From Schizochytrium sp. TIO01 (lineage: Eukaryota; Protista; Bigyra: Labyrinthulomycetes): 64,000 bases of DNA. The notes under the pieces are model-generated. The model had not been told where the DNA came from. It searched no databases and saw only the letters and a list, made by a program, of their open reading frames with translations. Location: NCBI GenBank assembly GCA_004764695.1, contig SMSO01000025.1, positions 2,914,001 through 2,978,000 of the forward strand, written 5' to 3'. A program made the translations under genes and the position numbers. Shown one piece after another: positions 1 through 64,000 of this stretch. The stretch's first letter is position 1. Each line of letters opens with the position of its first letter.

Positions 1-410
1 TGACTAAGCAGTAACCCAAATTAAATAGAATAAATAATTAAATAAAACTAACAATCTAACTAACATCTAGCTCGCGCACGCAGCCAACTAACTAACGTAC
101 CGACTAACTAACTAATCGATTCGAAGAACTAACGAACTTGATTCAAGCTGGCCGAAGTAACAGCAAAGATCGAGCTTTCGCCGGCTCGAGGCCTCCCAAG
201 CTGCGATTGGGCTCGATCGACTCGCAGTTCTTCTGCGCAAGCCTCCTTTGCGTCATTCTTCTTCTCCTCCTGAAGCGGCTTTTTAGGCGCCTGCTCGTTC
301 TTGGTAGCCTCAACAGCCAAAGCAGAGAGACGTCTCAGGGACCACAGCAGTGCGTCCCCACCTCCCTGCTTGCTGGCCTTGTTCGCACACTTTCATTTTT
401 TTGATATAGG

Positions 411-411
411 A

Positions 412-450
<39 letters not shown>
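411..450. repeat. (ATAA)10 microsatellite
   Basis: Read directly from sequence. Confidence 0.95.
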
Positions 451-711
451 AATCAGTTTTCGCAAAGGGTGTTTTTAATTTCTTGGGAAAGGTGAGAGAA
501 AGAAAAAAAGAAATTAAAAAGTAGGAATGCATGCCAAAAAGGGGGATCTTCGTGCTGATTGGTTTCGTGGAAGTGGTCAGATGAACTAGTCAAGTTTGGG
601 GGATCAAGCGCGGCTCGAGACGAGCTGGCGCACGCTCATGCGTGCTTTCCTCCCTCTCTCTTCCTACGGGTTTGCTGGGGAATATGGTTCGCTTGGCGTG
701 CGCAGGCGCAG

Positions 712-736
712 CGGCTCGGCTCGGCTCGGCTCGGCT
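712..736. repeat. (CGGCT)5 microsatellite
   Basis: Read directly from sequence. Confidence 0.9.
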
Positions 737-2134
737 TGGTTCGTGCGATAAGAGGCTTTTACAATCACTTTTGATCGCAACTCTTCTTATAAAAAGAATA
801 TGTTTTTCATTTTTCATTTTTTTTTTTAAATAAAGATGCTTATGAGGTTCTTCTCAAGTTTTAGAAAAAGCAAAAGCAAAGAATCCATGAACATTGTCAT
901 TGCCGCCTGGTGAGGCAGCCACAGGGGCGAGGCAAGCCTTAAGTTATCCTTCTTACACACAAACAAAGGATTGTCTGCCGCCTTCTCGTTGCGGCTACTT
1001 TCCAGCGTGCTTTATACTAGCAATGCCTCAGAAACACAGCGGCTCTAGCCTGCCCCCCCCCCCCCCCCGCCCCTCTTTTTAGTGTGAAAGAATTATACCC
1101 TTCTTTCTAAATCTAAATTAGTTCTTCAGTTAGCTCAATGTTTTTATTCGTCTGTTTTCGTCTCTCATATGGAGTTCACCCCGCGGTCGGCACGTGAACT
1201 AACCTCCATTTACCTTATACACTAAGAGATGCAAGGGAGGCTCCTTGTCAAACAGTCTACGAGCAACCAAAAAGATCAGAGTGATGGTGAAAAGTCGCAC
1301 GCTGCTTGTGCACATAGAAAAGAAGAGGCCGGAGGCGTCTATTATCCTCATTTTTAGGCACCATTAATCGAATTTTTCATTAGACAAGGGTCATCAAGTT
1401 GAATTGCATATTATCATTTTCTTATAAAAGATTAGTGAGAGTGGAGGAAAGAGGGACTATGTTTTTATAAAGAGTTATCTTGATCTTGAGTTGATCTTGA
1501 GTCAAGAAAGCACGTCAGACAAGGATCGGAGGCAATGCGCAAGAAAGACATGCGCATGAGACGCTGGCAGCCAGAGAGCAGGGCAGCTGTGAAGACGGAG
1601 AGACAGTGGTTGCAAAGGAGGAGGAGGACTGCCGTGCCCACAGAGAGGAATTTTGGCAAACTAAAGTCTTTTGCTCTGCTTTAAAATACTTTTCGTTAAG
1701 AAATTAATAAGAAAAGTTTTTAGGTAAAGTATTTCTTTATTTGAGAAGTTTTCATACCTCCTAAGATTGGAAAACATAAACATGGTGACTCTGACCGACT
1801 TACTTCTAATGGATTAAAGAATAAGTCGAGGGGGCTTGTTATTTACTTTTCTTCAAGCTTTCTTCTATGCGCTCGTGCTCCTGAGGAACACAACACGACG
1901 GAGAAAGCATAATTAGTTGATATAGTTAAATTTATTTATTTTTGTTTTCTCAAAAATTGAAAAAGGTTATTAAATAAGTAAGTGTAAATCATACTTGCGC
2001 AGAAAGAAGTGAAAACTAAAATAATTAGCTGTTCTCTTATTAATGTATACAAAATGAAAAATGAAAGGGTTTTATAGAGAAATATATGGAAGGAATAGAA
2101 AAAGGGGAGGCGCGCGACGAGCGATGATTCCGGG

Positions 2135-2150
2135 AAAGCAAACCTGCAAC
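2135..2150 (+). promoter_or_regulatory. Candidate cis-element AAAGCAAACCTGCAAC upstream of Amt (identical copy at 30910-30925)
   Basis: Exact 16-mer ending 116 bp before the Amt ATG; same orientation and similar spacing upstream of GS-B. Confidence 0.4.
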
Positions 2151-2265
2151 TCGCTTCGAAGCCTTCGGAGCAAATCCAAAACTCAGGGCGCTCAGCCTGG
2201 ATAGGTAATAATAATAATAATATATCAAGACGAGCGAGGCAGTAACAAGCACATAAACCAGCAAG

Positions 2266-3645
2266 ATGTCTGTCAGCAACGAGACAGTCGCTGCTCTCTT
2301 GGAGACGGCCAATGCGTTCTCCGCATTCCAGTCTACATCAGATAACATCTGGATGCTTGTGACCGGTTTCCTCGTGTTCTGGATGCATGCCGGATTTGCC
2401 ATGCTCGAGTGCGGTTCCGTCCAGCACAAGAACAGCGTGAACATTTGCTTCAAGAACCTTGGCACTGTCTGCATCAGTGCTGTCATGTACTATCTTATTG
2501 GTTACGCCTTCGCCTACGGTGGTGACGGCACCTACTTTGACGATGATGGCAACTACGTCTCCCAGGAAGGTTTCCAGGCCTTCATCGGCTCTGGCACCTA
2601 CGCTCTTAAGGGCGCTGAGACCTCCAGCATGGCCTTCTTCTTCTTCCAGTTTGCCTTCTGCGCCACCGGTGCCACCATCGTGTCTGGAGCCGTCGCTGGC
2701 CGCATCAACCTCATCGCTTACTTCCTCATCGCCGTGTACATGACCGGCTTCGTGTACCCGATTATCTCCCATTGGATCTGGTCCTCCAACGGCTGGATCT
2801 CTGGCTTCAAGTACGCTGACAAGTTCTTGAACGCCTGCGGTATGATTGACTTTGCCGGCTCTGGTGTCGTGCACATGACCGGTGGTATGTCTGCTCTCGT
2901 CTTTGCCAAGGTCCTCGGACCCCGCATTGGCCGCTTCGATGCCGATGGCGTGCCCCAGGTGATCCCCCCCCACAACATCGCTCTTCAGACCCTCGGTGTC
3001 TTCATCCTTTGGTTCGGATGGTACGGTTTCAACTGTGGCTCCACCCTTGTTTGGGACGGAGACGCAGCTGGCCACGTCGCTGTCACCACCACTCTCGCTC
3101 CTGCCTGCGCCGTTATCACCACCATGATCTTCCAGCGTATCCGCACCGGTGTCTTCGACATTGAGGCTGCCCTCAACGGAGCTCTCGCTGGCCTTGTCGG
3201 CATCACTGCCCCCTGCCGTGTGGCCCCCGCATGGGGTGCCGTTCTCATTGGCATCATCGCTGGTTTTGTGTACCTTGGCGCCTCCAAGCTCGTCGTGAGC
3301 GTCCTCAAGATTGATGACCCCGTCGATGCCATCGCTGTGCACGGATTCTGCGGTATCTGGGGTGTCCTCGCTGCCGCCATCTTCGCTGACAAGGAGACCG
3401 CATTCTCCTCATACTGCCCTGAGGACGTTCCCTTCAACCGTGGCGTCCAGTTCGGTACTCAGGTCGTCGGTGTGCTTGCCATTGCTGGATGGTGCTTCCT
3501 CACCTGCCTTCCCCTCGCCATCCTCCTCAAGGTTGTTGGTATCCTCCGCGTGTCCGAGGCCGCTGAGGAGGCAGGTCTCGATGCCTCTGAGCACGGCGCT
3601 GTCGCCTATGTTGGTGACAAGAACGCCAAGCTTGCCCCTGCGTAA
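2266..3645 (+). CDS. AMT: Ammonium transporter, Amt/Mep family (AMT1-like), 459 aa
   Basis: Motifs MHAGFAMLECG, FQFAFCAT..IVSGAVA, DFAGSGVVHMTGG, LWFGWYGFN, DDPVDAIAVHG (both pore histidines) and C-terminal EEAGLDASEHG; many hydrophobic segments; strong C/T-ending codon bias. Confidence 0.97.
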   Translation: MSVSNETVAALLETANAFSAFQSTSDNIWMLVTGFLVFWMHAGFAMLECGSVQHKNSVNICFKNLGTVCISAVMYYLIGYAFAYGGDGTYFDDDGNYVSQEGFQAFIGSGTYALKGAETSSMAFFFFQFAFCATGATIVSGAVAGRINLIAYFLIAVYMTGFVYPIISHWIWSSNGWISGFKYADKFLNACGMIDFAGSGVVHMTGGMSALVFAKVLGPRIGRFDADGVPQVIPPHNIALQTLGVFILWFGWYGFNCGSTLVWDGDAAGHVAVTTTLAPACAVITTMIFQRIRTGVFDIEAALNGALAGLVGITAPCRVAPAWGAVLIGIIAGFVYLGASKLVVSVLKIDDPVDAIAVHGFCGIWGVLAAAIFADKETAFSSYCPEDVPFNRGVQFGTQVVGVLAIAGWCFLTCLPLAILLKVVGILRVSEAAEEAGLDASEHGAVAYVGDKNAKLAPA

Positions 3646-4490
3646 GCAACTCTGTTTGCAGCATCTTTACGATTTCATTCGTTTCTCCTGCTTAAAGGCC
3701 TGTTTTCTTCTTCTTTGAAGCGTTGAGATATTCGTAAATCTTCAACTCGTGTGTCCAATTCGTTCTTTTTTTCAAAAATACATATATACTTTTTTCATTT
3801 ACTCTCCTCCATCTCTCACCTATGCCTACCCCTTGGCAATTCGAAATACATTAGCTTGTCTTTGTTGCCATGTTGCCACCCTGAATGAAATATTATTGTC
3901 AAATACTTGAAACAATGCTTCCTTGTAATTTATCCTAGAGATGCTATACTTTGAGAAGGAAGGCGTGGCATTCCGCGCTCAAGCAAGAGTTGCACTAGAC
4001 TCTTGAGGAAAACGCAAAGCCTCTGTGGTTGCTTTTACATTGAATGTGGGTGCCACGGAACCTGTCTTTGCTGCAGCTTCACTTCAAGCAAACACTACTT
4101 GCTTAAGGAAAAGTGGAGTAACCTGATTTCAAGTCAAAAACACTTTTTTTTGACAAGGTTTCAATGAAAACATGCTTCTACCAAAAGGAACTGGTTACAA
4201 AGAAATGCTTTGGGGGTCGTGTGCGTATTTTAAACTGGGCACACGCTAACAAATTATATACTTCATCTATACGAGATGAATTTTGCTTTTGTCCTCTTCG
4301 ATATGAAGTTGTAACACAAACAGAAGGTACCTGGGAAAAGACAAACGTTAGCACGCAATAATTCCACGGCCCTACAACACAGTCACAAAAGCTTTTTTTC
4401 TCCTGTACTAGTAACTTGATTGCTGCCCTGAAATGAGAATATCTACGCTACTTTGCTAAGGAAACTCGAGATCTGCTAACGGAGTGATGC

Positions 4491-4966
4491 GATAAAGCAA
4501 GTGGTGAAGCGATAAAGCAAGTGGTGAAGCGATAAAGCAAGTAATGAAGCAAGTAATGAAGCAAGTAATGAAGCAAGTAATGAAGCAAGTAATGAAGCAA
4601 GTAATGAAGCAAGTAATGAAGCAAGTAATGAAGCAAGTAATGAAGCAAGTAATGAAGCAAGTAATGAAGCGATGAAGCAAGTAATGAAGCAAGTAATGAA
4701 GCAAGTAATGAAGCAAGTAATGAAGCAAGTAATGAAGCAAGTAATGAAGCAAGTAATGAAGCAAGTAATGAAGCAAGTAATGAAGCAAGTAATGAAGCAA
4801 GTAATGAAGCAAGTAATGAAGCAAGTAATGAAGCAAGTAATGAAGCAAGTAATGAAGCAAGTAATGAAGCAAGTAATGAAGCAAGTAATGAAGCAAGTAA
4901 TGAAGCAAGTAATGAAGCAAGTAATGAAGCAAGTAATGAAGCAAGTAATGAAGCGATGAAGCAAGT
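4491..4966. repeat. Minisatellite: two 20-bp units GATAAAGCAAGTGGTGAAGC, then (AAGCAAGTAATG)11, AAGCGATG, (AAGCAAGTAATG)23, AAGCGATG
   Basis: Counted from sequence: 12-mer blocks at 4535-4666 and 4675-4950. Confidence 0.95.
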
Positions 4967-7900
4967 CGAGATGCTGGAAACTGACCAAACACAAACCAAA
5001 CGGAAGTAAGATATTCTTTGGAATGACTTATTTGAATATGATACAATTCCATTAGTTAAAGAAGCTCAAGATTTAAAGCACAGTTTACAAGACACTTGTA
5101 AATTAGAAAAGTTCGTATATGTCGTGAATCAGATTTATTATGTTTTTAGTAGATTGGATACCAGCAAACTCTTTTGCATTAATACCAATGATGGGCGACT
5201 TCAAATGATTAGATACTGGACAGGTTATCGAATATGTATAAATGTCCTTGGATTTGCTAAGATTTGCTATTGAAATATCAAGCAGGTACAACACTGCTAC
5301 GTGACCCTTTGTGAGACCTATTGCTGATTGGAAACAACGAAAAATGGAAGAACATTTCATAAGATGGTTCTCAGACTTCTAAGGCATAAATGTCACTTGT
5401 TCTTTAAACGCTTTGCTGATTGCAATTAACAAAAACCTGATTAATTATCTGCTAAGAACTTAAGCTTGAACTACATGAAACATTCAGGACTAAATCAAAG
5501 GCTGTTTTATAGACAGACTGAGAACTATATTGATTGTAACGACTGTAATTCTTTTAAAAGGTCAACAGATTACGGACCCAAATGTTTAATAACTTTAGCC
5601 TTCACTAGTGACTGATCCTGTTGGACCACTACGTCTAGACTAAGTTCTTAATCGTCAATATTTTGGCAAGTACGAACTCAGAGGGTTCGCTCTATAAAAT
5701 TATAATGGTGTTCTATTTACATGTTTTCACTATAATCTCAATATCACAAATTATGCATTGTGCGACTTTAGGAGTAGAAAAAGATTTTCTTCAAGACATA
5801 TAATTTGAGTACTGCTTGCTGAAATTTCGAATCGTAGGAGCATGAGGACGGACAAGCTATTAGAAGAGCCCTTGGCAAATCATTATAAATCGTAAACTAT
5901 CAGAACTTGTATATGATAGGAATGCGACTTTCAGATACGAGGTTGTGAGAACAAGGAAACTCAAGAATGAACTGTACTAAAGAATCAGAGTATTGTATAA
6001 TAAAAACCTAGATTAGTGGTTGAGACAACGGGTTAATACAACCTGTTGAGCTCTGCGCTATAACACATTAAATTGTGTCTTCGTCTCTTAATTAGAATAG
6101 GAACCAACATACCTTGGTGGTTATCCCAAACGTTAGCAAGTCGCTAACTCTATTCGCCAAAGTATCTGTTGCCTCCGTGAGTCCTATCATGCTCCCCAAG
6201 CTCCTTGGCTTCATATCTTCCAGATCAACCTCTGACTGCTCAACAATTAGCTTTCAGAACTGCATTAGGAGCTTACACGCTTAAACATGGATCTTGCTGA
6301 ATCGCAGCTCGAGATGAGTTCACACTCCTTATTATTGCTGGATTTAATATCAGTTTTTCGCCAATACGTGTGGCGTTCTTGGAAGATCAAAATTAGGGAG
6401 TTTTAAACTACATGTGACCCTCTTAATTTTGTTGAATAACGTCTTATCCTCATAATCACGCGTCAAAATGATACCATTGGTGACCATATTCAATATAGTT
6501 ATAAACAACGTATCTTCGCATTCCGACATCCACGTTTAAATGATAGTGCATCGCTAATGTTGTTCTTCTTTAGTGAAAGTCCTGAAGCTAAAATCAAACT
6601 AGAATAGTGGAAAACACCTCACAGAATGTCGTAATAAAGCACCAGCATAAAGCTAATACTTGGAACCCGGTGAATGATTACGCATATGTGTATCTCATGT
6701 ATGCCAAGCTGACACGAAATGAGAATGAAATATTCTTTGGCCAGCTATCTCTAAAGAAAAATCTCAGCATTCAGCTTGTTTGATTGTGTGGCGCATATTA
6801 TTTTTGGGATTGTTACTGCAACTTTACACAGATCACCGGTTTGTTTCGGTTTGAAATTAGCTTGCTAATCGTCCTCATTTCTGATAGCTAGAATGTGTTT
6901 CTGCATCCTTGTTGAATGGTGCATACTGAATTGTAAGTGATTGAATACCAACATTCTTGAAAAACTTGAAAGGACTGTAAGCTATTTGGAGTTTAGAATT
7001 AGGGGTCTACTGAGCTTGGAGGCGAATATTGCATGGTGAGTTGAAACAAATTACACTGAATTGTCTTAGGTAAACTTTATTTGTACTGAGAGGAGCGGTA
7101 AGATTGATTTGTTTCCTCATTCACTAGTCTAGACTTATTTGAATAGATTTTCTTGACACATCACGCACTCTCAGATTTAGAATTCCTCAGCTCTACGTGT
7201 CTGATTGCCTAGTTCCTATCTTGCGCAATTTCTGATACACGAGGAATTTCAACACTTGCCAAGGAGACCAGTGATGTATAGTCCACATGGCCTTTCACTA
7301 GATTGTCTCGGCACTTGTGCCAGCTTAAATATATTCATGGCGACAATTCAAATTGAAAATTGCATTCAAAGAGCACTACACAGGCAATGCACGTTTTGAG
7401 GGTTTTGGCAACGCATCGCAAGCCTGAAAATATCAATGTAGAATTATAAGAATATCTTTGCAGCGCGATTGTGGGCTGACTGCCACCCCCAACAGCAGGA
7501 AGATAGTAGTGTCATATACATTTAATGCGGCGAGTGAGACCATCATGTTAAAGCAATACTTAAAGACTTGTACAAAATTCAATAAATGTTATAAGTAAAT
7601 GTATTAAAGGCCTTTATCCAGATCAAGTCGAGCAATGCTTCGTGCCGCCATCTCGTTGCTCCTCCTGAAAGTTGCAGTCTAGCTAGCACGAGAATGAGTG
7701 GCAAGATTAAAACATTCCGCTCTAAAAAAAGTTGACCTTTGTAAATTAGGTACTGCTGAGATCTCGAATCAAAGAGACTAGAGGGCAAGACCTTGCCTTT
7801 CATTTAAGAACCCAAGTTGTAGAGTTTTCATATAAATTGAAAAACTAGACAACCATACTTGCGTGGCAAGAAGTTATGGACTAAATTTGTACTTACACTT

Positions 7901-9826
7901 TGAATATGACGAATTCTAGAATCAATGATTGAAGAGACGAGTCAATCTAACCTCGTCAGCTTTTTTTTTTTTCTAAACAGGTCGAGTATGCCTTAGTCTC
8001 TTGCCGGCATCTTCACAGTCACATTCTATAGGGTCTATCGCCTATAATTGGAACCTTTGGTTTTTTGGCTTCTCAGCCTCATATATGGTTGTTCAATTAT
8101 TACCAAGCATGATTTAGTCTTTTAGGACAGACTTGGCTCTTCAATTGTTTGTCGCAGCAGATTTTTTTTAGCACTTTTCAAAAACTTGTCCACGCATCCA
8201 TTGCTCTCATATTTATACCTAGCTAAATAAGGTTCGGCATCAATCAATTGAACAACTGAAGAGCTGGTCCGAACCACAGCAGCAGCATTGGATAGAATGT
8301 CGAATCAACAAATATTGCCATCAGCAACTATCATAATTGCCCATATAAAATATTTGCTAGGTTTCTTTGTACGATCCCTACTTCAACGCTTCTAGGCTTA
8401 GGAACCAAGCTAGATTTGGTAAAGCCCACACTTATGTGAACAAGTGGAAAACAGGCAATCGCATATAGAATATATTAGAAGAGATGAAGGCAAGAATCTT
8501 GATAAGTACCAGTGCGAGGGCTTGGAGAAAGCATAGAGTGGAAAGCAATAAATAAACTATCTGTTGACTACGGTAATCAAATATTTCTGAATATAAATGC
8601 AAGAGCTCTGGTGGTAATGACTTTCGAAAATCAAAACTATCTTCGTCTATCTGCATCTTGCTGATTGTTGGTGCAAAAGAATGAACCATCGTTTTCTAGA
8701 TTTTACTGCCATCATTTAAATTGAAAATGCATATTTATTTTGGAGGTCGTATGCTCTAGTTGTAAGTGGAGATGATTTGCTTTATACTGTGTCCCATTTC
8801 ATCAAAGACCAAAGTCTTATATCAATTCTGGAAGAGCGTATTCCCCAAAGCTCTGAGAAGGTATTGCTATCCCTGAGTGAAGTAGTGGAAGGAGTGGAGA
8901 ATTAGACAATGACGGCATGATTGAGAAGTTCGATATTGTCTATGCATATATATGTACCTAGTCAAGTTGGTGAAAATCTTTGAAAAGGAGCGAACGAACC
9001 TCAAATTTTAGAAAACAGAACGTTGTTTGCTTCAACTACGTACAAATAAAGTACAAATTCTTAAGTTCGCCAACCCTGGAATTCTAAAGTTGAATCGAAT
9101 CATATCTCTATTTTTTAAACAACCAAGCTTTATTATGCCAATCAGGTGTTACACTGGTGCTAATCTAACTCCTTGTTTATACAAATTGATTCGATTACAT
9201 GTTTCTTCTTTTTAATCATCAGCTACACGCACAAATAAAGGTGCTTTATTGACAACAAATGATCAGTCTTCATTTTGTAGTAATGTGTATTTCAAAAAGA
9301 TAGTTGAGTTTTGCTTCTTACACCTAAATAACTCGAAATCCCATCCCTGTAATTATCATATATCCGTACACTCTATATAAGAATACCATAATCATATTAT
9401 TGTTATGAATAGACCTCCTTAATGGTTCGAGCCATGTTGGGTTACAAAATGATCTCATGTACGGATAAGGATAAGTCTACGATTCAAATGCCAAACGTTC
9501 AAGGGCCTGATAAGTTTAAAATTTGAATTCTGTGGGAACACGTCTTACAAAATTTCAACATCAATTTCAACTGGATTGATCTCCCTTTGAGGTGGAAAAT
9601 GATATTTATCGCATAAGCAGATAAAATTTTGCAGGTGGGAATTGCACAAACAGGAGATACCAACAAACGAGGATTTGCATAAAAAAGAACACACACATAT
9701 GATAATGTTATTGCAAAAAAGAATGAATAGAAGACGAGGGGTAAATAAGGCCCATGTACACAACGAGATATAAGCTTTGCAGTGCTCCTTCTGGCAATGC
9801 ACATGCTGTAAGCTATGTTGGCAGAT

Positions 9827-10978
9827 CTACTTTTTGCGGCCGCTGAGCGCGCGACCAAGTCGAGCAATAGACGCACGAGGTCCCTTACTCATGCGAATAC
9901 CAAGAAAGGAGGATGTTCTCTGAGGTACGTCAAGAACTGCAGTGTGAAAGAGCTTGGCTGTAACAAGGTATGGATCCATGTTTGATGCCGGACGACGATC
10001 TTCCATGTATCCGCGACCAGCGCTGTTAGTTTCATTGCCGATGCGAATTGAGGAACCACGGTCAGCAATTCCCCATGAAAATTTTTCAATCGATGCTGTT
10101 TCGTGCGCACCTGTCAGGCGAAGCTCGTTGCCCACACCATAGACAGCAATGTGCTCAGCATGTTTCACTGAAAGACGCTCAATAGCAGGGATGATCACCT
10201 TGCTGAGGGCATTCTTCTGTTCACGCATCTTCTTGGTGGAAAAGTTAGTGTGGCAGCCAGCACCATTCCAGTCACCAGGAATGGGCTTCGGGTCAAGGCT
10301 AGCGATGACACCATACTTTTCACAGATACGGTTCAGAATGTAACGAGCCATCCAGAGCTGATCTGCGCCATCGATGCCGACACACGGACCAACTTGGAAC
10401 TCCCACTGGCCAGGCATGACCTCAGCATTAATGCCAGAAACATTGATGCCGGCATGCAGGCATTTTGCAAGATGCTCTTCCACAATTTTACGACCAAAAG
10501 CAACATCGGCACCATCACCACAGTAGTAAGGGCCTTGAGGTCCTGGGTAGCCAAGTTGGACAGTGGGCTTGGCACCCTGGTAGGGGCGAGCCTTAGATTT
10601 AGGCCAGCCAAGAGGGGTTCCATCCTTGAACATGGTGTACTCTTGCTCAATGCCGAACCAGGGAATCTCCTTCTTGCCAGACTCCATGATAAGGTTAGCA
10701 GCGAAGCGAGTGTTGGTCTGAATGGGATCACCCTTGTTATCGTAGGTATCAGTCAAGACGAGCACGTTGTTACCGCCACGAAATGGGTCAAGGTACAGGG
10801 CCCGAGGGATGATGGTGACTTCGGAATCGACACCAGGAGCCTGACCAGTAGACGATCCATCGTAATTCCACTTTGGGAGGTCCTTGAGCTTGACGCTGTT
10901 CTTGTCAGGCATAACCTTGGTTTTGCTACGAAGGCAACCATAGGCATCAATCCAGACGTACTCTGCCAAGACTACCAT
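9827..10978 (-). CDS. GLN1: Glutamine synthetase type II, paralogue A, 383 aa, with 32-aa basic C-terminal extension
   Basis: [81 protein letters not shown]. Confidence 0.97.
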
Positions 10979-13900
10979 TGTGTTCTTGTCTCGATTGCTC
11001 TAGCTCAGACGGCTTGATACGGATTTGAAGCTGTGAAGTATATGCACCAACAGCAGCAGCGGACTTACAGAGTAAGTGAGGTCTCAGCAAGCGGTGCTTC
11101 TCTCTGCGCACGAGAATAGGTTCAAGTGCTTACACAGGAGGCAACTGCTCACGCGTGTCGTGCCTGGTTTAACCTTGGTGTCTTCAACGGCGGACGGTAG
11201 AAGAATGAAGTGCTTGCAGGTAGTCTCTCACGTTTGCGGTGGCGGTGCAACTTGGTCGGAGAGTCCCCAAGCTTTCTGCAATGGTATTTAATGTATGAAT
11301 TTACGATTGTAATCGCTTGCTCGCGTACTCTGTTTTGTAAAACTAAAAGGTTTTGCCTACTTGAGAAAAACAAAACAAAACAAACACTTTTGTCTTCACA
11401 ACTTTTTCTCTTTCGACAATATACTCTCTTAGCAATCATGATGACTTATATTCTTATAAGTTTTTCAAATTAAAGAGAAGAATAATAATTTAGAGCTCAA
11501 AGTTAGAAAACAATACTTTTAAAAATCAATTAAAAAAATTAATATGCAACTGGATAAAAAGGGTTTCTTATACTTAATCATAACTAGAAACCTACATATG
11601 AATGCTATCCTTTAAAATGCTTTATTTTAAAATTTTATAGCATGAACAATATTTATTATATAATTTACATTACATTTTAAAATAAAATAGTGAGAGTGTG
11701 TAGCTTTTTACTTCTCTAAATATACAGATAATTTGATACTTTGCAATCAGGAAAATTGGGCAGGCCAGGAAGTTGTCACACTGCCGCCCTTACATCGGTC
11801 TGCGCTTGCTTCATCATTGCACTAATGAATTAAATACTTATTCAACAGCTTACGGATAAAGCTACCCCGCATCAAAGTATACTAGTGTTTCTCTAGACGC
11901 ACTCGCGCTTTTATATGTATTCTCTGCACATTTAGTAAAATCGCACGTGCTTTTCATCATTGCATTGTTTTTATAGATTGTCAATTTCTTGCGTTCTCTT
12001 GCCATGTGTCCCCTCACCCCTGCACCTTGATGCGTTCAACTTATTAGAGTGTGCTGCAGCCGTTCACTACACTATTGCCGGCTGGCACGCTCAAACTAAG
12101 GAAGGACGCTCACGAGTCGTGAATGGTACTCTAAATTGAAGATTTAGTCGATCTGCATTTCATATTGAGTTTTGCCCAGTTCTTGCAGCTCCTAACTGTC
12201 AGCATAGCTACTATTAGTACCTACCTGGTTTCATTCCAATACGCCACCATGCCGCTTCGAAATTCTGCACGTGCTGCCTGGATACATTTATAACGCATTG
12301 TCTCATTACACAGATACTCCACATCTATTTTACAAAATAAAATATTTTTAATTAGAAACATTTAGTATAAAAAAGAAGAAGGAAGGATAGTGTTAATAAA
12401 TAAAACAACGTCTACTGATTAAAAACGCACTATCCGTCATAAATAGTCAGCCGTTTTGAAGGCTTACCTTCTCATTCTTTGTCAGGTAACGCAAACTCGC
12501 TAGTTCTTGAGTTTTTTAAATTTTTTGTTTTCTAACAATCGCAGTGTAAGACGGAGCACCACGGACTCGCGACGAAGACTTGCGCGAACGAATAAATGAA
12601 AGCAACCCAATTAGGCTTTGTGGCTTCGCGCGCACACAGAGACACCTCTTGCACAAATTGAAGAGCTTTGGCGATGAATAGGGAGCGACCAAAAATAATG
12701 GTGTCACGCGATCGGGAGTCTTGAGCCCTGCAAAGAACTGCAATCACAGCTCTTGAAGATTTTCTTTCACCATGATGCTGCAATTTGTTCCTTCTGCCAG
12801 ACTTGATATCTATGAATGTGTGTATGTATTGCGCCAAAAGACGGTCACTCAGCGAGACATGCGCGCATTGCAACTACAACTACAAAGCATGTGCGGTAAT
12901 CAGCGCCTCTACACTCCTTCTCTGTCGAATTGCCAGCTTCGTGGAATCGCGCCTTTGGCCGCCATCCCATGTACCTTCAGTTCCCATTATTCAACAGCTC
13001 GAGCTTACAAAATAAATACGTGCGGCGATCGAGCGGCGCAAGCGCAACCTCCCGGCCAAAGCCTCTTGCGCTGAGTCAGTCGAGACGAGGAGAGGCGAGG
13101 CAAGGCAAGCCGAGACGAGCCCAGCCGAGCCACGGTGCTGGAGAACTAGCAGGTCCCTTCGAAGCCACTTGTGTCTTGGAGAAGAAGAGCAGCACTGGCG
13201 GTAAAGTGCACGAGGCCCTTTCCCATGGCCCCTTTTGCAGAGTAATTTCAATCGGTTTTTCTGAAGGATAAAAACACGGGGAAAAGAAGGAATTCTCAAA
13301 CTGTGGCATTGACCACGTCTTGAAAACTCAAGGTTGGGCACCAAGCCTTGGCAGGAGAAGCTCCATCGCAAGTGCAGGTTGAGCTCCTTTCAATCATGAA
13401 CATCGACAGGTTGACATGCTGATCTCCTGGTTTCAATCGCTCAGATGACCAGTTGCGCGGAGGCAAGAACAGCAGCAGCTCTCAATGAGCTTCGAACTCC
13501 CAACTAGGTACTATGGCGAGACAAAGATCCGGGGGCCGCCCGGTCGAACCTGTGGACCGCGGTGGTGCAGCTCTGCACGTGCCGCACGCATTCTACCCCC
13601 CCTAGCCCTTTTATTCTGATATTCCCCCCCCCAATATATGGTGAACCTTTCGCACCGTCTGACGTTCTGGATACGTCTCCTGGTGCGGCGCGTTTATCAA
13701 GAAGATCCTCACAGAATTGCAACATTTTCAAGAGGGGCTCCACTGGGGAATGGTCACTATTTGAACGACAGTGAAGCGGGGGTAATGAAGAACAACAGAG
13801 GCCACAGGGCACGATCGGGAGGCGCCGGACTCGAGGCGTGACAATAACCTCCTGGTGCGAGCAGGCACGAGCAGGATTGGTAGGGTGTGCACCCGACTGG

Positions 13901-16900
13901 TGCTAGTAGCAAATCCAATAGAAGCACCAAGTTCAAAGTCGAAGATCATGATCTTACGACTTGAGCTCGAAGGACCGGGAGGTACACAAATGGGGAGGTG
14001 TGCGACAGTGGATTATTGTCAATATTCCTGATGGATTTCGACAATGGCACTTGAAGAATTATAAGAGAGTTCTCTCAAGGGCAGCGGTGCTTGCTCGTAT
14101 GGCTGGTGGTAGGTAGGTTGGCGATAATTCTTGCCAAATCGATTTGTTCGGCAAAGAGACTTACATATCTGGGTGATTTTTACTTTTGAGAAATGACCCA
14201 AGTAGGTAACAACGAAACTTCTTGAACTTTTCAACTTTTCAGTTTTTTCTTCTTTCTTCTACAAATTTTTTAATCTTTAAATTTTAAACGTACTTGCCAG
14301 TACTAGTCTTGAGTCCCTGCGCTGTAAAAAAAAAGAAAAAGACTACAACCAAGCACAAATGATCAGCCAGCAAACGGAAAATTATGCCTCCGAAATTGTT
14401 TCTATCTATGAAATCTATGAAAATATTTAGAAGGTACTTCCTCCCTTCTGCGGATTTCAGAATAAGGGAGGCAAGTTAATATCGCTCCGTGATTTGGTTC
14501 GATAGCGGCGATGCCTACATATAATATACAAAAAGTTTATGATAGCGTGAGATTTTGGCTAGGTTTTGACTCAATACTTGCTCACATGAGACACTGTTGC
14601 GGAAGTGCAAATATAGGTTTCAGAAATGTATAGATCTACTTAAGTCGTCACCACCATCATGGCTCGAGCAAAAATTGAGGTGAGCAGGCTGCAATGAGTC
14701 TATGGGTGAAAGGCTCATTCAATAGCAAATTCGTAAAATCTCATTTTGCCTTTCGAATCCTGCTCCATTCTCAGTTTGAAATCTTAGATTGATTCCTATT
14801 ATTATACATATAATGGCACAGAAACATGAAAAGAAGAAAACTTGTTTGAAAATCATTATCGCTAGACCCGGAGCAAAACGATGGTTGTATTGCAACTGAA
14901 CCAGAGAAATAAAGAGAAAGTACAGTACATAATAAATAACTCAAAACATTGTTTTACATTCGAAACCTTGCAGAACGAACAGGAAACCCGGATCGAATTC
15001 ATAGCTCTAGACTCTGACACATCATGTCATTTGGCCATTTGCTAACAGTGTTAGATAAAACTCTCGCGACAAATTACCGCCACCTCAGTGTCTCTCTAAG
15101 TTTATATTAAACTTTGAAAACATTGGCATCACACAAACGTGACGTTTGTAGAAATCGAAATGATTGCACACTTCGTCCAAGAATTATGAAACATTTGATG
15201 TCCGTACTTTTAGTGACTCAACTCGCGTAATTCAGATTGTCTAACAAGAATCAGGTTGGGAGCTATTCCATATGTTTAGTTTGCAAAATCCCGCACGTCT
15301 TGCTTCCTTCACCTATAGCAAGATTGCAGGGAAACTCTTACACACTAGAGCAGAGTCCAAAAAAAGGTCATTTGGTGGCATGTCTACTATTGTTGTCAAT
15401 TTATCGACAGGCTCTATCTAAATAGAAGTCAAAATAAAACTTTCGAATATCGTTTACCACTACCTCGACGTTTACAGCCTCCTAGCCATTTGGTGCACAC
15501 CGTGGATTGAACTCAAGGGTGATGGGGACCGGCTCAATGCATCCCAAATATGAAATCATACATGTAATACTGTATACACGTATTTAAAAGATTGATATTC
15601 CTTTCATAATGCGGAATAATTGAAATTCGGTCGTAAGACTTGCTTCAGCCTTGCCTACCTGAAAACCTAACTCATTGGTAGAAAAGAGGAACTCAAAACC
15701 AGTGCCAGGGCAGTCTTGCTTATCAAGGTCATGTCGAATCTTGCAATTCCACCAGTCCTTTGCCCCCGAAACTGCGTTATTGCTGGATAGAAATACAACC
15801 GCAGTTCTATTAAACAAGTGCAATGGCCACGTCATCAAGCTCTCCGCGCTCAGTAGGTACGCCAAAATCCATTTAGTCTACCTGCCCGCCAAAGGGTGAC
15901 GAATTTTTAGATGCTTTGCTCCCACTAACAAAGATCTTTGAACGCTCGCAGAAGCTAAAGTCGAAGGCTCGAGTGCGCCTCTCCTCGGCATTCTTCCAAC
16001 GAAAACAAACAAGCCCAGCTTGAAGAAGGCGTGCGCTTGGATTTGGAAGGAGCTTGTTTCAAGGCAATCGACCCCACCAACTCTAAGAGCCGCAATCAAA
16101 ATGGCCAATCGCTAACTAGTTCTGTCTGCAATCTGAAGATTTCTAAGATCGCAAATTATTTCCACGTGGGAGCAGAAAGGAAAGACTACAGCAGAGCTTA
16201 TGTGGAAATGCAGCAAAGGGGGTGGAGTAGATTAAAAACCTTTCCCTTACTACCTTCAATGAGTTTTAACTTTTTTTCTTTTCTTTTTTTTCATCTAAAG
16301 ATTTTAATTCATTTGTTTATTTAGTTTAGTTTTTAATTTATAAAAATAAATGTTTAAATTCAATTAACAAACCATTGAAGTAAAAATAAGAAAGAAACTG
16401 CATAAGAATATTTCTATAACTGGAGCGATGTCAAACGACTGCAGAAATGAAGAATAAGTAATCTTACTAAATCACCAGAATGATTGCTGTCAGGAACAAA
16501 GGATGCTGGAAACCTTGCGAGTTCGGAAGGTGCATGGCTGCCAACTTTGGCAAAGTAGCAGCTTCAAATCGTGCGAGCGCGTAATATGCTGCTCCGCGCG
16601 TCCTTCGAATTTCGAAAGGAATCTCATGATACTCGCTTAGCTTTTGAAGGTGGCAAGGGCGAACAAACATAGGTATCATAGCCGAGCGCTTTTCGAGCAA
16701 GCCATTTCGGGACCTATCTGATCAAACTGGGTGCCGATCTCTCAAAAGGCGGTCGTTCGAATGGATTGAACATCGTAAGTCGATTCGCGAACATCCATAA
16801 TCAAGCCCTGAAGCGTCCGTGCCAAATTGTGAACGAGCTGCGATGCCACATCAGCTTCGTTGGTTCTAAAGCCGAGGTTGCTCGGACTTGCGAGTGGAGA

Positions 16901-19900
16901 GGGGTGTGCGCTGTACTCAGAGGTATAGAGGAGCTACCAGCAGCAGAATAGGGGTGGTAGTAGGTAGGTATATCTATTCCTTCAAGTTGGGCCGGGATGA
17001 CCATGCCCTCTTAAGTGCTGCCGTGAATTTCCAAAATTTTAAGAAAGATCTCCGAGTTTACTGATGCATTTGCTTACCGAGCACAAGGCTGATCTTGGTG
17101 CTACAATGCCTGATTTTATAAAATAGGAGTTCGAGTTCTTACGAATTAACGCTCCAAAATTTCTTCAGGTAAGACAAAAGACTGCAAACTTCCTGATCTA
17201 AAACGTTCCTCGTGCCTGAAATCTTTGGTGAGAGTGCTAAAGATCAAACCGTTGATTTAACTGGGTTTATTCTGAAGACTTGGGAGCTAGAGAGCAAACT
17301 ATGCGGGTCGTGCTAGTTTCAGATATTTCAGAAGAACATCTATCAAGTTGAATAAAAGAAGTGATTAAAACATGTATGTGCTTTGTTCACCCACCATTCA
17401 TTTATGTGGCGAATAATTGTAGGAATGCCACCATTTTGCAATCCAGGAGCAGTGGAATAGAATGCAAATGCCATTTAACCTAGGAAATATCAACCTTTTT
17501 CAAACAAAAGTACAATCAGTAAGTTATCCAGAAATGGTGGAGAAAAGGCTTGATTTTACTGCCGCTGAATTTCCGAAGGGATGCGAAACCAGCAATACAA
17601 GTTTGGAGTTACCAGTTATGGATAGCAGATAATCAATTACAAGAGCTCAATTCATTTATGAAAAAAATAAATCATGAACTTGCTCCAGGGCTTCGTCGTA
17701 GGAAACTTGTTTAAATGAGGCAATTTTAAATGTATCATTTAACAATTATTTTCTTCTGTAATCTTGAGAACCCCACATTAAGTTTAATGTCCCATCATCA
17801 ACATCGTTCAATTTTAAAACCTGTGAAAGTGGTTGGCATTTGCTACATAATACCGTGATATTACTAGAACATTCTAGTTGACATGCTCGTGAGGAGGGAC
17901 AAAAATATTTAGCGCGAAGGATTGCCATACTTCACACTGCAGTTAAATTGATATTTCAACCTCAGCTATGCAAGGTTAAGCGACCTAAAAATAATGCCAT
18001 GAGGTGATACTTTGTGCATGTGCTTCAACCTAGAGAGCCGGAAATCAATAAATCATTTTGCAACCCACGTTTCAAAATTAAAAATCTTTAAGTTATTATT
18101 TCAAATAACAATAGTAAAGTGCACTGCCAGTGGTATCCCACTGTTTTCGCTTGGTAACCAATTACTGTTCCCTTTCCACGAACTTTGAAACGTCTTCAGC
18201 CGGTCCCTGTTGTGCCTTCGTTGAGCCATGAGAGTCGAAGCTAAGTCTTGATTTTCCAAGCTCCAGTTGTTATTGAACCTCGAAAAGCATATAGCCGTCC
18301 GAAGGGTTTCCATTGTGCGGCCGCCAGCCTCCTTTTAGCGTTTCTCATTCTCCAGTACCTCATTTATTCATTCATTCATTCATTCATCCATTCATTCATT
18401 CACTCTCTTTGGCTGAATGTCCACGCGAACAAATCCCGAGCTACGAACAGGAGATCCAAGTTTACCCCCTACCCCTCACACTTTGGCCTTCCTAAACGTC
18501 GAGCTATAGTGAGAAGTACAGGGAAGGGCATTAAGAGATTCTTTTTGCGCGTCACCATTATCCTTGATGATTTCTTGCAATTTTGCGAACAAACACTGTG
18601 CAACAGGTTTCATCGGGTGCTCTTGGGTCCTGTACTCTTCGCACGGAGCGCGTTAAATTAGAAAACCACCCCTGTTTGGTGCCGTGATAATGCTGGACAA
18701 GGCGGTCGCGAGATAAGCAGTGCTCACAAAATTGCTGACTGCAGAAGGCCGCAGTAGTAATACCAATTTGCGCAGATGAAGTTTTAGTTCTTGAAGAGCT
18801 TAATGAGCGACTGAACAAGTTCTTCAAGAGTTCAAGTATTTTCAGCCTTCAACTAATGTATGTATTAACAAAGACTAGTCCTGATCCTTGATATTTCCTG
18901 TGATGGTTGAGTGGCGATGTAGTACTGAGAAATACTTTTGGTAAAATTACGAGAAGCGCGCTGTAGTTCAATATCATTATAATTTCTGTTTTAGACGTCT
19001 TTTTTTCTTTTTCTTTTTTTAAAGCGACCCCAGTGTCCAAGTCTTGAGGGTAAAGTAAAGAAGAAAGCACAAACAGTAAAAACAACGACTTTGTTTAAAC
19101 TTAAAAGCATTGAGTCGAAATATACAACTACATCGTTTCTCTGACCTGACTCAAATGATATTAAGAGAGATGGAAATCGCTCGAGATGTGTTCCGGTGTC
19201 TCCACTGTCAGGAAGTGTCAACCCTACAGAAGACCTCCCTCAGGTGCCACTGTGCTTTTTGTTTTCCTCTGTAATGCAAGCATTCACTCAAGTGCCTAGG
19301 AGGCACTTGCATATGCCTTCATGCAGAGATGGGTCTCTCCCTTTTCATTTTCTGCCGCGAATCAGCACGATCAACGCGAGATTTCAACCTTCTTGAGGTA
19401 TTCCAAGCCAATGAGGTAACCCCGCACTCGTGATCAGCGACAGAGGCAGCCTCTGATCGGTTGATCGATCGCCCTGAAGCGAATCTCAACTCAACTTTCT
19501 TTCAGAAGCCAAACCCAGTTCAAGCATGGGTAGTTCCCATTCCTCCTGCGAGGGAGGAGAAACTCAGATCTCACCTCCAATGATATGTCATTTTCAGATA
19601 AAATACATAGGTAGGTAGGCAGATATAGATACCGCTATAACCATTTGGAGGCAATGGCCACAATTGCCACTTTAGGCACCGGCGACGCTGAATTCACTAT
19701 GTCTACTACCCATTAGCTAGCTGGCGGTTCCAAGTCTTTAAAAGGATCGTCACCATCTTTGTCGCTATGATCCAAAGTTCGACCCGATCGATTGCAGATC
19801 CACTCCACTCCATTCCATTGCACCACTGATTTGATTTTCCGGCAATGATGTGTTTTCAGGATGTGCGAGCGAGCGAGCGAGCCAATCAATCAATTAAAAC

Positions 19901-21538
19901 AAAGGCGGACTTCGGTCTCTCACGATGGGTGGCTCTTAGGCGCCTTTCTCGCACGTTTCGGAGCAGGTCTTCGGCAGGGATTGAGGTTCGCTCGAGTTAA
20001 GCTCGAAGGCTTTCTTGTTGGCAGCAAAGATCTTCTTCGCCCACGCGGTTCTTACAACCCATATAATATTCCCAACATGAGGTCCTCAGGAACTGCACGC
20101 TCCAGAACACCCAGTATACACCCTTCGAGGAGGTCAGATCCCGGGCTCGAAGCGTAGTTCCGGGGTGTACTTTCGAACAGTAGGGTGAGAACTATCTTCG
20201 GGCGTGGCAAAGAGGCGAACCACCCATCTTTAGCTGTCCGCCAAGCTTTCGCGATGCGCAGAGACCGCCACTTTCTCGAAGCTTTCAAGCACATCGGCTG
20301 AGTCCGACACCGCTTCTAAGCAGGAGCAGGAAAGCAGATCTCTCCGTGCCTCCCAATCTAAACATTACTCACACTCGCGGTGGCTCTGCTTTCCCAACGC
20401 TTTGACTTCGCTCGTGTTATCATGTTATCAAAAAGAACTTGATTCTTTATAGGTATTTTCAATCTTAAAAACAAAGTTTGACTTAAAACCTTTAATCAAA
20501 CTTGCTTACGACTACAGAAGAAAAGGAAAAAGAAAAGAAAAAGGAAATAGGCATACGCATCGAATGTGTTTCTGCGTGCGGATGAACTGCCTATCGAAAG
20601 CTTTCAAAGTGCAAAGTGGCTGATTGGCTGCGGTTGTATTGCCGTGCCGGCCCTGGCGCGGCGTGACGGACTGTCTCTGTCTGCGACGCGAGGGCCGCCT
20701 CGGCGCTCCTCTCTCTCTCTTTCTTGCTTGCTTGCTTGAAGAAGAGAAGATCTTGAGGATTTCGATGCACGAAAGAGAAGGGAAATAGAAAGTAAAATAA
20801 AAATAAAAAAGAAGTGTCGCCTTTAAATCAAGCCAAGAGAAAGTTCGTGCCACTTCCAACTGACAAAAGTTTTTTTTTTCTTCTTCTTCTTTATCTTTTT
20901 AAAATATAAATAAAATGTTTTACAATGTTTATTTTACTTTAGTTTAAAATTATACATTAGAAAAATTAACTATAATGGAAATGAAAGTGGGAAAGACACA
21001 TCTATCTAGAACCAAGCTAGCTATTTCTCGGAAGGCATCAAGTTTTTTTTTAATCTGGCCATCTCCAGAAAGAAGAAGCGACGTACCTGTTCTAAGTAGT
21101 TATAACTTTTTTCAATTTTTATTAAATCACGGTTCCAGCGGCGGAGGCCTAGCGCGACATAGAGGCTACGCATAGGCCTGCGAGTGGTATATGTTTTCCG
21201 CGGAATGAGATGCAAGAACGAACACGATGATGCGACGAGGAAATGTCGGGACAGAAGCAGTGTAAGGAAGCGATCGATGAGATGGAAAAGCAAACAAACC
21301 TGCGACACACCACCCTCACTAAGAAGAGGGCCGAGTCTCTCCATGCCGCATTTCGCAAACACGGGACGCCTTCCTTTCAAAGAAACACGCTAAAGAGGGA
21401 AAAGCTAAGCACCCGCAACTGCGCTTTGTCCCCCTACGGCGAAGCACGAACGGATCGAAGGGCTCCTTTTGGCTCAAGTCCCTCCGCAAACCAAATCAAA
21501 GCAGAGACAAATAAATACTCACCAAGAAAGGAAAGTAC

Positions 21539-21540
<2 letters not shown>

Positions 21541-21602
<62 letters not shown>

Positions 21603-21604
21603 AA
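21541..21604. repeat. (GAAA)16 microsatellite followed by degenerate purine-rich repeats
   Basis: Read directly from sequence. Confidence 0.95.
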
Positions 21605-24600
21605 ATGAAAAGGAAGAAAATGAAAAGGAAGAAAAGGAAAAGAAAGAAAAGGAAAAGAAAGCACCATCACAGCAGGAATATGGATCATACGCCCGACGAA
21701 CTCGGAGTGCACCGGCTCACTAAGGTGCAAAGTAGAAGATATTAGGATTGCGCAGACACAAGACAGAGCGCCCGCCGTCAGCTACGGCAAAAGCCGCGCC
21801 TAAGATCCTGGGAGACGCCTCAGGCAGCGTCGGCGCCCTGGCAGAGGCAGGATTCGTCTCCCTGCGACGGGTCTTGATCGTTGAACTCAGTTGAGCGTGC
21901 ATTGATTGCTTGCTTTTTTTAATTCATTCTTATTCTATTTTTTTAAAATTCTTTTTTAGAGTGTGTTTTCACGCACTTGCTTTTTGTCTGTCTGTCTGAC
22001 AGACTGCGGCTTTGGTTGCAGAGAACTGCAGACAAGACAGAACAGAGGCGCAGCTTTTGCGCAGGCACAGCTGAGTGAAGAAACATCGCCATCACGAGGC
22101 AGGAAACACTGGTCGGCTGACGATGGGCTGGCTGGTTTCGCAAACTATGCTGCAGGAATAATATAGGGGAAGGGGCCACCTGCACGTGCTTTCCTCACTC
22201 CGATACCCATGAGGATGAGTTTTGTTCAGTGCGCAAGGTTGGATCTTTTTCATGGAATGTCCCAGGTTTTGTTGTAGCGGTATCTTTGTAGAGACCCTGG
22301 AAAAGGAGCTCCCTGGTGAAGAATGAAATGAATGATTCAATACAACCGCAGGGCAATTTGCTAGTAGCGAGTGCTTAAATTTACCCTCGATTGGAATTGA
22401 AAGAACAAATTGCACCTGCCAGTGACCTGTGTTTTCGTATCCAACTTCTGTGGATCGCCTGAGATTGCTGAGTTTTCTTTCTTTCTCTCTTTACTTCTTT
22501 TATTATTTTAAATGGATTATAGATGACATGTAGTACGTAGATCAGAAAAGCATATTCGAATTTGACTAGTTACCTCTGGAAGCTTGCCGAGCTATCATTT
22601 CAAAGAGAACTAATCGATGATTTTGAGTTCATTAAGTGCGAAGGATTCTGATTAGTTCAAGAGCTCGCACCAAGAGACATAAGATTCGAAAATATAGCTT
22701 CAGGTTGAATCGAGATTTCAATTACAGCATTAATGCAAAAGAATCACATAAAACTGCAGTATATGAACGATCACCTTATGAATTGTCCTTGAGACATTCG
22801 CCAATGCCACCAACATTTACTCTTTAGCTAGAGTTAAACATTAAAAAAAATTGTACTATGATATTTATTCACGACACATGCAGAAGACATTAAAACCGCC
22901 CACATAGGTGACAAGACAATTGTGTCCTTGCAAGAATTACTCTATTTAACCGACCATTTACTTGCCTGTCAGGTGAAGTGGGGAAAACAAGTCCCTTTAC
23001 ACAATCAATTCGGGGGACTTACATTTCAATCACATCCAGAAACGTAGCTAGAAACTTGAACTCATGAGGTTCTTGAAATGTCCCATTGGTAGAGCATCTG
23101 TGGAGGGTTGAATTCAGGAAAGTCTGCTCCTGTGCCTTTTCGTAGCACTCTGTAGATGCGAACTTCTTATATCGAGAACCAAAACGAGTGGGAACGACAA
23201 TAGGAACGGCTAATAGCTAACAGGAAGCAAATGCAGCAGCCTCGTCATTAGCAAGTCCCAGAATTTAACTTTTACAAGCCAGTTTTTTTTCAACTTACAC
23301 GGGCAGATTTCTTGATTTCACAGCTTAAGAACGCCCGCGCTAAGGCTGGCGTCCCCGGTAAATCGATTTGACAGTCCTTTCAATCCTTATCGAGCAGGCC
23401 CGAAGTGCGAGTGATGTGCTTTGCCGTATTGATCCATAATTACGACCCGTTCAAGATGGTTCCCAAACTTGATCTTTTCCTCTCTCGAGTCTGTTTGCAA
23501 AGTCACAAAAGTGCTACGAAGCACCTGGGAAACGGATTAACAGAAATGGTTGGTGTTAAAGTTAAAACTACTTTTTACTTTTACTTTTACTTTACTTTTC
23601 TTCTTTCTTGGAAATCTTTTTTTCATGGACCGTGGGCAAATGCGCAAGATTGCATTCATTCATTCCCTCTTTCAATCCGAAGTTTCCTCCTCAGGGAGCC
23701 TCAAACCGATTGCCACATAGCACACAGCCCGATCGCTGGATAGACCAATGGGTGAATGGATGGATGGATGGATGTGGAATTGATAAGTACATGCATACAT
23801 GCATCATCGTCTATGCACGCGCATCGATCCTTCGACAGAGGTGCAGCATTTGCCCAGAATCTTTCAGGCCTCTTTCATAAACCTCGCTGCTTTACATTCA
23901 ATATCAGTGTATCTTTTAAGATACGATACTTGCACTTGAAAACAACTTGAACCAACCAACCACTGACTGGTCGCATTGGCAACTTGAGGTTTAGTAGTGT
24001 CTTGAAAACTCCAACCGGAGTTGGCAAACCTGCGCAAAGTGCCGCGCTCAGCGCGTTCAAGCTGGATCTCCGCTCGATCGTAAGCTACGTGCTGCCGACT
24101 TGGTGTAATGCTTCCAGGTTCCGCTTTCCCAGGTATCACATACAAAGTTCCACTGCTTCATCAATCAATGCCACTCTTCTTTTACAAGAACAAGAACAAG
24201 AGCCAAAAGCTCCTGAAAACCGACAGTGAAAAGCTCATTCATTCATTCTGCATTGTGATACTGCGCAAATACACTCCTATTGCAATTGCAATTAATTGCA
24301 ATAATCCGAGTGCGAAGAAAGCGCTGCAGTCGAAGCGACGATCATTCATTCATTCACCCATTCATTCACCCCATCGACAGAGTGCGAAGAGATCTTCGTC
24401 CGCGCTGCGACTGGGCAACTCACTCCCACGGGGGGCGATGGACCCCTTCTCTCGTGGCATTTCTCTGCGCAGCTCTGTCGCCTGAGCAAAACGACCCTCT
24501 GCTGAAGTCGAAGTGGCGCCAATTGCATTCTCTCCGTCCTTTTTTTGCAGTCAGTGTCTTCTTTTGGCCCATCTTCTTCGCCGTCCTTCTCTCAATATCG

Positions 24601-26081
24601 CACCTTTCCTCTCAGGCTTTCTTGGTAAACTATTATTACTATTATGAGCTAAATTAAAGAAACTAAAACTATACTCATCAGGAAAAACCTTTTGCGACTT
24701 TTTATAGATAGATAAAATGATACCTCTCTATAATCCCATAAGCGCCTAACGACGCCTACGTAGCTAGCAATAGGAAGCACGTCCTACGGGACCCTAGCTA
24801 CTGCTAGCGTCTACGTAGCACTACTTACCAGCAGTGCTACTCCGTCTGATCCAAGCGCCCTCTCTCTGAAGCGCGTAATGCGCGCCGCGAGCAGGAGGGA
24901 CGGACCGCAATGGTCCCACAGCGCCTCTCTATGCCAAGAGTTCTTCCTTCCTTCCTTCCTTTCTTTCTTGGCTCTTAGCTCTTCGCTTTGAGCTCTTTCC
25001 TCTTTTCTTCTCTGTTTCCGTCGCGGTCCTTTGTTGCAGTCGAGTTCAAGAATTGGTTTGGACTCTGGGTCTGCGCGGCTGGAAGCGAAAGAAGGCCGCA
25101 GAGAAGAGCAGGAGCGGCGCCGAGGGAGCGGAAAGGCCAATCAATTCCTCTGCTGCTCTGAAGATGGAAGCCATCCATAGATTGAAAGAAAGCAGGCCGG
25201 GAAGAAAGAAGGGCGCAATCAGATTCGCCCGTCGCCGCTTCCTTTCTTCTCGATCGAGCTAAGTTGATAAGAACAGCACTATGTTTACTTCCACTTTCTA
25301 AGTTTTTAATTTTTTGCTTTTTAATTTTTTTAATTAATCGAAATAGAATGAAGACAAGATATAATGAAATTATTAAATTAGAAAAGAAGCTGCCTTGTGA
25401 CTCATATATATCCGCAAATAGAAAGAAAGAAAGAAAGAAAGAAGCTCCTCCCTTCCTTCCACTTGCCTGCTTTCTTCCGCCAGAGCAGAGACACACTGTC
25501 TCTTTCCCAACCTCCCTTACTCCTCCTTTTTTTCACAATGACCAGAAACTTCTTCAAGGCTCGAAAGATCGACGGCACCCAAAGCTCTCTGCTCTTCTCT
25601 TCTCAAAGCCTGCGCCGCCAAGCAAGGAGCTGCCTGCATATCGATGTACTATCTGATTTGATTTCACCTGATCTGCCCGCTTCTGCCTCTTTCAACCTCA
25701 GTTTCTCTCTATCTTTCCTTCGCAGTCGTCCGTCGTTCTTTTCGCCTCTGCTGTTCTATTTGTCGAGGCTTCCGTTCCTTCTCCTCGCCGTTCTGTTCTC
25801 CTTTCCATCCCTCGGCGGAGGAGGAACGCCTAATAAAAATGAGCAATTGATTGATGATTTATCATACAGAAGGAGAGAGAGAGTCCTCCTTCGCGAGGCA
25901 TCTCTGCCTGCGAGGCGCGAGCGGGGAACGGCGCGAGAAATCGCCTCGAGGACGGCGTCAGCGGCTGCGACCCCCACCCTCGCTGACGGCCTTTGCAGCG
26001 CTGGAGGCTCCGCCGCCCGCTCGTCTCGAGGCGCAGCGATGGATGCCGTGGTCTTTGCCTCTGCAGGTAACAAGTACTTTC

Positions 26082-26139
26082 TGAGAGGAACGCCTCTTGA
26101 GAGAACGCCTCTTGAGAGGAACGCCTCTTGAGAGAACGC
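26082..26139. repeat. Alternating 16/15-bp tandem repeat TGAGAG(G)AACGCCTCT, about 3.7 units
   Basis: Units at 26082, 26098, 26113 and 26129 (partial). Confidence 0.9.
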
Positions 26140-26670
26140 GCAGAACGCTCTTAAAAAGAATAATAAAAGCGAAAAAAATTGCAGCATATCTATCTGCTCT
26201 TAAATGCAGCAGAGGATTCGTTAATCAGAGAGCTGCGACATTCTTCGGCCGTGGCTTCGGAAACACAGTTTCGAAATATGCGGAAGAGCCATAATACCTT
26301 CGAAATATGCGCAATCAATCAATCAATCGATCATCTCGAGTGGTCTGTCTGCACATGGCAACGCCCGATCTTGAGATCGCAACTCCTAATTTATCTGCGC
26401 TCCAGCTCGAGATTCCACAATCAGGCAACCAGTTCTGCACGTGCTCTTGAAATCGCCCTCTCTGTATTGGGATAACTTGGGATAAGCTTGCCAAGCTGAG
26501 ACTGACTGAGTCAATAAATGAGGACCCAACGATTCAAGATTCGCCAAATTAATTAACGGGAGCGCCTCTTCTTTGTAGGGGGCGGATCAACAGCCTCGTT
26601 TCTTCAAAGGCCTTTTGAAGACAAAGGGCGCTCTCAGATGACCATCGCAGGCTCCTACCTGCCAGCCAAA

Positions 26671-26700
26671 GCAAAGCAAAGCAAAGCAAAGCAAAGCAAA
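26671..26700. repeat. (GCAAA)6 microsatellite
   Basis: Read directly from sequence. Confidence 0.9.
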
Positions 26701-26980
26701 GCATCTCTTCGCAGATTTCCGACGGTTCGGGAGGACAGCCGAATGTCGGTACTGGATCAGTCTGACGCAGCGCCGGAGTTCCAAAGTGATTTTATGCGTC
26801 TGCTCTTGAAGAGCTCGAGGCAGTTGATCTTTCCACGCCATCGCGATTGCTTCGTGGGCAGGAGACGCAAAGGAATGCGCGATATCCATCATCACTATCA
26901 CTCACAAATATGACGGCTCTCCCAGAACCGCTACTAAGACCCTACCGGCCTTCCTAGGAGACCTGCGATAGGTGCATACA

Positions 26981-27004
26981 GACAGACAGACAGACAGACA
27001 GACA
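26981..27004. repeat. (GACA)6 microsatellite
   Basis: Read directly from sequence. Confidence 0.9.
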
Positions 27005-28141
27005 TACGTAACAGACTGATAGCAACTGAAGGGCTCTGGAGGAAGAAGGGGGAATTGAGAGAGAGACCCAAAGAGAAAGAAATGCGTGCGTACGCTCCCT
27101 CGTAGTGCTCGGTAGCTGGGCGCTAGGACTGCCAGGCGCTGCCTGTTTTAGAATATATCATGATATATGTATATATTTATTTATATAGATCCCTGTATCT
27201 ACGAAAGAGCGGCACGAGCTGCGCAAATCTACCTTCTCAGAGCTGCGTCAGGAGTGTGCGACGTTGTTATGTAAAGTAGTGAAAAGAGGCCCACGAGCGA
27301 AGGATTAGTCAAAGAAAAGCTCGTCAAGAGGAGGCGCTTTGAAGCACTTTTGGAGTAGATGCTGGTCAAGCCTTCGACGCGGTAGACTATTCTTATATAC
27401 TTCGACCTACTGCCTGTTATCTGCAGCGTGTCTTCTGCCAGGCCATATCACGAGAACATTTTTTTATTCGTTTAAAGTAATAATAATAAAAGTTAGTTTT
27501 TTTGTTGTTTTTAGTTTGAGTGCTTGAGTGATCGTTCCCAATCTACATAAACTTCTATGCAATTGGAATATTAATACAGGAATAATATGGAGAGCTGTCT
27601 TTTACGCAGGTCTCATCACCCCACAACTGATACATTGTGGAAGGACGCACCTTTCCGCGAGCAAGATGGGTGCGACGAGGGCCGCTTTCGCGTTCCACTG
27701 ACGAGCCTGAGGAGTCTCCCTTTACATTAAGCCAGATATCTGCAGAACACTAGGACTTCAAAATTACTTGCTGCGAGCAGCCCTCTGTCTCTTAGCCTCC
27801 ACTGACTCTGCATTACCTCACCCTTCGCTAGGGTGAACTAGGGGATTCAAACTTAGAAACTGTGTCATGTGGAGACAGAGCTGATTGGACTTGAGGGGAA
27901 ATACCTCAGAGGACCTAGAGAGGAAGGGCTTGAAACCCACACTCTGTGGGCCGTCTATGCGGTCTCGTTAGTAGGCAGCGGGCAAACGCCTTGTGAGGGC
28001 GCGAGCAGTCTGAGCCCAGTGGAGGCCTCGAAGGGGGACGAGACTGAACGAAGCAGTCCCCGAACCTGGAACCTGGGGAAGATGAACGATGATCGCAGAA
28101 AAAGAGAGAGTAGTGCTAAATGAAAATGAATAGATAGTCTT

Positions 28142-28301
28142 TTTGTTTGTTTGTTTGTTTGTTTGTTTGTTTGTTTGTTTGTTTGTTTGTTTGTTTGTTT
28201 GTTTGTTTGTTTGTTTGTTTGTTTGTTTGTTTGTTTGTTTGTTTGTTTGTTTGTTTGTTTGTTTGTTTGTTTGTTTGTTTGTTTGTTTGTTTGTTTGTTT
28301 G
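28142..28301. repeat. (TTTG)40 perfect microsatellite
   Basis: 160 bp uninterrupted tetranucleotide run. Confidence 0.95.
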
Positions 28302-28480
28302 TTGTTGAGATCAAGAACTCGAAGAACTTGAAAGTATCGATCACTGACTCGAGTGACGATGCCTCCTTCCCTTCAACAACTATGACAATCGAAGCTTTGA
28401 GTGATTTCGACAAAGAAGACTCGTGCTCGCTTTTCAGGCACGCAAGCAAGCAAGCAAGCAAGCAAGGAAGCAAATACACA

Positions 28481-28510
28481 GAAGAAGAAGAAGAAGAAGA
28501 AGAAGAAGAA
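28481..28510. repeat. (GAA)10 microsatellite
   Basis: Read directly from sequence. Confidence 0.9.
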
Positions 28511-30909
28511 GGGTCGAAGTGGAGGGAGGGAATAGGGGGAAGAAAGCGAAGAAGGCGCGTCCGTGGAGGATCCATCGTTGGCAGGCGTCGGAAACAACAG
28601 ACAGACAGAGACTTTTTCTCTCTTTCTCTCTTTCTCTCTTTCTCTCTTTCTCTCAGCCGATTCTGTTTTCGTGGATACATAAATGGGCGCTCAGGAGATA
28701 CTTTGGAACAGGAGAGGATGAAGAGAACGCTGATTCGACCCTTTTTGCACAAGTCTGAGCTCTGATTGGTAGGAAGATGCGCACATAGACAGAACGGTAC
28801 GGCATTGTGCAGAAACCCCTAATTAACAAACAAACAAACAAATAAATAAGCAAACAAATCAAACAAACAACAACTCGAGTTCCCCCCCTCCTGCTCGTTG
28901 CTCTTTCTTTGCATGAGTACATACGTGCAAAGTAAATAAAAATAAAATTAGAATGAAGCACTTTTCCAGCCTATTTTAAAAGCTTAATCTAAAGAGAAAA
29001 CTTGATGATAAAAGTAAGTTCTTTGGCTAAGCACTCTTTCTCCTCGAAAGATCTTCTTAGAAAAGGAAACACAAGTTTACTACTAATAGTAGTCAGCTAG
29101 GCTTTGAAGGAAGCGGTCGTTGGTTTTTAGAAAAAGAAAGGAAAGAGATGTGGATCTTTCCGCGATGGCGGAATTGAGGCCATTCTTGAAGCAAAAAGCA
29201 CAGAAAAGTAATCAAGAATCTTCAAGTTAGGCCTCGAACAAGCGAGTTGAAAGCAGAGCAGAGCAGACTCATAGACAGCGACAGAGACATGGCTGATAAG
29301 CTTGCGCCGCTGTGCCATGGCTTGGCTTGGCTTGGTTGGCTTGGCTTGGCTTCTCCCGAACTGGACAGACATAGACGCTACACGCCCCTTTCTGAGCAGA
29401 GGCTTTACTATTCAATTATCAGGTCATTTTCTTTTCTTTTCTTTAAAGATATTTTATATTTTATAAAAAATGGTAATGGTATTTAAATAAATAAATGAAC
29501 AAATAAGAAAACCTTCTTCTTCTTCTTCTCCCTCGCTCAAAGCGCAACCTTTCTTTTGAACCTTCGGATTCCTGTAAAAGACTGAGTGTTTTCGCTCTTT
29601 CTTTCGCCTTTCTTCCTGAGTGTAGCGTAGCTTTGATCATCGTAATGAGATCAGTGCCCTTTCGCTCTCTCTTGCACAAGCAGTCTCCCTGATCTACTAA
29701 GCAGTCAGTCAGTCAATCAATCAATTGGAATCACTTTTTCATTCCTGCTTTGGACTAATCGAAGATTCTTGGGTTCAAGGGGAAAAAAAATAATCTTTCA
29801 TTCATTCTTTTAAAATGCAACATTGATTGATTGCCAGATTAAGCCCAGAATTCTGAAGTCTTGAGCGCACGGGCCGCCAGGACTGGAGCGATAAGCGTGC
29901 TTAAAGCCCAGAAAGCATCGCTAAAGAGGGTGACTCGCCCCAATCACACCGAGAGAAGGAAACCTCCCAGCTACTCTGTAGAGAGGGAAAGAAAGGAGAT
30001 TAAAGGCCGAAACATTTTAAAGTTTATCATTTTAAAGAGGAGAAAGAGAAAAGAAACAGAACTAAGCACGGAAGAAGAAGAAGAAGAAGAAAGAAAAATT
30101 CAAGATTGATAGATAGATAGGGATAGAAATAACCCCGCTGGAATCTGCGGCAGAGTAATTTTGGAGGAAAAGCGCGATGTCTGCGAAGGATACACAGCAC
30201 TTGGAGCGAGTTTGGCTGACTCTTGATGGCGTGGGAGGGCTTAATTGGTGGGTATCTGGACGTAAGAAGGAGGTACTAGAGAAGAAGAAAATAAGGCTAT
30301 AGCTGCAGAGCGCAGAAAAGATATATATATATTATATATATATATAAATTTTTAACCATTCAACGAGGAAATGAAGTTCCTCGCATTTCCCCCTTACAAC
30401 TTTTCAAGAGAAAGGAATTCTTGAAGAGAATGTTATTATTATTTTTTTTGAAGAGAAGAAGGGAAATAAAGAATTGTGAACTTAAAAGGAAAACGAACTC
30501 ACTCAGGACTTTCTCTTCTCCTTTCCGTGTCTTCGGAGTACTTTGTCTGCGTACTTTCTTTCCTTGAAGAAGAGACATTCATAATTGCGGTGCAAGGCAA
30601 AGCAAAGGTGCACGCCGGGACAGCGGGGTGCTCTCAGAGGGGCCTTCATTTGGCTGCTGAGTTCATTCGAGCGGCTGCTTTCGCTGCTATCGTGGATAGA
30701 GAAGTATTTTCTCTTGAAACGAAATAAATGTTTTCTTATTTGTTTGGTTTTCTTTTGATTCAGAATCATTAAAGGGAAAGTTTTTGCACTGTAGGTAATA
30801 AATATCTTGGTAGAAAGAATGTAAAGTGAGTGAAGTAATGTAATGCAGTGTAATGCAGTGTAATGTAAAGTGGCGTCGTCGCTGCTGGCAAAAGAAGCAA
30901 AGCAAAGCA

Positions 30910-30925
30910 AAAGCAAACCTGCAAC
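30910..30925 (+). promoter_or_regulatory. Candidate cis-element AAAGCAAACCTGCAAC upstream of GS-B (identical copy at 2135-2150)
   Basis: Exact 16-mer ending 77 bp before the GS-B ATG. Confidence 0.4.
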
Positions 30926-31001
30926 CTAAAGCAAACCCCAAACAAAGAAGCAGCCGCAGCAGCAGCAGCAGCAGCAGTCACAGTCCGATTCACTAAGTAA
31001 G

Positions 31002-32057
31002 ATGCCCGACTACGTCCTCGCAGAGTACGTCTGGATTGACGCCTTCGGCGGCTACCGCTGCAAGACCAAGGTCGTGCACGGCAAGAAGACCGTCAAGCTC
31101 GCCGACCTCCCCTCGTGGAACTACGATGGATCCTCCACCGGCCAGGCCCCTGGTGAGGACTCCGAGGTGATTCTCGAGCCCCAGGCACTCTTTGCCGACC
31201 CCTTCCGCGGCGGCAACCACGTGCTCGTGCTCTGTGATACCTACACCCCCCAGGGCGAGCCCATCCCCACCAACACCCGTGCCCCTGCCAAGGCCATCTT
31301 CGACATGGACACTGAGCTTGAGCCGTGGTTCGGTATTGAGCAGGAGTACACCCTCTTCAAGGACGGCACTCCCCTCGGCTGGCCCAAGTCCAAGGCACGC
31401 GCCTTCGGTGGACCCACCGTGCAGCTCGGCTACCCCGGACCCCAGGGCCCCTACTACTGCGCTGCCGGTGCTGATGTTGCCTTCGGCCGTGAGATCATTG
31501 AGGAGCACCTCGCTGCCTGCCTCGAGGCCGGCATCAACGTCTCTGGCATCAACGCCGAGGTCATGCCTGGCCAGTGGGAGTACCAGGTCGGCCCCTGCGT
31601 TGGCATTGACGCCGGCGACCACCACCACATGTCTCGCTACATCCTCAACCGTGTGTGCGAGAAGTACGAGGTCATTGCCTCCCTCGACCCCAAGCCCGTT
31701 CCCGGTGACTGGAACGGTGCTGGCTGCCACACCAACTTCTCCACCAAGCCCATGCGTGAGGAGAAGGACGGATACGAGAACTACATCGTCCCTGCCATTG
31801 AGCGTCTTGGCGAGAAGCACGCCGAGCACATCGCCGCTTACGGTGAGGGCAACGAGCTCCGTCTCACCGGCGCTCACGAGACTGCCTCTATTGACAAATT
31901 CTCCTGGGGTGTCGCCAACCGTGGCGCCTCTGTCCGTGTCGGTAACCAGACCAAGGAGGAGGGACGTGGATACCTCGAGGACCGTCGCCCGGCGTCCAAC
32001 ATGGACCCGTACCGTGTGACCTCGATGATCTTCCACACCACCTCGATCGATGTGTAA
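31002..32057 (+). CDS. GLN1: Glutamine synthetase type II, paralogue B, 351 aa, probably the highly expressed copy
   Basis: Same GSII catalytic motifs ([57 protein letters not shown]); extreme C-ending codon bias. Confidence 0.98.
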
Positions 32058-35000
32058 ACCCCTTAATATTTCGTTCGCTGTGCAACTTTTACATAATCTT
32101 CCCTGTTTTTATCCTTTGTGATTCTCGCTCTTCTATTCTCATCCTTTGGTTTTCTTGTTTCATCATGCATCCCTTGGCATCACCTGATAGGCAGGATGTC
32201 TCAAGCTGATGCTCACCATCACTTATTGCGTTTGAAGACATCGTACCCGGATGTAAGCCCATAGGTCTGTGAATGCAATCGTTTTGTTCGTGCACTAAGA
32301 ACAACTCCATTGCAGTAGAGGTTCTGTGCCTGCTTCCTCGTAAGGCCTCTTTACACTGCTGCGAGCGAAGGTCTACAGGCGCTATAAGTGCTGTAAGAGT
32401 AGCAAGGGGGAAAATGTTATTCTTCCTGTTTGGCACCATCGGTGCCATATGATGGTGGGGTTGTTGTCGGCGCTACCTGGATTTGGGAGGGCTTGAAGGG
32501 CTCGAAGGTACTGGGCTAACTCGGGTAAAATTCATCTAAAACGTTCTTTTTATTAGTCTCGCTTCTTGAGACCGTACCTGGCCGTAAAGCTCTTGCTCGA
32601 GATCCATTTTGTGAGTTGTGCAGAGCAAGGAAGAGTATTTGAAAGCTTCTGTCAGAGCTAACAGCAAAACAAAATCAAAACTCGACCAGATCAAAACTCA
32701 AGGTATTCGAAGTGTCTCTTATTTTGGTACTACAGTTTATTTTTCTTATTAAGAAAATTTTATTCGGGGGTGCTTACATTAAATATTGATTTCTAAAGGG
32801 TTAATATGAGGTACGATTCAAGGTTCTCATCTTGAAAATGTAGATCGCAAAAGATCAAATTAGGAAGCACAAATTCAACATATACGAAGCCCGTCAATGA
32901 AAACGAATTTCTTGTACGTAATGAGGTCGGGTTGAATGTGTAGTTTGAAGGAATTCACGAGCACATACTTGTTGAGGTGATATCGTGCGGTTCAATCCAA
33001 AAAATAAACATCTTATGTTTCTTGCTGTTTTGCTATTTAAGTATGTTTTGTACGTGCAGTTGCCAGATGCAGACTTTTTGAGTGAAGTAAAGTCTTCGAA
33101 ATCTATTAAGGCAAAGGCTGGTCTTAATTGAAGTTCGAGTTAACTCATATCCTGCGTCCTAGAGCTCCTGAAGGAGATGTGATTGTTCTGCCAAGATGCG
33201 CTGAGGAGCATGATTGCTGCCAGTGCTAGCAGGCGTAATTGGAGCGTCTTGGAGCCAAAGACTAAAGAATCTTGCAGGTAGCCCATCTTCTCCTCTTTGA
33301 TAGTCAAAGTAAGTGTATTCATTTGGTACCTCTACCTGAGACCAATCTTGAGTTTTTTTAATTGAGCTGACCTGAAGTTAATTTCATAAGATTCTTGAGT
33401 TCCTTTTCATACTTCCCATAAAATTTCTCACCCAATGTGTAACCTTGAACACCCACTTCACAAGCCCGGCTTTGCGTTACTAGCGACATTGGCAGGATTA
33501 TAAAGGATTTCAGGATGCAGGGAAATGGCTTTGTTTACATGAGAACGCCAAAAAATATAGCTCGAACTCCTATCGCAGTAGATGTTTTAGAACTCAAGTT
33601 GTCACTGTCGTAGCTTTCTTTCACAGTCATAGTTGTTAGCATTTTGTTTATTTATTATAACAACCAGAGAAGTAGGTGGTATTGAAGTGGGGTTCAAGTA
33701 TTGAATTAATGACAGGGTCTAGTGCTTGTACACTCAATAAGAAGAAATAGAAACGATAGTGAAGTAAACAGACTACATCCTCAAAGCACTTCCTAAAGAG
33801 TCGGAGGATACAATTAAGTACACGAGTTCCTCGCGGGGACTTAGTCTATACAAGCCTGTCAAAGATGTGATGAAGAATACATGACCTCAAGCGCTCAGTG
33901 AAGAAGCAGAGTAGCCAATTGGGTAGACGAGCTCCACGAAGGTCCTCCGTCTATAAATGTCTACCGAAGGTTTGATGCTTGGTGCTCGAGGTTTGGTCTA
34001 TTCAAGTTTGGGTTTGCTAATTTGATTTTGTCCAAAAGACGCTGAATACGGCGTTCCTGTTAATTTACATAGCACATTAGTAAATGTATACAACTCAAAA
34101 ATTACATCGTTTTGAGAACGATTCGCAATTGCTCTAAAACCTCGCGTATACCAGTCACGGAACGATGCATTTTACAGTAACGAATATACTCTATTTGCTC
34201 TAAGATTTATTTTGAGAGATTGGATAAGAATTATCTGATTGTGTACGTGCATCTTTTGGTCATGGAGTAACTTGGATAGTCTTGCTGTCTAACTACCACT
34301 TAGCGATATCATTACTTATGAGAAATGGTACAAATTTGTCAATGAGAAATGGACAGGCCAGTCGAATACATAGTCTTTACAGCCTTCGAATTCATTCGAA
34401 CTTGAATGAGTGGGATTGAACACACCTTTGCTAGCGTTGTCTATGATGATATTGCTTAGAATCAAAAGTTGCGAAACGGACAAGCGGTTTACACGAATGG
34501 CTAAGTTCAGAGACAGATTCTAATGCTGATAGAATAATGATCGACATGTAAGGATTCGAGACAAGCTTACACAAGACAACAATTTCTATCGTTTGTGACT
34601 TTCTGAAACGCAAGTTTTCAATCCAGAAGACGGATCTCCTCTTTACGCTAATATTTTTGTCTGGTATGATAAATGACAAAAGGCTAGGTAGGTAGTGACA
34701 TGGGGACTTACTTCAAATAGATTTGAAACATGGAGAAACTACTTGTTAAACCTCTCACCTCTGAGAGGCCAAACTAGCAGTGAATGAACAGCTACTGGTT
34801 TGTTACAATAAACGATCTAAATGTAAAACAAGGTAGGTGATGTGGGACCTACTGACCATGTGCAGTATCAGACATCATCATGGAGAACCCAGCACGGCGA
34901 GCTGGCATAAATAGACCAGCGTCACATATCCGTAACAACTTGTTGGATGACCATTCTTCTTTGAAAAATGAATGACGAATAATTGCTTGTCGCTCTGCGA

Positions 35001-37248
35001 TGCATAGGCCGAATTCTTGACTAAGACATAACCAAAAATCACGCATTGTAGGAAACTTACTACGTGCGAGTTGTCCTTAGAATTACAAAACTAAAAAACA
35101 GAAACTGACTAGTACGTCGAATAGTCAAGGCTTGCCTTGCAGTAAGTTGCGTTTCTTTTATTCAATGAGGCACCTCCTCTATTTAAAAAGCTTTTTTCAG
35201 CTCGAGATGTCATCGAAGGTTGCTTGTTGGAGACGAGTGGACTGCTTCATATCTCTATGATGTGAAAGAAATCTGGATTAGCATAATGCAGACGATTATA
35301 AGTCACTATGTTCCCTAAATAGGCATGGATTCGCCGCAAGCCACTTGCAGCATGCATCAGTCAATACTAAGGTCCATGCGTTCCCATCTATGCGTTCCCA
35401 TCTAGGTGGCACCAGCGTGTCAATCAACTTTGTTCCATAGCTAATGATCGATCCTGAACGAATCGTGAACCCTGACCACCAGTCAATCAATCTTCCTAAC
35501 TCTTAGGCATTTTAAAATAAAGGAATTACAAATTGCTACCTAGGTACCTATGTGTGTCACTTCTCGCAGCAACGTAGTAGCATACTGCTAGCAGTGCAGT
35601 GCTTGCACGAGCCAAAAGTCAGTCCACCGATAGCACGTCTTTACCAAAAGGTAGAAAGTAGGTAGCACGACGACGACCTATTCTTCTCAGATCAGCGTGA
35701 AAAGCTGTTCAAAGAGAAGAGAAACACATTCGAAGAGACCGCTGCATTTCACATTTGTAATCTCTACTACTGCAACCAGGTAGCCCGTAACAGTGCACAA
35801 ATTTGCGAACTTGGCCTCCGTCGATTGACACTGCAAATCACTCGCAGCCACGGGAAGCTTCCACCTGTCCGAACATCAAACATGCCACTGCTAACCTACC
35901 TTCTTAACGCTTGAGAAGCTCTCGTGCCAAGCCGAAAGAGCGAAGGAGCTTGAGCGGCGGACGCCCCAGACTAGCCAGCGGCCCAACCCGCCCGAAGCCA
36001 CACAAATCCAGCCAAGTTCCCTCTTCAAGTCTTGGACCATCCGCATCCAACCATCCTGGCTCTCCAAGATGGCGCCCCGTTTCTCCTCTCCTATGGCTTA
36101 CGCTAGGACACCACTAAGACGGGGTCCCAGCTGCTACTGTCACCTCCTACCAGCGCAGCTACCGCAAACTATAAGGGGGCTGGGCTGGTAGGCGCACACT
36201 TAGGGGAATCTTTAGGCCCCGGCCCACAGAAGAAAAAGGGCCACAAAGAACTTGAAAGAAGAAGTCACGCGCGCAGAATACATGAATGAATGAATGAATG
36301 AATGAATGGATGAATTGAATTCACTGCGAAAGGCGAAGCGTCGTTGAGTAAGCCGCCCAACACGACACGCATAAGCTCAGTAAGCAGCTTGCAGGCGGGG
36401 AGGCGCGAGCTTCTCCATGCTGGTACGCAGAAGGAAACTCACTCAGGATGGCTTCGGGCGGGTGAATAATAACGACAGAACAAATAACAACAACTACAAC
36501 TGCAACTAAACTACAACAATGTGCGCTCTGTTGCAAATGAAATGTGCGTCATACAGGAAAGAGGCTAAAAACCGCCTGCCGTGGACACGCACTGAAGACC
36601 AAACTCGCGTTCTTCGCGCGTTTTGCAGCAGCTATAAATAAATAAATAAACAAACAAACAAACAAACAAATGAGTGAGGACTTCGCCACTGCTGGTCTCG
36701 TCAACATCAGTAGCGTCCATGAATGGCAGAAGGAGTTCTTGAACCAGCAAGCAAGCAAGCAAGCAAGCAAGCAACTATCTAAAAAGGCATCCATCGATCG
36801 ATTGATTTACACGGAATCGCTCACTCGCTCACTACCACATTCCACTATGTAGCATTAGCATGAGATTGCTCTGATGAGATGAGGTGAAAACGAACTTCTT
36901 TTCATGTCGGGATTCATTGGCCGTGGATGAAGAAACCCCTCGCGAAGACCACGCTCCGCACCGCAGACTGACGGCAGCGGCAGCGTGCGGCCTGACTGAC
37001 TGGCTGGCTGAGTTGGCAGCGAGGTCCATGTAATGAATGCTGCAGCGGAATAGATTTTGATAGACAGATCTTCGATCGATGCTCTCTCTATTAAGAACGA
37101 AAAGGGCACAATCCTCGAACGCGAGGCAGCCGAATTGCCGCGCGTGGATGCTCGCAGCTCGCTCGTTCTGGGAAGCGAGGCGGCCGCTCCGGAGGAACCG
37201 CGCTGACGAGGCCTCCCTCGTCCACTCGACGCGAGCTGCCCTCGGCGC

Positions 37249-37286
37249 GGAGCAGATTTGGAGCAGATTTGGAGCAGATTTGGAGC
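37249..37286. repeat. (GGAGCAGATTT)3.5 short tandem repeat upstream of MATE
   Basis: Read directly from sequence. Confidence 0.9.
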
Positions 37287-38400
37287 CGCAAGAGTCGCTT
37301 TGCTTTGCTCTGTTTGTCTGTTCTTGAGTGCGAGAAAAGACTTTTTAAAAAGAAAACAAAAAGAAGAAATGTCCATTCCTAAAGCAAACTTTCATCTCTT
37401 TACTTCCCCCTTCCCGAAAGCACCCCCACTGGCACATAAACCCCCTCCTAGACCCTCTTCTTGGCCCCTCTAGAACACCCCACAGCAGACCTGTTTTATC
37501 CATAGCTATGATAAAGGATAGCCATTGCTACCAGATCGATCTTTCCCCGAACGCTTATTTATCGACCGTCCCAACTCATAGTCGGCCAGTGGTGCGCAGT
37601 GGAGGCTGTGGGAGTATAGAGGGGATTCAATATTCCAGAGGTACCATGATGAGATGATGTAGTAAGATTTGATTATTTTTCTTAAATGATTTTTTGTTCA
37701 TGAGAGAAGCCATGAAGAATGCGAGAGAGACGGCAGCCAGATAAAATGAATAAAGAATGAGCACGTATTGCATGGTGGAGAGCCGCCTTAGTGTATTGTA
37801 TTGTGGTGTATTACATCGTATGTTGTATTGCACTGCAATGTAATGGAATGTAATATAATATAATGTGTCGCGATAATGTACCATACCCAATCAATCTATG
37901 TTTAAATGGGCTCGTCAACGTTGTTTGTAGCTATTGACACGTAGGAACCTTCTAAACTAGATAGCAAAAGAAAGGATTACTTTTATTACAACTTTTAAAT
38001 ATATCTTAAGAATAAGAATAATTAAACATTGTTGACCAATCTTGTCAAGGACAGTAACAACGCAAGCAAGCAAGCAGTGGCAGAGCGCCAATTGCTGATC
38101 GATCCTCGGTTCCCGCCGATCGATCGAGATCTGCGCTGCATAGAGACCGCGTTGACGGTCCGCGTGCGAGCGTAAGAACACTGCAGAGTGAGTCTGCTCA
38201 GCCCACCAGCGACCCCATCTCTGTGACGCTCAGATTCTGAGCTGCTTTGCTGCGCGTCAGGGAAGCGCTCCTCGTCTCGTGACTCGTGTCGTTGCCAAAG
38301 CCGGTGAAGGTCAGGCTTACTATAACACGGCTTGCATAGCTTGTGCTGTGGAGTATAGCGACTGGATCATTTGCATCTGTTAGCTGTCCAACCAATAATC

Positions 38401-40107
38401 ATGGCGTCCGTAGATGTTGATGATAGTGATCGCCTCGACCGCGGCCTCCTCTCGAACTCCTCAAATGTAGGTGAAAATGAAGACGCCGACGCTCAGGAAA
38501 ACCTTGCCACAAAAAAGATCGACTTCTGGTCAGAGATGAAAGAGCTCAGTGTGCTCTCCCTCCCCGTCGCCCTCTCCACGCTCTGTCGTCTGGTTATTAT
38601 CAACACGGATACTGCCTTCCTTGGCCACCTTGGTACGAAGGAGCTCACTGCCGCCAGTTTCGGTAACACATGGAACCAGTTCCTTAGCAACATCGCCTTC
38701 GCACCCGGTTATGCGCTCAACTCTCTCGGTAGCCAGGCCATCGGTGCTGGCAACCCCAAGCTCGCTGGTGTCTGGCTCCAGCTCGCTATCTTTATCACCA
38801 CCATCATCTGTATCCCTGTTCTTGTCGGATACCTCTTCACCAAGCCGGTCATTGCCCTCATGGTCGACTCTGATGGCGTTCCTGAGCTCGCCCAGGAATT
38901 CAACCACGTTTCTATTCTTGTGCTTTGGCCTATGGTCATGTACATGATCATCCGTCAGTACTTCCAGTCCATGCAGATTGTCACCCCCGCAATGGTTGTC
39001 TCTGGACTCACTGTTGGTGTCAACTACCTCATGAACTACTTGTTCGTGCCCCTTGACGGACCTTTCCGCTGGGGCCTCAAGGGATCTCCCTTTGCTACCT
39101 TCATCTCCATGCTCTTCCAGATTGGCTGCTTCACCCTCTACACCATGGTCATTAAGGGTTACCACAAGCCGTACTGGGGTGGCTGGTCCTGGGACTTTCT
39201 TGAGAAGTCCCGTGTTGCACGCTTCTCCAAGATGGTCATCCCCATGGCTATTGGTATTGTGCTCGAGAACTCTGGTCTCCAGCTCATTTCCTTCTCCACT
39301 GGTCGCATCGGCACTAAGGACACCCGTGAGGCCCTTATTGCTGGTAATGCCATTCTCGCCAGTCTCTGGGGTGTCCTTTGGTCTCTCTACTGGGGCTGTG
39401 GTCTTGCTCTTCAGGTTCGTGTGGGTGCCTACCTTGGTCAGGGCAACGTGCACGGAGCTAAGCTCGTCGCCAAGATCTCGGTTGTGCTTGTTGTCATTAT
39501 TTGCTTTCTCGTTGGTCTTTTCACCTTCCTTTTCCGTGTTCAGATTGCCAAACTCTTCTCCAGTGACCCTGCTGTTATTGACGTTGTTGATGGTGCCATG
39601 TACGCACTGGTCATTGACTACTTCACTGCCTGCCTTGCTCTCTGTGGTGTCAACCTGCTCGAGGCAATGGCTCAGAACCGCATCCTCGCATTTACCCTTT
39701 CTGCTGGTATGTGGTGCGTCCAGGTCCCTTGCGCTCTTCTCTTTGCATACAAGGTCCCCTATTACAAGGAACACCCCGTCTCCGGTATCTGGATGGGCCA
39801 GGTCTGTGGTGAGGTCTTCAAGTTGACCATCCTCTGGACCTACATTGCACGTCTTGACTGGGATAAGATGTGCAGAGAAGCAAAGGAGCGCTCCGAGGCT
39901 GCCGAGGCAGCTACTACTGAGGCCGATGAGCAGCTGGAGCACCTTCTTGAGGAACATGACCCTGACTTTGAGCGTGAGTCCCAGGCCATCCCCATCGGCC
40001 GAGCTAACCACCTTGAGTCTGCCGAGACCATTGCCAACTCTATGCAGGCTGGTTCGATGAGTCCTTTTGTGGGTTCTCGTTCTCCCAAGTTTTTGCGCCA
40101 AATGTAA
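38401..40107 (+). CDS. MATE family (multidrug and toxic compound extrusion) transporter, 568 aa from first ATG
   Basis: DTAFLGHLGTKELTAASFG, LGSQAIGAGN, RQYFQSMQIV.P, RVGAYLGQGN; about 12 hydrophobic segments; the ORF-track start 38371 is TTG and the ATG is at 38401. Confidence 0.93.
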   Translation: MASVDVDDSDRLDRGLLSNSSNVGENEDADAQENLATKKIDFWSEMKELSVLSLPVALSTLCRLVIINTDTAFLGHLGTKELTAASFGNTWNQFLSNIAFAPGYALNSLGSQAIGAGNPKLAGVWLQLAIFITTIICIPVLVGYLFTKPVIALMVDSDGVPELAQEFNHVSILVLWPMVMYMIIRQYFQSMQIVTPAMVVSGLTVGVNYLMNYLFVPLDGPFRWGLKGSPFATFISMLFQIGCFTLYTMVIKGYHKPYWGGWSWDFLEKSRVARFSKMVIPMAIGIVLENSGLQLISFSTGRIGTKDTREALIAGNAILASLWGVLWSLYWGCGLALQVRVGAYLGQGNVHGAKLVAKISVVLVVIICFLVGLFTFLFRVQIAKLFSSDPAVIDVVDGAMYALVIDYFTACLALCGVNLLEAMAQNRILAFTLSAGMWCVQVPCALLFAYKVPYYKEHPVSGIWMGQVCGEVFKLTILWTYIARLDWDKMCREAKERSEAAEAATTEADEQLEHLLEEHDPDFERESQAIPIGRANHLESAETIANSMQAGSMSPFVGSRSPKFLRQM

Positions 40108-41508
40108 ACTGAGTTAGAGTGAACGAGTAAGCTGTATCTACAGCAGTAATACACATACCCCCAATACAACTCGCAATGCGTTTCTAGTCAGCCTAGTTAA
40201 CAAACAACAAGACACCGGTCCGGCGTCTCTACGATTGTCACTGGCAAGCTTTTTAATGTCTAGCTATTCGTGAGCATCATAATATTCTTTTTTTCTCTTG
40301 TCAACCTCGCTTGCATTCCTTTTAAGATTGGTTTACCTTTGTTCTTTAGTTTAGTCGCTCAATGTCCACCGTTTGCTTTTGTTGGCTTCTGTTTTACTTT
40401 TCCCCTTAAACTCATTCATCATTTATGTTTCCATAGTTCCTCACACGCGGCGGTCTTTCACTACCATAATATTATGTGAGAACATGTTTGCTTGGGCTTC
40501 GTCTGTTAGCTGAAGCACATCGAAGAATAGCCAAACGATCAAACTTGGAAAGGCAATAGAGAACAAAAACAGTTTTTGTTACGAATGTGCCACCAAGTGG
40601 AATTAATCCGCGACCCGCTTCGTACAGAACTGCATTGAGGTTATTTCTATCCTCATCAAATTCATCAAGCTTTATACTATACTATGCTATATATGTAATA
40701 AATCTTGGCGTCGGTGTATATAGCTCGTTCTACAGAATCCTATCTGCTGTATCTAAAAGAGGAACTATTCAAAGGTTGTGCTGAATCCTAAGAGCTGCTA
40801 CATACAAAAGTAGTGATTTTCAAATACGAAAGCTTCTTTCAGCCTTCTCCACGACCAGACTGTGCTTGAATATATATTAATTTTTCATGGTAACTACATC
40901 TTGTGGCCCACGACTTTAATACTTTTCAACCTCGCAGCGTGTGCATCACAAATAATTCTTCTACAGCGTTTATTTTTGGAGTCTCTCTTTGAGCTACAAT
41001 TAGTTCTGGACGTCCAGGATTTATAGTTGTTTACAAACTGAAAGTCAAAGTTTTAAAGCGTACTATGAATATTGTGAGAGGTAGGACTTACATAATGTCA
41101 CTATGGTTACTGTAGACTAAGGATTAATATCGTGCACGATACCTCTCAACGGTCACCAGGTCATTAAGTGTATGGATGATTCTTATATGAGGCTTTGTAA
41201 GCCTGCTTCGAGTTTACACCATCGCCTTCACGTGCTTGCCAACCAGTGAGACGCGATATTCGAGCACCACAGGTTGCTTGCTCTCAGACGAGCAGGCAAG
41301 ATATTAATTTTTCGTCAAAGGTGGACGCGGCACACACATGTTCAGACTCTAGGTTTGCTTTGGTAGGCAAACTCTAAACCTTCGTTGTCAGCTTCGAGAT
41401 TCTGCTTGACTAGCTTGTGCTGTGAGTTTCGAGCCTCGTAGCCACACCAGCGTAGAGTTATTAAGTAGTTTGGTCGTCGCGACGGCGAACTCGACAGGAG
41501 AAAGCTTC

Positions 41509-44448
41509 ATGCCTAAATCAGACAATGTTCAAGCGAAGTCACCAGAACCTTTATTTCTGATTACTTATCGAGAAAATCAGGACCGAAACACCGCCTACTC
41601 CCTCTCAGGTATTCGATCATTAGATTTACAGGAGGTTTTTGTAAAGTACTGCCGCTACGGGGCTCTTGAAAGTCATCCAGCTTGGCTTTCTGGGCCCAAG
41701 TTTGGACGTCTTTTGCAGGATGCGCATCTTCATGACATGCTTGGTGATCGAATAGACACGATTCTAACAACATATGTTGAAAACGATGACCTCAAAATGT
41801 CATTCACGGACCTGTTGCGTGCCCTTGGGCTCGTTGCAACTCTGGCCTACCCTGAAGCCCCAAGTTTTTCTGAGGCTGTGGAACACCTTTTACAAGAGCA
41901 TATTCTATGTCTTATTCAATCCGGCGACTTTGATAACCATGACACGGCAGCACCAACCCTAGTAAATGAAGATGATGGCACTACGCTTAATCAGGACGAT
42001 GAAATAACACCAACCTCAATGGCTCAGCACAAAGGAGAAGACTTGGAACACTCATCTACGTCAGTCTTAATGCATGCGGTATTTAAGGGACCACAAGAAG
42101 CTCCCATTCAATCTTGCCTTGATGAAGACTCTTCTCAAGATGAGCACTCCCATATGTCGCATGCATCCAATTCGGAGTTCTTTCAAATATCTCCAGGGAG
42201 AGATTCATCAAGTCTTGTTCACTCATGCATATATTCACACGGGAGCTCAGATGTATCTAATGGAGACCAAGAGAACTCTGATAACCAGATTCTTGTGCAA
42301 AATTCATGTTCTGCTTCTGTCTACTCTTCACAAGATGAAACCGAAGTCGATAGCGTGAATTGCGCATTAAGTGTTACCCCAAGCTTATGTAGTAGTGGCA
42401 TGGACTCATCTACAACTGCTGGAACTCCAGGACAGTCAATTGGAACAGACGCCCTTCCTTTAGACCCGTCAGAGTGCCTTCGAGGTGATGCTGGTCCTCA
42501 AATAGTCAACTTAGATGTGAAACAAGTTAATCTCTTGCGGGATATCTTTCATCAATACACACCTCATTGGTGTACTGCGGATGGAAAAAACATAGCATCT
42601 AAACGTTGCTTGCGGAACCCTGGGATGGAGTTTGCAGTGCATACAAGCAAAACGGTTAAAGCTCGAAAAAGACCGCGATTTATGTGGAGTACAACCATGT
42701 GCTTTGGAGGTTTCCTAAGTTTTGTGCAAGATTTCCAAATTGCATGTGCAAAGAGCGAGCATGTGATGCAGTCTTTTGTTGCGGCACTGGGAACGCGTCC
42801 TCTGCAAATTCGAAGCCACAAGGGGCTTGACTTCAGTGCATTCGTGCATGCTGCCACGGGGCTTGCTGCATTGGAAGCAAAGTCACGAGCACAACGCACC
42901 TTCATCCCTTTTGGCCTTGCTGTCCGCACGCTGATAGAAAAATGTGAGCGCCTATACATTGCAAATCGATGCATTTCTCCTGGTGTTTGTGTTTCCTGTA
43001 TCGAGCTTAACCATCGAGGCAAAGCTGATACTCGCTGGATGCCTCAGATTTGCGCTGAGGACGCTGCTACGTTGGCACTGCTTGACAAAGTTCAAGATCC
43101 TCTACAAACCATCTTTGCGCATTATTGTGACCATTCCTCGATTGGGAATATTAGTATAGATCCGTGTCGAGGAGGTCAGTGTGGAGGACCGCAGCCCCTA
43201 TTACCGGAATGCGCCTTTTGGGCATTCTGTCGAGATTTTGAGGTAGGTCCTCGCTTTCTCAACCGTGCGCAACTGTGCTCAATCTTTCAGCAGATGGTCT
43301 TCACGTCTCGAAGCCACAGAAAACAAGTTCTCTCGTTGCAAGAATCGCAAGGCGAGATATCTCCACGCCATAAGAACGCTCATGCTCACGAGCATGCCGA
43401 TGACGAAGTCGCCCTTGATACAATCTACAGTACATCGACGACTTCTCTCGCTGATGCATGCATAGCTAGCTCTGGTGCCAAAGACATCGTCTCTGCCGGA
43501 ATCAGCTATCCTGAATTCCTTGGTGTTCTGCTGTATGCTGCCATCAAAGGTCTGTCAAAGTATCCTTATGATCACCTTGCCTCCTCTACTCACGAAAAGG
43601 TGGCTCTCTTCCTGCAAAGACTCCAGATCTCACCATCCTTTTGCAAAATCCTCGGTCATCGAGCAAGCCTCAACCTCGGCACCCCAAAGTCCAAGCAAAA
43701 CCGCTGCCAAACTGCCAGTACACACCACGGCAATAACGGACCCCATACAGCAACTTCTTGTCCTCCATATTCCCGACGTTCACCGAGTACAGTAGGCGAA
43801 ACAGAATCCAAAGTCCCTTCACCTCCCAGACCTCCACGGCAGGATCAGCTGCAGCAACAGTCATCTGTGGCGGTGCATAGGGCCTCAGATAGGCCTCGCA
43901 GGCAATCAGTGGGCTCGATCTCAATTATATCGGGTCCGATAGAAGGCGTTGCGTTTAATTGCTTTGAAGGCATTTCTGTGTGCTCAAAGTACTCAGATAC
44001 ATCGTCAACAGCGTCGTCGGAGTGTTCGGTAGCACCAGTCTCCCAGGCTGAACGGCGTCGGCATCTGCAAGCAGAATACGACCTCGCCCTACGCCGCTCG
44101 CAATCTCAACAGCGCTCGCGCAAGCTCCAACAAAACGCGAGGTCCTCAGCGCAGACATCACTATCTTCGCATGGGCCAAAAGAAGCTTCCACAGCAAGAA
44201 AAGATCTCAGGAGTGTTAATTTGAGAGCAAAGCCACCAAAGGCAGAACCAATTAGGTCCTTGTTTGCGCCTCGTAATAGCGCGGAAGCCGTACGTAGAAG
44301 GACGGCGTCTCGAGGAGTTGTGAATAAACTCCCTACAACGACAAGGAAATCTGAGAACGTTTCTAATACTCTTGGACTCCTTGGCGAGTCGGAGATTTCT
44401 GACGAGGGCCTAACTCTTGAAGAGAAAATACAACACGCATTTCAGTGA
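41509..44448 (+). CDS. Hypothetical 979-aa protein with three p25alpha/TPPP-like (EF-hand-like) helical repeats and disordered Ser/Pro/Arg-rich linkers and tail
   Basis: Long open frame (first ATG 41509). Repeats LQEVFVKYC..LSGPKFGRLLQDA..MSFTDLLRALGLVA, LRDIFHQY..MCFGGFLSFVQDF..LDFSAFVHA, and LQTIFAHYC..FWAFCRDF..ISYPEFLGVL. The family assignment is by eye. Confidence 0.75.
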   Translation: MPKSDNVQAKSPEPLFLITYRENQDRNTAYSLSGIRSLDLQEVFVKYCRYGALESHPAWLSGPKFGRLLQDAHLHDMLGDRIDTILTTYVENDDLKMSFTDLLRALGLVATLAYPEAPSFSEAVEHLLQEHILCLIQSGDFDNHDTAAPTLVNEDDGTTLNQDDEITPTSMAQHKGEDLEHSSTSVLMHAVFKGPQEAPIQSCLDEDSSQDEHSHMSHASNSEFFQISPGRDSSSLVHSCIYSHGSSDVSNGDQENSDNQILVQNSCSASVYSSQDETEVDSVNCALSVTPSLCSSGMDSSTTAGTPGQSIGTDALPLDPSECLRGDAGPQIVNLDVKQVNLLRDIFHQYTPHWCTADGKNIASKRCLRNPGMEFAVHTSKTVKARKRPRFMWSTTMCFGGFLSFVQDFQIACAKSEHVMQSFVAALGTRPLQIRSHKGLDFSAFVHAATGLAALEAKSRAQRTFIPFGLAVRTLIEKCERLYIANRCISPGVCVSCIELNHRGKADTRWMPQICAEDAATLALLDKVQDPLQTIFAHYCDHSSIGNISIDPCRGGQCGGPQPLLPECAFWAFCRDFEVGPRFLNRAQLCSIFQQMVFTSRSHRKQVLSLQESQGEISPRHKNAHAHEHADDEVALDTIYSTSTTSLADACIASSGAKDIVSAGISYPEFLGVLLYAAIKGLSKYPYDHLASSTHEKVALFLQRLQISPSFCKILGHRASLNLGTPKSKQNRCQTASTHHGNNGPHTATSCPPYSRRSPSTVGETESKVPSPPRPPRQDQLQQQSSVAVHRASDRPRRQSVGSISIISGPIEGVAFNCFEGISVCSKYSDTSSTASSECSVAPVSQAERRRHLQAEYDLALRRSQSQQRSRKLQQNARSSAQTSLSSHGPKEASTARKDLRSVNLRAKPPKAEPIRSLFAPRNSAEAVRRRTASRGVVNKLPTTTRKSENVSNTLGLLGESEISDEGLTLEEKIQHAFQ

Positions 44449-44613
44449 TCGAGGGGTTCTTGCATTCGTCTGCGATTCAGATTGATATCGCAATCACTTA
44501 GTTTACTTCATTTACTTATATATCAACAGAACAGACAGAGGCGGAAAAGGATATTATTCGCTTATTGTGTTTGATTCTTACTTTCGCTGGGGAAGAAAAA
44601 AAGGGAATTCAAG

Positions 44614-45330
44614 ATGAGTCTTCGGGCAGAGTTTGAGGCGCGCCGCCAAGAGCTTTTGGAGCTTGAGAAGAAACTTAAGCGCAACGAGGATGAGGCATTG
44701 GCACTCCTTGAAGTTCTCAACTCGCCTGGGCCAGATGGATCTGCACCTGTGGGTCTTACCGGCAACCTTGTTGACGAAGAGGGATTTCCACGTGCAGATA
44801 TTGATATCCCGACTATTCGTAAGCATAGACATCGTCTGGCGATCCTTAAGACTGATCGCAAAGCACTAGAAAGAGATATTGAAGAGAAGCTTCATGAGCT
44901 ACATGAAGCCCAACGCAATCTCCCTGATGATGAGGAGGATGAAGATCAGAAGGAAAGCGCTAGGAATGAATCACAGGCCCGCACAGCCTTAGTAGAGCCT
45001 GCCACGCGGGTCCACTTGGGAAGTGAGAGTGGACTTGGTGATGATCTTGTTCCCTTGGCTCTCGTGAACCAAGTCTTTGACGGCTCGCCAGCCCAAGAGG
45101 CAGGCCTTGAAGAAGGCGACCGTATTGTACAATTTGGTGTTGTTCAATATGTTGCTGGAAGCTCGTATCCTAAGCCAGACCTTGGAGCTTTCGCAGCAGA
45201 AGCCAGCAGCCACTTTGAGCAGCCAATCAGTGTCCGTGCACTCCGTGGCGAAACAGTTGTAGAGTTGGAACTTACACCGCGTCGTTGGGGAGGTCAGGGC
45301 GTACTGGGCTGCCACATTATCCCGATTTGA
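44614..45330 (+). CDS. PSMD9: 26S proteasome assembly chaperone p27/Nas2 (Nas2_N + PDZ)
   Basis: VGLTGNLVDEEGFPRADIDI..IRKHRHRL...D; PDZ VNQVFDGSPAQEAGL; C-terminal LTPRRWGGQGVLGCHI. Confidence 0.95.
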   Translation: MSLRAEFEARRQELLELEKKLKRNEDEALALLEVLNSPGPDGSAPVGLTGNLVDEEGFPRADIDIPTIRKHRHRLAILKTDRKALERDIEEKLHELHEAQRNLPDDEEDEDQKESARNESQARTALVEPATRVHLGSESGLGDDLVPLALVNQVFDGSPAQEAGLEEGDRIVQFGVVQYVAGSSYPKPDLGAFAAEASSHFEQPISVRALRGETVVELELTPRRWGGQGVLGCHIIPI

Positions 45331-45593
45331 TAATAAATCGTTATCGCCTGGTTAATTTGTGTTATCTATCATAGGTAAATAATCTTTGTCAATTCATGTT
45401 GTTTTCCTTGTCGTTTCTAATTGGTGTAGCACTACATCATGTTTATTCATTTTTCATTGAGTTCTTTGTCCATTTAAACCTGCCCGAGATTGCAGCAACA
45501 TCTATTATTGATAAAAGGCTCTCTGGCAAGCAAGAGACCTATGAAACCCCATTTTTCATCGAGGCTTTCTTTTGCACTGCTGTCATGAGATTC

Positions 45594-45839
45594 TTATTCT
45601 TCTGAGGCTTCGTCGCGATCGAGGAGTGATTCAATCTCAAGCAGTTCATGCTCTTTGCGAGCGAGTCCTTGAGCTGTGTCAGGAAGGCGAAATCCTGGGC
45701 CTGTTCCACGCACACGAATGTAAACTGCGTTGCCGGCTTGCTTGGCCTCCTTGAGCGCTTCGATCTCTTGCGTCAGCTTCTCATGAAGTTCCAATAGCCG
45801 TAGACGCTCGGTCTTTGTAAGTCGAATCGCGGACTCCAT
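45594..45839 (-). CDS. 81-aa coiled-coil/beta-hairpin microprotein, prefoldin-beta/ASDURF-like
   Basis: ATG at 45839 (the track start 45908 is GTG). Helix-hairpin-helix pattern EKLTQEIEALKEAK..AVYIRVRGTGPGFRL..AQGLARKEHELLEIE resembles beta-prefoldin subunits. Confidence 0.55.
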   Translation of the reverse strand: MESAIRLTKTERLRLLELHEKLTQEIEALKEAKQAGNAVYIRVRGTGPGFRLPDTAQGLARKEHELLEIESLLDRDEASEE

Positions 45840-47415
45840 TGCTGACGCGTCGCTATCAATGAAACCGGAGTCGAGGCCCAACAGTCGCAGGAAGTGATTG
45901 ATGAACACAGACGATTGATGATTCTATTATATTTTGATGGACAATCTAGCTCGCTCCAAACATTGTACGAAAAGGAACAGCATTTTGAGAACACACATAC
46001 AACTTATTAATGGTAGTAGTTAAATGTGTTCCAATCCTATAGTGCAAAGATTGAAGCAAAGTTGACAAGTACAAAACCTTCATGAGATTTACAAAATAAA
46101 TCAACAAACAAATCCATCTCCAAAGGTGAAAACCGCTCTATCCATTAGAAGAGCACCTCCCATGTCTATTGAAGCAGACTGCGACAGTCTTTCAAGTGTC
46201 TTAACCGCTGAAGATATCTCTGAGAAGCAAACCAAGAATGCATTTCCTTTGTAACCTACTATCTAGGTACGTGCAAACTATCTAAGATTACCTGAAAGCT
46301 GATGGGGCTTCTGCCCTTTATATCTTCGTAGATAATAGTATTGCAGGAGACTACGAGTCTCATTCGAAATTACTAGGAGATGTAAAAGGTGGATTCTTGG
46401 CTCTCGTGCGACCGTACGCATGTCCTTCCCTTTGCGGAATTAATATAATTTGATAAACCAACCGAATACATAATAATTCTGCGCTAGTTCAAGTTCTCGC
46501 TCCCTAGGACAGCTTCCCTACTGCTTGTCAAAATCTACATCGCCTGCGAATTCTCAAGTCCTTTGCGTGTCCTCCCTCGAAAGTGCCATGTTTGACAAGA
46601 CGAAGCTCGCCACCCCAGAATACTCTTCGATTCTATACTTATTATTATACAAACTCTATCTAGTGTATCCTTGTTGACTGATTCGCCGACCCTCTCTGAA
46701 ATAATCTAGGTGTGTTCTCCAATAATAATATGTAATTCACTCCAGTGTGTATGTGAGGGACCCCACTGGCAAGGAGGCGGCCAATATGAAAAAGTTTCCA
46801 CTATGATGCCTCCGCTGTAACCCAGTCAACGTTTACAGCCTCTCAAGCTCTGGTTGAGGATCTTGAGGCTTTTCTTGGGGCCGTTTAAGAACTCTTTTCG
46901 AATCCCCCCCGGCTTCACTATGATATAGCGCATCTTCATATCCAATTCGAGCGCCTTCGAGGTGCAAAGTCCTTCTTTCTGCGAGGTTGTTTATAGTTTT
47001 TTTTGGCTTTTTTTAAAATTTTATCGTTAGCACTTAAATACCAGTTAATAGGCCTTCCCATCGAAATGATTCTTTTTATTTAATGATGAACTGTTAGATA
47101 TTGTAATGTTTTATGATAGTAAAGACACACATAAAATAAAATAGACGAGAATAATAAGATGAATCAATGCGAAGCCAAGTCCAAACCCACTTTCAGGCCG
47201 CTCAATCGGTCGCCCGCTCAAGCTTCCCTCGCTGGAGGCAAGGTCGGTCAGGCTCCGCAGCTTCGTTGGGATTTAGGATTCTTTCCACGCCGGTCGCTGG
47301 GACTGTATCCAGGGCTTGTATCTACAAGAGTCGAGCGTGGGATACCCTCGCCAGCGAGCTGATTTAGAAACAGATATTGGTGCTGTAAAGAGCGTCGTGA
47401 AAAAGGACTGTGAAA

Positions 47416-48291
47416 ATGGCTGCCTTTGCGGATGATGAGGATGAGTATGCCGAAGTGACGGATGAGGAGAAATTCGCCATCGCATCTCAGATTCTCCTTC
47501 AGTCGCCACCTGGCCAGATCAAGGAGGTGCTCAAGGACCTCAAGCACCTTTGCTCTGACGAGATTTTGACCGACGAGGCTGTCGCTGGGGTGTTTCATCA
47601 ATACAACAATACGATGCAGCAGGTCATTGGCCCCATTATTTGTGACGAGGCTACTGAAATTGAAGATCAGGTTTATATTGATCCTGCAGCGCAAACCTCT
47701 GTTCGTGTAGACCCTCTTCACCAGAAGGTCGAAGACGCCGATGCCTCCGCAGATTTCCCTTTGCCGGAATTCCCTGCAGACTTGCAGGAATACCGTGAGG
47801 CGATCGAGGCTGCCATGAACGGCTACATCTCGAAGCAGTTTGTCCCTGGCACCACCACGCTCAGCGTTGTCTGTGGAGCCACTGATTCAGAGCTTTTGGT
47901 AATCCTTTCAGGTGAAAAGATCAACCTCAAGAACTACTGGTCTGGACGCTGGCGCTCGCGCTTTATCGTTAGTCTCGAGGAAAAGTGTTTGTATGGATGG
48001 GTCAAGATCAACTGCCACACCTTCGAGGATGGCAACGTGCAGCTTAGTACCGAGAAGAACGTCGATGATGAAGCTCTTTCCTTTGATGACCCTGAGTCCC
48101 TTGGTGCTGCAGTTACTGACACAATCTCTACGATTGAGTCCAACGTCCAAGAATCTCTTGAAGATATGTACGTTAACATGAGCCAGGAGGCCTTCAAGGA
48201 TATGCGCCGTGCCTTGCCCATTACTCGGCAGAAGATGGACTGGAGTGGTGCTCAGATGCAACTCGCCAAGGGCTTTGGCAAATCAAAGTAA
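47416..48291 (+). CDS. CAPZA: F-actin capping protein subunit alpha
   Basis: LLQSPPGQIKEVLKDL, NYWSGRWRS, KINCHTFEDGNVQL, FKDMRRALPITRQKMDW; ATG at 47416. Confidence 0.96.
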   Translation: MAAFADDEDEYAEVTDEEKFAIASQILLQSPPGQIKEVLKDLKHLCSDEILTDEAVAGVFHQYNNTMQQVIGPIICDEATEIEDQVYIDPAAQTSVRVDPLHQKVEDADASADFPLPEFPADLQEYREAIEAAMNGYISKQFVPGTTTLSVVCGATDSELLVILSGEKINLKNYWSGRWRSRFIVSLEEKCLYGWVKINCHTFEDGNVQLSTEKNVDDEALSFDDPESLGAAVTDTISTIESNVQESLEDMYVNMSQEAFKDMRRALPITRQKMDWSGAQMQLAKGFGKSK

Positions 48292-48875
48292 GAAAGTAGC
48301 TATCTCGGCAACTCTCCTTGCTGGGTAAATGACCCGCGAGTGCCATACTCTGCACTACAACTCAGCTCCTGTTTTCTCTTTGGCGGAACTTTTATCCTGC
48401 CACGTCCCTCTTGTGAATACGTGACTACTGGTTAGAGGAGGACCTTCTCTCACTAGATTGAAGATGTCTATTTTAACCTTCCCCGCCTTTTTTTTCATGC
48501 AAAACACAACTCTTGCAATCGACCATTCGAAAATACCTTTACATATCAATTTTTCTGTTGTTTGAAGCTCCCATGTGCTCTTTAGTTCCTTTCCCGGGTA
48601 CCTTGTGAATTATGAACCCAACCTTTAATTACCCTACTTCATTCTTGCGTATCCTGGTTCAACAATGGACTCGTACATAACCATTTTTTGGAAGAACCTC
48701 TTATATCAACTTATCAACAAATGATTTGGACAAGCTACCGAAACCCATACGTTCGAAATATATACTCATGAAGATAGGAAAAGGTGCTGCGCCAAATTAG
48801 CATCGACAAAGAGCGACCAAAGCAAGTGAGCTAGATATTACTTACATTAGGTTCTTATCTACCATTAAAAATAAG

Positions 48876-49859
48876 CTAACTATGGTGCTCCTTGTAGTAA
48901 GGAATAACAAGTTGCTCAATGACATCCCATACCCCAGGCAACACATACGCAGCATTGTTGGTATCGTGACCCTTCTTATAAACACCAGTTTCAAGCAAAA
49001 CGCTGCGAAATGGCTCACCAGTATTGTTTGCACCTGCTACATCGGCATCTGGGTTATCACCAATCATGAAGATACGCTGCATGGGCTGTCCATTCTGATT
49101 CTCCAAAAGTTTTCTAGCGTAGTTAAAGGTAACAGCATGCGGTTTACCAAATCGCCCAACCTGAAGCTCTGTACCTCCTGTACTTTTTCGAAACAAATTG
49201 GCTAGTGTCTCAAGAAAGGCTCCCTGTGCAAGGCGTGGATGCGGGTATGCTGATGCGTATATGAAGTCCTCATTCGAGTTAAAAATAGGCACGACCTGGG
49301 TGCGGTGCGTTGGATCGTCTGCAGGATTGTTTAGTGCCATCCGGATCGGGTCACGACCCAAGAGAATGTCTAGGCAAACCTGGACCTCAACGTGCCAATC
49401 CATCGGGTCGTGCATGACCAAGAGAGCTTCGACGGGATCGTTTGCAAACTTATCCTCTTCCGAGTCAGGGGCAGCCTCGCGAAAGGAGTACAAATCCGGA
49501 TGCTGGGAGTGGAATTTCTGCGGCGTAGTCATTTTGGTAAAACCATACTCGCGAGCTACATCAACTTCTTGGCGGCAACCAAGAATCATCACGCGGCGAT
49601 CATGGAATTCAGGCACTAGGCTGCGCATTGGGCTGTGAGCCAGAACGACTTGGGAAGCGTCAACAGGGATTTCAAGCCTCTCCGAAAGAGTTGCAGCACG
49701 ATCCCTCTCAAAATGACCTCCACCATTTGTCAAGAACACAAAAGGCACACCCATATCTCGCAAGGTTTTCACGGCCTCGCGAGCACCCGGGAGAACACGT
49801 TTGCCACGAACCAAGACACCATCGATGTCGAAGCACACGCCCACACTCGACCTTAACAT
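48876..49859 (-). CDS. HAD-superfamily subfamily IIA hydrolase, HDHD5/CECR5-like, 327 aa
   Basis: Motif I FDIDGVL, motif II FLTNGGG, GKP, motif IV MIGDNPDADVAGAN; first ATG at 49859. Confidence 0.92.
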   Translation of the reverse strand: MLRSSVGVCFDIDGVLVRGKRVLPGAREAVKTLRDMGVPFVFLTNGGGHFERDRAATLSERLEIPVDASQVVLAHSPMRSLVPEFHDRRVMILGCRQEVDVAREYGFTKMTTPQKFHSQHPDLYSFREAAPDSEEDKFANDPVEALLVMHDPMDWHVEVQVCLDILLGRDPIRMALNNPADDPTHRTQVVPIFNSNEDFIYASAYPHPRLAQGAFLETLANLFRKSTGGTELQVGRFGKPHAVTFNYARKLLENQNGQPMQRIFMIGDNPDADVAGANNTGEPFRSVLLETGVYKKGHDTNNAAYVLPGVWDVIEQLVIPYYKEHHS

Positions 49860-50657
49860 TTTGTTTGCACTACGCTTGAGGTTGGCACTAACTATAAAAT
49901 CACCGTCTTCAAGCACCGAATGGACCTCTAGTCCTTCACTCGTCTTAGCTGCAATCCCCACCAAATCTCAACACTTGATTGTACGGTTTTGCAGCAACTC
50001 AGCATGGCAATGTTGTGTGCTCTGAGAAATTCAACGACGCTCAGCTCAACAAGACGCTAGTAGTACTATCTAATATTTTGACTAGGTAAATAGAACAATA
50101 CACATAGAATTCGGTCACTCGAAATATAAGATGATGACCTTGAGTTTTAAAGCACTTGGAAACGTTTGCTGTCTTGTCAGGCCAACCTTCTGGCAGCAAA
50201 TTCAAGTGTAGATCGCAGTCGTCAGCAAGAAATAAACTGCTAAATCAATTCTTCCAGATTTTTGCCGTAACATATTTTCCAGGTTCTTGGTAGACAGCGT
50301 GATCTCAGACCTGACGAATTTAGCCATCAGGTGCTGTAGCATAATCTTCTATTTACAGATTCCTGTCCTGCGTCGCAAAATGATCGACTTCGGAAAAGCC
50401 TTTTTTCATATCGGCATTCCTGACTATGCATGTGACTTTGTCTATTCATTCAATAAATTAGTAAGTTTTATTCCCTTCAATCATTCCATTCATTCCATTC
50501 AATTGATCACTCGCCAATAAAAACAACATTAAAACCAAATCAAATTATATCTCAGCACGCCAAGGCTGAGAACGGATCTCGAAGTGGAGTAGCTAAAGCT
50601 AAGCCACAGAACCCTACGAAGCAAGTTTGGTGCTCGCTCCTCCCTCCCACTAGTGCC

Positions 50658-52169
50658 ATGGACGTGCAGGATGCCATATCCACTCTAGTGCGGCGGCGCG
50701 GTGAGATGTTTAGTGGCACGGATCCAACCGGCGATGGTATGGGCTTACTCGGCTCCGGTCCAGAGAACAGCGACTGGCGCAACCGTCGCATGAAGCTTAA
50801 GCTTGGTGCGGAGTACGCTGACATGGCCACTCTTGCAAACGCGGCTGCTGCTAGAGACGCCTCGAGAGCTCACTTAAAAAGCAAGATAAAGGCTTCACAG
50901 AACATCGCAGAAACCACGAAATCTGAAGCCCAGGTTGCAGCAATTACTGACTCCGGGAGCACAGAAGCAGTTGGTGGCAGTTCTAAAGACTTGGATGATA
51001 AGAACAGTGTTGGCCATGAGGCTAAGTTGCAGCTTGTGCTTGCAAATGAAACGAAACCAGGATCAGCGAAACGCAAGTTGGACGATAGATTACGCAGACT
51101 TGGCGCTGCAGACCTTGTAGAGGAGGAATCCAAGGCGATGAGATCCAGGAGAAAAGCTCCAGAACCAATTCGGCCGAAATGGCATGCTCCATGGAAATTA
51201 CACAAGGTTTTGCCAGGACATTTGGGTTGGGTTCGCTGTGTGTCAGTGGACCCATCGAATAAATTCTTCTTCACGGGATCGGCAGATCGTACTATTGTAT
51301 GCTGGGACCTTGCAAGCGGAGTTCGGAAAGTCACGCTCACGGCACACTCGCACGGTGTGCGGGGACTTGCCAGCAGCGAAAGACACCCGTATCTCTTCAG
51401 TGTTGGTGAGGATAAGACTGTGAAGTGCTGGGATCTCGAGACAAACCGTGTCATTCGAGAATATCATGGACACCTCCAGGCCGTGCACTCAGTAGCACTG
51501 CACCCAACACTTGACGTATTAGTTACAGGAAGTCGCGATGCCTCAGCAAGAGTTTGGGACATGCGCTCGCGGAAGGAAGTCCATCTACTCACAGGGCACG
51601 AGGATAGCGTAGAATCACTTATAGTTCAGGGTTCCGACCCACAGATTATCACGGGATCTATGGATAAGACCATCAAGCTTTGGGATCTCGCAGCAGGCAA
51701 GGTTATGACCACACTCACCAATCATAAGAAGGGCGTACGTGCGCTCGCGCGTAACCCTAATGAGTTTTCGTTTGCCTCAGGTGCAGCCGACTGCATTAAG
51801 AAATGGCAATGCATGGATGGGCGGTTTATGCTTAATATGAAGGGCCACGACTCAATTGTCAATGCACTATCTGTGAATAACGATGATGTACTCTTTTCTG
51901 GCGCCCAGGATGGTACTATGTGCTTCTGGGACTGGTCTAGCGGACATTGTTTTCAGACTTTGCGAACTACGCCTCAACCAGGTTCTCTGGACAGCGAGGC
52001 TTGTGTTTTGGCATCTGCCTTTGACATTACCGGTTCTCGCCTTATTACTTGTGAGGCAGATAAGAGTGTTAAGATTTGGAAACAAGATCGGGAAGCAACT
52101 GAAGAGAGTTTCCCCTTGTCATGGGATCGAGATGCAGCAGCTAAAGCTCTCCTTGATGATCGGTATTAA
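50658..52169 (+). CDS. PLRG1: Pleiotropic regulator 1 / Prp46 (WD40, NineTeen spliceosome complex)
   Basis: [68 protein letters not shown]. Confidence 0.96.
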
Positions 52170-53232
52170 AAAAGGCGAGACGATCTGTTCTATTACGAGT
52201 CGCAGTGCTATGCGAGGGCTTTTCCTTCCTTTTGTGTCTTCTTTCTGCTAGTTTGCACTAGTTCAATATTACCAAAAGCCAAAATGCGTCTTGTTGAGAA
52301 TGGCAATAAAAAGAATGAAGCGATGAGCAAATTACGTTATAATTTCTGAAACCAAAGAATGGATAGAGTTCCCTTGAAAGCCTGAAGATACTGCTTTATG
52401 CAAGGAGTGGAAATTTGTTTTTACTACTTCAACTTCAAATTAAGATGAACGATGACTTTCTCAGTTAAATTTTGGTACTAGCTTTTGAATGAAAGATGAG
52501 AAACTCGGACATTCTCGTACAGATCAGAGTAAAGCTTATTTGATAGAAACTTGACTGATGTAAATGTGTAGGGTTTTAATATCCTGAATCAAAAAGCATT
52601 GATTTGAAACGCTGGGCCCTAAATAATGCACGCTGTGCTGTTTGAAGTTAAGACTTACAAATACTACTACTAATTTTTAATTCTTTTCATTGTTACTTTA
52701 ATTAAGTGCAAATGATTCCTATTGCTTTACTAGAATTCCCTAAAGGATGTGCTAAATAATGGAAATGTAGCATATCGTTCTCTCTCATTCACAGAAGATT
52801 TTATTTATTTATTTTCCCAAAGGAGTGTGAAATGATGTTCTGCCAAACAAATGTAACTATCACTCGGTTTTAATCTTGCCTTCTCAGGCGCCAATAATGA
52901 AGGCAACGGCATTGGATACTGATGTGTTTAAAAAATAAACTGCAAATTGCAGCGAAGTGACTTGATACAACATTATGACGTCAGCCATTGCCCAAGATCA
53001 GGCAAATACTAAACAAACAATAAAAAATAAAAACAATAAAAAGACAAGGTTTTCACACAACTCATCACAAATGCTTCTCAAGGGGCATTTCGTGCGAGTG
53101 CTATGGATTTCCGTCGACCCGTCCGCACAATGGTTCACATGCTTGTCTATGAGGCCACAATAGCTTAAGTTTACTGTCACAAAATATTAGTTCAAGACGC
53201 AATACTAAAGAAAGTCGAAAAGTAGCGAACAT

Positions 53233-55887
53233 TTAAATCTCGTATTCTTTGATCTCCCACGAGCCGCCGAGGTTTGGTGTCACCTCAATTAACTTATGCA
53301 AGGGTACCTTGATCTTCATGGCCTCCTCCACAGGAGCGCCAAGAAAGTAAGCTAAGAGAACCTGGATGCAGCTTACGTGTGATACAATTAAACACGGTGC
53401 AGTTTGCTGCTCCACCTCAATCAATACTGGCTCGAGGCGCGTCACCAGATCAAGGTAGGATTCTCCACCAGGAAAGCGATGTGTATATGGGTGTCTTTTC
53501 CATGATTCGTAGAATTCTGGGTGCAACTTTTGGATAGCATCCATTGACAAACCGCCAAGCTCACCCTTATTCAAGGGGTTAAGCATAGGGCAAAGTTCAA
53601 CAACGGTCGACTCATCCAACTTCGACGTGGCGATATCTGCGGTTTGCTGAGCACGAGGCAAAGTTGAGCTAAGCAACTTCAAGACAGCACCGCGCTGGCG
53701 ACGACCATCAGCACGTCGGACTTCACGACGACGGTCTGAGCTAAGAAGGCCAGAAGAAATTCCATCGGCATCAATATCACGAAGGCTCTGAAGGTTACTC
53801 ATAGACGAAAACGCACGGCCCAAAGAGTTCTCATGAACACCCTCACCGGCCTCCTCCTCCACAAGAGCCTCGGCATCATCCGCGTCAAGATCCTCATCAT
53901 GGCGCACCCAAACAGCAGTCTCCAGCCAACTGGCAAGTCGTTCAGCAAATTCGTGGCCCAGGTGGCTAAGTTTAGAGGCCTTTGATTCTGTAGATGGGTC
54001 TAGGAAATCAAACTCCGCTGGCCACTGTTTCAAATTTGAGATGGCGGAGTCCTCGGCAAGTCCAGCACGGACAAAGTAGATCGGACGCAAGCCCACATGA
54101 AGTGATAACATGTATGGCAAAATAGAACGAGCCAAACGTCCATAAATTTTGTTGGCTAGCATCTTACTGGACATGTTATAAATCTTAATGTAGGATACGT
54201 CTTCGTCAACTGGTTCGTATGCCTTTTCATATGCTGCAATGCGCGCGCGCAAATCACCAAGTGCCTTTTCCTCATCCATACCCTCAAAGTCTGGTGAGTT
54301 GCGCACCTTGGAAAGCAAGTTCTCCATCAGCACCTCTTCGTCATCACAGATCACCTCAATGAAAACAACGCTCGCAATACCCTTGGCCTGTTCCACAATC
54401 CACCGACGACGAGCCCGAGTACTGTTAGTGGCATCGAAGATACCAACTGCTGTATTTTTAGATTTGCTAAGGTATGCTAAGAGGTCGCTCAAAGCGCGGT
54501 TCGCGGCTTCCTGACGGACACGAGACCCCTCCTCGTTTGAGGTCTCAAAAAAGTTGGCATTATCGTTGGACCCTTCCTGTTGGGAATCGTGGTCTGAGTC
54601 TGATTTTGCACGCCGCTCACGACGATATTTGCCAGCGTTGAAGATGCGTGCACGACTGTTACGCCAGCACAAGAACCGTTTCAACTTGCGGGCTGTGAAT
54701 GATTTACCGCGGGCAGGTAAGCCAACCATGACAACGACTAATTTACTGGCATCTTTGGTAAGGGCATCGCGCTCGTTCATAATCATAAGTGTACGGCTAC
54801 GCGTGGTTTCACGGCTACCATTGTAATATCTACTCTTATCTGTGTTTACAATTGCGGTAGCTGTGGAGGCAGATTGAACCACACCGAGAGTTGCTGCACC
54901 AGAGAATACAGGCCTCACCGGAAGACCACTAGAAGACCGTACGCGTGCCATAACGCTAGCACTGGAGGCGGGGCGGGGTGGGGGCACAAGAACATGCGGC
55001 ACAGCACTGTCCAAGCCACCTTCTGGATCTTCTTCAAGCAGAAGAGGACTTCCCTCCTCAAGAATCGTGCTCGCACAAGGAGAAAAGGTTGCTGTGGTAG
55101 ACCGCACAGACAAACCATCATCGGTTATATCAGAATGCGCGTCACTCTCGTGTCCTGTAAATACATTTTCTGCCATTCCACCTGCTTTGAAATTTCCCAA
55201 GGTACAGCTAAGAACGTGTTTCACTTTTTCCACACGCACGCAGACATCAACCCAGTCACGTTCGGTGTTCTTCACGTCGAAGACGTTAAACGCTTTATTG
55301 CCGCGACTACGGTTGACTTGACCAACAATTTTGATGCCAAGATCAACTTCCAGCAAAGAAGCAATCTCACCTAGCACACCGGGTACGTTTTCGTTAATGA
55401 TGCAGAGGCGTAGAGGGGCAGTGTCCTTATAAATTTGACCAGTTTGGGCATTGAAGGCGCCGAGGGAGACACTACGAACACCAGAAATCTTTTCAACTTC
55501 AGCAACCACTTCGATGGCTTGGTCATGGTCCACTTCAATATCCACTACTTGGAAAACAAGATGTCCACGCGCCTTGCATGTGTTACCTACGATGTTGATG
55601 CCGCATTGGCCAATGCGGGTCGTGATATGAGCAAGTAGACCAGCATGGTCTTCCTCAATAATACACAAACGTTGCACAGAAATGTGTGGGGATTCTTGAT
55701 GCGAAAGTCGTCTATGGATAGGAGCATCATATACCTGCGCAGAGAGGTGATTAAACTCTGGAGGGGGGGAGACTTTATAGCTACCATTCACGATGCTGCC
55801 GTCAACTGGTGTCGCGACCTTGGCCTCCTCAGAGTTCATGGTGAGTCGTGCCTCGGTCGCAGTAACCTTCGCTTCTGAGGAGTTCAT
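53233..55887 (-). CDS. 6-phosphofructo-2-kinase with tandem N-terminal ACT domains and a degenerate fructose-2,6-bisphosphatase domain
   Basis: Kinase motifs MVGLPARGKS, FNAGKYRR, IFDATNST..RR, FIEVICDD, SPDF; PGM-fold remnants FPGGESYLDLVTRLEPVLIEVE and IVSH; ACT repeats at ~55459-55674 and ~55195-55416; ATG at 55887 (alternative 55839). Confidence 0.93.
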   Translation of the reverse strand: MNSSEAKVTATEARLTMNSEEAKVATPVDGSIVNGSYKVSPPPEFNHLSAQVYDAPIHRRLSHQESPHISVQRLCIIEEDHAGLLAHITTRIGQCGINIVGNTCKARGHLVFQVVDIEVDHDQAIEVVAEVEKISGVRSVSLGAFNAQTGQIYKDTAPLRLCIINENVPGVLGEIASLLEVDLGIKIVGQVNRSRGNKAFNVFDVKNTERDWVDVCVRVEKVKHVLSCTLGNFKAGGMAENVFTGHESDAHSDITDDGLSVRSTTATFSPCASTILEEGSPLLLEEDPEGGLDSAVPHVLVPPPRPASSASVMARVRSSSGLPVRPVFSGAATLGVVQSASTATAIVNTDKSRYYNGSRETTRSRTLMIMNERDALTKDASKLVVVMVGLPARGKSFTARKLKRFLCWRNSRARIFNAGKYRRERRAKSDSDHDSQQEGSNDNANFFETSNEEGSRVRQEAANRALSDLLAYLSKSKNTAVGIFDATNSTRARRRWIVEQAKGIASVVFIEVICDDEEVLMENLLSKVRNSPDFEGMDEEKALGDLRARIAAYEKAYEPVDEDVSYIKIYNMSSKMLANKIYGRLARSILPYMLSLHVGLRPIYFVRAGLAEDSAISNLKQWPAEFDFLDPSTESKASKLSHLGHEFAERLASWLETAVWVRHDEDLDADDAEALVEEEAGEGVHENSLGRAFSSMSNLQSLRDIDADGISSGLLSSDRRREVRRADGRRQRGAVLKLLSSTLPRAQQTADIATSKLDESTVVELCPMLNPLNKGELGGLSMDAIQKLHPEFYESWKRHPYTHRFPGGESYLDLVTRLEPVLIEVEQQTAPCLIVSHVSCIQVLLAYFLGAPVEEAMKIKVPLHKLIEVTPNLGGSWEIKEYEI

Positions 55888-58838
55888 TGCAAGCCAACCA
55901 GTCAAGTCACAAAGTACTAGCGAATATATGACGCAACGAGGAGTCGAGTCTTATGTGCTGCGCGGAAGAGCCTTGCTTTTACAGCTGTGTGCTACTATCA
56001 GATTCCCAAACTTCAAACACGAATCTTCTTCTGACGCGCAATAACAACCGTCTTGAAGCTAGTCAAAGAATACCAGCAAGTTCCAGACGATAGATTAAAA
56101 CCTTGTGCCAGGTTTCCACAGAGGTCAGAACAACGGGTGAGCAAATTATGCCTTCGCAGTAGCCCTCGTCTGTTGCTTCCCAAGTTTTTCCTCCACCGAC
56201 GTGCGATGCTGTGATGACGGACAAAGAGCGACGCTAACTATGTGAAACCCCAGTTCAAAGGCGAAGATGCAGAGGATGACAGCAAGACTGGCACCGCCGC
56301 GCTTTGGGTTTTAGCGCTGTCAGGTCAAACAAAACAAAGGCAGACTCCTTCAGGCTGCCCAAGTTGCAAAGAATGCTGCGCTGACGAAGAACAACAGAAA
56401 ACAGAGAAACAAATAGACGATGGACCCGCGATGGCCTGGCGAGCGGCGCGGGAGCTGACTAGAGCCGACTTAAGCTTCAAAAAGGCGATCAGCTTCGGTG
56501 TCAAGGCACTCGGCTCGTCGCAAGCGAGCCTTCGTTTTCAATGCGCCCCTTCTGCTCTGCCGTAGCTCTCCGCGAGGCAGGCAGCAGATCGATCTATCGA
56601 TTAAATGATTGAATGATTGATCAATGACTGAAAAGAAAGGAATGAATAAATGAATGCAACTCACGAAAGTATTTCTTACCCAATTTAAACCTTTTACCTA
56701 AGACCCCTATAGCGCCTCTTACCAACTAGTAATTTGAATTTCCATTTTCTTGTTTTTTTTTTTTCTCTTTTTTCTCTCCTTAAATAAAAACCAAAAACAA
56801 GAGTTATAATTTTTAGTTTTTATTTTTGTTTGAAGCAAATTTGAATTTTCAATCAAAGTTTAATTGAAAACGTTTTCCGCTTTTCTCTATAGGTACCCAC
56901 TTACTTCGCGCGCTTAGGCAGAAAGCTAGCACTGATTGACGAACTTTCATCGCTCATGAATGAATGAATATTCATCGCTCACGATAGTGTTAGTTAGTTC
57001 TTTATCAAAGCCAAAAGAGTCGAGAAGGAGAAGATGCTCTCTGAGGTCGATCTGCTTTCTCACGTGCAGGACTGTCACTCACTCACTCACTCGCGTGCTC
57101 CAACGTTCTCGCAACGATGCCCAAACGGTCCTCCTTTATCCTGGGCGCCTCCACTTCGCCTGTGAGCAGTGGCTTGGCTTGCCTCGGCTTGGCTTGGCTT
57201 GGCTAGACTTGAAGAAGCAGGAGTCTGCTGTTCTCTCCTGATTCTTCGTCGCTGGGATTTTGTCTTTTTCTTGTCATTTCATTTCTTTACAAATGATCGT
57301 GTGTCTCTTTCTCTCTTTCTTTCTCTCTTTCTTTCTTTCTTTCTCTCTTTCTTTCTCTCTTTCCTTCTCTCTTTCTCTCTTTCCTTCTTTGACGGATAGA
57401 CAGACATGCAAAGAAAGAACACCTCAATGAAGGAATGAATGCAGGAAAGAGAGAGAAAGCCTCGAAGTTCTCCCTGCATCTTCTCCTTCCCGAGGCGAAG
57501 CCGTCCCCGTCTTTCGAGAGGATGATCTTTCGGGCATCGAAATGCCGTCGCATACGATGCGGATGCGCTGCTCCCCCATGGACGTCGCCCGCAGACGGCC
57601 AGGAACCACGCCAGCTCCAGCGCTGCGGCTTCGCTACGACTGCGAGATAGAGAGAGAGAGATGATAAGATGATAGACACGATAGGATGGGCCTAGGAGGT
57701 GCTAGGCACCTACCTACCTATATACTGCCTATATACCGCCTATCTATCTCATGGATTGCCAATTCGATTCTTTTACCATCTCTTCATATTTGACCGCCAT
57801 TGCAGACAAAACAAAACAAACAGCAGGAGGCAGGCATCCACGCGGCGGCTTTGCGTCACAGATGCCTTGCTTGCTTTGCATCGTAGAGAGGGTCCCATTT
57901 GCTCTGCTGTCCACAGAACTGGCCTCACTCACGGCATCGGCATTGATTGCAAAACCCAAAGTCTTTCACTGTTGTGCGCTTATTTTCGTGGCTCTTTCTC
58001 TTTCATTCCTCTCTTCTCTTCTCTTCTCTTCTCTTTCCAATAGATTCATTCCTTTGGTGTTCTGTTCTTTGCCGATGTACCAAGCCTCCGCCTACTACTT
58101 CTCCTAGCTGAAGCCTACTACCCGTTTGAGGGCTAAGTGCCCCATAGTGACTGCTAGGCGCATTGCCACGAGGTGCTACGCGGAAAGAAGGCATTGGTTA
58201 TTTGCTTTGTGAAGAAGATGCCATGACTCCGGTGATCGATTGGCGTCTAATTGTTTCTTGAAGGCAGACCAGTGCACCGAAACCATGGCTTTTAAGCTCG
58301 AGTTTAGGACGCAAACTTCAAGGCCAATGACATCTCGTTTTTCTGAAGTCGGAGAAGCAGAGAGAAACCAACGACTGAGGAACGAATATTTTGATTTCGT
58401 TCGTTGTTTTTAAAAAAAATAAAAATTAAAAAGCTTGTACTGGTTTTAATTAAAAAACAAAAACAACAATAATTATATTCTAATTAATTTAGAAACATCA
58501 TCACATCATTCCATTAAGGCATCAGTGCATTTTGTGAAAAGCTATTTCTTGGTCTTTTAACTTGTATTATTTCTATCTGTATATGCCACAGAGAGTTCAC
58601 CACCTTCGTTCGTCCTCCCTTTCTCTGGCCAGAGCATGGGCAAAGCAAAGATGGTAAGGAAGGTGCCGCGACCGCTGCTTGCCGCTCGATCTCTTGAGGT
58701 TTGACCTTTTGCGATAGCGCAGAAAGAATTGGCCTCCTCCCTCGAATTACATGCACTCACTCGAGTGAGTTCCTCACTACCTTTCTCTTCCTTTGCTGCT
58801 TATTTTTCCTTCTTTCCCTTTCAGGTTCCTCCAAAGGA

Positions 58839-58940
58839 CAAACAAGAACAAACAAAGCAAACAAAGCAAACAAAGAAAGCAAATAAAACAAGAGCAAACA
58901 GAACAAACAAGAACAAACAAGAGCAAACAATCAAGCAACA
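58839..58940. repeat. Degenerate ACAA/AGCAA-based compound repeat
   Basis: Run of aacaaacaag/agcaaacaa variants read directly from sequence. Confidence 0.75.
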
Positions 58941-61900
58941 GGGAGAAGGAACCATTAGGACCCGACCCCATCGAAAGCAAGCAAGTAAGCAACGCAGTCA
59001 GTTCTTGGTACAAAGGCACTGAAGCAAGCAACGAGAGACCGATGAGATCAATAGAAAACGAGTCCGCGATTTACAACATCTCCAGCACTCCCAAAGAACT
59101 AAGTGGGCACTAAGTGGCGCAGCAGTATGTTATGTAATCTATGGTGCTGTGCTCTCGCAATGTGCACTCCCTGCGCTGCTGTATTATTACCTATTCTCAT
59201 CATGGATCATGGATGGTAACAACTTCGTAGTCCCCTGACTAGCTAGAGAGAGAGACAGGCAATTACTAAAAGAAAGAAAGCAACTAAACAAACAAACATA
59301 CAAACAACTACAAACAACTACAAACAAACAAGCACACGCCAACAGCAAAGATATGGCTCATCCAAAGGCGGAGAAACGGGCGTGGACCAGGCTGCCATTC
59401 TGTACCTGCTACTCCAAGCTCGAGCTCGAGCGAGCAGCGCCGAAGGAGGTCTTTCTACTCCCATTCGCCCGGCCCACACCAGGATTGATTGATGGATGGA
59501 TGGGCCTCATCACTGTCAGCACCTGAGAATTAATTCCTGAGCCGACTAGGCGGCAGCTAGCCAGGTACGCTACTCCTAGTCCATGGCTACTGCTAGCAGG
59601 CGCCTAGGTAACTGATAGCAGGCAGGGAAAGTGCGGACATGAAAGCAAATGCCCAGTGTTTATAAGCGGCAACTGACGACTTAGGGGAGCTAAGGAAGCG
59701 GAGAGAAACCCATGCTTGGGAATGCGGACCTAAGCCATGTGTTGGCTCCCCAATAGATTCTCAAAGGCTCTGGGATGGCGAACGAAAACAACACATCTTG
59801 ATCCCCTCCCGGTGTTATGTGAATCATGCGAGCAAGTCTCAGTGAGCTTTCTTGCTTGCTTTCTTTCAAGTTTTTATTATTATATTATCTCCTTTCGATC
59901 GATACGCAGGTTAGTAGGACATAGTAGGTGCTGACTGACAATTAATTGGATGTGTTAGGCTCTTCTAACGATTTCATCGGATTCAGTAGTAGCTAAGATC
60001 ATGCAGAAATTTGGGAAGGAGTGTGTACGAGAGAAAGTCTATTTTTATTTTTATTTTTCAATCACATGTTATTCTCAGGAAACTCGGCCTCTGTACCGCC
60101 TGGCTTGGCTTAGCCTGCAGCTCTGTGAGTGCTCTTGAAGCGGCCGGTATTATCACTCCACCAATGACTCCTCTGCAGCGAGTTTGAAGCTGATGCCTGA
60201 GCCTTTCACAACTCGAGGTGCTTCTGTTGGTTTGTTAACCCCATCCGTTTGCTGGCATGGCCCACACCTGGGAAAGTCTTCATTACTTCGAAAACATTTT
60301 GTTTAAAGATGAAATTTTTAAAAGCTGTTGAAAGCTTTTTTCCTTTTTATGACAAATTAAAAATCAATCTCAGTATTCATGTTCGTGAAAATGAAGACGG
60401 AAAGTGCTTCAAACTACTGCTCTGAAAGCAAGCAGCCCAACCTCAGATTCAACTCCAATATCATTCTAGCAATGTAGAACACCCATTGGCAATTGCACGG
60501 CCTACCCAGAGGTTGGTCTATGGTTTGGGGAGCGCCCGCGACACCTTGAAACCCAGGGTGTTGGTCAAAGTGAAATTGCTGTGAAACCTTTAGTCATCAG
60601 ACGGGAGACCATCATAGGAGCAACATAAAAGACTGGCAAAGGGACTACGTTAGAACTAAAAGACATATAACAGTGCTTTAAGCGGCGTACATACGGCTCT
60701 CGTGGGCTGGTTCTAGAGACTTTGGGAACGAGATTTTGCTGGCAAATTTCATGTATTTGTCTTCTGCCTTCAGCGTAGTCTCCCAAAACCTGCAAAGGAG
60801 AATCGACGATTAGGTCATACGCCACAAAGGTCACAGACTGAGAATTATCCGTGAAGAGTGCTGCGGTGCTCTAGGTGCTGCGACGGAGTTGTGCAGAGAT
60901 TTCGAAAGGGACCTTGTGATGCAGTATTCGAAAAGCAAAGGGAAAACACATTTCTTCAATAATTCTTTTTAATCTCCCCGTGACCTTCTTTTCTTTTGTT
61001 TTTTCTTTTATTTGTTTTTTCTTTTATTTTTTATGTATGCGTATATTTCTTTTTATAGTGATAAACACGAGAATAAATAACCTGGAAACCACTCAGAATT
61101 AATAACCAATTTTGTTGAAGTTCTTTTGTACTTATTCCTCGACGAAGCGCACGACTCTCGATCAAAACGATCGCTCAAAACAAATGGTTTAGTGGTACAG
61201 CCATGATGTCCAAACATGCATGACCAATGGATTTAAAGAGATAGTCTTCTTGAACAAATGCGACCCATCAGATCAGAGACCGAAGAATACTTTTAATTAA
61301 ACAAAGGCCTTTTTCTTTCCAGCTTTACAATAATTCTTCTACCATAGTGAGCAGACAGAATAACCCTTTGAGAATCTGGTGTCTCTGACTAGCAAATTCA
61401 AATTGGCTTGCGGCAGCGAGGAGGCAAGTTCGCAACAGCAGATGGTTGGAGGACAGAGCCAAGCAAGAGCTTGCTCGGAATACTGGAAAGCGGATAAAAA
61501 ATTTGCGCAATGCCGCCAAACCACAAACGACGGAACTAAGCGTCCTCGAGGAGCGATAAAAACCCGCGACGTCGGTGGTCTCTCGCCTCACCTTCTATTG
61601 GCACCTCCAGAGAAGTAATGGTACTTCTGCTTCTTCTTCTCCTTCTTGTTCAATGGAAATAAAATACATACCTCTGCTTTGCGCCTACCTAGGTACCTAC
61701 TTCCCGGTGGAGTGGGCTTCGAGAGGAACTCTGACTTGGACGCACCGTATTAGGATATCTGCGTTAAGGATGTGGTGGACTTCGCTGTGGATTAGTTAGG
61801 TCGCGATTGTTTCCTGTTTCGGTAGCCATGATTATCGCTGTTTCCATCATTCCTGGTTCTTGAAAATGCGAGGAGAGCTACTCCATTTCTTCACGCATAC

Positions 61901-63744
61901 CTTCACGGGACAACACAAGGCTCTGGACTACCTGCCCGAGGTGGCCTATGGCTTCAGCTCGTCCATGGCCTCTTCGAGAGGTTAAAAGTGCCACGAGTTT
62001 AAGCTTTCTCGCCCGAGAGATTGGCCGCTACAGTGCTACGAGTGGCCCGTTTTGGTGGAGGCTGTGTCCTGCCCGTCGCTGTATTATCGCTGGAATGGAG
62101 GCTTATTCACTGCTACGAACACCTCAACTGAAGATGGAGAACCTCGGAAGCTGGAAGAGATCAATCAGCTCCACGATATAGTCCACCAGTCGATCGTTCA
62201 CGCATTCGAAGGCTCGACTCGAGCTCTCTCGGGGTAGCTGGCTGGCTGGAGTGGCCTCGACATCGAAGACGCCTACCGCCTCGTGGAAATCGCGGTGGTC
62301 TCGCCACATCTAGCGAGCTAGCTGCCAGCTACTCGGACTTTTCTCATGTGGATTGTGGCCTGCACAAAAATGCGGAATTAGTTCCCAAAGCGACAAAGCA
62401 GCTTTGGCTATGCTTATTCTTGTGGCGATGACCCTGACGGGTCAGTTACACGATGACGCCAGAAAAACTGCCCCGTGTCTTATTGCTCTTTCAGAGGATG
62501 CGATGGGCGTTGTTCACACACATCCACAGAATTGCAAAGCCCGTGACCAATCAATTGTGCAAGACTGATAGTATTGCCTGGAGCATGATAAACTTTGAGA
62601 GCGCTAGCGCTACTGCAATTATGGACTTGGAGTAATGCGCGAGAGATGGTCTTTGATGCACCCCCTATTTATGAAATTGAAGTTAGCAAGTTTGATTATC
62701 AGGACGAAATAATGGGGTCACTGGCTATGCTGAAGTATGAAGTATTTTAAAAATAGAATTCAAAAAGGTATTCATTATTCACGTCATTGTTGTTGATACA
62801 ATTGATACTCTAATGTGCTTTTAAATAATTTGACATTACATATGTGCAAATGGGAATCTGGGTATCGCCCTGATATCCGTTTTCAGAAAAATGTGCTAGG
62901 CAAGACTACTACAAAATGAGTAATTTTTTTAAATGAATTATAGGCCAAAAAAAAAAAAAAAAGTGAATACTGGTACTGTGGTGGTAGTGGCCTTACTCTA
63001 GATAGCAATAGGACGTTACCTACCTACAATCTACTCATGTCGTAGCAAAAGTATATGTATATAGGTACTTACAGGACTGGAAGACATCGTTTTCACCAGG
63101 AACGCATAGTGAAGCTCTCCTTTACGAAGCCGGCCACTTACTTCTAAGAACTAAAAAAATCGGAGTTTTGGCGTTGAGCAGAGAATCTTTGAGTTGGAGA
63201 CTGCAAATAAGTACAACACATTACATTTCGTTTGGTTTTTAAGTAGATCTCAGATTGGAGAAATAGGGCGCGTTTCATTATTTGTCGACTCTGCTCCGAT
63301 TATCTTGACATTTGGAGCCAGCAAAGGCACTTGACCTCTCACTTCAAGTATGTGCTAGGTGAGCCATGAATCAAAGAAGACTCAAATACTCAAATCTGCA
63401 TCGCATCTAAATGCCCCCATCCAGTATAAAAACACAACCGCACCCTTCACCTGTACAATCAAGTTTCTCAGAAATTTGAAACATCCGAGAGAATCAAAAA
63501 TTATAATGAAGACCCACATTCTCGTCACAATCAAATCTATATAGATTGCTAATTTAAAGTGTTCAGGAACTACTACTATCATTAGTAAACAACTGCATGT
63601 TATAAATATTGAAGGAACAATTATGCAAAGCCTAACCGGGTTTAGAGCTCTGTCAAATGCTAACCAGCCCCATTTGGGGGGCTGATACACTTGATCAAAT
63701 ATTCAATAACGCTGCACAACAATCAGGACGTTTGTACCCATTAT

Positions 63745-64000
63745 TTAGTCCATGACGAGACGCATCTCTTGCTCGCTCGGCGCCGAAACCTGAAAAGGTG
63801 CCGGGACTGTAGCGGCTTCTTCTGCGCTCGGAGGCTCCGCAGATGAATCCAATGTCTGCAAAAACCTCCCAACTGCAGGATAGTAGATATGGGGATAACT
63901 CTCAACGATGTCATTGTGCCCTGCGCCTGCAATCCAAAGCGTATGTCGACGATCGCTGGGCACCTTATTTGCGAGATCCTTACCATGGTTCACGCCAACT
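63745..64000 (-). CDS. C-terminal part of an alpha/beta hydrolase, ABHD17/ABHD13-like (continues beyond the window)
   Basis: Frame is open to the window edge: VGVNHGKDLANKV...LWIAGAGHNDI...YYPAVGRFL, with the catalytic His in GAGHND. Confidence 0.8.
   Translation of the reverse strand, partial: VGVNHGKDLANKVPSDRRHTLWIAGAGHNDIVESYPHIYYPAVGRFLQTLDSSAEPPSAEEAATVPAPFQVSAPSEQEMRLVMD

Follow-up and report, generated by a model that had tools for sequence, protein, structure and literature searches.

A predicted kinase-only 6-phosphofructo-2-kinase with a tandem SerA-like ACT domain pair in Schizochytrium sp. TIO01

The window (64,000 nucleotides of Schizochytrium sp. TIO01 contig SMSO01000025.1) harbored a gene that is predicted to encode a 6-phosphofructo-2-kinase (PFK-2) preceded by two ACT domains similar to that of SerA, a phosphoglycerate dehydrogenase (PGDH). 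The ACT-ACT-PFK2 architecture is far beyond chance. According to its motifs, the protein is a kinase-only PFK-2, which is predicted to make fructose 2,6-bisphosphate (Fru-2,6-P2) without hydrolysing it. On balance, it is probable that this kinase-only PFK-2 uses its tandem SerA-type ACT pair to hold a putative small amino acid in a composite pocket, and that the bound ligand alters the kinase. The two ACT domains are followed by a disordered linker of approximately 125 residues, the 6PF2K domain, and a His_Phos_1 domain (Table 1).

Table 1. Features of the ACT-PFK-2 gene, with positions given in the window.
Feature	Residues	Position	Strand	Basis or remark
Whole coding sequence	1-884	53233..55887	(-)	884 codons + stop, without intron
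N-terminal tail	1-66	55690..55887	(-)	Predicted disordered, pLDDT ~30 (full-length model); not conserved
ACT domain 1 (ACT1)	70-142	55462..55680	(-)	Pfam ACT + ACT_AHAS_ss; PDB phmmer to E. coli SerA 336-402; fold model, pLDDT ~90
ACT domain 2 (ACT2)	158-230	55198..55416	(-)	PDB phmmer to PGDH 27ws 329-394; fold model; own-genome PGDH match
Disordered Ser/Thr/Pro-rich linker	234-360	54808..55188	(-)	pLDDT 31-45
6-Phosphofructo-2-kinase domain	Lead-in helix 360-376 (with TRSRTL) + catalytic core 378-600	54088..54810	(-)	Pfam 6PF2K E 1.6e-62
Pseudo-bisphosphatase (His_Phos_1 fold)	603-884	53236..54081	(-)	Pfam His_Phos_1; alignments to PFKFB3/PFKFB2; pLDDT profile

The initial annotation had proposed two ACT repeats ahead of an intact PFK2 kinase, and both profile scanning and the predicted fold indicated that these are real. 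The ACT peptides quoted there were located at residues 73-85 (RLCIIEEDHAGLL) and 160-172 (RLCIINENVPGVL). The Pfam ACT model scored 25.5 bits on the whole protein, slightly below the cut-off of 27 bits, and three models of the ACT clan exceeded this cut-off on the ACT region alone (ACT, PF01842, 31.8 bits; ACT_AHAS_ss, PF22629, 30.0 bits; ACT_4, PF13291, 28.0 bits). The domain scan that had been suggested as a check placed ACT (region alone), 6PF2K, and His_Phos_1 each above its cut-off. The ACT profile was matched by 17 of the 21 family members, with a best E-value of 1e-11 and scores of approximately 44 bits for P0084 and P0088. ACT1 and ACT2 share 38% identity (E 9e-14), and each repeat matched the ACT domain of E. 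coli-type PGDH in the PDB (E 0.005 and 0.009), as well as positions 336-401 of the NCBIfam profile PRK11790.

AlphaFold2 modeled residues 61-262 with a mean pLDDT of 82 and cores above 90, as two beta-alpha-beta-beta-alpha-beta units. The predicted elements were E71-79, H84-94, E98-107, E110-118, H121-132, and E137-142 in ACT1, and E159-166, H171-182, E187-195, E198-205, H212-220, and E225-230 in ACT2. Foldseek retrieved ACT proteins at a probability of 1.00, including tandem-ACT proteins at E-values of 1e-7 to 1e-5, and superposed one ACT unit on E. coli SerA (1sc6_B) with an rmsd of 1.1 A over 71 columns at 27% identity. The two-domain model had a pTM of 0.54, and its superposition as a whole on known tandem-ACT proteins gave an rmsd of 10-13 A. 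A search of the ESM Atlas with the ACT pair yielded generic ACT clusters only, with scores of at most 0.82. The only other match of the ACT pair in the genome was the ACT domain of the organism's own PGDH (39% identity to ACT2, E 1.3e-7), and the nearest non-PFK-2 matches checked from a search of 1.8 billion representatives were the C-terminal ACT domains of PGDHs. The ACT pair is SerA-like, and among the matches checked outside its own family it is nearest to the C-terminal ACT domains of PGDHs, including that of the same organism. The resemblance to SerA that had been noted earlier was borne out by the PDB, NCBIfam, and Foldseek matches alike.

In the serine site of E. coli SerA, one subunit contributes His344 and Asn346, and its neighbor contributes Asn364'. 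The corresponding loop of ACT2 (I-N165-E-N167-V-P-G-V-L) is SerA-like; Asn167, the equivalent of Asn346, is Asn in 20 of the 21 relatives, and Asn98 of ACT1, the equivalent of Asn364', is Asn in 18 of 21. On the other side of the pair, the beta1-alpha1 loop of ACT1 is degenerate (E78-E79-D80-H81-A82-G83), and ACT2 carries Lys186 at the position of SerA Asn364. These mirror half-sites were jointly lost in the thraustochytrid lineage and retain N-x-N and Asn in other clades, which is the pattern that is expected of composite sites at an ACT1:ACT2 interface. One predicted composite SerA-like site (N165/N167 of ACT2 and N98 of ACT1) is conserved, and its mirror site appears to have decayed in thraustochytrids. 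The concerted disappearance of both mirror half-sites, which amounts to approximately one evolutionary event, is what suggests a possible side-by-side pairing of ACT1 and ACT2. The equivalent of His344 is absent from both domains (Asn165 in ACT2, Glu78 in ACT1), and the PGDH of the same organism also has Asn at this position, and its ACT domain shares the N-x-N-x-P-G loop as well as the Asn of N-I-N. Because His344 is replaced by Asn, the ligand specificity may differ from serine. Ligand sensing by the ACT pair is plausible.

In the proposed mechanism, ACT1 and ACT2 would pack side by side, as in the ACT dimer of E. coli SerA, and the ACT2 loop (N165, N167, and P169-G170) together with Asn98 of ACT1 would form the one conserved pocket. 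A small amino acid, for which L-serine or a close analogue is the first guess, would fill this pocket, and pocket occupancy would alter kinase activity or the oligomeric state. Fru-2,6-P2 synthesis, and hence flux through PFK-1 and FBPase-1, would then track amino-acid status, and hydrolysis would presumably be left to ACT-less paralogues that possess the RHG, Glu, and His motifs. The analysis suggests that a small metabolite, an amino acid for instance, may directly control glycolysis through ACT-PFK-2; a link to lipid accumulation, raised in the initial annotation, is likewise putative. It is proposed more tentatively, as something possible, that thraustochytrids and some uncultured marine eukaryotes set their Fru-2,6-P2 level through an ACT sensor in a kinase-only PFK-2, to which serine or a different amino acid binds directly. 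As modeled, the linker is a long disordered segment that presents no obvious route for allosteric coupling. Complex prediction for the ACT pair (61-240) with the kinase domain (365-612), in which the family alignment was not used, gave a score of 0.00 and is no evidence either way.

Some ACT domains bind ligands other than amino acids, and some are only oligomerization modules. The pair could be a structural or oligomerization module, or could dock a partner protein, and take no small ligand, with the kinase regulated through phosphorylation of the linker in a manner comparable to the tails of animal PFKFB. The linker contains the basic-Ser motif RVRSSSG (315-321; RVKSSSG in Hondaea), and the conserved basic-Ser/Thr motif TRSRTL lies directly before the kinase. 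The decay of one of the two SerA-like sites in thraustochytrids and the degenerate loops of both ACT domains in the environmental relative P0093 also agree with such a role. However, Asn167, Gly170, and Asn98 are nearly invariant even though identity in the ACT region is only approximately 25-30%, which a pure scaffold fails to explain, and this alternative is considered unlikely. A somewhat more doubtful possibility is that the ligand sensed by the pair is no amino acid but another metabolite, for example a glycolytic intermediate, organic acid, or nucleotide, which would provide feedback on carbon rather than nitrogen status. The Asn at the His344 position would be compatible with a different ligand, ACT and ACT-like domains with ligands other than amino acids exist, and the fold matches include the tandem-ACT proteins 2nyi and 2f06, whose ligand is not known. 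In contrast, the closest ACT relatives are PGDHs, including the organism's own enzyme, with the same loop and N-I-N Asn, and the ACT domain of E. coli SerA is known to bind serine. Binding of a small amino acid in the composite pocket remains the preferred reading.

The kinase domain (6PF2K, PF01591) scored 211 bits (cut-off 27), with residues 378-598 covering positions 9-221 of the 223 in the profile, and it matched the PFKFB3 and PFKFB2 structures at an E-value of 1e-61. Its motifs are intact, including Walker A (GLPARGKS, 389-396), FNAGKYRR (416-423), FDATNSTRARR (484-494), SPDF, and RIAAYEKAYE, and the motif columns are invariant across 40 relatives. This half of the protein is predicted to make Fru-2,6-P2 from Fru-6-P and ATP. 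The His_Phos_1 half (PF00300) scored 91 bits (cut-off 21.7), with only positions 29-190 of the 194 in the profile matched, and its fold was modeled with a pLDDT of 85-95 outside a disordered acidic insert (residues 666-719, 53731-53892). The RHG motif of the phosphatase is changed to R607-A608-G609 (codons at 54061-54069), which in alignments to PFKFB3, PFKFB2, and PFKFB4 places Ala608 at the phospho-acceptor His. VRAGLAE aligns to CRHGESE, and LNPLNKG (53563-53583) aligns to LNEIDAG with Pro771 at the catalytic Glu. The second His (H837 in IVSHVSC) and the RFPGGESY motif are kept. The same His and Glu substitutions occur in all ACT-bearing relatives, and also in ACT-less relatives of the clade, namely Phytophthora, Bolidomonas, Durusdinium, Amorphochlora, and several diatoms (names as given in the source records).

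With its phospho-acceptor His and catalytic Glu both lost, the protein would be a one-way Fru-2,6-P2 synthase. The two-way Fru-2,6-P2 "switch" implied by the title of the initial annotation is for this reason not upheld. A bifunctional PFK-2/FBPase-2, in which the ACT domains set the kinase-to-phosphatase ratio, would fit the confidently modeled phosphatase fold and the retention of H837 and RFPGGESY, but Ala608 and Pro771 stand at the two catalytic positions, and these substitutions are identical throughout the clade, with or without ACT domains, so that this reading is very improbable. Two other PFK-2 paralogues in the genome (L001 and L003) lack ACT domains and keep RHG, SEI(H/D)AG, and the second His. 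Targets for Fru-2,6-P2 are also encoded in the genome, namely a single PFK-1 that is tandem-duplicated within a frame of 824 aa and an FBPase of class I. PFK-2s of this predicted kinase-only, pseudo-phosphatase type are widespread in stramenopiles and their neighbors, which bears on the interpretation of diatom and oomycete genes annotated as "PFK2/FBPase2".

The ORF listing of the window gave a single uninterrupted frame at 53233..55905 (-), with 890 aa counted from TTG. The first ATG, at 55887, yields 884 aa, and a second in-frame ATG at 55839 (residue 17) is an alternative start. A peptide from the MMETSP0958 transcriptome (P0001, 868 aa) was approximately 100% identical to residues 17-884 and contained the ACT pair and the kinase together, in agreement with the earlier assumption of one ORF and one transcript. 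Colinear Logan contigs from four studies covered 53000-56200 with no joints. Contigs of 3.5-3.8 kb from three runs are compatible with one mRNA and do not prove it; the RNA status of these runs is a guess, and the evidence for transcription is therefore that of the MMETSP peptide. Sequence comparison of the Hondaea N-terminus with residues 1-66 detected no similarity, and Tandem Repeats Finder reported no repeat at the 5' end of the gene. The N-terminal peptides MNSSEAKV and MNSEEAKV resemble each other. That an adjoining ACT-ACT gene and a PFK-2 gene were read as one ORF through an assembly or gene-model artefact, for which the long and poorly conserved linker is the sole point in favor, can be practically dismissed given 2.65 kb without a stop or frame change, the same colinear sequence in contigs of four independent studies, a transcriptome peptide that spans both parts, and a domain order that recurs across different organisms, in over 15 clusters.

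The ACT-PFK-2 fusion was also present in Hondaea, Mucochytrium, and other marine eukaryotes, with 76% identity for the protein of Hondaea fermentalgiana. The cluster member lists included Mucochytrium quahogii and a Tara Oceans surface sample, as well as Amorphochlora for a PGDH. In a tree of the kinase domain only, 15 ACT-bearing proteins, down to approximately 33% identity, were placed on one side of a branch (SH-aLRT 94), and this group was located inside a wider clade of pseudo-phosphatase PFK-2s (99, starred). A tandem SerA-type ACT pair was gained at the N-terminus once, by an ancestor common to thraustochytrids and some marine eukaryotes, and the fusion is, as far as sequence comparison can tell, conserved under selection. 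No ACT domain was detected in the animal, fungal, and plant PFK-2 relatives of the homologue search, the plant proteins carrying CBM20 instead, which is consistent with the previous statement that the characterized animal, yeast, and plant enzymes are not known to contain ACT. Regarding novelty, no description of an ACT and PFK-2 fusion was found in the literature searched; on the other hand, other genomes share the fusion, and public databases already list it under automatic names, with a JGI entry called "predicted amino acid-binding ACT domain protein". In the thraustochytrid Oblongichytrium, a "probable 6-phosphofructo-2-kinase" of unspecified paralogue was up-regulated 7-fold with cold (PMC7698632).

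The glutamine synthetase gene (31002-32054), approximately 21 kb away, had been mentioned alongside the fusion. A functional link was rejected because at least seven unrelated ORFs lie in between, and since the intervening genes are unrelated housekeeping genes, the proximity provides no support.

No allosteric signal that acts on eukaryotic PFK-1 and FBPase-1 is known to be stronger than Fru-2,6-P2, and in animals, yeast, and plants its control is exerted via protein phosphorylation. To our knowledge, the enzyme that makes it is controlled by phosphorylation, protein partners, or substrate levels in all characterized systems. A metabolite-sensing ACT pair on PFK-2, if true, would represent a different mode of glycolysis control. 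The sensor would then have been copied from the organism's own PGDH, joining upper glycolysis and the serine branch in a closed loop. The analysis assigned the organism to Aurantiochytrium limacinum. Aurantiochytrium is used industrially to produce DHA-rich lipid, and the way in which it divides carbon among glycolysis, amino acids, and fatty acids constitutes a practical target.

The animal PFKFB1-4 enzymes (PDB 2axn, 5htk, and 1bif) share all nucleotide and Fru-6-P kinase motifs with the present protein, followed by His_Phos_1. However, they have an active phosphatase (RHGES, LNEIDAG) and no ACT domain, whereas the present protein has a phosphatase that is predicted to be dead and, ahead of the kinase, an ACT-ACT module of 230 residues and a linker of 125 residues. 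The animal isoenzymes are regulated through phosphorylation of short N- and C-terminal tails. In yeast PFK26/PFK27 and the trypanosomatid isoenzymes, paralogues split the labor, each has one catalytically dead domain, and N-terminal extensions specific to the lineage have been added; the trypanosomatid PFK-2/FBPase-2 isoenzymes were reportedly the subject of work by Chevalier et al. in 2005, as cited in PMC7729029. The present protein resembles these systems in the division of labor, the dead domain, and the N-terminal extension, but their extensions are unstructured or (in trypanosomatids) ankyrin repeats rather than ACT, and the inactivating substitutions are unlike. Plant F2KP also has a long N-terminal regulatory region on PFK-2 (PF00686, PF01591, and PF00300 in P0039-P0045), although it keeps RHGES and LDEINAG, and its added CBM20-like module is carbohydrate-binding.

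Tandem-ACT modules, including Mycobacterium SerB2 (5jlp), the AHAS small subunit, aspartate kinase, and GcvR-like proteins (1u8s, 2nyi), likewise contain two consecutive ACT folds as a terminal regulatory module and were the top Foldseek matches. They differ in sequence (9-20% identity) and in domain orientation, which is not superposable in the model, and none is fused to PFK-2. Each repeat was matched best, in sequence and in structure, by the regulatory ACT domain of E. coli-type SerA, which shares the (I/H)-x-N-x-P-G-V-L loop and the Asn of G-(V/I)-N-I. In contrast to SerA, which has one ACT domain per chain and pairs across subunits, the present protein carries two in one chain, with Asn in place of His344, one of the symmetric sites decayed, and a kinase rather than a dehydrogenase as the partner domain.

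The initial annotation proposed an amino-acid-sensing fructose-2,6-bisphosphate (Fru-2,6-P2) switch; its ACT-ACT-PFK2 architecture and SerA-like ACT domains stood up to analysis, whereas a two-way switch did not, because the phosphatase motifs are dead. The two ACT-like repeats ahead of the kinase were borne out by Pfam, NCBIfam, and PDB matches and by predicted folds. A whole-protein Pfam scan recovered 6PF2K and His_Phos_1 and left three ACT-clan models slightly below their cut-offs (ACT, 25.5 bits vs. 27); when residues 61-262 were scanned by themselves, all three cut-offs were passed (31.8, 30.0, and 28.0 bits). Pfam matched ACT in 17 of 21 family members, and the repeats were 38% identical to one another (E = 9e-14). 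An AlphaFold2 model of residues 61-262 (alignment of 21 sequences, mean pLDDT 82) contained two beta-alpha-beta-beta-alpha-beta units with a short helix between them, and Foldseek matched it in the PDB to tandem-ACT proteins (2nyi, 2f06, 1u8s, Mycobacterium SerB2, and AHAS small subunits; E = 1e-7 to 1e-5).

The suspected resemblance to the C-terminal ACT domain of SerA, the D-3-phosphoglycerate dehydrogenase (PGDH) of E. coli, was found in both sequence and structure. NCBIfam PRK11790, an E. coli-type PGDH, matched twice through its C-terminal regulatory part (positions 336-401 of 410), and a PDB sequence search with the ACT region returned PGDH chains only (repeat 1 against E. coli SerA 336-402, E = 0.005; repeat 2 against 27ws 329-394, E = 0.009). 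One ACT unit superposed on E. coli SerA (1sc6_B) with an rmsd of 1.1 A over 71 columns at 27% identity. An exhaustive phmmer search of 1.8 billion representatives with the ACT pair gave just 43 matches. Six longer non-PFK-2 matches were scanned for domains, most others being fragments shorter than 140 aa; in five, the match was to the C-terminal ACT domain of a 2-hydroxyacid-dehydrogenase (PGDH) protein, and the sixth (P0106) was an ABC-transporter ATPase. The sole other match in the source genome lay in the PGDH encoded there, in its ACT domain (RRICIVNRNVPGMLG...NINI...; 39% identity to ACT2, E = 1.3e-7). The ACT domains are thus of PGDH-like ancestry. At its N-terminus, this PGDH is extended by about 70 residues resembling an organelle presequence.

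The gene is an uninterrupted 890-codon ORF (53233-55905, minus strand) with a GC content of about 0.50, compared with about 0.33-0.40 in its flanks. Translation from the first ATG (55887) would yield 884 aa; another ATG in the same frame follows 48 nt downstream (55839). The N-terminal peptides MNSSEAKVTATEARLT and MNSEEAKVATPVDG, encoded at 55792-55887 (minus strand), resemble each other and account for the paired ATGs; Tandem Repeats Finder called no repeat over them. The top database match, P0001, is an MMETSP0958 peptide of Aurantiochytrium limacinum (taxid 87120; ~100% identity, 868 aa) whose first residue is the second Met and which includes ACT, 6PF2K, and His_Phos_1. Because MMETSP is a transcriptome project, the ACT repeats are present in the mature message together with the kinase. 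Contigs of four separate studies covered 53000-56200 colinearly with zero joints, and the gene therefore has no intron. Three of these contigs were 3.5-3.8 kb long, a size compatible with one mRNA, if they are indeed RNA. Contigs of three studies shared 11 single-base differences from the window and a 1-base deletion (53167, outside the CDS) and are probably from another strain or allele; those of the fourth were identical to the window over this region and may stem from the study that produced it. The neighbors are unrelated housekeeping genes without functional clustering. A 1008-aa ORF at 41422-44445 (plus strand) had no Pfam match at E 1e-5, and a CT-rich, low-complexity tract at 57170-57480, with FLSF/KERK repeats in several frames and strong AT skew, is probably intergenic and microsatellite-like.

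Features of the ACT-ACT-PFK2 protein (residues), its neighbors (window positions), and related loci of the source genome (G000)
Feature	Location	Strand	Remarks
Disordered N-terminus	residues 1-66		full-length model (pLDDT 71, pTM 0.67)
ACT1	residues 71-142		full-length model
ACT2	residues 159-230		full-length model
Disordered linker	residues 234-360		full-length model
Helix leading into kinase	residues 360-376		full-length model
6PF2K	residues 378-598		Pfam, E 1.6e-62
Kinase	residues 382-600		full-length model
Histidine-phosphatase fold	residues 603-884		full-length model
Disordered acidic insert in phosphatase fold	residues 666-719		full-length model
His_Phos_1	residues 719-881		Pfam, E 7.7e-26; profile positions 29-190 only
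Glutamine synthetase	31002-32057	+	
MATE transporter	38371-40107	+	
Nas2-like proteasome chaperone	44614-45330	+	
F-actin capping protein alpha	47410-48291	+	
HAD hydrolase	48876-49964	-	
WD40 beta-propeller protein	50658-52169	+	
PFK-2 paralogue L001	L001:811-2268, contig C31	-	485 aa; kinase and phosphatase motifs complete
PFK-2 paralogue L003	L003:1069-3465 = contig C36 ~2152633-2155029	+	798 aa
PFK-1 (L004/L005)	contig C31 3918495-3920495	+	single gene, two PFK domains, 824-aa frame
PGDH (L009)	L009:1468-2952, contig C34	-	494 aa, C-terminal ACT

In alignments with PFKFB3 and PFKFB2, RPIYFVRAGLAE stood opposite RTIYLCRHGENE/RHGESE and LNPLNKG opposite LNEIDAG, so that Ala608 replaces the phospho-acceptor His and Pro771 the catalytic Glu; the second His of the phosphatase is retained (H837). 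All kinase motifs were intact, in columns invariant across 40 relatives. With this His and Glu lost and the kinase motifs kept, the protein should make Fru-2,6-P2 without hydrolyzing it by the canonical mechanism. Two further PFK-2 genes are present in the genome, neither with ACT domains. The compact L001 is probably a canonical bifunctional PFK-2/FBPase-2. L003 has intact phosphatase motifs (MRHGQSE, SEIDAG, and AHRAV), changed kinase motifs (GKPARGKT; VDTVAVRQ for FNVGxYRR; KLKYHDDEYE for RIxxYExxYE), and a long acidic insert, and it may be a phosphatase-only counterpart of the kinase-only gene. PFK-1 and FBPase are the usual Fru-2,6-P2 targets, and both a PFK-1 of the tandem-duplicated eukaryotic type and a class I FBPase were present.

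The fusion also occurred in Hondaea fermentalgiana (P0002, 76% identity), Mucochytrium quahogii (P0005), further MMETSP and JGI sequences (P0003, P0004, P0006, P0007, and P0120), and environmental clades (P0008; P0087 and P0093; P0027, P0030, P0036, P0037, and P0086) whose sources include Tara Oceans surface water. The last of these clades, from marine metagenomes including Tara surface water, showed further decay of the C-terminal domain (LCVDE for RHGES; second His and RFPGGESY gone) and retained N-x-N-x-P-G in both ACT loops. In a quick, unrooted maximum-likelihood tree of the kinase domain, without ACT columns, one branch (SH-aLRT 94) had all 15 ACT-bearing proteins together on the same side, a result that a single fusion could explain. 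The group was nested within a clade (99*) in which the proteins without ACT have R-(A/P/S)-G and LNPLDKG in common and come, per source records, from diatoms, Bolidomonas, Phytophthora, Durusdinium, and Amorphochlora; on this tree, the pseudo-phosphatase state therefore predates the ACT fusion. ACT-less PFK-2 sequences among P0009-P0029 carried R-(A/P/S)-G for RHG and LNPLDKG for LNEIDAG. A kinase-only "PFK2/FBPase2" thus looks widespread in these lineages, and the bifunctional annotation of such sequences is probably wrong.

According to the published structure and mutants of E. coli SerA, one subunit binds serine through His344 and Asn346, and the neighboring ACT domain contributes Asn364'. 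In PDB sequence alignments, the ACT2 loop I-N165-E-N167-V-P-G corresponded to I-H344-E-N346-R-P-G, and G-I-N98-I-V of ACT1 to G-V-N364-I-A. Asn was conserved at position 167 in 20 of 21 relatives and at position 98 in 18 of 21. Outside the thraustochytrid clade, most relatives had N-x-N plus Asn at the mirror pair (ACT1 loop residues 78 and 80; ACT2 residue 186), which was degenerate on both sides within the clade (E-E-D plus Lys here). Such a pattern would arise if an ACT1:ACT2 pseudo-dimer had carried two symmetric composite sites at its interface and one of them had been lost. Against this reading, the mirror-site loss represents roughly one evolutionary event, and against a serine site, the His344 equivalent is Asn; the two-domain model had a pTM of 0.54, and the support for the putative pairing comes from the conservation pattern. 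The ACT pair would bind a small, serine-like amino acid, and binding would change kinase activity or assembly. Phosphorylation may act beside, or in place of, such ligand sensing: the predicted disordered linker of 125 residues between ACT pair and kinase carries the conserved basic-Ser/Thr motif RVRSSSG, and the lead-in helix carries a second conserved one, TRSRTL.

No description of an ACT-PFK-2 fusion turned up in full-text literature searches, and the architecture is already in public databases under automatic names. It is a clear and testable candidate design for regulating a central metabolic signal, apparently undescribed, in an industrially used organism. Labor among PFK-2 paralogues is divided likewise in yeast PFK26/27 and the trypanosomatid isoenzymes, which resemble the present protein in having one dead domain but differ in their non-ACT N-terminal extensions. 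A reference for such isoenzymes is Chevalier et al. (2005), listed in PMC7729029. Animal PFKFBs, which are bifunctional, have no ACT domains, and plant F2KP combines a CBM20 module with a retained RHGES, whereas the present protein combines an ACT pair with a dead phosphatase that has lost RHGES.
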